DNA from: Microbotryum violaceum | Taxonomy: Eukaryota | Length of the DNA stretch: 64,000 nucleotides | Assembly (NCBI GenBank): GCA_001244265.2 | Contig: CDLV01000010.1 | Coordinates: 558,001 to 622,000, forward strand | Direction of reading: 5' to 3' | Shown: piece after piece, positions 1-64,000 of the stretch | Layout: each line of letters starts with the position of its first letter | How positions within the stretch are numbered: the first letter of the stretch is position 1 | Translations under genes and position numbers: made by a program | The notes under the pieces: model-generated | What the model was told of the DNA's origin: nothing | The model's database searches: none | The model's input: the letters and a program-made list of their open reading frames with translations, nothing else

Positions 1-1882
1 TCGAGAAGGAGAGTGAGATGACTTCCCGCGTCTGCTGAACGTCTTGATGGCATGAACCCGTGTTGCGCCGGCGGCAAAAGCTCGCCGAGCACCCCATTGA
101 GTCGCGCCACCAAGACCTTGCTGAGGACCTTGTAGGTCGTCTCGCGCAGTGTGATCGGTCGATATGCCCCCAGTGATTTCAGATTGGCCCCCGGTTTGTT
201 CTTGGGCAAAAGCCGCACCAGCCCCTCTGCCAAGGACGCCGTCATTTTACCTCCCTCCCAAATCGAGTTGAACAAATCCAACAGCTTGGGAGCAAAGTAG
301 GTTGGCAGCGCCTTGAAGAGCTCGTACGGAATGCCCGAGGGCCCCGGTGATCGCCCCGAATCCGTCTTCTTCAACGCCGCTTCAACCTCGAGGAGGGTGA
401 AGGGCTCATCAAGCGCCACTCTCGCTTGACGAGGCAGCCGACGACCGAACGTAGGGTCCGAGCGGTCGTCATCGTAGCATTTCGCCGCGCGAATAGGGTC
501 GAGCAGGGACCGACGTGGGTTCGTCGGGTCGCCATGAGCTGGGTCCGGCGTGAAGAGCGACTGTGCGTGCCGTGAAGCAATACCCAGCGCCTCCTGCATG
601 TCAACGGTCTCGGTGCCATCCACATCCTCCAGCGAGACGATGCTCGTCTGGCGACTCCGGCGGTTGAGACGCGTGCGAATGCTTGCCGATTGACCTTCCC
701 TCGAGTCGACTGACGGCACATGCGCACGAATGCGCAGCCACTGAGCCTCCTTTACCGCCAACTGATCCAACTGCGACTTGGCGAGAGCATACGCATCGCG
801 CTCGGCCTCATTCATATGCTCACCGCGTGCCTCCAGCGCCTCCATGACGGATTGGTTCTCGGCCCGCAGTCGGCGCATGTCGGCACGAGTCGAGCGGTAT
901 CGTGCATGGCCAGCGACTGCAACCGCCCGCAGAGCGGCGTCATAGACGTCGCCGAGCGGAGCGGTCCCCTCGAGCCTTCGATAGACCTCGTCGACGACCC
1001 CGGGAATCGATGCGACAAAGTCTTGATCGTCAAAGACCGTTGGGTTGAGCCTCGAAATGAAATCGCTCGTAGAGGGAAGAGAAAGGGGGGTTCGGCATCA
1101 GCGTTCGACGTAGGCAATGCGAAAGTCGCAACTACAGGTCTGTGGTCCGAACAGGGCGCGTCGAAGAGCGTAGAAGCGCCCAACAACCGGTTTGCCCAAC
1201 TGCATTGGACAAGAATATAGTCGATCCGCGACCACGAGCAAATCTTTCGCTCCTCCCCTCTACCACGGTAGTGAGGACGAGTGAATGCGGGGGTGCAAGA
1301 ATGGACATGTCGGACCGTGTCGAGTGCCTTGAACGCGATCTTTGACAGTAAGGTCTGCCAGTGCGATACAGGAGTCCAAGCGCGATCGGTGATGGACACT
1401 CGGTCGACCGATACATCCGGACAATCATTGAGATCGCCGGCCAAGATCCGAAGAGTCTTGGGTCTCGGGGCGTTGAAATGCAGGAGCCCGAAAAAGTCGC
1501 GACGATCGTCCTCCTGTACCGGCGCGTACATGTTGATGATCTCAACATCGAGCTCCTCAAGACGAAACACCGAGCGCAGAATCCGACCGTCGAGACGAGG
1601 AGCTCCTGCAAAGACGACCGGGGTAGAGGAAAGGAGATGGCCCGCCAAAGGTGAGCCATCGGGTATGAGGGTAAGGACATGAGGAGTGAAACGAATACAA
1701 GCCCCTGGCCAAGCACTCTCGAAGCCTTCGCGCGACGCGTTGTAGCTGAGGTGGTGCTCTTGCAGGAGAATGGCCGCAGGGGCCGGCCGAAGGGTTTTGA
1801 GATAGCGGATGATTTTGACTTGGTTGACTGCGTTCTTGATCGATCGGACGTTGAACGTTAACACGGTGAGGGACTCAATCAT
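1..1882 (-). pseudogene. LINE A ORF2: AP-endonuclease plus N-terminal reverse transcriptase, several frameshifts
   Basis: TFNVRS, LLQEHH, NMYAP, AGDLND, SRIDY, SDHRPV (APE); SPGPSGIPYE and [22 protein letters not shown]...QHGF (RT) at 1-360. Confidence 0.9.
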
Positions 1883-3556
1883 GAATAAATTGGATCAGCG
1901 CCGCCCCCTCGAATTCGGTCATCTCGGACCTGTGACCCCCTGAGCCGTCACCCCCTGATGCACCGAGGATCATGGCGGATCCCGCCCGGGTGACACGTCG
2001 GTTGCCGGGTGCCGAGCTCGAACGAAGGCGTCGAGGACTCGTCGAGGCTATCGAGGTCGTCGAGGTTGCCGATGATTCCGACGTGCCACCGGACAAAGGC
2101 GATGCCGGAGCAGAAGCAGAAGGCGAAGGAGAGGTCGGGGTCGAAACGGGCGCCGCTGTCGTCGTCTGCGTCTCCTTTGTTGGGCCCGTGGTCGCACGGG
2201 TCAACGTCTCTTTCCCAGTGTCGCCGCCCTCCGGTTCGGTCGAAGCGACCGATTCGCCGCCGCCGTCGTCGTCGTCGTCGCCGTCGTCGTCGTTCGCATC
2301 GTCCTTGTTGCCGGTCGCTGCACCTGCGGGTTAGCACGAGGTCCCAGCTGGATCATGTTCGTGCCAGAGGCACGAGAGTTCAATGCGGCAGGCCCACCGT
2401 GCTTCCCATTCTTCCCAGCAACTCGGAAGCCGGTGGTCGAAGTCGAAGTCGAGGCCCCCGGAACAGGGGCGGCGGTGGCCGGAGTCGAAACCGGCTTCCT
2501 GCAAGCGCCCCACTGGTGTCCGGCGCGATCGCACACGGCGCAGTAGTGCGTCTCGAATTCGTGTCGCAAGCCGTACTTGGCGCCCAGGATCTCGATCTCT
2601 TGTGGCAAGGCGGCGTTGAGCGCAGCCTTCTGCGTCTCGGTAGAGCCTTGGAAAAGATCAGCATGTAAGCGAAGGTACGCGCAGTGGAACCCGTCTTCGG
2701 TCATGGCCATCGGATCTCCATTCGGATCGACCGCGAGGCCCCGCTGTAATTGCATCAGGGTATAACCTTGCGTACGACCTGCGCGGCCGAACGAAAGGGT
2801 GAGAGCATCATCGAGAGATTGTCGGAGCACGGAAGCGGGGGTGGCGCTGGAGGAGGAGGGCAACGTGAATCGCACCTGAACGACGTGGTTAAGGGGAGAG
2901 GCGCTGGGGAGCTCGGTAACCATCTCCTTGCCGTGGTGAGAGAATGGGCCCGCTGCAGCGGCTTCGAGACAGGCTTGGTCGGATTCGAATACAAGCTCGT
3001 ACATGTGACGAGCGATCGGGAACCTCTTCGTGGCTTTTGTCACAATCGGGTTCAGCTTCACGCATTTCGAGAAAAGCTTCTCAACCTCGGGGTCAAGCAC
3101 GACGCCCTCGGGCCGCGCGAACATGAACGGGGTCTCGGCCAATCCAAAGTGCTTGCGTAGCGCGATCTGTACAGGACCTCTGGGTGATCCAGGACCATCC
3201 ATAATGACTCGGATCACATTGGAGGCCGGGGCTGCGTCGTTTCGCACCGCTCTTTGGGCGGCTCGTGCGAGCAGTGGCGCCTGCGAAGGCGGGGTCGAGG
3301 CATCGTGCATCAGGACCATCAGTCGGCGGGTCGACTTGCCGGAGGGAACGATCCCGAGTACTCTGAAGGTGTTTTGCATCACCTTTTCGCAGTCCAGTCG
3401 AGCCTGAGTTGCCTCAGTGGACCACGCTGGAGGATTCGCGGTTCCTCCAGTGACCGGTTCACGCGTTAGCGTGTTGAGTGATTCGTCGTCACTCGCGCGG
3501 TTACCGCCCAACGGGTTGTCGGGCGGTGGCGCTTGGGCGCCGGGCGGATCCGACAT
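1875..3556 (-). CDS. LINE A ORF1 (gag-like, zinc knuckle); frameshifted near 2200-2340
   Basis: 451-aa ORF with CAVCDRAGHQWGAC (CX2CX4HX4C); low-complexity tail in other frames ends at 1875, overlapping the ORF2 ATG at 1882. Confidence 0.82.
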
Positions 3557-3632
3557 CGCTTGTTCGTGTTGACCTGTAACACTTAAGGGGGTACGAGGTC
3601 AACTACACACGCTACACCGCAAAAACTCACTT

Positions 3633-3656
3633 GTGTGTGTGTGTGTGTGTGTGTGT

Positions 3657-3745
<89 letters not shown>
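3633..3745. repeat. (GT)n/(CA)n microsatellite at the 5' end of LINE A
   Basis: About 113 nt of GT repeats with two GG interruptions. Confidence 0.98.
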
Positions 3746-3746
<1 letters not shown>

Positions 3747-3753
3747 ACACAAA

Positions 3754-6700
3754 TTTTTTTTTTGTATGAAACTCATCGCTAATTTGCAAGACGAGAAAAC
3801 CCCCTACGGAACTAAAGGAGATGCTACCCAGCATGCACGATGATGACCACAACCGCCGCTTGATGCGTTGTAACTAGCAGAACAGACCAACCCGATACAT
3901 CCGAGTTCAAGTCCCCCCACCCACGGTTGCTCCCTCCCAGAGACGAATGAAAGGAAGGTTGAAGATTATACACAAGGAATCGGGAAAAGATGGATGAGTC
4001 GTTGGTGATGGTACATGTGTTGTACAGGCGAATCCGATTATAGTCGTACAGTTGAACCTTCTTCGATCTTTTGACTTCAGCCCCCCCTGAGACCGCCATA
4101 CTCCTTGAAGCCCCTTAATTCTTTGAGACGCGTCGAACAAGGCCTCCGATGGCACAAACATCCCGCTCAATCCAAATGATTCACGTGGTCCAAAGGGGGA
4201 ATGTAACCCCCTGCGACCGCAGCAATCACATACCCCTTGTACCCGTCTGCGCTGGATCTCCACCGCGGAGTCCAACCCCCTTTTCGGTTACCAAAGTCTG
4301 CCCCCCTCGCGACCGCACGACCCCAGATCACCCCCATTCGAATGACTGCAACTGCGAAACAGGCCTACTTCGCACAAAAACACACAATCCAGAGATTTCC
4401 GGGGAAAGTCACGGAGCATGTGACAGTCCATTGGACACGCCTCGGTCGGGTGCAGCGCGGGCGGGTGGCCGTCAACACCGGCGCGCGGCTGGAGACAAGG
4501 GCGGGGTATACCTTCCGCAGGGGCCTCGCTTCCCTGCGGCGTACTCCCAATCTCGGAACGCACACTCGAGTCCCCTTGTACGTGCAGGTGGTTCCCAATC
4601 ACCGCAGATACTGGGGAAAGAAGGAGCATGAGGCCCACGACGGTGATGTCATTGGGTGGGACCTCGCTCGAGTGTGGATGTGTATGGCGGTTCGGTACCC
4701 GAGTCACCCGCCGCGCGGCCGCGACTCCGAGCGAGCAGCAAAGCAAGGAGAGGCGAGCCACGCAGGCAGTTTGTGCCGGCCTTGAACAGGAGATCACGGA
4801 GTCGCTCGACCGAAAGAGAAGACAGACCCGGCCCTTGAGAGGAGTGGAAAACTCACGGCATAGTCCAGGAGAGGGCCAAGGGGATCCGTTTTCGCTGTGT
4901 GTCATCGTGATGTGGCAGAAGCTCGAACCAAGGGCGACAATGCCCGCCGGCGCAAAGAACCCGAGGCTCCTGGGGAGTACGGAAGCCTATGAGGAGGAAT
5001 GGCAAAAAGAGCGAGAGAAAACAGGTTCAGTATTCTGGCGTGTTTGGGAGACATTTTGGAGATTGAGAAGGAGGGAAAAGGGACTTGTGATTTTTTGGGG
5101 GTTTGGTTTTTGCTTGGATAGGGAGGGAGCGCCATCTACTTCATCGCGCCAATCTGAGCTCCAACCTCTCCTTCAGTCCCGCCATCTCCTTGTCCATGCT
5201 CGACATCGCTCTGGCGTGGCGATGGAGATCCCAGCGTCGGTTGCTGAGAGTGTCGAGCGCCAGCGCAATGAAGGCGCGGATTGGACGCTTTTTCGACGTC
5301 GGAAGGCGAGCGCGCAGTCGAGGGAGGCCGTGCTCGATCTGAAGTGCCGTGTAGTCGAGGTCGAAGATCGACACGACCCCCAGCGCGTCGCAGATAATGG
5401 ACCTAGCTGCTTGCCAAAATTGAGAAGAGTCAGGGCAATCATGCCAAAAGTGAGTAAAGTCATCCTCCACCCCTGCCAGGCTGCATGCCTGCACAAGGCA
5501 GCAGGCCGAGTCGCCATGCCGCTGCACAAACTGGCGCTTCCGCGTTGGCGTGAAGTGGTACGCCAGCTTGAAGTGCACCTCGCGCTCGCGGGCCGTGGCG
5601 GGCCTGGTGTGGAACCACCCCCAGAAGAGTCGCCTTTCTTTGGATGTGGCGAGTGATCCAGGGCGTTGTGTGTCGTCGAAACGTCGATGGTTGATGACGC
5701 GTCGAAGTCGCGCAATGGTGTAGGGTCTGTCCAAGCTCAACATTCTCCACTGATTAGCAAGCAAGGGGCGGAGGGGAGGGGAAGTCTTTGATCAGGCATG
5801 CCGACCGGAGTCGCTCTGGGCAAGATGTGCTCGAGGGGACCGCCGGGCCGGGCTCCAGGTGCTCCAACGACACGAATGACGGGTGGTCGACGTGCGAGGA
5901 CGGGAACAGGAGGCGGAAGCGGCGGGATGAAGCGATCGCCTGCGACCTGGATCCACGCCTGGACTTGATCGCGCTTCCATTGCCAAAGGTTGGACAGCTC
6001 CGAGCCGTCGCCTTGGGGATGCTTCTCAGGGGTCCAGGGCACCGTTGGAGCTGCGGGGTATTGAGCTCGAGCATAGATGTCAGCGATGGTGCGTTCGAAA
6101 ATGAAATGCTTCGCCAAACGCTTATCCTGCTCCGAGAACGCCCGCGAGTCATGCAGACCCGGTTGGAGGGGGAAAGAGAAAGAAGATTGGAGACCGAAAG
6201 TTTGGCAGGATCGACGACGGCAGGGTAGCGTTCAGCGACCGAGAGCACCGCTCGCCAGCGGGGATGTAGCTCCCGGGGTGCGTCGGCGTTCCTCCACGTC
6301 CACAGATCCGCAGCAAAGTCAAAGGTCGGAAGCGCTCGCCGGATGGAACTCCGAGCCAGATCGCCCCAAATCGCAGTTGACCCGCCGGCCAGCACATCCC
6401 AGATCCGTACCGAGACTGAATCCACCACATCCTGGATGCTCACGACGCTGAGACCGCCTCGCGCCCGTGCCGTGAAGACGACTGATTGCTTGTAGTCGCT
6501 GCGCCGCGGGCCTCCCTTCACAAAGTCAGCAAGCTTGCGCTCGATCGACTTGATCACGTCGGATGGCGGGATGTCGGCGGAGAGAGAGTGCAGCACCTTG
6601 GAGATGCCGTAGCGGTTAAGATAGAAAGCCCGGGTATGGTGCGTCATCCATCGGTCGCGCACCGATAGAATCACTCGATCAACCCATCGCTCAAGATCAT

Positions 6701-7491
6701 GGAATCCCAGCCTGTTGTTGCCGTCAGGCGCAAACTGGAGACCGATCCAGGGAAGAGACTCGTCCGGTGCCACGAACGACAGTTTGGACAAGTCCGCGCG
6801 ATCCCACAACGTCGCGCCCAATGGCATCACCACAGTTTTGTCGGTGTTTAGACGTCCGTTCGTCGCGAGTCGCCAATCCCGAGCTAACGCCTCGAGCGAA
6901 GCAATAGCTTCCGGCCCAGCAACAGCGACGACGGCGTCATCCGCGAACGCCAAATTGGTGATGCATCGAGTCTGCGGACGATGAGCCAGCTCCGGAAGAG
7001 TGATAGTCAGCGCAATGTTGCGTCGACTGAGAGAATCAAGGAAGGGTTGGAATACCACATCCCAGACAGAAGAAGAGAGAGGATCGCCCTGGCCAAGACC
7101 GCACAGGAGTCGCACCGTCTCGGTGAGGAAACCGTTGACAATGTACCGCGCTGTGGACGTCTCGCCGTTGTAGAGCATCCGCAAGACGCGCTGGAAAGGT
7201 TCCGGCGCGCCGAGAGCCTCAAACACCGCAAAGACCCAGTCGTGCTCGACCATGTCGTAAGCCGAGCTCTGATCCAGGGAGAGGAGCGCTGCTGTCGGGA
7301 ACTCTGCCCCACGACCCCTAATCTCATCGATCAGGAGCCGCAGATGCAAAGCCGCGTCCGCTGGTCTTCGCCCCTTGACGAACCCATGCTGTCCGGCCGG
7401 AAGAACATCGGGGAGGATCCGGTTCAGACGAGCCACGTAGACCTTGGTGAAGATCTTGTAGTCGCATTCCCGCAAGGTGATCGGACGACAC
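3754..7491 (-). mobile_element. LINE family C, 5'-truncated inside RT; about 1.4-kb 3' UTR and poly(A)
   Basis: RT motifs [28 protein letters not shown] (5754-7475); C-terminal CLVQAC...HFWHDC finger (5141-5764); T10 tract at 3754-3763. Confidence 0.93.
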
Positions 7492-9266
7492 TTTTTTTTT
7501 TTTTTTGTAGAAAACGTTCATCATATTGCCCCCAGTTCCTGTTCCCCCTGTTTTGGCCTACGGAAAAACTAGATGGAAGACTACGATGATAACACAAACC
7601 GCCCGCAAAAGTGCGAGAAACGAGCCAAGTCCACCAATCCGAGATTCGGATTCAAATGCCCTAGCCAAGCGGTTGCTCCCCCCCGGAGACTAATGAGAGA
7701 GAGAAAGAGAGATGAAGAGAAAAAGAAAGAAAAGAAATGTACTAACGACAGAAGGCCCACCCCACAGCCACTTCCCACTCGGTCGAGACGAAGACAAGAG
7801 CACGACTGCGCAACCACCACGACCCTCGACGCTCCAAGTCTCTGCTCAGTCACAACAAGACGCGGTGAAGGTCCCTCAAAACCTCCCCCATCGGCAGTCC
7901 CTGGCCCCTCAAAGCCGACTTTCTGCCTGTGTCCGCTGATCCCTCCCTTGACTCAGAACCCCGAAGCCGAAGAGCGCGAGCCACACCGAGTCGACGCCAA
8001 ATCGCGAGATGGTCCATGATCCGCAACGATGAACCTGTAACAAATGAAAGATGAACGCGATCTATTTAGTGTACAGTAGGAGAAAATGATGTCACGAGAA
8101 TTTGGTGTGTGTGTGTGTGTAGTGGTGGTGGGGGGAAAGTCGAACCCAGCCTCTACTGCCCTCTCCTCCCCAAGCTCCTCCCGCCCTCAGCTTCAACCTC
8201 TCCTCCAAGATGATCCTCCTCCTCCCAACACCCTCCATCCTCGTCCCCCACTTCTGCATCCCCCACCTCCCGCTGCTGATCATCTCCAAGACCAGCCCGG
8301 TGAATATTTCGATCGTCCTCCCCGCTCCTTCTTGATCGCGTAGACTGGCCTTGAGCTTCGGAAGTCCGAACATGCGTTGAACAGCCGTGTAATGCGTGTT
8401 GTCGATCGTGTCGAGCCCCAGTGCGTCGCAGAGCACGCTCCTTGCCGCGATCCAAACGTTCCCAGAGTCAACGCAGTCGAAAAAGTAGTGGTCGGTGTCG
8501 TCCACCGGCGCTTCGCAGACGAGGCACGCGGAGAAGTGTCGTGATTCTGTTGGTGTTGCAGCTTGCGCGTCGGGGTGAAGCGGAGAATCAGCTTGAACCA
8601 AACTTCCCTCTCCCTCGCCGTCAGTGCCTTCGAGTTGACCGCCTTCCAAAAGCTCCTGAGGTCGTCCGGCTGCGGTGGTCCCTTGAGCCCGAGCGTGTTG
8701 GTAAAGGCCTTCGCGTTCAGGACCCGGCGGATGCGACGGATGGTGTACGGTCGAGCCATGTTCAGCAGCTTGTACTGGCTCGCCTGCTGTGGAAGCACCG
8801 GGTCCGGAAGGCGCTGCTCCATTGCGAAGCGGGCCACGGGCTTGGGGAGAATCGCCTCGAGTGGTGCGCTGGTGCCGATCCGGGGAGGCACGTTGAGCCG
8901 TCCTGCCGCCACCGCCACCGCCAAGGGCGTGTTCTTGTGTCGATCGACAGTGAACCGGTACCAGGCCGCGATTGCCAGTCGCTGCGGGAGCCTGCGTCGA
9001 TCGTACTCGCTGTTGTCGCCGAGCACATCCGCCGGCGGCGTCCAAAGGTGAAACCCCCCACCCGCATACAACTCGCGCCGGTAAAGATCCGCCACCTTCG
9101 GGTAGCCCTGGAGACGAAGGTAGTCAGGTATATGAACCGCGTCGATGGTCTGTCTCCCTCTGATGGGGGTGTGGAGGCTGCCGAGCAAGGTGGGAAGCGC
9201 GAGCAGGTTCGCGGTGGTCAAGGTCCTCGGGTTGACCTGCGCGTCTTGCTGTTTCGGAACCCCCAA
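7492..9266 (-). mobile_element. LINE family B, 5'-truncated copy (3' about 1.8 kb)
   Basis: Near-identical to 11016-12791; T15 tract at 7492-7506; ORF2 C-terminus with CLVC...HYFFDC. Confidence 0.95.
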
Positions 9267-9295
9267 TTTTTTTTTTTTGTAGAAAACGTTCATCA
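9267..9295 (-). mobile_element. LINE family B micro-copy: poly(A) plus last 17 nt only
   Basis: T12 followed by GTAGAAAACGTTCATCA, identical to the B 3' terminus at 7507 and 11030. Confidence 0.9.
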
Positions 9296-10628
9296 TTTTT
9301 TTTTTTTTGTATGAAACTCATCGCTAATTTGCAAGACGAGAAAACCCCCTACGGAACTAAAGGAGATGCTACCCAGTATGCACGATGATGACCACAACCG
9401 CCGCTTGATGCGTTGTAACTAGCAGAACAGACCAACCCGATACATCCGAGTTCAAGTCCCCCCACCCACGGTTGCTCCCTCCCAGAGACGAATGAAAGGA
9501 AGATTGAAGATTATACACAAGGAATCGGGAAAAGATGGATGAGTCGTTGGTGATGGTACATGTGTTGTACAGGCGAATCCGATTATAGTTGTACAGTTGA
9601 ACCTTCTTCGATCTTTTGACTTCAGCCCCCCCTGAGACCGCCATACTCCTTGAAGCCCCTTAATTCTTTGAGACGCGTCGAACAAGGCCTCCGATGGCAC
9701 AAACATCCCGCTCAATCCAAATGATTCACGTGGTCCAAAAGGGGGAATGTAACCCCCTGCGACCGCAGCAATCACATACCCCTTGTACCCGTCTGCGCTG
9801 GATCTCCACCGCGGAGTCCAACCCCCTTTTCGGTTACCAAAGTCTGCCCCCCTCGCGACCGCACGACCCCAGATCACCCCCATTCGAATGACTGCAACTG
9901 CGAAACAGGCCTACTTCGCACAAAAACACACAATCCAGAGATTTCCGGGGAAAGTCACGGAGCATGTGACAGTCCATTGGACACGCCTCGGTCGGGTGCA
10001 GCGCGGGCGGGTGGCCGTCAACACCGGCGCGCGGCTGGAGACAAGGGCGGGGTATACCTTCCGCAGGGGCCTCGCTTCCCTGCGGCGTACTCCCAATCTC
10101 GGAACGCACACTCGAGTCCCCTTGTACGTGCAGGTGGTTCCCAATCACCGCAGATACTGGGGAAAGAAGGAGCATGAGGCCCACGACGGTGATGTCATTG
10201 GGTGGGACCTCGCTCGAGTGTGGATGTGTATGGCGGTTCGGTACCCGAGTCACCCGCCGCGCGGCCGCGACTCCGAGCGAGCAGCAAAGCAAGGAGAGGC
10301 GAGCCACGCAGGCAGTTTGTGCCGGCCTTGAACAGGAGATCACGGAGTCGCTCGACCGAAAGAGAAGACAGACCCGGCCCTTGAGAGGAGTGGAAAACTC
10401 ACGGCGTAGTCCAGGAGAGGGCCGAGGGGATCCGCTTTCGCTGTGTGTCATCGTGATGTGGCAGAAGCTCGAACCAAGGGCGACGATGCTTGCCGGCGCA
10501 AAGAACCCGAGGCTCCTGGGGAGTACGGAAGCCTATGAGGAGGAATGGCAAAAAGAGCGAGAGAAAACAGGTTCAGTATTCTGGCGTGTTTGGGAGACAT
10601 TTTGGAGATTGAGAAGGAGGGAAAAGGG
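9296..10628 (-). mobile_element. LINE family C, 5'-truncated copy (3' UTR only)
   Basis: T13 tract, then sequence near-identical to 3764-5082. Confidence 0.95.
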
Positions 10629-11015
10629 CTTATTTTCTATTAACTACTCCTTTTTAGTTTTCCTTTAAGCGCGCTTATAAAAAAGGGCTGTTTTTGTAAA
10701 AGCCAAATAAAAACAAGCAAAAATAAGGGGGCGACGAAAAGGAAAAGGGGCAACAGAAAATTCTACATCGGTAACCTAAACCACGTATAACTAGCTATAT
10801 TATATAATCCTCTTATATGATTTAATATGTACTGAGCTGTTAAGGGGAAATGAACAAATTAATAACATAGTATTATGAAACCCATCGTTGTGGAAGCTGT
10901 TTCTTGTCGTTTTTGTGTTTTGTCTTTTTTGCTTTAGCAAAAAGCAGACTAAAAAGAGAAATATCTTTCATGACTAGATGCGCAAGTTTAACTCTCCCCT
11001 TTAGAAAATGTCATA
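10629..11015. other. AT-rich non-LINE segment inside the array, with hairpin motifs
   Basis: Abrupt compositional shift; GGGCTGTTTTTGT and GTCTTTTTTGCT/AGCAAAAAGCAGAC motifs resemble those in 20099-20688. Confidence 0.6.
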
Positions 11016-11674
11016 TTTTTTTTTTTTTTGTAGAAAACGTTCATCATATTGCCCCCAGTTCCTGTTCCCCCTGTTTTGGCCTACGGAAAAACTAGATGGA
11101 AGACTACGATGATAACACAAACCGCCCGCAAAAGTGCGAGAAACGAGCCAAGTCCACCAATCCGAGATTCGGATTCAAATGCCCTAGCCAAGCGGTTGCT
11201 CCCCCCCCGGAGACTAATGAGAGAGAGAAAGAGAGATGAAGAGAAAAAGAAAGAAAAGAAATGTACTAACGACAGAAGGCCCACCCCACAGCCACTTCCC
11301 ACTCGGTCGAGACGAAGACAAGAGCACGACTGCGCAACCACCACGACCCTCGACGCTCCAAGTCTCTGCTCAGTCACAACAAGACGCGGTGAAGGTCCCT
11401 CAAAACCTCCCCCATCGGCAGTCCCTGGCCCCTCAAAGCCGACTTTCTGCCTGTGTCCGCTGATCCCTCCCTTGACTCAGAACCCCGAAGCCGAAGAGCG
11501 CGAGCCACACCGAGTCGACGCCAAATCGCGAGATGGTCCATGATCCGCAACGATGAACCTGTAACAAATGAAAGATGAAAGCGATCTATTTAGTGTACAG
11601 TAGGAGAAAATGATGTCACGAGAATTTGGTGTGTGTGTGTGTAGTGGTGGTGGGGGGAAAGTCGAACCCAGCCT

Positions 11675-14600
11675 CTACTGCCCTCTCCTCCCCCAAGCTC
11701 CTCCCGCCCTCAGCTTCAACCTCTCCTCCAAGATGATCCTCCTCCTCCCAACACCCTCCATCCTCGTCCCCCACTTTTGCATCCCCCACCTCCCGCTGCT
11801 GATCATCTCCAAGACCAGCCCGGTGAATATTTCGATCGTCCTCCCGCGCTCCTTCTTGATCGCGTAGACTGGCCTTGAGCTTCGGAAGTCCGAACATGCG
11901 TTGAACAGCCGTGTAATGCGTGTTGTCGATCGTGTCGAGCCCCAGTGCGTCGCAGAGCACGCTCCTTGCCGCGATCCAAACGTTCCCAGAGTCAACGCAG
12001 TCGAAAAAGTAGTGGTCGGTGTCGTCCACCGGCGCTTCGCAGACGAGGCACGCGGGAGAAGTGTCGTGATTCTGTTGGTGTTGCAGCTTGCGCGTCGGGG
12101 TGAAGCGGAGAATCAGCTTGAACCAAACTTCCCTCTCCCTCGCCGTCAGTGCCTTCGAGTTGACCGCCTTCCAAAAGCTCCTGAGGTCGTCCGGCTGCGG
12201 TGGTCCCTTGAGCCCGAGCGTGTTGGTAAAGGCCTTCGCGTTCAGGACCCGGCGGATGCGACGGATGGTGTACGGTCGAGCCATGTTCAGCAGCTTGTAC
12301 TGGCTCGCCTGCTGTGGAAGCACCGGGTCCGGAAGGCGCTGCTCCATTGCGAAGCGGGCCACGGGCTTGGGGAGAATCGCCTCGAGTGGTGCGCTGGTGC
12401 CGATCCGGGGAGGCACGTTGAGCCGTCCTGCCGCCACCGCCACCGCCAAGGGCGTGTTCTTGTGTCGATCGACAGTGAACCGGTACCAGGCCGCGATTGC
12501 CAGTCGCTGCGGGAGCCTGCGTCGATCGTACTCGCTGTTGTCGCCGAGCACATCCGCCGGCGGCGTCCAAAGGTGAAACCCCCCACCCGCATACAACTCG
12601 CGCCGGTAAAGATCCGCCACCTTCGGGTAGCCCTGGAGACGAAGGTAGTCAGGTAGATGAACCGCGTCGATGGTCTGTCTCCCTCTGATGGGGGTGTGGA
12701 GGCTGCCGAGCAAGGTGGGAAGCGCGAGCAGGTTCGCGGTGGTCAAGGTCCTCGGGTTGACCTGCGCGTCTTGCTGTTTCGGAACCCCCAAAGCTGCTCG
12801 CCATCGGGGATGGAGGTCGCTGGGGATGGGAGTGGATGGATGTGGCCAGAGATCGGTGGCCAGGTCGAGGTCGGACTGAGCTCGCTGGAGTGCCGCGCGC
12901 GCAAGTCCTTGCCAGATCGCGCCCGAACCGCCGAGAAGAACGTCCCAGATCCGTGCCGCAACCGCGTCCACGACGTCCTGCATCCTGATCACCCGAGTCC
13001 CCCCTTGAGCTTGGCTGTGAACACGATATCTCTGCCGTAGCTGGTCCTGCCCTTGCCCCCACGGACGAAATCGACGAGCATGTCATCGAGCTTTTTGACG
13101 ACTTCGGGCGGCGGGATGTCGGCTGCAAGGAAGTGCAGGATCTTGGGGATGGCGTACCGATTGACGTAAAAGGCACGGGTGTGGTGTGTGAGCCAGCGAT
13201 GCTGAACCCCTTCCAGCGTCGCCTCGAGGCGTTCGATGAGATTCGCGTAGGCGAGTTCGGTGTCGCCGCTCGGGTCGAAGGGGAGGCCGATCCACTCGAG
13301 CGACTCGCCTGCGGCCTTGACGACGAGCGGGCGTTGCCCCGGGTCCCAGCGGCGTCCGATCGGTAGGACGACCGTCTTGTCCGTGTTGAGCCGGCCATTC
13401 GTTGCATGCCTCCAGTCGAGCGCCAGGTCATCGAGCAAGTTGAGTGACCCCAAGCTCGCGACGGCGACGACAACGTCATCGGCAAAAGCAAGCGATGTAA
13501 TGGCGCGGCTCTGTGGGTACGGATGAAGTGCAGGTATGGAGAGATTCAGCGCGATGTTTCGACGGTGTAGAGCATCCAGAAACGGCTGAAACACGATGTC
13601 CCAGACCGACGACGACGCCGGGTCCCCTTGGCCGAGCCCACACGTCAGTCGTACCGGCGCCGTCAAGAACCCATTGATGATGTAGCGGGCCGAGGTCGAG
13701 TCACCCGAGTAGAGCATCCTCAGCACGCGAAGAAAGGTGGCAGGAGCGCCCAGAGCGTCAAAGATGGCAAAGATCCAGTCATGCTCGACGAGGTCGTAGG
13801 CGGACGATTGGTCAAGAGATAAGAGTGCGGCCGCGGGGAACTCGGTCCTGCGCGCGCCAACTTCCTCGATCAGGAGACGAAGGTGTAGTGCAGCGTCAGC
13901 CGATCGGCGGTCCTTGACGAATCCGTGCTGCTGCGGCGGGAGGAGATCGGGTAGAATCTGGTTCAAACGGGCGACATAGACCTTGGTAAAGATCTTGTAA
14001 TCGCACTCGCGCAGGGTGATCGGCCGGTACGACGAAAGTTCGGCGCGATCGGCATTCTTCTTGTGTCGCTTGAAGATGAGGCGCACGAGTCCTTGGCCCT
14101 GCTTGGGAGAGAGTGAGCCTCGCTCTATCATCGTGTTGTAGGCCTTGGTCAGCACCTTGGCCCACGCCTTGGGTGCGGTCTGGTAGAGTTCGTAGGGCAC
14201 GCCCGACGGTCCCGGCGATCGCCCCGGGTGCGTCGTCCCGATCGCGGCCACGACCTCGTCCTCGGTGATTGGTCGCTGGAGTAAGTCGATCTGCGATTCC
14301 GAGAGTCGGCGCAGAAAGAGAGGATCCGAGCGCGGGTCGTCGCAAGTCCGCGCCGCCCTGATTGGCGCGAGGAATTCGTCCCGAAGTCGGTCGACGCGGT
14401 CCGGGTCACGAGGCTCGATGCGGTAGAGGCGCTGGAAATGCGCCTGCGTGTGGTCAAGAGCGACATCAATGTCATGCGTTAGCTCTCCGTTGCTCAAGCG
14501 CAGTGCTGTGATCTTGGAGTCCGAGTTCCGCGCCGCGAGCTTGGCGTGGACCGGCCGCGACAGTTGTTCCTCGGAGGCGATCTCGGGTACGTGGGCTCGG

Positions 14601-15693
14601 ATCCGGAGTAGGCGCGCGCGCTCCTCGACCGCCCGCTTGAGTTCCTCGGACGTCCTTGTCCATTCTGCCGTTTCCGCCTCCCCCATTCCGGTATCGCCTC
14701 CAGATCCTGCACCCTCCCCACCAAATACTCCATCCGTTCCGTCCGCTCCCGATGCAGCCTCCTCGCCATCTCCCCACCCCTATCCCTGCACGCCTTCAGA
14801 ATGACCTCGAGCTCCCCCACCGGTTCCTCCCCGCTTGCCCCTTCCAACCATCCTTCCATCATCCGCTGGAATTCCACCGTCTTAAAGGTTGTGGTGTTGA
14901 TTCGATGTAGTTGGTTTGATGTGGTAGGTAGGCTGAGCTGTGGGAGGGTCGCATCAGGATCGTCTGAGAGAGCCAGCACAATCAAGACCGGTCGGTGATC
15001 GGAAAGCTCCTTGGGATAGTCGTAGATCGTCGAGGCCTGATCGAGTCTTTTTTGGTGTGTCCGTTGCAGGAGAAAGTAGTCAAGCCGGGAGAAGGAGTTG
15101 GGTCGCTTGCGATTGGGATTAGGTCGAGTGAAGGATGGGGTGATGGGGTGTTTGTAGCGGATGCAGTCCGTGTAGGCCGAGTCGAGCTTGCCGATCAGGA
15201 TTGGCCAGTGGTGGCCGCGCCGACTTTGGTTCCGCCGATCGACTTCTGGGCGCGGGCAGTCGTTGAGATCACCGCCAAGGAGTCGGAGGTGGGATTTCTG
15301 TGTTTTGTGAAATAAGAGTTTGTCAAAGAATTTCGCTCGTTGCTTTGGGTCAACGGGCGCGTAAACGTTGTTGATTTCTAGAATTTTGATGTCGCCCCGC
15401 AGTCGAAAGGACGTGACGAGGAGCCGGCCGTCGAGTGCCGAGTGGGTGCGCAAGAGCTCGGCGTCGATCAGGGGGGAGTCAGCCGGAATTAGAGTCAGGC
15501 AATGTTGGTTGATGAAGAGCTTGCCCTCGTACTCGTCCTTGATGAGTTGCCAGAGGTGCGGTCTGATGAAGTGCTCTTGTATGAGAATGGCCGATGCTTT
15601 GAAAAGGGATAGGTAGTCGTAAATGTCACGTCGTTTCTCCGGGACCCCCATGCCCCTCCTCACGTTCCAGGTGATGATGGTGTGCTTAATCAT
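11675..15693 (-). CDS. LINE B ORF2 (APE endonuclease, RT, C-terminal CCHC finger); short frameshifts near 14686, 12990 and 11845
   Basis: [81 protein letters not shown]. Confidence 0.93.
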
Positions 15694-17942
15694 TAATGGG
15701 TAGTTGAGGTCGAAGCGCTCTTGGCGGTGGTGACGTCCTCAAAGAGGGGGAGGGCGGGCAGGACATCGTCCTCGGGCTCGTGGTCGGACCATCTTTTCTC
15801 CTCGGCTACCCCCTTTGCTTTCCCTCGGTCCACTTTCGTCACGCCAACCGGCATCGCCGCCGCCGCTGACATCGACCTCGTCACCCTCCGCCCCTCTGTT
15901 CCATCCTTGACAACGACGCGGCTCTTCCCTTTGATGATCACTCGCTTGGCGTCGGTCGGTTCGTCACTCGGGTCACTGAGGTCCGCCGCAGTCTGCGACC
16001 TCTTCATTACCGGCTTTTTGAACTTCGAAGCGGTCCCCCTGATATTGATGGAACGTATCTCACCGTCCTCATCCCACGTGGCAAAGTTGTGACGCACCAA
16101 AGGGGTTTCAGCGTCGAGCCTCCTCTCGATGCTTTGGTCCCGCTCGAGTCGTGCCTGCTCAACCCAGTTAGCTCTGATCCTGTCCCACTCCTCCCCCTCG
16201 CGAAGCGACTTGGCAAGAGTTTCGGGTGACAAAGGTGGGGTTGGTTCGTGGGGTGTCGTTTCGCGGGAAGCGGTGGCGGCGGTTGCGGTTGCGTCGCTGT
16301 CGTCGTCATTGTCCAGCCTGTTCGTCTCCCCTAAGTCCGTCGCTTCCGCGTTCTCCGCTTTCGTCGCTCCCCCTGCCTCGTCCACATCGTCCACCTCCGT
16401 CGCCACCTCCCTTTCCTCCATCTCCGTCGCCACCTTGCCTTCTGTTTCGCCCCTTCCATCCGCCATCACCTCATCCTCATCAATCACCTCTCCATCGGAT
16501 CCTCCGCAGTCCACTAAAACCGACTCGTCCTCGCTCTTAAGTTTGATGACCTCCGTTTTCACGGTCGCCTCTGATTCCATCTCCGAGTCCTCCGAGTCCT
16601 CGTCATCCGCCTTATCACCAGCGTCCTCCTCCCCCGATTCCTCTGGCCCCTGTCCGCTCTGGCCAGTTACCGCTTCCTCCTGTCCCTCCTCAACCTCGAG
16701 CCCGGCGAAGCGATTCTGTGATGCGATCCTGTTAACAACCGGCACAGGAATGGGGGCCTCGGCCTCCGCAATGTTGGTGTCGTTGGTGATGGTGTTCTTG
16801 TTGGCGTTGGTGTTGCCGTTGCCGTTGCCGTTGTGAGCCTCCTTTCGCTTGCTCTCCTGATCCAGTCCGCAGGTTCCCACGTGACCAACGAAGTGGCACC
16901 TACCGCAAGCCGCCTCCTTCTCATAGTCATGGCGAAGGGCGGTGACCGGGATGCCTCGAGTGGGAAGGCCGATTCTCGAAGGTAGGATCTCTTTCAAGGT
17001 CGTGTTAGGGCGTTTGAACAGGGAGTCGTCATCGAAGTGTAGGAAAGCTGAGTAGTCTCCGGCAACGTGGGCAAAGGCCGAGGCGTTGTCCACGCTGATA
17101 ATGCGCAGAACCTGCACAAGTTGGCACGAATGTCCCTTGCCTGACAAGTCCTGCACTAGTAATTGGAACGATTTGATGATGGCATCCATGGAAGGCACTC
17201 CTTGAACACCGACGTTGATTCGAAGCTCGACCATGTTATGGTGGAACCTGTGAGATTTCGCGAAGCGGGCCTTCGCCGATCGCCAAGTGAGAGCAGGGGG
17301 CGTCGTAAGCGCAGCGTCACGTGCCTCGCCGGTGACGAACCCAACGGTAACGCGATGGTGAGCCGCCCCATTACGCAGGATTGATGAATGTTGTACGCCT
17401 AGGATCTGTGGTCGATAGGCTGCAAGGTGGTCCGGCAGAGGAACTCCAGGCTCAAAGCAGATAGGAGAGATCGGCGATAACAGCCTCGTGACGCAGGCCA
17501 CGAGATCGGTCTTGTCGGCATGAGACGCTCGCGAGGCGCTCTGGTGAGACAGAGTCACTTCAAGGGCGTAATCAAAGATGTTCTCGACAGACCGGTTCGC
17601 GTTCAAGGCCGAGAATTTCAGCGATGTGGCGGTGGCGACGGGGTAGAGTTCGGCGAAGTAGATGGCCTGGACCCAACGATCCATGCGGTTTCCGGGTACA
17701 GCACCCATGGCTTGTAGGAGGCTGCCCAAAGCCTTGGCACGCTGTTGTTGTTGTTGCTGTTGTTCAGGTGACTGAGTCACCTGACTCGCAGCGGCGGCAT
17801 AGTTGGGTGCGGCGGTGGCGGGGCCCGTGGCTTGCGTCTTCTTCGAGCTTATCGGGATCTGGTCGCGAGGTGGCTGGACGCTGGTGGCGGACACCGGTGG
17901 TGGCGGTGCCAGCGGTGGGGACCCAGGGTCTCCTGTAGACAT
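15693..17942 (-). CDS. LINE B ORF1 (749 aa, gag-like with zinc knuckle and acidic tail)
   Basis: Intact [16 protein letters not shown]; stop overlaps the ORF2 start as TAATG. Confidence 0.9.
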
Positions 17943-17998
17943 CTTGTCGGTGTATCACTTGTTAACTCGAGTATCGAAGACTGCGGTAGGGCGATTTC

Positions 17999-18078
17999 GA
18001 AGTGAAGTGAAGTGAAGTGAAGTGAAGTGAAGTGAAGTGAAGTGAAGTGAAGTGAAGTGAAGTGAAGTGAAGTGAAGT
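17999..18078. repeat. (GAAGT)16 / (CTTCA)n pentanucleotide tract at the 5' end of LINE B
   Basis: 16 perfect units. Confidence 0.98.
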
Positions 18079-18144
18079 TAGCGGACCCCCAAACAAATGT
18101 TAATATATTTGCATGTTGGCTAGGCATTCATATTAACGTCCGCT

Positions 18145-18262
18145 GCCCGGATGGTCTAGTGGTATGATTCGCCCTTAGGGAACTGAGCATCTTCACGCCT
18201 TGCTGGCGCACTGGGTGTATCTACTTTGGGCGAGGTCCCCGGTTCAATCCCGGGTTCGGGCC
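18145..18262 (+). tRNA. tRNA-Pro(AGG) with 46-nt intron (18181-18226)
   Basis: Acceptor GCCCGGA/TTCGGGC; A-box TGGTCTAGTGG; anticodon stem CGCCC/GGGCG with TT-AGG-G; T arm CCCGG-TTCAATC-CCGGG; intron at the canonical 37/38 position. Confidence 0.95.
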
Positions 18263-18278
18263 GGTATATCGGGTTCAC

Positions 18279-18283
18279 TTTTT
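18279..18283 (+). terminator. Pol III oligo-T terminator
   Basis: TTTTT beginning 17 nt after the tRNA end. Confidence 0.75.
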
Positions 18284-20078
18284 CTTGCCGCATTGTAGTC
18301 AGAGAAGTATTGCTCCCTTTTTTTCGTGCTACCTTTTTATGCCTGTATCAACAGATTATGTCTCTTTTTAGCGAGGCAGAAAAACTGGGATTGCAAGAAA
18401 GGGGATCAAAAACTAATTATCCACGGCCAAGTCCGTACCCGTCGCAGCGAATGTAAAAGCAAAGCAAGGGATGCACAACACACAGAGACACCCAAGTGGA
18501 CATCGAGGGAATTCAGGCAAAATTGACTTGCACCAAGAAGGGCTGCAACATTTCGCGCTTCGCCGTCTTGAGAGGGGCCCTTTGGATTGCAGCAGCGTCG
18601 ACGGCGGTTAGGGTCGGTTTCGGAGCAAGCCGGTTTACTTTCGGGAAGCAAAAGAGCTCACCTCTTCCCGTTCGTGATGGAGGCTCGAAGCAAGGTTTTG
18701 TTACGGTACTATCGGTGGACAAAACCGCCCCAAGGTTAGATTAGACGGACACGTGCGCTCTCGACATGTCAAAGGCTGACCATGGGCACGTTGGTCAAGC
18801 TCCCACCGCTCCTCATGACGGAAAGAAGCTCGGCGATGTTGACGTTGACCGTCCTCAACACCTTCTTGCACGAGGTGATGGTGTTGGGAAGACTGTGGAC
18901 CGGCTTGAGCTCTAGAGGGGAGATGCAAGGTTTCTCAGCATACGACTTCAATGCAGACACAGATCAAACTTACGCCACTGCAAGATGAACGACTGGTAAA
19001 AGATAACCTTTTCCGAGGAAGTCGACGTGAAAAATCGGTCCGGATTCGACAGCAGATCGGCCGTGTACGAGTCGGCGTAGGAAGAGTTGACCTCGCTCGA
19101 CTTCAAAGTCCAAATGTGGGCCTTGGGCGATAAGCATGCGCACCGCATCGCCCGGGGCGGGTTAGGCCGAACATTAGCCATGTATGAGATCGAGGATGGA
19201 GAGCAGGACCTACCGACGAGACTGATTCTACTCCAGCGCGCGATTTCGCTTCAGGTGGATGCTACAGGACTTGCAGAGTGCAGACCGAGTGCGAGGCAGA
19301 ATCGTCCCTCAAGTCAGCAATCCGGACCCGAGCGCTCGCTTGGGGCGTGCCAGCTGCTCTGGGAGGATGGCTTTGGTCTTACCTCACGATGGGTCAAGGA
19401 TTCAGCAGCAGCACGTAGACGAGGGGCCGCGTCAAGGTCGAGATGAAGTCGAGCCAGCGCATCCGAAAGCTGTTGACGACTGGAGGGGACGGCGGTTCGA
19501 CTCGACAAGGCGCTCAACGCCGAAATGGGGCGCTCAATCGGTTCCACACCGGCTCCACTGGCAGAGGTGGCAGCACCGTGCGGCCTGCGGCGACGGGTGC
19601 GACAGTCGAACGAGGACGACGCCTCAGACCCTTGGCTACTGTGGCCGCTGTCACTGCTCCTGGATGACGACGACATGGCTCTTGGCGCCAGTGGGTGCGA
19701 GACGCGAACGAACGCTGATCGCCGGTGTGCCTGACTTGGATGTGGGGGGGAGAGCAAGACAGAGCTGAGGGTAAGGGCGCTCGGGTAGCCACGCGTATGC
19801 GAACACTGGATCGCGGATGTGGGGAGGTAGGCGCACCCTACTCTATGTGGGCTCGGACTCACAGCTGATTAACCTGTTTAGAGGGATGAGACTAGAGAGT
19901 GGTATATGTAAAGCGAGTGGTAAGAATGGGAGAGGAGGAGAACAAAGTGGTCGGCCCTCGGGGGGGTTAACTGCCAACTGCCGGCGCCGCCGAGGAGGAT
20001 TGCAGCTGCACAGGCCTCAGGCACAGGCTCGGCTGCACTTTGCCCGTCGAGCGCCCGGTCGTGGACTGGCGACGCGGG

Positions 20079-20708
20079 TGTTGGTCCGAACCCCCATCAA
20101 AAAAAGGAGCTGGGCTGTTTTTGTCGTTTTTGTACAAAAAAGACAAAAAGGAAAAGAAAAAGAAAAAGAAGGGCATGAAAAACAACTAGCTTTTTACCTT
20201 TCCTTTATTTTTAAAAAGAAAGGCGTAAAAAAGGGAAAGGGGGGGGAGTGAAACATAAACAAAAAGAAGGGCAAAATAAAGGGAATCCCATTAGACCATG
20301 ACCCATTACTTCTCTAGCACCTGCCGGGTCCCTTTTACAAGCGGCGATAATCTGCTTTTTGTTTTATTTTCGAGACGGGCTGTTTTTGTCTCCTTTTTTT
20401 TGCGAGCAAAAAAAAAGACAAAAATCTCTCAAAAAAAAAAACAGGCAGGTACATTTAAGAAACTGCTCATCAATAGACGCATGCGATTATCAGAGACCGT
20501 GCAAGGACAAAAAAGGGTGAAAATTGTAACAAGACTAAAATCTGCCAAATCTAGGAATCGCACCTAGGACAATTGTTTACAAGACAGTCATTTTACTACT
20601 AAACTAATCTGACCAGAAAGGTTAACCATTCCATATCATTTTACTCCCGACATGGGGCGTACTTTCTTTCTTTCATTGCTAGCTTTTATGTTGGTCCGAA
20701 CCCCCATC
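20079..20708. mobile_element. AT-rich about 590-bp insertion flanked by a perfect 20-bp direct repeat
   Basis: TGTTGGTCCGAACCCCCATC at 20079-20098 and 20689-20708; two internal TTTTTGTC...GACAAAAA hairpins. Confidence 0.7.
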
Positions 20709-21468
20709 GAACGAGGTTTTGGGGAAGAGGAACCGGGCGGAATGCAGGATGGCTCGTGGGGAGCTCGCTTGTTTCGAGACCAGGTCGCAGCGAAACAAGT
20801 CGTAGCGGTTGAGGATCGGAATGATGGCGTCGCAAATGGAGCGAATCGGGTCAAGTTCGGCGCCTTCAAGCTTGTTCAACCAACGTCGCCTATCCGAGTC
20901 GAGGCTCGACTCCGAGTCGATGCAGGACCGTCGTGGCGTGTTCGTAACCGTCGATCTAAGTAGCGAATTGGAAGACTCACAGATCCAAATTTTCGAGCTT
21001 CGCCGGACGGTAACCTTTGTTACCGGTTGGCAGGTAGTCGCATCCCATCATCAACCCCACAACGAACCAGGCTCAGCTTCCTTTAAGTTCGCACCGGGCA
21101 GCTTTCCCTGACGTTCGAGCATTTCGAGGTCGACGACTCGAGTAACGCGAAGCTTGACGAAGGAAGCTGATCGGTATCTTACACGTTCGCTGCCGATCAT
21201 CATGAACAAGCTGGAATCCCTGCTGCCTAAGACGGTACGCTCGGCTTGAATGCGACTCCGCCGATGACCCCGAGTCGGGTGCTTGCCGCGATCAGGGGGT
21301 CGGCTTCGTACGCCGAAATGACGACGGTGGTCTCCGAGGATATGTCGAGGACTTGTCCCACTACGGTGAGCTCGCGTTGACCACCGAAGTCCGTGACACA
21401 TTTGTCAAGGATAGCTTGCTTCACCGTCCTCATCCGATTGCAACATCTAAGTTACATCTAAGTTAGTT

Positions 21469-23587
21469 CTTGGGATTGAGCCCAACGTGCCTTCATATAG
21501 CCCCCTGGTATCTCAATCTCCCAGCTCTAATTGTCTTCTTAATTCCTCTATTATTGCAGCGCTTCATAGTTAGCCTTCCGCGAGTCTGTCCCTTAGTCTC
21601 TGGCCACTCTGTTCTCGTCCCTGTTCATTGGACTGAGTCAGAGAACAAACCGTGAAAACATTCCTTCATACGTTCGGTGTGCCCGCTGAAGCTTCTCCTT
21701 CGGATTTTTTTTAGGGACAGACTTGTTGTGTCCTTGCGCGATCGTCATAATTGAAATTCCAAGGGAGGGATTGAAATAGAACTTCGAGAGGAGGGAGTGA
21801 GACGGTAGTACCCGCGGTGTTCGTCGCGTCAGACGTGAACAAGTTGCGCGTGACGGGGACCGGCGCGCTCCTGGCTCACCAGCTCGATCTGACCCCTCGG
21901 AATCACTCCGAACCATGGAAGGGAAAGACAAACAATGGGTCCTTCGGACTCAGAGTAGTAGGCGCAGATGCGTTAAAATACGGGAGTCGTTTTACAGCCA
22001 AACATAACACTGCTTTGTTCATTGTTGCTGCTACAAATCAAGTCGACTTGGGGACCTCGGGTGACTGAGGGGACTTCTTTCGGAAGACCGTGGCGCCGAG
22101 GAAGCTGCGATACCGAGCGGCGGCATCGCGGGCTGGCGTCATTGGCACGGGTGAAGCACGCTCGTAGAGCTTGACCTCGAATCGCTTGATAAGCGCCAAG
22201 CGTAGCCTCAGCTCGAGCATCAAAGCGCCCTCAGCCCCCTCTCACCTCTTTCTCTCTCCTTCCTTCTTCGTCGTTGAGAATATCTCTCACCTGGATCCCC
22301 CACCACTGGGCCGTAACCTACTAGGGCATGGACGCAGCACCGAGGCGGTAGGTGGTAGAAGTCGGCAGTAGTGTACCATGATCCCCCGTGAGTGGACCCC
22401 TCCCACTCGTTGCAAGCACCACCGTCGCTGACTTGGGCACTGCCCTCCTCCCGTCTTGACTAGGATCATCACGAGCCTCCGATCGCACGCTCGTGATTAA
22501 AGAGGGGCCCAAGGCAGTCCTGGCTGTCTTGCAAGGCAGAAAGTTTGGGAGAGGTTTTTGGTTGTCACTGTATCGGTTCAGTCCCGCTTGTGGCCACTTC
22601 CAAGCATGCACCGCAACTGCCACCGCAGCTGCCACCATCGGCCGGACCCGACCTCATTCGACGGACTTGGGCTCCACCTTGCTCTCACATTCACCTTCGT
22701 ATGCCCGTTCATCTTCATCCACTTTCAAATAGCACCCTCCCCACCAAACCATCACCACCTCCATCACCAGTTTCACCTCCATGTCAGAATCTCGTTTTTA
22801 CCTTTACCCTTACCCTTCACCTCCGTCACCCTTCACCTTCACTTCCACCTCGAATCGCCTCCACCTCCACTCCACCCCTTGCCTTCACCTCTACATCAGT
22901 TCCTTCTCCTTCCGCCCCTCGCATCTCCACCTTCGACGTACCCTCCTTTCATGCTGCTCTTCTTTGATTTTGGTTCCGACCGTCAACCTGGCCTTCGACC
23001 CACCTAATTCCTCTTGCTCATGTCATCCACCTTCGCCTCCCCTCGGGGATTTGGCATCACAAGGGGGATTCCTTGCGGCCATTCGTCAGTTCAAGACAGC
23101 ATGACGGGTATCATTGATGATCAACAACTTTGTCCGCCAAAAGTGAGTCTTGTGCGCACCAAATTTGACTATCTACTAGTAGTTCCCCCTGCAGTGCTCG
23201 ATCGTGAAGTTGCGAGCTGCTGCTAACATGGCCCGGGTCACCCGCTGCCAACAGCTGCTTCAACTGACAACGCGGCGGGACAGGTCAGACTTGTCGCAGA
23301 AATGCTCTCAAGTGGAATCTGATGATGACCACGACTCAGTCCAATGAACAGGGACGAGAACAGAGTAAGGTAAGATTCCAAAGAGCTGACCTGATCATGA
23401 CCACGACTCAGTCCAATGAACTGAGGGAGTCAGGGACGAGAACAGAGTGGCCAGAGACTAGGGGGTAGACTCGCGGAAGGCTAGAAAGTAAAGCGTAAAG
23501 CTAATAGGGAGAGAGAGTAGAGACTAGTAAAGCAGGGAGATTGAGTGACTAAGGAGTGAATGACACGCCGCTAGGCTCAATCCCAAG
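21469..23587. mobile_element. Non-autonomous long-TIR element (about 170-180 bp imperfect inverted repeats)
   Basis: 21469-21639 is the imperfect reverse complement of about 23405-23587 (CTTGGGATTGAGCC / GGCTCAATCCCAAG); partial extra TIR copy at 23326-23367; no TSD or transposase recognised. Confidence 0.75.
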
Positions 23588-24143
23588 TACCATAATAGGA
23601 ACGATAATCAGATGAAGGACGGGACAGCCCATATGACCATATACGAATGAGAAGACTCGAGGATGGAGATGATCGTGAGGCAGTAGTGGGGATGTGTCAC
23701 GGTGGCTCGCTGCGTTTGCTTTTTTCTCTTTTTCTCACGTGCACGCATCAGGCCGCGTTCAGCACAGCGTCTCCGTCTGGTGTCTTCTTCTTTGTTATTT
23801 CCATTGTAAGGGTAGAACAGAGTCCGAGGAGTAACCTTACTGGACTGCCGATGAACGGGCAAAAATCATATAACTCCCTGATTGTAGAAGTAGAAGTTGG
23901 CAAGCCTCTCCCTTTGGAATGTCGAGTGCTCGGGAGACAACGGTTCGAGCGAGTCGCCAGTTTTCAGCTTTTCAGTCATAGCTACCAGCTAGTCCTTTTC
24001 AAAGAAAGAATCTGACAAACGCTAGATCCGCTCATCCTAGGCTAAGCGTAGGTACCGCCGTGTCCTATCGAGACTGTTAATACATGTATTGCAAGAGACT
24101 GCTGATGAACACCGGTCATGATCTCAAGAGACCCCTCCCTACC

Positions 24144-26424
24144 TTATTTCCTTCCGAGGCCTAAACCCAGAGCTTTGGCCATCCTCGACGCCCTCCCTCC
24201 ATGTGAAGCCGACGATACGACGCTTCCCGTCGTTCGACTGCGCAACACTCCGGGGACAAGCGACGTCTGATCGAGCTCGGTTCCCATCGTAGTGGACGTA
24301 GCCGTGCCCGAGCTCGGATTTTTGGTCAGTTTGCCGAGACGCATCCTGTTCGATGATGATGGGTCCCTTTCGTCGGACCTTACAGTGAACAAAGTATGAC
24401 CAGGGACCAGAGGATCCAGAGTTCGACTTCGGGTCGGTATCGGTGGACCATCCTGTTTAGCTATTAGGGTCGATTGAGAAGGGAACACTGAGCTCTGCGG
24501 TCGATGCCGTGGAGCGACCGAGGCCGACGAGATGCCCTCGTCCGATCGTCTGCCGTCAAGGGACAAATCGGTCGGCGATAGGGAAGTGACAGGTGGGGGG
24601 GATATGGGAGAGCGAGGTAGTCCTCGCCCATCTCCGGATCCTCCTTCTTTCCGACCAAACAAATTCAGGCGGGAGGGTGTTTCACTCCGACTGGCATTCG
24701 AGTCGGGCAATTCGGATAATTGATTGAATGCAGTAGCAAGATCCGACGTTGCCGAGTTGCGCTTCGAACTACCGTTGGGACCTTCGCGTTGAGAGGTGCG
24801 TCTCGACGAGGATCCGCTCTGATTTTGACGAGGTGCTGGTCTCAAAGTGTCGCCCGGTCCGGATCGTGAGGGTGAACCGAGGCAGATTCCGATCGGACTG
24901 GGATCTCGCTCCATCGATGATGAGGACTCGTATGCATAGTTGTCGGAGTGGGCGACAGATTCGCCCGATAGAGAAGGGCTCGGCGCAGCGATCCTAGCTC
25001 TTCGTGCTCGACGCCGTTTGGCTTTCCGAGACCGCTCGACGATTCGGTCTTCATAGAACTGGAGACAGAGCACCCCTATCAGTGTGATAGGTTGGCCGAT
25101 CGATTGCACGCATCTCTTGACCCACCTCTTTCATGGCCCGGGCGACGTCAAAGCTGGCAAAACGAATGTCCTTAATGATTAGCATGCAATCGGTTTCTTA
25201 GAGAAGAAGAGGATCGTGAACAGATGTGACTAACCTATAGGCGTACTCGTATGGGATGAAACCTTCGCCATTAATGGCGTTGTAATCGCAATCGAGTTCG
25301 ATGAGGAGTTTGATTACCTGTTTCGACGAAGATCAAACTTTTTCGTCGGTGAGCTTCCGTATGCAGAGGCGCGGTCTCAGCACAGAGACTCAAAGTGTGC
25401 TCACAGGTAAGCTGCCCCAACTGGCCGCATAATGCAACGCCGTGTTCCCAAACATGTCGCGCACGTCGATTTCCGATCCGGCATGAATGAGGATCTGCGA
25501 GTAGCGCCAGTTCCCAAATGAGCTCTCGTGTATCGACGGGAGAGTGGCTCGTGCAGGACCTGTACGCACCTGAATGGCTTCAAGTTGACCTTTCATAGCG
25601 GCAATGTGCAGTGATGTAGCCCCTCTGGCATCGACCCAGTCCAAGACGAAGCTGGGGCAGCGGGGCGATCGACGGTGGCGTATGTGGGGGGCGGTGATGG
25701 CTCGGAGTGAGCTCGACATTGTTGCGGACCAACGACATGCCATGGCCAGCAGAAAGAAGGGAGAGGTCCTTACGGGTATTGGGACAGGTACATGTTGAGT
25801 AAATCCACGAAGCCATTGGCAGCGGCTATGTGGAGAATGGTCTCGCCTGCGGCATCCTGTGTAGCAGATACCGTCGAAGGGGGCAGTGTCGAAGGGGGCA
25901 GAGTGTCAGCGTAGTTCGATTAGACCACACGGTGAAAAGGCACACCCAACTAGGTACTACCTGGTTACTCACTCTGCTGATTTCTATCTCCTCGTGTCCC
26001 TCGTCAAAGAGCAGCCAGTCACAGACATCCAACCGGCCCGCACGGGCTGCGAGCGCCAACGAGGTCTGGCGCGTCGAGGGGTTGATGTTGCGCACGTCCT
26101 CGACCTTGTTCGCGAGTCGCTCGAGGTGGGTAATGGTCGACTTGGGGTCTACGAGCGCTTGACGGAGCCGCTGGGAGGCCGAGAGGGAGGCCAGCGTGGC
26201 AGCGAAGCGGACACCGTAGGCAACGATGCTGCAGTGAGTATTGAACCTGGGGCGCGATGTAATTGGTCGCGTTACGGCAAGGACCAGAACCAGTCGGGTA
26301 CAAGAGGGGTGTTGGGTATCTGTGTCGCTGATGCGCACGAATGGCGAGGAAACCAGCGCAAGACTCGACGCGACGGCGGTCCAAGCGTCCCCAGGCCTGA
26401 GAGCGGTCCGTGCGCGTGTGCCAT
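24144..26424 (-). CDS. AVO2: Ankyrin-repeat protein, AVO2-like (TORC2 subunit); multi-exon
   Basis: QTSLALAARAG, GETILHIAA, GATSLHIAAMKG, GNTALHYAASWG repeats; Ser/Arg-rich tail; start approximate. Confidence 0.72.
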
Positions 26425-26867
26425 GAAGAATCGCCCGCACACAAGTGAAGTCAAACAGCTTATGCGCGTTCCAGAATGCGCGCTCTCAAGGCCGATCCTC
26501 GACAAGCAGCATTTGGCTTGGCGCTGCCACTCTATAATAATAGACACTGAAAACGGCTTATAATAATTAGGGAAGGAGAGTCAAATGGGCTGCGCTGCTT
26601 TGAGATTGTGTTTACCATACCAGGCTCAAGCTGCGCCGCCTCCCTGCCACGTGGTAGTTGACCAAAGCACAGCTTTACTGCCTACCACCGATTGCATAGC
26701 CCTCCACCCGATCGACCCGAAAAGTCGTGTAGCCAGGATCTGTTGAGCTTCCCTTAGCTTCCCCCTCTTCGCCCGAGTTCGATCATCCACCCACCGCCGC
26801 GCGCCTTCCGCCGCTCGATCCTCGCATCGGCCATCCAGCTCTCAGTCCCAGCTCAGCTGCTTGCGAA

Positions 26868-29045
26868 ATGGCGACTCGCCAATCACCCTACCCGAACTTG
26901 GGTGCTGATGACAACGTCGTGAACCAGAACAACTATGCGCCTCCACCTCAGTCGTACCAGATGCCCCACAGCCAACCGTACGGCGCCCAGCACCAACAGC
27001 CCCAGGTCGGCCAGCCGCACCAGCAGCAGCCGTACCACAACGCCGGCGCGGGAGGCCAGACCAGTCAGTCTTACCAGCTGCCGCCACCCCAGCAGCAGTA
27101 CTACCAGGAGCAGCAACAAGGTTACGGCGACAACACGAACGGCGGTAATGGCAAATACTCGCAGGACTATGGAGACAAGACCCAGAAGTTCGACGCCATC
27201 AAGCCAAAGTGAGTCTTCAGGTTCGGAAGAAGGTCGAATCGAGGCAGATTTTGCTCCGGTTCAAACTCGACAAATTCTGACACTGACGCGAATAAACACG
27301 ACTCTGCGTAATTTTGTGCCTATAGGTTCAACGATATCTTTTTTGCCATTTTCTTTGTCGCGCAAATGTTGGGCTTCATCGCCGTCGCCGTTCTCGTCCT
27401 GCGCGCCGTCAACGTTCGTGCCGATTCGCTCGGCAATCCCGGCAACTCCATTACGCTCAACCTCTCGACCAGCTATTTGCTCGCTTGCATCGCCGGTGCC
27501 GGTTTCGTCTTTTCGATCATCCTCTTGGGGATTGTCCGAGCCTTCGTACGTGTCTCCTGAACCACCTAGACAAGGTATCCCACGAGTCCGTCAAGCTCAT
27601 GCTTCCGAGACCCTGCCCCTACTCCTAGACTACCATCATTCTAGAGATTTGCTTACTACTTTCAGTCATCGTTTCGGTCGCGTAAGTGCTCCTTTGGGGT
27701 CTTCTCTTCTGATCATCGTCGCTAATGGTCTCTCTGGCAACCACAGCTACGCGGTCTACCTTTGGATCGAGAAATTCTGGTCCGGCGCTATCATCTTCTC
27801 CATCTTTGCGGTCATCTCTGTGATTGCGTACTTCCCCATGAGGAAGCGGATACCCCTGTCCAAGGCGCTGCTCTTGTTCGTGCTCAAGATCGCCAGTGGG
27901 TCACCTGTCGCTCCAACCAAGCTTCCAAGGGATTCGCGTGCTGACTTGTCCCGTCTGCGCAGAACACCACCCTTCGGTCTATATCATTGCCATGGTCGGC
28001 TGCCTCGTCCAAGCCGCTTACTCGGTCTTCTGGTCCTTTGTCGTCATCGCGACCTACCAAAAGTACCACCCTGGAACGGCAGCCTCTTCGACCAGTGGCG
28101 GACAGCCCTCGCAGGCGACCATGATCGGCTTGATCGTCTTCGAATGCTTCAACTTCTTCTGGGTCAGTCAGTTCATTACGAACTACACCTTGACGATCAA
28201 CGCCGGCGTGTACGGAGCGGTCTACTTTGGTGGCTTCGACGCCAAATCTGTCGCCTGGGGTGCCTTCAAGCGAGCCTCGACCTACAGCATCGGCTCGATT
28301 GCTTTCGGTTCGCTCGTCGTCGCCTTGCTCGACCTCATCCGCGCCGGTCTCAGCATCTTGCGATCGTACGAAGAAGGCCAGGGTAACGGCATCGCGGCTT
28401 TGATCATCTGCTGCGTTCAATGCTGCATGGGATGCATCGCCGGATTGGTCGAATATTTCAACCGTTATGCCATGATCGAGATCGCGCTCTACGGAAAGGC
28501 TTACATCCAGGTCAGTTTTTTCCGAGTCCCAGCGTGTGAGCCTGTTGAAGCTGACCTAAAGATATGTTGGCTTGACCTCCTCACAGGCCGCCAAGGACAC
28601 CTGGAATCTGTTCAAGGACCGAGGCATTGACGCTCTTGTCAACGATTCGTTGGTTAATTCGATCTGGACGTTCGGCAGCTTCGCCGTCGGAGCGTTGTGC
28701 TCTGCGGCAGCTTATCTGTATCTGACCTTGATCAACCCGAGTTACGTCCAAAACAACACTTCGGTCCGCGCTGCGGTAATGGGTTACGCGTTCGTCATTG
28801 GCTTCTTTATCTGGTAAGTTTCAGGTCTCGTCTTTGAAGTCCTTTGGCAAAACCCGAGTACCTATCTTGACGTCGTCGTCATGCTTGATCCATTCAGCCA
28901 CGCGCTCGGTTACGGTGCTCTCTCCTCCGGCGTGTCGACGATCTTCGTTGGACTTGGCGAGGATCCCGAGGCTCTCGCCGAACGCGACCCCGCTTTGTTC
29001 CAAACGATCGCTCAGGCTTACCCCCAGGTCACCACTTCGGTGTGA
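26868..29045 (+). CDS. PNS1: Choline transporter-like (CTL) membrane protein PNS1; multi-exon
   Basis: Q/P-rich N-terminus; AFKRASTYSIGSIAFGSLVV; EYFNRYAMIEIALYGKAY; GIDALVNDSL; STIFVGLGEDP. Confidence 0.92.
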
Positions 29046-29389
29046 TCCAGCTTCGAAGAGGGGGTCCGGTCTTTGGTCGCGGTGGTCAGGGAGACTCAAA
29101 GGGTGGTTCTGGGTGCGCTTAATTCCTTCTACTCCACTAGTACAACGGATCCGTGTATCAGTCGTATCTACGTGATTTTTACGCACGTGTGCTTTCAACT
29201 TAACGTTGGATGATAGATAATCTGCGTTATTCATGTCATCGCTTCGGGAGCCCCGGGGTAAAGCCCCTTCAAACCGCACCGGGCAGTATTTGCCAGAGTA
29301 TAGGGAGGGACAGGCTCCCTCGGCGTAAATTGCTGCGAATACACTGTAAGCGAGATCCTTTTTCTACACCGAACAGGCCATCTCATTAT

Positions 29390-30726
29390 TCAAAGAGGTT
29401 TCGTCTCGACTTCGGGAAAGAGCTCAACGATCTTCTGCACATAGTCGACGGCGCGCCCCGAGTTTAAGACAACCGCGCGATAGGTCGAGTCCAGGTACTT
29501 ATTCGGTAGATCCATTCCTTCGACAATCGAAAGGCCCTTCGATGGCGCAATGATGTGCGAAAGAGCACTGTAACTCGAGCCTCCGAGTAGTGTGACGTCA
29601 TTGTCGGCGAGAGCGAAGAGATCCGCGAACGAGTCGCCACTGTCGATGACAGTGTAGTCGTCAAAGTCGAGCAGACCTAGAACGGTCGCATTGACGTTCT
29701 CCATCACGACCCGAATGTCAAGCTTGACGAATCGTGCGCGCAATTTTGACATGATGTCGTTGATGTGAACGAGCTGCATCGAACCTCGCGGCTTCTCCAT
29801 CGTTCCTTCAAACATCTCGGCGTCACCCCACCGGATGTGCACTCCGCAGGACAGAGCCGTCCGATCTGGTGACACCGCCGATCCCTCCACTGATGGCCGA
29901 TCCAATCTCCGTCCCTCGATACCACCGATCCTTTGTCGCACAAAGTTACGATAGCACGCGTTGAGGTCTTCCACGACCTCGTGGACGATGTCCTCGAGTA
30001 TGATGGTGCAACCCCTTTCATCCAACTGCTCCTTCACTCTCAATCCTAGCTCGTAGCCTTTTCCTAACCGACTGCAAGCACCCCTGATGACCATGTCTCG
30101 ACGATACCGTGGCAGATAGTCTATGAACTTACAAGGATGTGACAAAGTCAGATCAAATTGTCCTCTTCTAGTCTTTTGGAGTGAAAGAGAGTGTCAAGAC
30201 ACTGCGTACCAGATATGCGACATACCCTCCCCGACGGCACCTGCCACGCATCGACTCCGTCGGGACCGAATGCGTGAGGATTAAGCACCTCGTCATGGTA
30301 GTAACCATGCTGCGATAATGTCTCTCCGACAATAAAAGTGGCGTCAAAGAATGCCGCCAGGATGATCCCACCCTTGATGCGTTGCAGTGCCGAGCCGATG
30401 CCTTCTTCGTTCGCCTCGGTGCGTATCCACAGTCGAGGTGTCTTGCCTATCTTTGGCAGCTTTGATGCGCTCTTCCACGGAAAAATAACCCCCTCCTTGA
30501 TCGAAGGAAATGATAGAGAGGTATCCTTCGTGACCCTGTCAAGCAAGCAACTGACGACAAGACCAAATACGATGCCAATGACGACCGATGCTGAATTCAG
30601 TCTTCGCCTCTTCCACGGGCCCGTGCCACCATGACGCTGATCCCTAAAGGGCGATATCCTCCCCGAGATTAAGGAAGAGGCGCAAGTGGCATCGCCGGAG
30701 TCTCTTAGCAGCATCGACGCCGACAT
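29390..30726 (-). CDS. Type II membrane protein with fucosyltransferase-like (GT11/GT23-like) motifs; two main exons
   Basis: N-terminal TM helix; EGIGSALQ, GVHIRWGD, DLFALA...GGSSYS; start uncertain. Confidence 0.6.
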
Positions 30727-31922
30727 GTGGCCCGCGGGCGGCGTTGAAGGTGTCGATGCCACCTCGACCGGGTGGCAGCGCACGAGCAGCCTTTCCCACT
30801 CCTGAAGGGCATCGAACTCGTGTAGATCCCGAGGCGAGCTCTGATGCCGGTATCGAGGACGGGCTTCCATGCTTTACGGGTAGAAAAGTTGATTTGAGGT
30901 GGGCGAGCCGAGTCGCGTGTGGGTCAGTGACTAGTCACTCTGGAATGAAAGCCCTGCCCGGAACGGTCGTGAGTCGATTGAGCCGGGCACACCTCCTGAA
31001 ACACGTCCCGTGGGCCCTCCTATAGCTATCCAACAGGGGGCTGTGCCTCGGTCATCTCTGGAAGCAGCTGGAATCTATGAACTTAAACTCAAACTAACCC
31101 CTCACTCGGCAAGTGCTAGTAGAGTATCCCCAGTGTTGAAAACGTACGGAAATGAAGTCTCACCCTGATGACCTTCAGCTGGCTGGCCCCCAATTTATGA
31201 CGATCTCCGGAGCGTTCGAGCGCTCAGGCGCACGAAAGGGGCCGTGCAGTGGGGCACTTCCTCGCCAACGGTCCACGATCCGAGAGTCTCGCTCAATCTG
31301 ACACAATAATAACGGACGTTCTGGTCTGTGAAGCAAGACGTGGCCAGCGCGCGGCACCCGCCCCTCGCGAGCATTGCCCGCCTCTTCCTGTCGGGTCGCG
31401 GATCGGGGAAGGGGGCCGACTGCACGGACCGCCCGCTCGATGCAAATTGGGTCACAACCTCTACTCAGCCTTTCGGAAGGTGGAACATCATGTCACTGAA
31501 GCGGTTTTATTACAAGATCATCAGACCATAATACTCCAAATGGGATGATCGAGAATGGCTGGTACAATATGGCCTAAAATGATGCGAATGGGTGGGGGGA
31601 GGCGCAGTCGAGGAATCGGGAAAGCTTGCTCGATGGCGTATTGTCGAGGTGACAGTGACAGCAAGCATGCTCGTAGGCCCATTATTCCTCCTCGCAAAGC
31701 TCTTCCCCGAACGAGGGCGCGCGGGTATATAGGCTTACGTCAACCTGCGAACATTTATAGAGCATCGGCGTGGTCAATACCGTGCTCTGCAGCGTGCTGA
31801 TCTGTTCCGAGAAGAGGAAGCATTTCACCTCGTGGGGCTCGAGAGCACTCTGTCAAAAGTGGAGTAGCGGGTTTAGCATATATTCGGAGTACATGAAACG
31901 CACTCGACTCAGGGCGACACGC

Positions 31923-33919
31923 TCACACACTCACCCTGCGTACATTGCGCACACCGCCATCCTCGTCTTGGTTATGGGGTGGCGCCAAATGCAGTTTACG
32001 ATGGCGAGTGAGATTGCTCGGGATGCTGAAGCAGCGACTACACTCGGGGCAGCAGTGGGCTGTAAGATACAAGCGGTGCGTGTGAGCTGCTAAATCTCTA
32101 TGCTCACGTAAGCGGCGCAGATCCGACAATCTTACGCTTGAGTTTGGTGTGTGTTAGCTGAGGAGCGGGAGAGATGCGGAAAGACGGTGAGCAGTGGCAA
32201 TGTCCGATCAGTGCTGTTTCATATGCTAGCTGAGGCTTCAAAATCTCCTGGTGCTGACCATATGTATCTTGAGCGCGGATGGACGAGCAAACACTCGTGG
32301 CTCGCCAACACACATCTCGCAGCGATAGCGGCGCTGAGCAGATTCACGAGATGCTTCACTGATTTTTCGTCGACGCAGCTTCCCATCCGCATCGTTGGCA
32401 GAAACGGTCTCGCTCTCTTCCTCATCCTCCTTGCCCTCACCTTCGCCCTCACCCTCTCCCTTGATCTCTCCGTCACCTTCGGCCTCGCCCTCGCTTCTAG
32501 GCTCGTTCTCCTCGGAGGCCAATCGCATATTTCCTTTGGCCTTACGAGTCTTCATTTTGCCCTTGACCTTCCGCAGTTGGCTAGAAAGCGAATCCGATCG
32601 GTAGTCTCTCGCAGCTACGCACAAATGCGATGTATGTTAGCCTCTCACACGAAAACTTGACTGGAACCTTTGACTTACCACTTATGCTCGAAGCCGCATC
32701 ATTCGCTGAGGAGTTGGGAGTCCAACAAGCGCGACTCTTCGTTTGCTCCCCACCAGAAGCAGTGGGCTCCTCTTTGACCCGAGGAGCAGTGGGCTCCTCC
32801 TGGTTTTCGCCAGACCAGAAGGAGGATCCCCGCATCGAATAGCCTGTGGGGGAACCGATAACGCAATCTCAATATTGTCAGTAATCGGTCAAAGCAGATA
32901 ATCGAACGCAGTCTTTACTGACGTTGTTCTTGAGACTGCGGATGCGGATGCGGTTGCGGATGCGGTTGCGGTTGCGGTTGAAGATGCGAGTCGGACTGTG
33001 CGTTCCACTGCCATCGTTGCGCAAGGCCACCGACGAGATCGTCTTGCGCAGATGAGTGAACCGATTTCATCTGCTGTGCCGGATATCGCTGATGCTGAGT
33101 CGCATACAAATTAGATGACCACGATGAAGGTGCGAAGGTAAGAGGCGCTTGCTCTTTCTCGTACTGCCAATGTTCGTGCGGCGATGTCGACTTTGGGCGC
33201 GACTGTGGAGGGCAAGAATACGATATTGCATACGACGTATCGAGTTCCCCCATTTCCTCATATATGTGATGGTCTTGATCCCGAGAGTGCTGCTGGCTTG
33301 GAAAGGAGCCCGGCCACGACTCGGACAGTGTCGGGCGAGAATGGTGTCCTTCGACGCCACCCGACCTCATGTGATGCGGCAGCGCAGTATATTCACCGAG
33401 TGAACGAGCCGAGCCAGGTGGACTCGGGTCCCCGGCTGAGTATGAGGATGCATGGTGCACAGACAGATGTGGCCGCGGATGATGGGTTTGAAGTGGTGGT
33501 GTGGGTGGTGCACGTCCCTGAAGAGGCCTCATGTGCGGATCGAGCGCAGAAAGGTCGTAAGGGGCGTAGACAAGCCCAGAGGCGGCATGCTGATTTTGCA
33601 CGTCGTAGTGTGGGGATCGCAGAACCGATGAGCCCGAAGAAGCGCTCCCCCCCGTCGAGCGGTGACGATCTGAGTGATAAGAGTGCAGCTCGCTCGAACG
33701 AGCTGAAGATCCACTCAGTTGACCGTGCCACGCCTGCTGGTCGTAGTGCGCCTGCCAGTGGTTGATGTTCGGTTCGGAGGGGACCAACATGGTCACCATG
33801 CCAAAGTTCGAGTCCATGCGCCGGTAGGTCTCGTGAATGGACGGGTACATGTGCTGCTGTGAATCGTTCTGCATCTCCTGATAGCCATAACGGCTGTGCC
33901 CGTGTTGTTGTGCGACCAT
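31923..33919 (-). CDS. C2H2 zinc-finger transcription factor; multi-exon
   Basis: YRCEMC...FARPSALKIHM and CPECSRCFSIPSNLTRHRKLH after a long H/Q/S-rich region. Confidence 0.85.
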
Positions 33920-35273
33920 CACCCGCTTGCACCGCACTGCTGCCTACAATCGTCGAACCCCTCAGGGCAGTGCCTGACGCCGCCAGCTCCGACGCGTACC
34001 ACGCACGCGAGGGCACCCAGCGCCAAATGCCGCGGACGGGTTGACCGAGCCCGACTCGGAGGCTTCACTTGAGGCTGTTGCGTACGGCTGCAGATGAAAT
34101 GCGACCAGCAACTGTCGGGTACGTAGATGGTGAAAGTATTTACAAGGAGTGTGTACCACAATTCGGCTGAGCCCAATCGTGGAGTAGGTCGGATCCGCTT
34201 CCTAATAGGCTAGTAGCTGGGGATCGTCGTCACGGTGCGGGCGTCTCGATTCGTCGCACACTTATAAAGGACAGTCGCACAGAAGCGTCGATCAGGAGCG
34301 GTCGCGAGCGGAGCTCCGGCTGAGCCACCGGAGCTTGAAATCGCAGAAGCGGAAGGCCGATGCAAGGGGCGAAATGAGCGACGACGGTCGGACGAGACGG
34401 TAGGAGACGAGTCAGCAATACCAACGGTTGAGAAGGGATCACATATGCAAGAACCTAAGCAGTGCCCACTGAGCACGGGGCACGTCTAGCTCGATCTGTC
34501 TAGCTCGTGTAGACTGGTACTCAGAAAGCTGGGGAACCGGGCAGGGAAACTTTGTCCAAAATAAGCTCACTTCTTTGTAGACTAACTGGAATTCAAATTC
34601 TCATTCTTATTACCGGTGTGTAGATCAGCTGTCTGCTGATCGAGCTGGGTGCGACATCGGCAACTCAAGCCACGCCGTAAAATGTCGTGGACATGCACGA
34701 AGCCCCCCCCCCCACTGTTCTCTCGCCCTCGTGTGCAGAGTGTGACTTAACTGTGCAGTTGTGCATGTGCACCCTTGGAGCCGTGGGCAGCGGCTGGCTG
34801 TGCCCACTATATACCACTAGGCAGTTTTCCTGGCGACGCGTGTGTGGGGGTCGCGTGGGACTAAATGGCTTGGTTTTCCACCTAAGGGTGCCTGCTCCTC
34901 CGGCATAGCGAGGTCCATCGTAGGGATTTGTTTTACATTTTGCCCAATGTACCAGTTCAGCGAGGACAGTACCTAGTATGCACGTAGTCCAGCAGGTGTT
35001 CCATACTGATTTTCGGGAAAATACATCACCAGTACTGCAAGGGATGGCAAGCGGTGCACCGCTACCCCCCGTCACAAGTTTTGATGACCGGAGATGAAAA
35101 CTTACGGGCCTGCGATCCCAGATTCTTCAGCTGTTAGGTACCTACAGCAGACATGGGAGGTCGATAGAAAGGTTTGCTTCATTTCCACGTACACTACCCT
35201 ACGATTTCGCGGTGCGTAGTCATCAAGGTAGTTACTAGTACGGAGGTAGAGCCTGTGGAAGGTGTTTCCGTGG

Positions 35274-37682
35274 GGCGCACGCACACATAACCGCTCTAAT
35301 CGCTCGTCACTCTGGGCTCACATAAGGTCGGGTTTTGGGCCCACGTCGGAGGCAACTCTGGTCCCACAAGGCGACTTTGGGATCACATCGGTGCGGACTT
35401 TGGGATCACATCCGAGGTTATTCTTGTACCACGTTCATAGGGGACTTTGGTACCACATATATGTAGACGCCTGTATCTCTTGCAATGTATGATGTATCAC
35501 TCTGGGAACAGTATTTTGATGCATGTACAGGTCTATAGTACTTCTGGTCGGTGAGACAAGGCGGACAATGCAGTACTTGCTACATCGGGGCTCTACTCTT
35601 CCCCGGCCTGCTTGGCCGCTCCGGCGCCCGGCGGTGGTGTCGGTGGTGTCGATTCCGGGACCTCACACTGCAATCCGGACGACTGTCGGACTGCCAACGT
35701 CTGGCAGTGACGAGGCAGCAGGCGTTGCATGCAACAAACATCGTAGGGTGGAGTAAACCCTTTTTTCCCTATGCCTTGTCACTGTAACGTCCTTATCACT
35801 AACCATTTCAGTGACGCCATCACATAAATCACACGGGTGATCATGAGCTCTAGCTCCATTTGAAGGCCTGCAACCGTTAGAACCCTTATTAGAAACCGGC
35901 AAATTCACGAATGCCGCTGAAACGAGCAAAAAGAAAGAAAGAAAAGAAAGAAAGAAAAGAAAGAAAAGAAAGAAAGAAAGAAAAGAAAGAAAGAAAGAAA
36001 AGAAAAAAATCCTCATTGAAGCTTCGTACGCTCCTCGTCTTTACACCCCACTCGCCCACTCACACATACACTGGAATTCTCACACATACACTGGAATTCT
36101 CACACAAAGCACTCCTTTCCTTCCTTTTTGAGCGGATGGTTCGTCCATTGCGAGCACAACAACGCCTGGATGGGGCACCTTCTAGACGACGCCAAGTACG
36201 CTCATGTCAACAACTTAAGCGATGAATCAACTGCAAGTCAAATACAAAGGGGACCGCTCACCCATTGCGCTGCGACAACAAAGCTCGCCAGAGCCATACC
36301 TATCAGATGATGAATCGGATTCATATGAGGATGAGGATGACTCGAAACTCTCGGCAGCTTTGGTCGCGGTCCCCCCCAAGTCCTCGAAGTCTCGCACCTC
36401 CTCAGCCTCGGGGCTTTCGAACTCTCGCAAGAACTGTTCCAGCGACTCCGAAGAGGATTCGACAAGCGATTCATACTACGGAGTCGAAGAAGACAGATCA
36501 GAGGAGGCATTACCTGACAAGTTGTCTCCGCACCACTCCTGGCTCGGAAAGACAAGAAGATTTGGACGGGCATACCTGCGAGCTCACGCAGACCGACGAA
36601 CTGTCGAACACGAAGCGCGGAGGCATTTCTCTCAAACATCATCTTCACCACTGCAGAGCACAACGAGCTCCGTCTCAGGCCGCTCGTTCCTCGCAAGCAG
36701 AAATCCGAATGGAAATTCGTAAGCAACCCTGTCCTGGAGCTCCCAAGGTTCATAGCTACAGAGGTGTTTCGAAGCTGCGTGCTGCGCTGCGTTTTGTTTC
36801 GTCCTGTGATCGGTCTACTTATTCGTGAGATATATCAACAGACGTACGGCTGGGCTCCACGCAAATATGAATGCTGTCTCGTTGTCGTCGAGCGACCTTA
36901 CGGTAAGGCGCACTCGTCTACTCATCATCAACAGCCGTCGGACGTGGTAGTGGGGATCTGATGATGTCCAGAACTGCCCATCACTCTTCTAGAAGCTTGG
37001 AGTCAACCCGCGAAGGTCGACCTGTTGTGGAGGTTCTGCGGATGGCCGTCGTTGCTCGGGGGCCTGCAAAAGAGATCGGGGACGTTTGAACATCGTTCAA
37101 CTGCAATGATCATACAAGCAAAAGTTCGCCGATGTCGAAGCGTGACTTATTAGAATCTGTATCTTCGCTCGATCTCTATGAACTGTTCTTCATGGATGAG
37201 AGAAGCGAGGGACCGGTGCCAATTCTGGTCTAATCCGAGTCGGCGCAATTACGTTCGGGAGTGTCGGCCTTGGCGGTTCGGGCGCCGGACCGCTGCTGAC
37301 ACCACGGGCGCGGAGAGGCCAAGGGGGGCAGAACATCGAAGTAACTACTGCATTGTCCGCCTTGTCTCACCGGCCAGAAGTACTATAGACCTGTACATGC
37401 ATCAAAATACTGTTCCCAGAGTGATACATCATACATTGCAAGAGATACAGGCGTCTACATATATGTGGTACCAAAGTCCCCTATGAACGTGGTACAAGAA
37501 TAACCTCGGATGTGATCTCAAAGTCCGCACCGATGTGATCCCAAAGTCCGCTCCGATGTGATCCCAAAGTCGCCTCCGATGTGGGACCAGAGTCGCCTCC
37601 GATGTGGGACCAGAGTTGCCATCCTCGGGACCAAAGTGCCCTGCTATTCGCGCGATTAACCTAATTCCGTTAACGTAATTCC
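35274..37682. mobile_element. Long-TIR DNA transposon relic with 21-22 bp subterminal tandem repeats; candidate 10-bp TSD
   Basis: About 35335-35575 is the reverse complement of about 37345-37635; repeat unit GACTTTGGGATCACATCGGAG; GTTTCCGTGG at 35264-35273 and 37683-37692; degenerate internal ORF about 36136-37000. Confidence 0.78.
35928..36008. repeat. (GAAA/GAAAA)n purine tract inside the TIR element
   Basis: Directly visible. Confidence 0.95.
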
Positions 37683-38550
37683 GTTTCCGTGGACAGGTAC
37701 CACTACGGACTTCAATGAGAGCGAGCGGCGCCTGCTTGCGCTGGACCACGCTGACCGCGGAACTTGAGTTCAAGCTCAAGTTCCTGACATGTAAGCCGGG
37801 GGTAGGCCCTTACTCCGACCGTGGCAGCGATTCTCTGTTCGAGAACGTGCACTGTAAGGGGATAACAGCCCATAAGCACCCTCTGAGTAGCTAGAACTGT
37901 CGAGTTCTAGTTACGACTTGCTTTTAGCCTAGCGGTCAAGAACTGAACGACAGCTTGTATTTTATGCACATCAGAGGCGCATACCTTACATGCACGTTCT
38001 CCGATCGCGTCCAGAAGGACAGGCGGCCAAAGCAACAAGGATCTTACGGCAAGGTACCTTAGATACAGGCAGGAAGTCATGACTCATTACCCGATTTAAA
38101 TCCCTCGGTAGGTCGTCGGCATAAGTTCCGGTGATTTATCCCGACCCCAGCCCCCGCGCAAATTAAGCGATGCCGATCAAGTCAAGTGAATCACATCGAG
38201 CGGTGGACCACACTAAACGGCGCTAAAGGCGCATAGATTGTACTAAGCGACTTTGAGGCTTCGACCGCCGTTTAGCGGGCAGCAAGTCGCACTCTCCAGA
38301 GTCCGGACTCGAAGGGCCAGAGTCGTGTCGGCGGCAGGGTCGTGGACGATGTGCTGTGGGCGCTGGTAGATCAGGGGCTTGTCTGGCCTAGGGTGGGGCC
38401 TAGTGTCCACTGGCTCCCGAAGTGTTCGTGGGATCTTGCCCGCGCCAAGATACCGTAGATCGGTGTCAATGTAACACCACGGCGGCTTATTGTGAGAGAT
38501 CTCGTCGGACTAAATCATTCAGGTGTCCGTTGATCTGGACAGGGGCCGGG

Positions 38551-40496
38551 TCAACCTATGCCATATAACTTCCGCACATACTTAGGTGAAAGGGAGCCTA
38601 CTCTCGGCCCTTTGAGGAGGTGCCTGGGCACCTGATACGAGAATGATAAAATGGTCTTGTTCGGGATGAGCCTCAAATCTACGGCAGAAACGATATCGTG
38701 CATGAGTCGAGCGCCATCTCTCGTAAGTCCTCGCAGCCTCGACACCTATGCAAAGCACGGGATCAAATATAATCGATGCAGTTCTCACAGTGAGTGCATA
38801 CCTAGTCATCTAGGCAGTGGGCGGACAACGATGCAGAATCCTTTGGATCAAACAGAAGGGGACTCAGTCGTTTCAGACCGCTCAGGATTCTTGCTATAGA
38901 TGAAACAAATTTCGAGCTTTCGCTTTTTTAAACTCCCAGTCTCACGAGGCCGACAAACACTTAGTTACAGACAGAAGTCAGAACACCAAGTCACAGGGTC
39001 ATGCCATACGCTTCTATTACCCTCCATCCCCACAGTTCTTCCTTTCGTAGAGGTCCCGGAAGCCAGAAGTCCTCCGAAAGCAAGAGCGGGGGCGCCCACA
39101 GCCGATCGAGGTCGTTCACGGCCTTGGTCTCTGACGAGCCGCCCGGGCTGGGGAACTCGGCCGTAAGCGTCCTGGCCAACGAATCCTCGATCTTGCAGAT
39201 GGTATCTTCCAGCCGTTTCACTCGTGTCGAGTCCAACGTCGCGATGACCGAGCCGACTGTTGGTGGTTGCCCCAACTCACTCTTCGACGGCGACGGCGAT
39301 GCAACACTGGACGGGGAAAGCGGTGCTGGAGTAGGCACCAATGCATGCATCGGTGAAGTGCTGAGATGATCTGCCGGTTCAATCTTGCCCTCGGGGAGAT
39401 TGGGTTCTTCTGAACTGCCCTGGCTTGCCTCTTCGTGGCCCTTGGGATGCCTCTCTTCGGTGTGGAGTGGGGTGTCGCCCACGAGTAACGAGAGAGGAGA
39501 CGACGAGCCGGGCGATGAGACAGGCGGTGGAGGATCCTGAGGCGGACTTGGACTCGATTTGCATGTAGTGCGAACCTGTTCGCTCGACTTTATCGATCCA
39601 AGATCAGGACGTGCAAAAAAACGCGTTGACCGACGAGACGCGGTGATGTGCTTGAGGGGGGTCTCGGTTGCGCAGCTCTCCTTAAGTTCAGACGAGCCTG
39701 GTGGGTAAATCATTAGGGCACGTAAGCTGTTCGCTTGATATCTCTTCTCGATCAGGAGAAGTGTTTCGTATCGGACCTACTCAAAGGTTCATCCAGTGCC
39801 TTCCTCTTTCTGCGCAGTACGATATCAAGCTCGCCACGTCTTTGTTTGTCGGTCAGTTGCGAGATAGCGCCCGCAAGCTGCTGCTTCAATTCTCGATCGA
39901 CGACGCAACACCCTTTCTTGAGCATTTGGTCGACGGTTCGATCATAATCGATTGTATGAATGGACTCCACAGAGTAGTGACAGATCGCATCAATGGGGTC
40001 GAGGCCATGGAGCTGTGCCGAACGAACGCAAATCGAGCAAGCCGGTCGGGCTGAGGAAGCGATAAGGGTGTGGCAAGGACGCCATGCGCATTGTCAGTGC
40101 TCCGCGGAACGACGAGGGGATGGTGCATCTGGCAACCTGTGATGTGCCCCCAGGTCAACAATGGCTCACCGGATGTACACTTGAGCTTTCGACGCCTGCC
40201 TGTGATCAAGGGTCCACAGAGATCTCACACAGAAGTTAGTGGCCCACTTCATCGACAACCCTCAACGAGCCGCAGGTTGCCGGACCCCTCCACCTTTCCG
40301 CCGGAGCCGACATGCCCGACTCACAGCTTTCGCAACTCGTCTCGCGACTCGTGCGGGCGATCCTTTTGCGCTTCTTGGAGTTGACGGCCTGATTCGGGTT
40401 GCTCTTGCGTTGTGGTGGAACCATGCTTCCGCTGGGCACTGCCGAGGAAGAGGAACCAAAGCCGAGCCGAGCGGATGAAGTTGGAGGGAAGAACAT
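38551..40496 (-). CDS. Zn(II)2Cys6 transcription factor; multi-exon, 3' end approximate
   Basis: Splicing two GT-AG introns yields CESCRRRKLKCTSARPACSICVRSAQLHGLDPIDAICHY. Confidence 0.8.
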
Positions 40497-40944
40497 GCAT
40501 TATTGAGCGGATTTAAATGGTGCCTTCGATGGAGAATAGTCTTCGTTCGGGTGCGGATAGAGTCATGCTTCTTCCGTCCGAACCTGGGTCGGAAGCAGTC
40601 GTCTTCTGGAGAAGGATCGACATTCGTCGCGGAGAAGGGGTGGAAAGGAGGCCATTCTTCTCGTGGAACGGCGTGGGCGCTGCGCTCAAAGTCACGACGT
40701 GTTGCAACAAGACTGACATATTCTACTTCATAAGGTTACAGAGGTTGCCATTGAAAAATGCCGTCGCCGCGCTGATATTAAGTGAAGGGTGGTGTGCGGG
40801 CCTGCGGACGAAGGAAGCGAGAGAGGCTCAATGTAAGCGCATGGATCAAGCCTGCAGAGCGACGGTAGCAGTTCATCCACGCACCATGTTACTCCAGACA
40901 GCTGCGTGACCAGATGACCAGCGAGCAGCGAGCATGGGAAAAAA

Positions 40945-42715
40945 TCAAACAGTCAGTGATTGTCGACAGCCAAGGGGGCTGAAAGGAAACGCACCATATT
41001 CATAGGTATTAATTAGCCGCGGCGGGTACCTCTTCCATTCGATCAGCTCGTCCAAGTTGTTCTTGTCCCTGAGCCAGCCCTCCTGCTCAAAGGCGGTCGT
41101 ATTTTTATCCTGCCGCACCTGCCCGTACTCATAATGTTGATAGGCCGCGACCGTTCGAGGCACGACCTGGATACGAGCGCCGCGGCCACCGTCTTGAGGG
41201 TTACCATCGGACGAGAAGGGCGAATAGGTCTTCCAAAGGTCAGAGCAAAACAGGTAGCACTCGCTTTGACGATCGGTATCGCCATCATCGCGGAACCGAA
41301 GCGCGTGTTTTGGATTCACGAACAGATCGGCGTCGATGATGGTCACACCATTCCAGCATGAGAAGACTTGCACGGGCTGTAGGTCGTACAAGCGGAAGCG
41401 GTCCGGTGACAGGGGCATCGGTCGAGCGCCTCCCGGTAGATCCCAGGCCCCCGACGGATATGATATGTTGTAAAAGGGTCTGTAGTGTGATTAGATTCGT
41501 TATCACCCGTCATTAGTGTCAGAGAAGATGAGGTTGACGAATCAAGGTGAACCCTCACAGTCCAAGCATGTCCCTAGCTACCCAAACGTCATAAAAAATG
41601 ACCGGATAGTTTGGCGCAAACTCCTTGATCTCGAGCGACTTGTAGTCCATACCGCAGCTCATGTCGGCGCCTTGCACCTCGTGTTGCAGCATCAATTCAA
41701 ACAGGTCACTTTCGCACAAATGCACGTCGTTGATAAAGAGGACGCGATCGAACGTTCCTTTCGGTGCGTCGAGCAGGGGTTGGAGTGCCTTGTTGCGCAA
41801 ATTGGCGAGTGACTTGATCCTCGCTCCAGCGGGGAATCCCGCTTTCGCAGCGTCCGAGTGTAGCGTGTACCCAGCTCCGAGTCGATCAAGTACCATCGCG
41901 AAGAGGTAGAGCTGAGCTGGCGTTGTATCGGTTGATCCATTCTCGTAAATTGACACATGAAATCTCGAAGGGCCGAGCGCAGACAGGACGGTGTAGAAAA
42001 CCCTGATTAAAGCCGGGAGGACGTAGTCCGAATTGATAAGGTTAATGGCGATGAAGTACGTGTTCTTTTTGCGCGGCAAGTAGTGCGGTACGACGGTCCA
42101 ATCTGTGTTGTTGTGGTAGAAATGCGGACCCCGATACCGATACCGGGGCAGCAGAGGCGCGTAGCGATCCTTTTGGTAGATATTGAGGTTGCAATTCGGC
42201 GAGGGGTGTTTTGCGAGCAGCGAATGTTCAAGTAGATCCTCGATGGGCCACCAAGTTCTCTCTCCTGCTATGTCCTTGGGTAGAACTTGCCTCCGGCGCT
42301 CGATCGACTCGAATCCGATCAAAGCCCGCTTTGTGATAGCGCGTGTCCGAGCGCGCCTCGACGCGCTGTCAGGAATGCCGACGACGAGCTGCCATAGCAC
42401 CCACGCGGCAGTGCATACGAATAGGAATCGGGCCTTGAACGACTTTTTCCCTGCCCCATCGAGCCAGGACAACCTGGAGCCCGGGAAGGAGGCTCTTATT
42501 GGGGATCTCGTCTGAGGCAATAGCGAGGTAGCACCGCTCGCCGGTCGGTAACTCACGCCCCAGCCAAACGGCCTCTTATTGGAGGGCGGCGGGGTCGTGC
42601 TCGCAGTTGTCGTTGTCGGTGTGGGTATCGGTCCTGGAATCATTCCCAACTCTGGATCGACGCCAGCATCATGTAGTCCATGACCTTGCTCTTCGTCCTT
42701 TTCCAGCCCCGGCAT
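40945..42715 (-). CDS. CAP59/CMT1-family (GT69) alpha-1,3-mannosyltransferase; last exon uncertain
   Basis: TM helix; FHVSIYENGSTD; LANLRNKALQPL; VLFINDV; YDVWVARDMLG; VQVFSCWNG; SECYLFCSDLW. Confidence 0.9.
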
Positions 42716-43144
42716 GGCGCTCGAGCCCCGCACAGGACACCCAGACACACCTAGACAGTCACGAGTCGTGTCGATCGCGCGGGTCTGGTTCCCACTGGGT
42801 GGGGGTTGGAGGCAGAGCTGCAGAGGGCTCCGTCGCGAGGATCCTGTCAGGCTCCGGTCAGGCAGCTGGCAATCTGGCACAACCGGAGCTCGTCGCAGCA
42901 TGATTTGATTGGCCTTAAAGCGTCGTCGGGATGGGCCACCGCCTGATTCAGCGGTATGAGTTGGGGAAGACGAAACCCACCTGATTGTTCACATTGAAAC
43001 ACCGAACAGCGCCGGATTGCCTCTGCTTTGCACGCCCTTTAATTGCATCACAGAACGAAAACAAGTCAAGCGTTGTAACTGAACGAGATTAACGAAGAAA
43101 TATAGCACCCCTCCAGCTGTTGCTGTCTATTGAACCCCGCGTGC

Positions 43145-45054
43145 TTACTTGGCCGTGGCGTAAACGGATTCGGGTTTGACGGTCGCACCGTGCGCGAGGC
43201 GCGCTTCACCCCACTTCTTGAGTCGGATCGACTCGATCGCAATGAAACCGGTGGTGTCGGTGGGAGAGAAACCGCCCAACTCGTCCATGGAGGATTGCTT
43301 GGCGTCGTACAATGCCTCGGTGTCGGACTTGCGACCTTCGACGATGACATTGCCCTGGATCAGTGAGATGCGCACTCGGCCGTTGACGGATTCTTGCGAC
43401 TTCTCCAAGCATGACTGCACGAACTCGCGCTCGGGCGAAAACCAGTAGCCATTGTAGAGAATTTTGGACAACTCGGCCGTGACGAACGAGTCGCGTAAGG
43501 CACGGACGTTGCGGTCGAGGACGAGACCCTCGAGGTCCATGTGGGCCTTGCGGAGGATGGTCGCACCGGGCGACTCGTAGCAACCACGCGACTTTACACC
43601 GATAAACCGGTTCTCGACGATGTCGATGCGTCCAATACCGTGCTTGCGGGCGAGCGCGTTAAGGGTGAGGAAGATCTCGACCGAGTCGGTGATCTTCTTG
43701 CCCTCCGTCGAAGGTATGGCCTCGGTGCCGGCAGGGTGGATCAAGAGCGAGGAGGGGATACCCTTGGTGAAGGTGATGGAGATGCGCTCGGGGTCCTTGG
43801 GGGCGTCCTGGAGCGACTTGATAAGCTTCCACATGTCCGAGGGCGGGGTGGTGTCGGGGTCCTCGAGGATACCGGCTTCGTAAGAGATGTGGAACAGGTT
43901 CTCGTCTGTGGGATCGAAAACAAATTCGTATTCAGTGCTCATGTTAAGAAATCGGCCGCAGTTCACTCACCGGTCGACCAAGGCTTGGCGGCGGTTTGGA
44001 AGACTGGGATGTCCTTCTCCTTGGCGTAGTCGAGCAAAGCCGCTCGGCCAGCGAAGCGATGGTAGAACTCTGAAATTTATAGGTCAGTCTACATGACCCT
44101 TCCGCGATACCTTAGACCTCACGACAAGCCGAGACTTACCGGGATCGCGCCAGGGAGCGATGACCTTGATGGTGGGTTGCAAGGCGTAGAAGGCGAGTTC
44201 GAAACGAACTTGGTCGTTACCCTTTCCAGTGCAGCCGTGAGCGACGAAGCTGTGTTGAAAATAAGGGGGAGTTAAAGGGGATTTAAGGGATGGGGTCAAC
44301 TGCCTGCGCGGACGATAAGGGCGGACTTTTGGGAGTATAGAGCAGGAGAACAAGACTGACCCGCACTTCTCCTCGACTACAACGTCCATCATGGCACGGG
44401 CGATGACGGGTCGGGCAAGAGATGTTCCGAGGAGGTAAACGCCCTGTAGAAATCAGTGCGGGGCGCTCGGGTCAGCGCTAGGAAGGAACGCGATAACGCC
44501 GACTTTGGCCCAAATGAATACCTCGTAAATGCAGTTGGCCTGAACGGAGGGGAAGACAAGGTGCTCGACGAATTCCCGCTTGACATCCTAATGCAGTAGA
44601 CGCGTGTTGGTTCAAGTGTCAGCGCATGCGATCAGGCAGCCTGTCGCGACAGGTTGGGGTGGTGTGGGGGCGTTAGAGGGCCTTTGACTCACGGCGAGAA
44701 CGAACTTGTCGGCGCCGATCTTGTAAGCCTTCTTCTCGGCAGCTTCAAAGTCCTCCTCTTGGCCGACATCGGCCATGAAGGCGACCACATCGTAGCCTTG
44801 CTCACTGTGGGAGAGAAGCGGTGTCAGCTGGACAGCCCTGGCCTGAATACTGCTCGGCGGAGCTCGGAGCTTGCGGAGCGGCGAAAGAGTGATCGACTGA
44901 CATGAGCCAAGCGAGGATGATGGACGTGTCTGCCAGAGGGGCGGCGGTAGGTCAGAACGGAAGAAGTAATCTGAAATCATGGAATGGGGTGATACTCACC
45001 CAATCCACCCGAGTAAGCGAGGAGCACACGACCGGCAGAACCTTTGGCGACCAT
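43145..45054 (-). CDS. ARG1: Argininosuccinate synthase; multi-exon
   Basis: [62 protein letters not shown]. Confidence 0.97.
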
Positions 45055-45072
45055 CGTATTGGGTTGCTGCGA

Positions 45073-45106
45073 ACCGACAAGGCAGCACCGACAAGGCAGC
45101 ACCGAC
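45073..45106. repeat. 14-bp tandem repeat in the ARG1 leader
   Basis: ACCGACAAGGCAGC x2 plus a partial copy. Confidence 0.85.
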
Positions 45107-45423
45107 CGAAAGCTCCGGAGCGGGTCAGCACATCGAATACGGGTCGTGGCCGGTCGACCGGGAGCCTTAGCTTATCATGATTGGATACGGCGCTCACTCT
45201 TTGGGAGGATATAATGGGAAGCAAGTGCGACCAAGAGGGAGGATGATCGGGTAGGGTGAGGAGCAGAGCGGAGCGGAGGGCGACGCCGTGCATGCTGGCT
45301 CCAGTGACAGGGACCGACATCAGTCCGACATCGGTTTGGAGAGGTCCGTGCGGCTCCACCGACGCTGGAGACTAGGGCCGGCTGGCAACTTGCCGCTTCC
45401 ATCATTTCGTCCAGCACACTACA

Positions 45424-45520
45424 ATGAACTACGCCTCATCGTCCGCACCCCGGCTGCTAGTACGCAGTCTCTCGAGGAAGTCTGTGCGCACCAGAGCCTT
45501 TTCATGCACACCGAGATGTC

Positions 45521-45554
<34 letters not shown>

Positions 45555-47568
45555 GGCGTCGGCTGAACCGCACGACATCGTCGTCATCGGAGGAGGGCCG
45601 GCCGGCTGCACACTGGCAGCTGCACTCGGTGAGATGACCGCATGCAATCAGGCAGATCGAGCACAGCTGACCTTGGACTGGTCTTTCCGGCACAGCTTCG
45701 AACGCGGCCATCTCGTCGACGCACAAGGTCACCTTGCTCGAAGCCTCGTCGATGGCCAAGCTCGCCGAGTGGGCACCCAATCCAGACGAGTACAGCAACC
45801 GCGTCAGCTCCATCACCGCAGAGAATGTGGCATTCCTGTCAGGTGAGACCAGATACGATCTTCGTACGCACAGGCGAACTTGATCTTGACCGAATCGTCC
45901 ACTTGATGACGGTGCAGACATCGGAGTCTGGGGTCATCTCGATGCGACAAGAGCAAGAGGGATTGAGGAAATGCAGGTCTGGGATGGACTATCCGACGCT
46001 CGCATCACCTTCAACTCGCCCACACTCGATCCCCATGACCCCTTCTCTCCCCATTCCACAGCGCCCATCGCCTCGACCTCGTCCCGAACTCCGAACATCG
46101 CTCCGATGGCAACCCTCATCGAGAACCTCAACCTGCAACGAGCGTGCATGCGCGCACTCGAGGGCGCCAAGAACCTTGATCTCGTCGACAACAAAAAAGT
46201 GTTGAGCATCACTTCTGATTCGTCCGGGTGGCCCATCATCGAGGTCGGCAGTGGTGTCGAGAGCGAGACAACGAGGAAACTCCGAGCAAGGTTATTGGTA
46301 CGCTCTCTTCATGCCTCCGTGTTATTCGCGCAACGCCGAGCCGCCCACTTACCCTTCCATGTGCCCCGTATCCCAGATTGGCGCCGACGGATTCAACAGT
46401 CCTGTCAAGGCCTACTCTCACATCGAGTCCTTCGGCTGGGCTTACAACAGCCAAGGCCTCGTCGCCTCGCTGCGCATCTCCCCCGCCGAGATGGGCATTG
46501 GCATGACCACCGCATGGCAACGCTTTCTGCCCGAAGGTCCCATTGCATTTCTTCCGGTACGTATGAGATTGAGAGATAGCGTGCGTCAATGAATGGGCTG
46601 CGCGGCTGACATCGGATCTCTGTGTGGTCCCGCAGCTCTCCGACACGGCCTCTTCGCTCGTCTGGTCGACTACACCTGAGCTAGCCAAAGCGATCAAGCA
46701 ACTCCCACTCGACCTCATGACCCGACTCGTCAACGCAGCCTTCACGCTACCTTACGCATCCCTCTCGTCCTTCCTCTCCCTCCTGACATCCGCCAGCCGA
46801 CCAACCGATGCCGAGCTCTCGGATTCACTCGAAGCGCTCGTCGCACCCCTTCAAGCCGCCTCGGTATACGAAGTCGATTCGATCCCAGACGAATCGCCAC
46901 CCAAGATCGAATCTATCCAACCTGGATCGGTCGCTGCGTTCCCTCTCCGATTATCGCATGCCGATTCGTACTTGGGCATGCCACGTGGGGGGAGGGACTT
47001 GCGAACGGCTTTGGTCGGGGATGCGGCGCATGCAATTCATCCGCTCGCGGGGCAGGGTTTGAATATGGGCTTGGGTGATATTCAGAGTTTGCTCAAGACG
47101 TTGGAAACGACGGTGCAGAATGGGGGGGATGTCGGTCAGTTTTCTTCTGCGCAGTGCCTGCTTTGTGGTCCCCGAACTCGCGATCTGAGAATACGTCCAA
47201 TGTTGATTTCCCATCCTGTAGGATCGTACAACGCCCTCAAGAGTTACCCTCGAGCACGCTACATCCCGAACCACGCCCTCCTCTCCACATGCGACCACCT
47301 CGCAAGCCTCTACGGCTCCCAACTCTCCCCCATCGTCTGGGCGCGCTCAACCGGTCTAGAAATCGTCAACGAACTCGACTCGGTCAAGGCGTTATTGATG
47401 GGCGGTGCAGGGGCCAAGACGAAAGGACGGGGAGCGGGCGGTTGGGGCGTTGTGGCGGATGGTATAGATAGTGTAGGGAAGGGGGTGAAAATGGCGAGGA
47501 TGGTCGGGGGAATGGCGTTGGGGCAGGTGATGAGTAGACTTGGAGGGGGGTTGGCGGGGAGGAGGTGA
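45424..47568 (+). CDS. COQ6: Ubiquinone biosynthesis monooxygenase Coq6; multi-exon
   Basis: Mitochondrial-type presequence; DIVVIGGGPAG; YSNRVSS; IGADGFNSPV; AWQRFLPEGPIAFLP; ALVGDAAHAIHPLAGQGLNMG. Confidence 0.95.
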
Positions 47569-48059
47569 ACCTGCAAAGGATTGCATGGCAGTGCACCGAT
47601 ATAGTGTCGTGACATACTGGTTGTGGTTGCTTTTATATCAGAGAAAGCATCGTTGAAGCCACAATCTTGATTCAGAGCCTAACCTTGTCAATTTTGACAT
47701 CTCGGAACCCTGCGTGCACGGACCGCATCTCCTGTCGGAAGCGGAACACGTGGGGCTTTTTTGACTTTCGAAGCGACAATCGAGATTGTCAGCGAAACGT
47801 CAGCGCGCGCGCAGCTCTTCCTTCATCCGCTTCCCTTTTTCCACTTCGCAAAACATCTTTGATGGACGCCTTCGAGTCACTCCTATCCGCACGTATGGCC
47901 ACCAGGTAACTTGACCCCGGACCGGGCCGCTTGGGCCTCCGCGGGGGGAACTGAGTTGGTCAGAGCTGACAAGATCAACCGTTCTACTTTTGTTCCTCCT
48001 GACACATACACCAATACCCAGCTTCAAGACCTCTCTTCAACTAACTTTCAACATCCCGC

Positions 48060-48762
48060 ATGGCGCGACAAAAGATCAAACCGAATGAAGACGATCGCTG
48101 CCAAGTGTCAGTCCCCATCCCCACCATTTCTCTCTATCTCTTTTCCAATCCTCACACCAATCAACCACCTCATCTCTGTCCAGACCCAAGGACGTCCGGC
48201 AAGTTCGCCAAGCAGGCCGTCTCGAGCATCAAGAGGCCCTATCGTTTCAAACCTGGTACGGTCGCGCTGCGTGAGATCCTTCGTTACCAAGAGGGGACCA
48301 ATCTGTTGATACGCAAGCTGGCGTGAGTATCGTCTTGTACCGTGAAGGGGGCTCAACTAGCCTTTCGAAGCGTCAAACGGCAGAGCTGATATAATGAGCC
48401 CACCTCATACCTCAACCCCTCTCAAAGCTTCCAACGCATCGTCCGCGATCAGCCCAAGACTTGCACTCCCACGGACATGCTCTGCGTTTCCAAGAATCGG
48501 CCTTGCAAGCGCTCCAAGAAGCGGCGGAGCAATACCTCATCGACCTGTTCAGCGATTGCAACATCTGTGCGATTCATGCCAAGAGGGTGACGATTCAGTT
48601 GAGTTGAGGTGGCGAGGGGCTGATTTGGACTAGGTTGGCCCAGGGTTCAATCGAAACTGACTGTTTTGTAGTATGGCCTTGTTGAACAGACCGAAAGATA
48701 TGCTGTTGGCGAGAAGGTTGAGGGGCGACAACTTGCGACAGTATGAAAATGGGCGTAGTTAA
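48060..48762 (+). pseudogene. Divergent histone H3-like gene; 3 introns, two apparent 1-nt frameshifts
   Basis: [72 protein letters not shown]. Confidence 0.8.
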
Positions 48763-49066
48763 GCTCTGTTCCTCACGGGTGTTTCCTTTCATTCGTACCT
48801 TTTCCCCTCCGTGTATGCTCTTCTATCGTCTTCCTTTGCGCGTATGTAGCTCTTTTCGCACAAACGTTGTTTATCAGTATTCGGACCTTGAAGCCGAGAT
48901 CCTCGTCCCCGCTAGAGAAGAGCGCAGCGGGCGAGGATTCCTCTCGAGCAGAAAGACCTGGAACAGGGTGCGTGAGCTCTATATTACATTCACACCAACA
49001 GCAAGCGGCCCAGCCCAATCGGATACCAAATTGGCCTTGCAGAATTCGAGGTTTGATCGACGTGTG

Positions 49067-49702
49067 CTACCCTTTGACGAATTGGCCCGCTTTTTTGCGT
49101 TCGTAGAACAAGTCGGTCCTCGATGCGCCGAGGTTGACGATCTTGGGGCAGCCGTCCCTTGATTTTTCGAGGCGGACGCATTCCTGTTACAGAATGGAAC
49201 GGAGGAGTAACAGTTAGTCAGAGCAAGGTCCGCACAGCCCGTTCCAAGAGATGGGAAACGTACGGTGCAGTAATAAGCGTCGGATATCCCCTTTGAGCCG
49301 CAGACGATGCACCTCCCCCCGTAGGTGCCGAAGTTGCATTCGTCGCAGATGCGCACGATCTCGGCCGGTCGGACGTACGAGTCGCAGATGGGACTGTAGG
49401 CCGGGTCGGGGGGTCGATTCGGAGAGGGTTGCAAGGCGGGTGCGAGTGCGAATGCGAGGGAACGAAAAGGGGAGGTGTGAGTTCCGAGTAAAATCCTCCC
49501 AGACGACGAGTGAGAGCTTTGTGCTTACCATTTGCCGTCACATTTCTCGCATGTCCGACCGATGGCTGTGTACAAGGAGTGAAGGCGGGTGTGGATTGGG
49601 CAGCGTGAGGAAGGGAGCAGTGGAGCACAGCCCAGGAGAGCGGGACTGACCTATTCCGGTCTGCTTGCGACACATGATGAGATCGGGGTGGTGGCGAGAC
49701 AT
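49067..49702 (-). CDS. RDS3: PHF5A/Rds3 SF3b splicing factor; multi-exon
   Basis: [52 protein letters not shown]. Confidence 0.97.
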
Positions 49703-50212
49703 GTTTCAAGCAAGAGGTGTGCGGTGCGGTCTGAGGGGAGCTGACACAGCAGGTAGAGGTGGGGTCGAGCTGGAGAACTGGAGACGGGGTTGCTTGCTGA
49801 CTCGTCCGCGGGCACTCGTCCGTGGGTTGTCTTGGATGAGGGTTGATGGTGTGGTGAAGAGCGTCGTGGGTATAAGTGGGTGACAGAGCGTCGGAGTGTT
49901 GATGCCGATAGGTGTGGGAGGAGGGAGACGATGAGCCGAGTGAAGAGTGCCTGACTAATGCTCGCTTGAGCTCGGCGCGCGTCGTTTCGGTGTCGGCCGC
50001 GCCAAATTGCCACGCGCCCTCGTAACCTTCTAATACGCGCTACCTGCCCGTACAACGCGCCAGTACGCGCCCACTCGCGCCTAGCCACTGCCCAGCCCAG
50101 CCCGACAGACAGCGGCAGACCGGCGTTCAGTTTGACTCAGCTCCGTTGACGTCTTCTTTTGACCCCCTTTACGATTCCGCAGCTTCATTCGGATCTCGTC
50201 TTGCGATCAGCC

Positions 50213-53200
50213 ATGTCCAACAGCCCACCTTCGACGACCGAATCGGGCTCATCGACGCCTGTCTCGTCCGTGTCGCACTCGAACCAGTCACTCACCAGTT
50301 CGCTGCTAAGGGGTCAGTCCGGCCTCCAGCCTGGGGAATGTCCACTGCGCTGCCCTCGCCGTGCTGTACGAATCGCTTACTGACGAAACCGTGTCCCGTT
50401 TCCCCCAGCTAAACCGTATCGGTTCGCTACACAATGCGCCACCGTCGACAACCCGGACCCCTCGCACCGGGACCAGTACGGCTCGTCGTCGGTGCCCATT
50501 TACCAGACCGCAACCTTCAAGGGCATGGGCGGGCAGTACGACTACACCCGCTCCGGCAACCCTACTCGCAGTCATCTCGGTTAGTGAACGGCTACGGTGT
50601 TGACCCATGGTCTACTCGTGTGTGTGTGTCGGCGCATTCCGTAGCTACTGCTGCTGCTGCTCGAGGACCGACCACTCGCTCACTGCTGGCTTCTCGACCG
50701 ATGGCGACATTGCTGCCCGCCCGTCGCCCCGCCGCGCTCGGCCGGAACACGGCTCAACGGGCTTAGGGTCCGGCCGTGCCTCCGAACACACATCTTCGGC
50801 GATCATGGATCATCCTTCTTTCTACAACGCCCAAAGGTTGCCTCGCAGCACATCCCTGACGCCCCATCTCTGACCACCGCGCACAGAACATCACATCGCC
50901 AAGATCTCGTCCGCCCGCTACGCCTTCGCCGTCACCTCGGGCATGGGCGCGCTCGATGTCATATTCCGACTGCTTAAACCAGGCGACTCCATTATCGCCG
51001 GCAACGATCTCTACGGCGGGTCGAACCGTCTCTTGACCTATCTCAAGGCCCACAACGGCATTCACACCCACCACCTCGGCACGACCCGTCCCGACACCCT
51101 GCTACCCGTGCTGCAAAACCCGGACGAGAAAGTCGCCATGGTCCTGCTCGAAACGCCGACCAACCCCCTGTTGCAGATCGTCGACATCGCCGCCATCGCC
51201 CAGCTCGTGCGCAGGTACAAGCCCGACGCCGTCATCGTCGTCGACAACACCATGATGAGCCCTTACCTCCAACGGCCGCTCGAGCACGGCGCCGACGTCG
51301 TGTACGATTCGGGCACAAAGTACCTCTCGGGTCACCACGATCTCATGGCCGGTGTCATTTGCTGCAACAGGGACGATGTCGCCAAGGTCAGCATCTGTGA
51401 CAGTGACTGGATAGACTGGACTTAGCTGACTATTGCATTCACACCGCGCAGCGTATTGCCTTTACCATCAATTCGATCGGCAACGGTCTGCCCCCCTTTG
51501 ACGCGTTCCTCTTGCTTCGAGGTGTCAAGACGCTCGCGCTCCGTCTCGACAAGCAACAAGCCACATCCCAACTCGTCGCCGAATACCTCGACGACCTCGG
51601 CTTCAAGGTCAACTACCCAGGTCTCAAGAACCATCCCGGCAAGGCGATCCACGACCGACTCGCCAGTGGTGCTGGGGCCGTGCTCTCCTTCGAAACCAAG
51701 GACAAGGCTCTGTCGGAGAGGATCGTAGGGGCGGCGAGACTGTGGGGGATCAGTGTCAGCTTTGGTTGCGTCAACAGTCTCATCTCGATGCCGTGCTTGA
51801 TGAGTCATGCCTCGATCGACCCCAAAGTCCGGAAGGAACGGAACTTGCCGGAGGACTTGATCCGGTTGTGCGTCGGCATCGAGGACCCCGAGGATCTGAT
51901 CGATGATCTTGAAGCGGCGTTGCTCGAAGCCGGTGCGGTCAGGGTCGTTGATGAGGCGGGAGAGCGCCACAAACTCGAGCGAGTAGTCTGCCCGGACGAG
52001 GCACCGCTCGCGAGTCTGTCCTTGAGCGAAGGCGCACAGGTCGAGGAGGAGCTCGAAAGTCTGATCGTCTCGGCCCCAGGCAAGGTCATCCTCTTTGGTG
52101 AACACGCTGTCGTTCATGGGATCACGGCCATCGTCGGCTCGGTTGATCTTCGATGCTACGCCCATGTCGAGTCACGCCACGACGGCAAGGTCGCTCTCAA
52201 CCTGCCCGACTTTGATTTTACTGCTATATGGGACATCGCAACACTACCTTGGGACCAAGTGGAGGCATCGGCCAAAGCACCGAGACCCGAGTCGACCCCG
52301 GACGCGGCGTTGCTCTCCTTGCTCGCGGACAAGATCGTCCAGAGCCGCGAGCCCAAGGTCGTGCAATCCGAGCAGGCGTTCCTGTACCTCTACATGCACC
52401 TGTCGGAGCAGAAGCGGCTATCACAGACTTTCACGGTCCGGTCCGCACTACCCATCGGCGCCGGATTGGGGTCTTCGGCGGCCTTCTCGGTTTGTGTTGC
52501 CTCGGCACTGCTTTATACCCACTCCCAATTGCCCCTCCCGCGACTGAGCCCTGAAGGTCATCACGACGGTCGGCGGTCGATCGCGCACAACGCGGCCGAG
52601 GTCGTTAACGCATGGGCCTTCACGGCCGAGAAGATTATCCACGGCACCCCGTCAGGCGTCGACAACACGGTCGCTTCGTGGGGTGGTGCGATCGCCTTCA
52701 CCAAAGCCGTAAAAGGACGAGCCGGCTCGCTCGAAGGATTGCACGGGTTCAAGTCGATCCGGTTCCTGTTGACGGATACCAAAGTGTCGCGCAACACCAA
52801 GGCACTGGTCGAGGGTGTCGCTAAACGGAAATTGAACGAACCCGATTTGGTCAACCCGATCCTCTTGTCGATCCAAGCGATCGCGGACGAAGCGAGGAGA
52901 TGCCTCTTGGATACCGAGATGGGGAGGAAGGAGCAACTGAGGACGTTGGAAGGGTTGATCGATCAGAACCATGCGCATTTGGTCAGTTTGGGCGTTGGGC
53001 ATGCGGCCCTGGAAGCGATCAAAGCCAAGACGGGGGAGGAGCCGTGGAAGTTGCATACCAAGCTAACAGGAGCGGGTGGGGGAGGGTGTGCCGTGACGAT
53101 CATCCCTGATGGTGCGTATTAGTACTGCGATGAGAATCGATTGACGGCTTGAGCTTACTTGTGCAAGTTTGAGCGCACAGACTTTTCCGAGGCCGCTTTG

Positions 53201-53428
53201 GACGATGTCAAGGCCTCGCTCCACGACGCCGGGTTCGAGACCTATGAGACCAAAGTCGGTGGATCAGGGTTTGGTATCCTATCGCACAACAATTTGAATC
53301 GATCGGTCGTCGAGGCTGAGGGGGGTGCGGAGATGGCCGTGTTGCCCGATGTAGTGAGGTTCAAGCAAGCGCCGGCGAGCGAGTTGGCGGCTTGGGCTCA
53401 GGCCGAGTCAGGGTGGGCTTACGTTTGA
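50213..53428 (+). CDS. STR3-ERG12: Cystathionine beta-lyase fused to mevalonate kinase; multi-exon
   Basis: YDYTRSGNPTR, ETPTNP, DSGTKYLSGHHD, LIRLCVGIED, then in the same exon SAPGKVILFGEHAVV, PIGAGLGSSA, HGTPSGVDN, KLTGAGGGG. Confidence 0.95.
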
Positions 53429-53717
53429 GTGACCTTGTTTTAAGCGTATTCTTCTCCCACTTTTTCTTTATTTTCGTTTTTCTTTTTCTCCCTTCTTTTG
53501 TCGCTGTGGGATTGTACAACATGACGAAATTGCTTCCTCAAGCCGAGAGAATGAATGGGCTAGAACGGGGTGCCTCGAGCTCGGGAGGAGGAGGTACGTG
53601 CACGCGCGCAGGAGGCTCTACCGTTTGCTCTGGTCTGTTGCATGTGGTCTCCTTCGTCACCAGCCGACGAGTGATCCGTGCACGGTGTCGTCGTCGTTTG
53701 CTCTTGCGTAGGACCGA

Positions 53718-55367
53718 ATGGCTCGACCCAGTGTTGCTGGAGGGGCGTTGCTCGATCCAGCGTTTGACGATGACGAGCATCCGCTGCGACACGAACACCA
53801 ATTGCAAGGCGACGCGTATGGCGAGCATGACCCTGACCAATCCTTTGACGAGCTGGACGTCGATGGCTTTGGCGGACACTTCTCACACCACGACGCACTG
53901 GGTGATCAGCTTGGTCCGGGGTTTGGATCGATGCTCGATACACTTGGTGATGGGGACGATGGACTCCTTGTTGAACGGTTCGACGATGACGACCGCGACC
54001 GAAGCTACGTAGAGGATGATGATGATGAGCTCGAACGGACCAGCACCACCACACCAGGAGATCCCGCAGCAAGTCCAAGTCGAAGATCTCGTTCCATGAA
54101 CCATCATCGAACGCCCTCACGCTCGCACGCCAATGGGATCGTACAGGACGATGGGCACCTCTCGCTCGCGTTTGAGCTCGCTTCGGCGCAATCGCCTGCT
54201 CGAGCACCGAATGACCGCGACTTGATGAGGCAGCTGGGATTCGATGAGGAGGATCAAGTCGGGGACGATCACGAACCAAATGAGGACGCACAGAGTCACG
54301 ATCGCAGCTTCGACGACCAAGATGAGCATCACGGCGCACTACAGGCCGAGGTCGAAGACGTCCTTCCTCGCTCGACCTCGAACTCACCCGAGCATCCTTC
54401 CTCGCCGAGTCGACAATCGACCCTCGGTCGTCGATCAATCATTTCAAGATCGAATAACCACATGTCAAGAGCTTCCATCGCTTCCTTTGCGACCATGTTC
54501 GATGCCCAACCCGACCCAGTCGACCTTGAAGCCGTCCTGGCCGAAGCGAGCGAGCAAGTCAACGAGTCGAATCTGATCGTCACGAGCTTTTTGAACCATC
54601 TCAAGAGGCATACCACGAACGAGGTCACACCTGAACATGAAGACGATAAGGAAGACTTCTGGATCGATCGACAACCCGTCATCGAGGTACTCGCCAATAC
54701 TTTACTTCGCTCGCTGCATGAACGGACGAAAACATGTCAGAGCCAATGGAGGGAATTGGCCGAGATCGAGCGCGCTCTCGCCAAGAATGATGTCGGTTGG
54801 CAAGCGACTTTGGGTCGATTGGACGATATCTTGTGGACTTCTGATGAGGAGGAGGAGGAAGAGGATGAAGGGCAGGAGGAAGGTGATTGTTCAGAGGAGA
54901 GAAAACAGGACGGCGCCTTGACCTCGATACCACCGACGATCCCCGGTTCAGAACCGAACGATCCCACTCCGCTTCCACCTCCGCACCGCGCAAAACATAG
55001 ACCTCCCCAGATCTCACCCACCACGACGGCAGTTGAAGAATTGACGACCTTGCGCAACGTCACCGCCTCCCTCACGGACTCGCTCTCGTCCGTGCACGAG
55101 ATGACTCAAGTCAATCACGCCGCGGCGGGGGATACCTCGCGCAAATTACGAGCTCTGCGGGCGCAAGCGACGACACTGCGTGATGAATTGAACGCTTGGG
55201 AACGGGCGGAGGAGTTCGTTGCGCATCGGGAGGAGGAGAAGACGAATGGAGGCAGCTTGAGTTGGAGGGAGAACATCGCTTCATTGGCGAGGGAGGAGAT
55301 GAGAGAGGCTGAGACGCTGTTAAATGAGGCGTGGGACAAGGCGACGAGCATGTTATGCGTTCGATGA
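53718..55367 (+). CDS. Hypothetical protein, 549 aa; acidic N-terminus, helical/coiled-coil C-terminus
   Basis: Long uninterrupted ORF with protein-like composition. Confidence 0.8.
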   Translation: MARPSVAGGALLDPAFDDDEHPLRHEHQLQGDAYGEHDPDQSFDELDVDGFGGHFSHHDALGDQLGPGFGSMLDTLGDGDDGLLVERFDDDDRDRSYVEDDDDELERTSTTTPGDPAASPSRRSRSMNHHRTPSRSHANGIVQDDGHLSLAFELASAQSPARAPNDRDLMRQLGFDEEDQVGDDHEPNEDAQSHDRSFDDQDEHHGALQAEVEDVLPRSTSNSPEHPSSPSRQSTLGRRSIISRSNNHMSRASIASFATMFDAQPDPVDLEAVLAEASEQVNESNLIVTSFLNHLKRHTTNEVTPEHEDDKEDFWIDRQPVIEVLANTLLRSLHERTKTCQSQWRELAEIERALAKNDVGWQATLGRLDDILWTSDEEEEEEDEGQEEGDCSEERKQDGALTSIPPTIPGSEPNDPTPLPPPHRAKHRPPQISPTTTAVEELTTLRNVTASLTDSLSSVHEMTQVNHAAAGDTSRKLRALRAQATTLRDELNAWERAEEFVAHREEEKTNGGSLSWRENIASLAREEMREAETLLNEAWDKATSMLCVR

Positions 55368-55811
55368 AGGGGTGTTGGTCGAGTTGAAGAATTTGGATAC
55401 CACGGGTGTCTTGCATATCCTGTTCTTTTGTTTTGTGTTCGCGCATTTATCTTCGTTGCACAGTTTTCGTTCTTGAGTACTCTACCTTCTACATGTCTCA
55501 GGTTGCATTCGCATTCAGTGTTTTTGCTTCCGCCTCCGAGTCGTGACTTCTTTCCATGAGATCTGACTCTCCGAGTCGGTCCACAACTGCGCAGTCAAGC
55601 GTTTCACAGACCGCGGATGAAGAGTGGTGAAGCTAAGCCAATATATTCAAACACAAAGATACGAAGGATGTACAGCCGTGATGACGAGTGAAGAAAATAG
55701 TTCAACATTTTGAAGGTCAAAAATGCTCGTGAATTTGGGTACTGATAAACTTTCGCCCAACCTTTCTATTCTACCTTGCTCCACGTGAGGATCCTCGCGC
55801 GAAAATCGGTA

Positions 55812-58151
55812 TCAGTGATTGAGTCCTAATAGTTCTCGCGGGTGCGAACGTACCGATACCGCACGACTCGCAAAACACTTGGGTTGGAGCCATGGCCAGC
55901 GATGGGACCAGAGGTTCTTGCTGTAGGACACTCCGACCCCTTTGAAAGCTCGCTTGTCCATCGAAGCCTGCTCCTCGGTGACATCTATCCCTTCTTTATT
56001 GTCCTCGAGGGCCGGTAGAGCACCCAACCAAGTCTTGGGATCATCAATCGGAAACGCCTCATCCAAGAACCCTTCAAGAAGCGAAGCGTTAAACGAATTG
56101 GCCTCGTCGAGATGATCATGTCTCTTGAGACGCGACGACCCCCCGATGGAAAAATCACCACCGGAGTACCCCGTTTTGACGCTGACCCCAATGGAGAGGT
56201 ACGAGTCGACCTCGGTCGTTTCACTATGGACGATTTGGCCGCAGGGTTTGGTGCCCGGAGAGTTGAGTCCGATGTCTGGAGAAGGGAGGCCAGGAACTTG
56301 GAGTCTACGACAATGTGCTGGACGCAGATAAGGATGCGGGGCTTACGAAATGACAATGAGGGGAATTTGAACTGCACGGCGGCCAAAGTGAAAGCTGCAG
56401 CGCCCCGTCTTTAGCAATTTGTCTTCCCGGATTGATACAATACCGAGACGTACACATCTTGAACAACGACACTGAAAACCCGATCCCACTGCTGATACCC
56501 CCGGCCAAAACTCCATGACCATTCCCAACGAAGTCGATCGGCTGCTTGATGAGCTGAGGCGACCAACTGCCTGTTGAAGCGTCATTGGGACCCAAGAAGT
56601 CGAAGTATACCATGGCCCCATCAGGAATCTCGATGTCGACCCCCGTCCCTAGTTCGAATTCCCCGTCGAGCTTGGAGGTGGCAAAGCCATAGCCCGTTTT
56701 GAGCTGGGCCCCAGCCCAGAATATATTCGGGATTTCAAAGGTGAAGCCGGGGATGGCGAGGGTGGCGAGGGTTCGACCCCAAGCGAAGGAGGCAGGTGTC
56801 TTCCCCTAGTCAAAATGAGTAGGAGTCTTAGTCACCTTACTTCAAGGCTCGACGGCAGGCGGAAGTCCCGCGGCTGCACAGCTCGGGCCGGCGGAAGTCC
56901 CGCGGATGCACAGCTCGGGCCGGCACGAACACACCCGAACAGCGAAGCGGACTAACCTTGACGTTGAAATCGAGTTTAGCCTTGGCACCGACATTGTGAG
57001 CCGTCATCGACACACCAACTCGTATAGGAGTACTACCGCTCACACGAAGTACAAAGTGAACGCCCAACGAACCGTGAATCGAACACCCTTTGCAGTGACT
57101 CGAAGCACTGATGCCCGGTTGAGCGGCCACGGGATGGGCGCTCAAGCCCGCCGAGCCGAATGAGACGGCGAGTCGTTTCCGCCCGATGAGGTAGTCCCAT
57201 ATGTTCCTCAAAGGGTTCCATATATTCTTTTTGAAAGACCAACTCTCCGTCTGGAACGACGGGACGGGGTTGGAAAACCGACGGAAGTCGAATTTTCCAC
57301 CGCGGTCCATTCGGCCCGCGGCTGAACGACGGCGTACCGAGCGGGCCAACTTGAAGTCACTGATCAACTTCGGGGACGGGGACGGATCTCCGACTTCGAG
57401 CGTGAATGTGTGCGCGGCTTCTTTCCAGATCTTGGTGGCCCCTTGCAGCGTGATCGTTGAAGAAGCGGCATCTGTGACGAGGGTGTGGAAGTGGAAAGGC
57501 TTGAAGTTGCCTTCGTCGGTCAGGCAACCTTGCCAGTGTGTGAACAGAACGAATATATGGTCGGGGTGCGAGTTGACCCAAGACCAAGACGTAGCAGCGT
57601 ACGAAAAGACTTCTCGCGATTTGAACTCGATCCTGGTCTCGATAGACCCGCATTCGACATGTGCGACCAGAGAGGCGAAACGTTGCATGTTGAGCACCTG
57701 CTTCGAACCGAAGTCGGATATCAATCAGCAGAGCCTTCGGGCACGTGACTAGCGAAGAACTGGCCCACCTTTTCGGTTCCATGGGTGTCGAGTTCCATCA
57801 CAGCCATCATGCTCTCACCAGTTCGACCTGTGTGAAGTGGAGATGTCGACAGGGGTGTCAGGGGTGAGCGCTGAGCGTTGCGCACGCCGTCGGTCCGTCG
57901 CTTCCCGACCCTTCAGGGGAGCTATGGACCGCACCTTTCTCACCAGCCCAGACGAAGATTTCTTGATCCTGTAGATCGAGCGCAGAGGACAAGGCTGCAA
58001 GATCGGGAGTTCCGGTATGCTCAACCGCCATAGGATAGAAGGTATCATCCGGAGGCTCATGCTCCGTAGCGTAGAGTGGATAGGGGGTCAGTTTATCGGT
58101 TCGAGCGACAGCAGCGAGGCATATCGCCGCGATCCAGATCGAGATCAACAT
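55812..58151 (-). CDS. Secreted beta-rich hypothetical protein; multi-exon, 3' end approximate
   Basis: Signal peptide MLISIWIAAICLAAVA; exons with WSWVN..HWQGC and CKGCSIHG; GT-AG introns. Confidence 0.7.
56858..56924. repeat. 32-bp GC-rich tandem duplication in a probable intron
   Basis: GGCGGAAGTCCCGCGG(C/A)TGCACAGCTCGGGCC x2. Confidence 0.9.
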
Positions 58152-59387
58152 ATCGGCGCGGAATGGGGGCTCAAGTGTCGAAAAGAGGTACAGTAAAGTC
58201 GGAGCTCGAGCGACCGAGATGCTTGAAGAAGGGAAAAAGGAAGCGAGTGGCACAGTTAGAGATAGGACGGTAATCTCGGCTGGTGGCCGCTCTCTTCGGC
58301 AGATTGGCGAAAACATGCGAGTAGCCCCTTTCGCACGCCATTGTGGGGATTTGCATTGGCTCCATTCCGTGGGAGCCGCGCGGACACGTTTGAGCAGCGA
58401 TAACAGCCTATGCCCCATCAAAGCTGTGTCTCCTCTCACCGGAATAGTCCGTGCGGATGACACGTGGCGTAAGTTTCAAGAGCGTGACCACAACCCAACA
58501 GCCGCTAGCTTTCACATCATCGCAGTGTGGTTCGGCAACACGTGGCAAACTTGAGCATATTCAATATTTTATCGGTACATAAATTTTCCAAGGGAGAAAA
58601 TGAGCTGGCAGATACATCCTGAACGAGACGCTCGGGACCGCTGAGTGTCCGATCAATTGAGGATCGTCGGCCAGAGGGGCTGCACTGCCGTCGCCGATAG
58701 TGAAATCATTGATGTGCCAAACCGCGAGACAGGACACACAAGAAGGTGGCTAGTGGAAGACAGCTTCGATTGGACGTTCATCACAGGTTTAGATGGACGG
58801 CATCGCGTTCCCCCTGGCCTCCTCTGACTTCATGCGCGATCTCGCTCTCCCCTTTGTAAGATCGCCCGCCACTCTGCCCGGACCACTAAGCGGATTGATT
58901 GCTAGACTGGCGACGACGTGGATTTTGATTAGCTGAAGATCCATGAACGCGGCCAGCCTGATATGATCAGGCACAAAACCGGCACTGATCACCAAGAGTA
59001 GCGGCACAGATCGGACTCGGTGCGGCAGGAGCTGCCGGTGCACGGACGGAGGTGCCGAGGGTGAGGGTGCCGTGGGCGCCAAGTCGGCCGCGAATGGTCC
59101 AGACAGGGGTGAGGGGCGGATCTTTGTTGATGCACCGGCCAGATGTTCGTAGATGCACGCGAGCGAGAGAAGTGCGTCAAATCGAAGTTGGGTTCCGGCC
59201 ACGACGGTATACCATAGTATTTCATTCGGAGATTTGCACGGCCGAGCCGCCGAGTCCACTGCGGAGACCTCCCCGTCGTCCCAGCACTCGTCAAGCCGCT
59301 GCTACTCCGCTGTAAGCCCGATCTTGCTCTCGCAGCCGACCGGCGGCGTTCATCGATCCTCCCCGCGTCCCGACTCGAGTGGCAGCG

Positions 59388-60374
59388 ATGGCAGTAAGTG
59401 TATACTCACTCGCATTTGCAGCTCTGTATTCGCTGACGATGATGACCGAGTCGCTTTGCAATCGCGTCGCGTCGCGTCACGTGTCCATTTCGCGCCTCTT
59501 TCGCAAACGCAGGACGACCGCTTCTGCTACCTGCACATGCCGGAGATGCTCTCGAGCCAGATACTATTGGACGAGGAGGATGCCAAACTGGGCTGGGACT
59601 TGCCTCATGATGGTCAGTCGATGTAGGTCCTCCTTGCGATATCCAACTTGGCTGCTGATTTATGATCACCCCTTGTGCAGACATCATCGTACCTGCCCAC
59701 CTGTTACCTTCATATCAAGACGAAGACGACGAAAGTTAGTATATCGTGCTAGCTATTGAGGGCTTCCAACCGAGGGCTTCCAACCGACCCTCGCTTCCAA
59801 TGACTGATGATCGTGTTCTTTCACGTCTTCCTCAATCAGCAATCCTCCCCTCGTCAGCTCATCCGTCGTACCCCTACGGCAACCCATACACCCGACCGCG
59901 CGCAGCTCTTCGACACCTTACTCTCGTCCTTCCCAGGCCGCATTCCTCTCCCGCGGGGGTGGCGGCGGCGACGGCGGAGCAAGTGGTGGACACGGAAGCA
60001 GCTCGTCGAACCGTTTCGCCGCCGCTCGGTCGCTCGGTCCCCTCTTGCCCGGGGCCAAAGCCACAGCCAACGGTCCAGGATCGTTAGCGACAACACTGTC
60101 AAATCTCGAACTACGAGGCCTCTTCCAAACCACGACCTTGGGGGATGCACAAGACCGAGAATGGGGCGAGATGGGTATAGCCTCCTTGCTCGGGATCGAA
60201 GAAGGGTCGGGGTTGAACGACGATCCGGAGACTTTGTTGAGGAATGCTGGGATCGCTTCGACCGATGGACCGGGGGCGAATGGGGCGGGTGGGATGGATC
60301 CTTCTGCGGGTGGGGAAGCTCAGGGACAGAATGCCGGCGATCACCCTGATACCGAGGAGGAAGAGGAAGAATAG
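59388..60374 (+). CDS. APC13: Anaphase-promoting complex subunit 13-like; multi-exon
   Basis: Spliced MADDRFCYLHM...LPHDDIIVP...DEDDE and EWGEMGIASLL resemble Apc13/Swm1 motifs. Confidence 0.65.
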
Positions 60375-60503
60375 ACGGCTTTGTTGGAGGATGGTCGTCC
60401 ATGCACTGTGTCTGCAACAAAAGCTCCCGCACATGTTGTATCGACTCTTCACTTGTTGTAACACGTGATATCTCTTCTTACCACCACAACCGGCGAGCAG
60501 AAT

Positions 60504-60568
60504 CTCGCCTGTCCCGGCTGTCGGCGAGACGAATCCTGCTCGCCTGTCCCGGCTGTCGGCGAGACGAA
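60504..60568. repeat. 30-bp hairpin-forming direct repeat between convergent genes
   Basis: CTCGCCTGTCCCGGCTGTCGGCGAGACGAA at 60504 and 60539. Confidence 0.9.
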
Positions 60569-60651
60569 CTCTTTCGAGATCGCATCCATCTCAATTCTGT
60601 GTTACAACAACGGGTAGTTTACGGCATACGACACATAGTCCATTCACTACA

Positions 60652-61880
60652 TCACTCCAGTACCCATTGCCTCACAAGTGCACACCTTCCAGCTTCCGGA
60701 TGTAGCAAGATTGTCGTCAACCAATACGCTAACTGCGCTCGTCGGCGGTCTAAGAACGAGGGTCGGTACTTGGCTAATGACGACAGGGTGTTGCACACAG
60801 GCTCGGGCTGGGTAAGTATGAGAAGATACACGACTTTTGTGTTTTTGAACTCACCCAAGGAGTTTTTTGGGGGTAATCGCGGCACCCAGCCTCGGAAGTG
60901 GGGGTATTCGCGAACGAGATCGGCTCTGAGCCGCACGAATGCTGAATAGCGCTTGTTCAGCTTGATCAGAGTCCCCTGTGAAAAAAGACGCAGCATAAAT
61001 GGTGTCTCCTCGATTCTCCCGAAAGTGAACGTTGACATACCTGAGGAGTGAAGATCTCGATCTCAAAGACGACGAAACCACCGGCATTCTGCGATCCGAC
61101 AGGATGAAAGCCCGTTATCCGCACATCGCGAGCGAAAGCGTGGTTCTCCCAATTTGTACAGTCCTCGAGTAGAACTCCAATGCGCTGTGGAGTGTTGGTT
61201 GGACCACCTCGCGTCAGCTTGGGAATGAGGGATAGGTATGCAGAGTAGGTTGGGAGGAGAACTGACCGAAGACCTTTGAGAATTCGTCGATGCGATCGAG
61301 GGCGGCCTCGGCCGGAAAATTTCATCCTGCAGAATAAGGAGGCTGCAAGCTCAGAATCTTGGATGGAATGCAAAGCAGGCACTGAACCTACATCACTACT
61401 AAAGTCGTCCTCGCTCGGAGGTTCCCCATCACGCTCGAGCAAGTCCGCGGAATGGGTACGCCTTAACAAGGCCGTCGTATGCGCGAAAGGGTGCTCACCG
61501 CTCGACCCGACCATCCCACTGGCATAGGAAGCACCCGATACCTCCTTCCATCTACCATTGCCCAACTTGCGCGGATTCGAGTCGTCTCGATCGATCACGG
61601 GACTGGCTGAACGATCGACCGCGCGCAAGTCCTCGACGCTGCCACGACTCCACTGCAGATTCCGACTCGAACTCCTCGGTCTTCCCATGCCGGGTCTTGA
61701 ACTCGAATGTACGCTTAGTCCTCGAGGAAGATGGATGTCCAGGGAGGCGTGCAAAAGGGACGCGGTGGCTTCGTTGATCATCGATGACGTCCCGCCGTCA
61801 TCTTCGTCGTTGCCATTGGGGCCGCCTAGCTTGAAGGTGGGCTGCATCGGCGACAACACATGGCGTGACGAGACGGCCAT
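60652..61880 (-). CDS. YPT35: PX-domain protein, Ypt35-like; multi-exon
   Basis: FARDVRITG; KRYSAFVRLR; VPRLPPK; FLDRRRAQLAYWLTTILLHPE..VRQWV. Confidence 0.8.
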
Positions 61881-62142
61881 CCTTTGAAGGCGTGAATGGA
61901 CGCTTGTCCAAGAAGTTGTGATCCCGGGATAAAGTGGAGTCGCGCACGGGACAGCGTCGGGGACGGCGAGGAAGCCGGGGAGCAGAAGCGGCCGTGGTCT
62001 GGTGACAAGGTGGGGCGGCAGCACCAAAGAGCTCGGAGCGCTCGGATCTCGTCTGACCTGAGCTTTCAAAAATACACGGGACAATCATTTGAAAGGGATT
62101 TCGGGCGATCGTATTGTATCACTAATCATAAAGTACACACTC

Positions 62143-64000
62143 TCAAGCAAAGTAGAACAATCTCTCCCTGACAGCCCGCATCCCTGCTCGCTCCCACTCG
62201 TCCTGCCTGACCCACATCTCGTTCGCGCACTCGAGCTTGCCCAGCATCGCCACCCCCTTCCAGCTCATGATCTTGGGGTCGATCTCCTGAGGCGGAGGGA
62301 CGACGACGACTTGTCCGGCAAGCGATGGCATGACGCGCACCAATTGCCCAGCAATGCTGAGGAGCGAAATGTTGATGTCGTCTGGTCAGGAAGCCTGGAC
62401 GTGCCAGCTTTCAATAGCACTTCATTCCCAACTCACCGGGACTCGACGGCGAACCCAATATTGTGAATCATGCTCGTCCCACCGCACAGCAGCACATTGT
62501 TACTGAGCTTCTTGATCCTGTCCTCAGCCCCAGTCGCGAGGATCGATTCGACGATCGCAACATCGAGGGGGATCTTGCCCGATTCCAAGCGCGGATCGAT
62601 TTTAGGCTCTTTAGTTTTGAGGACCAGCGACGTCGCCGGCGGTGGTGGTGCGGGGGCAGCCGCAGCGGACGTCTCTGTGCCATTGGGGGAAGCAGCATGC
62701 AAAGGTAACTGCGATGCATCGACACAAAGCGGGGACTCCATTGTGCCTTCGCCACCATCTTCCTTCGGCACGGTCGCCGCAACTGCCATCGGAGCTGCGT
62801 GGCGCAAATGACGAGTGCTGTTCTTCATCGCTTGAGTCTGAAGGTACGAAGAGCGTGTCAATCGCTTGTGTTCAGAAGCCAAGCTTGGTTACAATCGGAT
62901 TACTCACGATGGCTTGACTGCCGATGTCGACATTGTCATCGACGCCCTTGGCCCACAGCGGCGTCTGCGGCTGCACCTTGTTGTCAAAATTGATCACTCG
63001 CGGAGCGAAGAGAGCCTGTGGTATGCAGGAACCAAGTCAGCAAGAGGCCAGAGATCAACACAAAGCGTGTGCGTACTTACATATGGCGCAAGAATAGATT
63101 CGTCGTATGATCGCATCGAGTATTTCCTCGTCGGCTTCCCGGGCGTTCGCACGAAAAAGTCGTACAGGTTCAAGCCGACATCACCCTAAAATGCGAAACA
63201 CATCAGTGAGAGCCCACGATCTGGAGGACCCAACAAGGTTGAATACCTGAACTCACCTCTCCTAAGACGACCATGCGCTCCTTGAGGTCTTCCAACACCT
63301 TCCAGTCGTACCATCTCGACAGGTCTGCGTCCCGATAAGGAAAGTTGAGTCGGACGAGCAATGTATAGAGGAATGCGGTGATGTCGTCGCCACCAAAGTC
63401 CAGAACGAGTCTATGCCCAATCCAGAAGGAATTCGAGGAGATGAGTACGAGTAAAGGCCTCTCGAGTTCGATCGAGCAAGCGCGCCTACCTGCTCTCGGG
63501 CGAAGCCAGTCCCTCTTCCACGCAAGTGATGGTTGTGACCTTGGACCCAATGTCGACCACGCAAGCCGTCGAAATCCCCGCCCCAAAAGTCGCGCAGACG
63601 CTCTCTTGCTGCAGTATGACTTGCTTGAAGCCAATCGCATGCAGGATCAGTTCTGTCATCTCGCGCACGTAGACTTGGTCGTACAGATCGTGGATGAGGA
63701 GGATGCATGAATAGTCCTGTGGAACATACGATACATGAACGGATCAGATAAGTGGCATACCAGCGCTAGGTTTCAAGCATGGGCTACCTTGAGTTCACTC
63801 CTCGTAATCTGAAGTTCGTCCTCGAGAGTCTTGAGCCAGATGGTCTCGATGTCGCTCAGCAGCTCTTGCGAAGAGACGTAGCCGTTCGTGTTGAACTGCC
63901 CTCGATCGAATGGTCTCCGTAGCACGAACCCAGCGGCGTCGGGATCAGCTATTCTGAGGGCCTAATACACGAAAGATCATAGTCAACACCAATCTTGCAT
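62143..64000 (-). CDS. ARP8: Actin-related protein 8 (INO80 subunit); 3' part, multi-exon
   Basis: QESVCATFGAGISTACVVDIG; FGGDDIT; FPYRDADL; IDPKIMSWKG; WVRQDEWERAG. Confidence 0.9.

Follow-up and report, generated by a model that had tools for sequence, protein, structure and literature searches.

The LINE array upstream of a tRNA-Pro gene

The window is the whole stretch analyzed, 64,000 nt of Microbotryum violaceum (contig CDLV01000010.1, positions 558,001 to 622,000 of the forward strand). Between positions 1 and 18078 it contains six LINE copies from three L1-type families, all poly(A)-ended, on the minus strand and arranged head-to-tail (Table 1). Their order along the window is A, C (C1), B (B2), B-micro, C (C2) and full-length B, as the first-pass annotation had proposed, and self-BLASTN, Pfam and TBLASTN confirm the copies, families and order. 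That description needs one addition, an AT-rich stretch of 387 bp between the full-length B and C2 that is not LINE sequence.

Self-BLASTN aligns 3754-5082 with 9299-10628 at 99.2% identity (C1 and C2), and 7493-9266 with 11016-12791 at 99.5% (B2 and full B), the offsets of the two pairs being 5545 and 3523 bp. Pfam matched seven of 14 ORFs, with APE in two, RVT_1 in three and zf-RVT in two, all on the minus strand. TBLASTN matches with the B proteins are confined to 3-17954; by this measure A is 44% identical to B in the RT and 37% in the APE domain, and C is 64% identical to B in the RT. The proteins of all families are 97-99.8% identical to those of other copies, and those of family A are 97-99.8% identical to database proteins. 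Each of the five internal tails appears as a T-run of 10-15 on the plus strand. C1 lies between the tail of B2 and its own tail, and longer C copies run on beyond 7488 in Logan contigs from all four sequencing runs. The AT-rich filler has no Rfam match and is a mosaic whose pieces have different neighbors in other runs, with loose contig ends in or near it at 10622, 10880/10881 and 10948/10949. At its 5' end the full B has a 56-nt leader beyond ORF1, followed by (ACTTC)16.

The tRNA-Pro(AGG) gene lies 66 bp from the end of that repeat (18078). It was missed by ARAGORN with default settings and by Rfam, and was found by ARAGORN with introns allowed, by which it appears intact. A- and B-box-like motifs can be read by eye, and there is a T5 terminator at 18279-18283. 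The spacer immediately upstream is presumed to be the zone of the Pol III initiation factor, by analogy with the role of TFIIIB as described in PMC5391098.

Table 1. Positions of the LINE copies, target-site duplications (TSDs) and tRNA gene in the window.
Feature	Position	Strand	Basis or remark
Family A LINE, 5' part, off left edge	1-3631	-	Pfam, TBLASTN, translation
Family A RT start	3-1097	-	Pfam/TBLASTN
Family A APE	812-1894	-	Pfam/TBLASTN
Family A ORF1, one CCHC knuckle	2201-3598	-	translation
(TG)57 microsatellite, 5' side of A	3632-3745	.	TRF
cacacaaa adjoining (TG)57, 5' side of A	3746-3753	.	
5-bp TSD copy, TTTGT in LINE sense	3749-3753		within cacacaaa
C1, 5'-truncated family C: RT, C-terminal part, ~1.4-kb 3' UTR, A10 tail	3754-7491	-	
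B2, 5'-truncated family B, A15 tail	7492-9266	-	99.5% identical to 11016-12791
8-bp TSD copy TTGGGGGT, first 8 nt of B2	9266-9259	-	
B-micro, last 17 nt of B + A12 tail, A-run on either side	9267-9295	-	
C2, 1.33-kb 3' fragment of family C, A13 tail	9296-10628	-	99.2% identical to 3754-5082
AT-rich non-LINE filler, 387 bp, between B tail and C2	10629-11015	.	
Full-length family B LINE, A14 tail	11016-18084	-	Pfam, TBLASTN, TRF
Full B ORF2 zf-RVT	11616-13082	-	
Full B ORF2 RT	12989-14779	-	
Full B ORF2 APE	14494-15738	-	
Full B ORF1, one CCHC knuckle	15693-17954	-	
(ACTTC)16 in full B, (GAAGT)16 on plus strand	17999-18078	-	TRF
Six extra nt, CCGCTA, at full B 5' end	18079-18084		
8-bp TSD second copy, TTGGGGGT in LINE sense	18085-18092	.	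relic of original 5' end of B2
5-bp TSD second copy, TTTGT in LINE sense	18093-18097	.	
Unique 47-bp spacer	18098-18144	.	TATA-like stretch at 18104-18110
tRNA-Pro(AGG) gene, 46-nt intron	18145-18262	+	ARAGORN, introns allowed

Classification of the elements

The elements have L1-type APE architecture, with PF03372 followed by PF00078 on the minus strand in both B and A. The best match of the RT is human LINE-1 ORF2p (E = 1e-23), with R2 behind it (4e-16). Other hallmarks of the type are the five A10-15 tails, the truncation of C1, B2, B-micro and C2, and TSDs of 5 and 8 bp. The C-terminal zinc-binding domain PF13966 reaches 26.6 bits where the cutoff is 27.5, and is precomputed on close homologs. 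The ORF1 proteins gave no Pfam family at E values up to 5 and no PDB relative, and no significant similarity was found between those of A and B (E = 0.19). All 21 ORF1 homologs are from Microbotryum.

Three distant matches bear the name 'Transposon TX1', which is an automatic label of the source. A sequence-specific Tx1-type element was considered and rejected; microsatellites are present only 5' of A and B, and the elements are neighbors of the tRNA gene and do not interrupt it. Targeting of microsatellites was also rejected, as the repeats are on one side only.

Target-site duplications and the order of insertion

The unit 9267-18084 is flanked by the 8-bp TSD TTGGGGGT, and the unit 3754-9266 by the 5-bp TSD TTTGT. 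The tRNA-side copies of the two adjoin each other at 18085-18097. Deletion of the first unit together with one TSD copy rejoins the 5' end of B2 to the spacer, and the resulting junction matches sequence internal to B. Deletion of the second unit in the same manner rejoins the spacer to TTTGTGTG(CA)n-A. Because the TSDs are nested and the units can be removed with continuity restored, the order of insertion is A, then truncated B2, then full B. At 5 and 8 bp these TSDs are short, and they were found post hoc. An anchored 8-mer match occurs by chance in 0.37% of 20,000 random 66-mers and 0.5% of 20,000 shuffles, and the joint layout of adjacent 8- and 5-bp TSDs in none of 300,000 random 66-mers.

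The first-strand nicks lie 47 and 52 bp upstream of tRNA-Pro, and the 5' junctions 52 and 60-66 bp from it. On the plus strand the target sites are ACAAA/TGTT and CCCAA/ACAA. Neither is an A/T tract, and thus nesting in poly(A) explains neither of the B entries. The sole neighbor common to the two insertions is tRNA-Pro, 47 and 52 bp away. The data suggest that both B units entered separately at the tRNA-proximal edge, no more than 5 bases apart and some 50 bases upstream of the gene. A TRE5-like geometry had been proposed for the locus, and is supported at this one place, with opposite orientation, the 5' end toward the tRNA and a distance of roughly 50-66 bp; the tRNA is read from the plus strand and all six copies from the minus strand. 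A TSD of full B with the AT-rich filler was sought but reached no significance, as 26% of shuffles did equally well; this fits a later arrival of the filler.

Nesting in poly(A) tails

C1, the AT filler with C2, and B-micro each have A-runs on both flanks. The 5' end of the next copy comes directly after three of the five tails, and filler or microsatellite follows the other two. In Logan contigs from the four runs there are at least five further tail-to-copy junctions, and B and C stack on tails in general. The nesting of C1, C2 and B-micro into earlier tails accounts for most of the stack. Since these copies lie between the A-runs of earlier tails, family C provides no tRNA-directed event at this locus. 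The first-pass annotation proposed that several related families stack up by repeated insertion at a shared Pol III safe harbor. For B2 and full B, repeated insertion at the tRNA-proximal edge is supported by the nested TSDs and by nick positions 47 and 52 bp upstream; separate docking of all six copies from the three families is not supported, because C1, C2 and B-micro are nested in poly(A).

Intactness, age and assembly

An increase in intactness toward the tRNA had also been noted, and is not borne out; there are two ORF2 frameshifts in the 7 kb of B and one in the 3.6 kb of A. All those checked (A 1084, C1 5764 and 6167, B 12991) correspond to a single G or C that short-read contigs add at homopolymers, so that any gradient of intactness or age is unreliable. 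Ranking by age from frameshifts or private substitutions was rejected in the same way, C1 and C2 having four and five private transitions and the checked indels lying at homopolymers.

Positions 1-20000 of the window were compared with Logan short-read contigs from the four runs, in which depth figures do not represent copy numbers. No contig in these runs joins the tRNA to the full B 5' end or the array, and no joint skips a unit; the runs therefore offer no empty or filled allele for comparison. The flank contigs start at 18233 in three runs and at 18114 in one. A metagenome scan gave 173 pattern matches, reduced to six confirmed loci, all truncated or distant copies. A tRNA gene was found within 3-10 kb upstream at none of the six, which include two relatives at 45-50% identity.

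A model for assembly of the array, and its alternatives

We favor a reading in which integration anchored by the tRNA gene and its Pol III complex is combined with poly(A) nesting, and consider it somewhat probable on the basis of one locus examined directly and two insertion events. Three young L1-type LINE families (with APE-RT-zinc finger ORF2, CCHC ORF1 and a poly(A) tail) would build the array in two ways. In one, the strand that is sense for tRNA-Pro would be nicked about 47-52 bp upstream of the gene, immediately beyond the stretch TFIIIB is expected to occupy, and target-primed reverse transcription would begin there. The resulting element would be oriented opposite to the tRNA, its 5' end toward the gene, and each newcomer would displace older copies outward, giving A, then B2, then full B. 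In the other, T-runs opposite earlier tails would prime new copies, placing C1 in the B2 tail, and AT filler with C2 and also B-micro in the B tail. We infer that the Pol III complex may be the attractant, perhaps read by ORF1 as in TRE5-A. Several points count against anchoring by the tRNA: the direct evidence is from a single locus, its TSDs are short and were recognized post hoc, the 5' junctions lie slightly beyond the 47 +/- 3 bp of TRE5-A, copies of B and C generally stack on tails, no contig of the four runs bridges the tRNA and the array, ORF1 has no detectable domain or solved relative, and the six metagenome loci are without a tRNA in 3-10 kb upstream.

The insertions might instead mark a local hot spot that has nothing to do with Pol III. 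An L1-type endonuclease would be drawn there by an AT-rich patch, probably poor in nucleosomes, by the (CA)n repeat or by the 5' border of a LINE already present, and the tRNA would be a bystander or the limit of tolerated insertions. The GC content of 18000-18200 is 44.5% in a context of 55-60%, the B2 nick is 8 nt from the (TG)57 tract, and the Zorro3 element of Candida is described as using poly-A tracts with a bias to promoter regions (PMC3956500). Yet after entry of B2 the (CA)n was 5.5 kb away, and full B still entered 5 bp from the earlier nick. Moreover neither target is an A/T tract and the geometry equals that of TRE5-A, and we regard a hot spot as rather unlikely. It is less likely still that the array is simply a poly(A)-seeded pile-up like those of Zepp or Zorro3, with a founder near the tRNA by chance and coincidental TSD-like repeats. 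Such a pile-up would fit the tails that run straight into the next copy, the further head-to-tail junctions in contigs of the four runs, and the fact that, in the window, five of the six A/T runs with a length of at least 10 are LINE tails. But pure nesting makes full B the founder, where the 8-bp TSD puts it after B2, and the joint TSD layout was absent from the controls. From 392 LINE copies (PMC4469406) we would roughly estimate, without formal computation, far less than one chance adjacency per genome.

We think it very improbable that misassembly, or segmental duplication, of near-identical repeats gave rise to part of the array. The 99.2-99.5% identity of the repeats, the homopolymer-type single-base differences between the window and short-read contigs, and junctions that no contig from the four runs spans would be consistent with this. 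However, the offsets of the repeat pairs differ, and each junction is accounted for by a tail or a TSD, which a misjoin would not create.

Comparison with known systems

The review table of PMC5911963 gives dictyostelid amoebae as the only known hosts of non-LTR elements that target tRNA genes, and we found no fungal tRNA-targeting LINE in the literature searched. It is possible, and we put it forward tentatively, that families A and B of Microbotryum independently acquired a TRE5-like mode of integration, anchored by the Pol III complex some 47-60 bp in front of tRNA genes, and retained poly(A) nesting alongside it. If true, they would be the first LINEs outside the dictyostelid amoebae to home to tRNA genes, and across the genome founder insertions would be expected mostly about 47-60 bp from tRNA genes. 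A fungal case would mean that LINEs had converged on a Pol III safe harbor in a compact genome. It would also provide a second system for study of how a target-primed element reads a transcription complex, and would bear on the site-directed insertion of genes.

The Zepp and Zepp-like L1 elements of green algae are reported to nest into their own copies, giving same-orientation arrays rich in 3' ends (PMC8226300, citing Higashiyama 1997). The Microbotryum array is similarly nested and of one orientation, but Zepp clusters mark centromeres or telomeres and not tRNA genes, whereas here two events are on targets that are not A-tracts beside a tRNA. Zorro3 of Candida albicans is described as an L1-clade LINE with a CCHC-type ORF1 that integrates at poly-A tracts (PMC3956500), and as a fungal L1-clade element it shares these properties with the Microbotryum families. 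It differs in having poly-A on both sides and no TSD, whereas two insertions here carry TSDs that are not A-tracts, at one fixed position in front of a tRNA.

The dictyostelid TRE5 and NLTR-B elements are described as L1-type, with APE-RT-zinc finger order, an oligo(A) tail, TSDs, 5' truncation and extra nucleotides at the 5' end (PMC5391098, PMC5911963). According to the same sources they insert upstream of tRNA genes, oriented opposite to them and with the 5' end toward the tRNA, at ~47 bp (TRE5-A) or 39-64 bp (NLTR-B), and TRE5-A always has its 5' end toward the tRNA, with a primary site at ~47 bp and extra nucleotides at the 5' junction. Unlike TRE5-A, the Microbotryum elements are in a basidiomycete fungus, have junctions at 52 and 60-66 bp, and also nest in poly(A) tails. 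Their ORF1 has a CCHC knuckle, and the likeness to TRE5-A is one of geometry and domains. Within those terms they resemble TRE5-A (DRE) and the other dictyostelid elements in domain order, poly(A) tail, orientation, TSDs, 5' truncation and extra 5' nucleotides, and, for two insertions at this one locus, in approximate distance.

The LINE array and its position relative to tRNA-Pro

The first 18 kb of the window consists of head-to-tail copies of non-LTR retrotransposons, on the minus strand throughout, that belong to three L1-type families, A, B and C. Seven of the 14 long ORFs have a Pfam match, with APE, RVT_1 and zf-RVT domains arranged in L1 order, and the best solved-structure match of the B reverse transcriptase (RT) is human LINE-1 ORF2p (E 1e-23, with R2 at 4e-16). 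With the four B ORFs as TBLASTN queries, matches were confined to 3-17954, with none in the other 46 kb of the window. B is 64% identical to C in the RT, and is 44% and 37% identical to A in the RT and APE, respectively. Self-BLASTN of the window pairs 3754-5082 with 9299-10628 (99.2% identity) and 7493-9266 with 11016-12791 (99.5%). The five internal tails are A10-A15.

Units of the array, numbered from the tRNA side and read in the LINE sense
Order	Unit	Position	Strand
1	full B	18084 to 11016	minus
2	AT-rich filler	11015 to 10629	
3	C2	10628 to 9296	minus
4	B-micro (17 nt plus tail)	9295 to 9267	minus
5	B2	9266 to 7492	minus
6	C1	7491 to 3754	minus
	8 nt plus (CA)57	between C1 and A	
last	A	from 3631, off left window edge	minus

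ORF1 of each full-length element (A and B) has one CCHC knuckle, read by eye, and neither ORF1 has a match in Pfam or the PDB. All 21 close matches of ORF1 come from Microbotryum, and RT relatives at 40-43% are carried by Sporobolomyces and Rhodotorula. L1-clade elements in Microbotryum were already known (Hood 2005, as cited in PMC3956500). The 3' UTR of family C is unusually long, at ~1.4 kb (window 3765-5143), and a 232-codon open frame within it (4288-4986, minus strand) has no Pfam match. The 5' ends of both full-length elements carry a microsatellite, (ACTTC)16 in B (17999-18078) and (TG)3(CA)57 in A (3632-3753). In run X9, a multi-copy B contig extends 36 nt beyond 17992, which suggests that the (ACTTC)n repeat is part of the family's own 5' end.

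When introns are allowed, ARAGORN places tRNA-Pro(AGG), interrupted by a 46-nt intron, at 18145-18262 (+), and a T5 run lies 3' of it at 18279-18283. The repeat at the B 5' end, (GAAGT)16 on the forward strand, stops at 18078, leaving a spacer of 66 bp, and the first-pass annotation was therefore correct in describing an array of minus-strand copies docked just upstream of this gene. Default ARAGORN and Rfam missed tRNA-Pro, and found only an AT-rich tRNA-Thr-like sequence (20543-20613). This tRNA-Thr(UGU)-like gene (minus strand, 37% GC) has no adjoining LINE, and lies in an AT-rich island (20150-20640, 36-40% GC) that resembles a nuclear copy of mitochondrial DNA. It seems unlikely to derive from a tRNA-like sequence borne by an LTR element, because Microbotryum has no Helenus elements according to Kojima 2024 (PMC10886601). 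The window's gene-rich part has two inverted repeat pairs, 35336-35581 / 37340-37589 (93% identical) and 21466-21639 / 23405-23590 (73%).

Nested target-site duplications

The 66-bp spacer was compared with the 30 nt 3' of all five tails. B2 begins with the 8 nt after the B-micro tail, TTGGGGGT; these match B-internal sequence and have a second copy at 18092-18085. The 5 nt after the C1 tail, TTTGT, have their second copy at 18097-18093, adjoining that of the 8-mer. Deletion of 9267-18084 together with one 8-mer brings the spacer up to the B2 5' end; if 3754-9266 and one 5-mer are then deleted as well, the spacer meets TTTGTGTG(CA)n-A. An anchored 8-mer match occurred in 0.37% of 20,000 random 66-mers drawn from elsewhere in the window and in 0.5% of 20,000 shuffles; the adjacent 8+5 layout, a criterion set after the pattern was seen, occurred in 0 of 300,000 random 66-mers. 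The first-strand nicks fall on the plus strand at ACAAA|TGTT and CCCAA|ACAA, which places them 47 and 52 bp upstream of the tRNA start, and neither site is an A/T tract.

The simplest history would have five steps. A would have been resident when B2, a truncated B copy, inserted and made a 5-bp target-site duplication (TSD), and C1 would have nested in the B2 tail. Full B would then have inserted 8 bp inside the B2 5' end with an 8-bp TSD, and lastly the AT filler with C2, and B-micro, would have nested in the B tail. Each unit could alternatively have arisen as a single read-through transcript, and this would still require two events.

Nesting in poly(A) tails, filler and copy age

Three of the five tails run straight into the 5' end of the next copy; of the others, one leads through the filler to C2 and one abuts 8 nt and the (CA)n repeat. 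C1, the AT filler with C2, and B-micro are each enclosed by two A-runs, the outcome expected of insertion into an earlier tail. Away from the tails, long A/T runs are rare: there are six of at least 10 in the window, and five are LINE tails. Contigs of four runs contain at least five more tail-to-copy junctions at other truncation points: B tail then C (start 5246 or 4361), C tail then C (5851), B tail then B (11330), and C tail then, after 20 nt, the final 100 bp of B. Tail nesting is therefore habitual in B and C.

The first-pass order lists full B next after C2, but 387 bp of AT-rich non-LINE DNA (10629-11015) lies between them, for which an Rfam search gave no match. Contigs of other runs match pieces of this filler and then diverge from the window at 10622, 10880/10881 and 10948/10949, where the pieces have other neighbours. 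The filler resembles a mosaic, possibly organellar in origin, picked up at the 5' junction of a LINE.

The proposed gradient of intactness, from a most intact tRNA-proximal copy to a more frameshifted A, is unreliable, as the frameshifts checked coincide with homopolymer indels. Seven of the 12 indels shown are a single extra G or C in the short-read contigs relative to the window (1084, 3912, 4080, 4300, 5764, 6167 and 12991). All seven precede a run of 3-7 of the same base, and four are frameshifts (A 1084, C1 5764 and 6167, B 12991). The window assembly probably under-calls homopolymers inside repeats, giving false frameshifts. The A, C1 and B proteins are 97-99.8% identical to other copies, and on this basis all three families look young. 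Between C1 (3754-5082) and C2 (9299-10628) all nine substitutions are transitions, with one indel. RIP-like deamination has been described for the genus Microbotryum, and would fit this transition-only pattern.

Integration close to the tRNA gene

That insertion occurred twice independently, at sites 5 bp apart and each time on the tRNA side of the prior resident, calls for a local attractor. Once B2 was in place the (CA)n repeat and A were 5.5 kb away, and tRNA-Pro is the one neighbour that both events share. M. lychnidis-dioicae has 392 LINE copies (PMC4469406), from which we roughly estimate far fewer than one chance LINE-tRNA adjacency of this kind per genome. Against anchoring, the evidence comes from one locus, the TSDs are short, and the 5' junctions lie 52 and 60-66 bp from the tRNA. 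Moreover, no tRNA is present at any of six metagenome loci found by RT alignment, among them two relatives (45-50% identity) whose upstream sequence extends for 3 and 10 kb, and no contig of the four runs joins the tRNA to the array. Since the tRNA is the sole common neighbour and the geometry is like that of TRE5-A, we lean somewhat towards a model in which family B, and possibly A, integrates by anchoring to the tRNA gene and, by inference, to Pol III, and poly(A) nesting adds further copies.

Literature searches found no fungal tRNA-targeted LINE. The tRNA-targeted non-LTR elements tabulated in one review are dictyostelid only, and its text describes fungal LINE target specificity as not yet elucidated (PMC5911963). 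It gives distances of 44-54 bp (TRE5) and 39-64 bp (NLTR-B). The dictyostelid element TRE5-A is described as inserting with its 5' end always toward the tRNA, with TSDs and extra 5' nucleotides, at a primary site ~47 bp upstream that is just outside the range of TFIIIB (PMC5391098). The B units match this geometry, with the 5' end toward the tRNA and nicks 47 and 52 bp upstream. Tail nesting by B and C in turn resembles the nesting habit reported for Zepp of green algae (PMC8226300) and the poly-A preference reported for Zorro3 of Candida albicans (PMC3956500).
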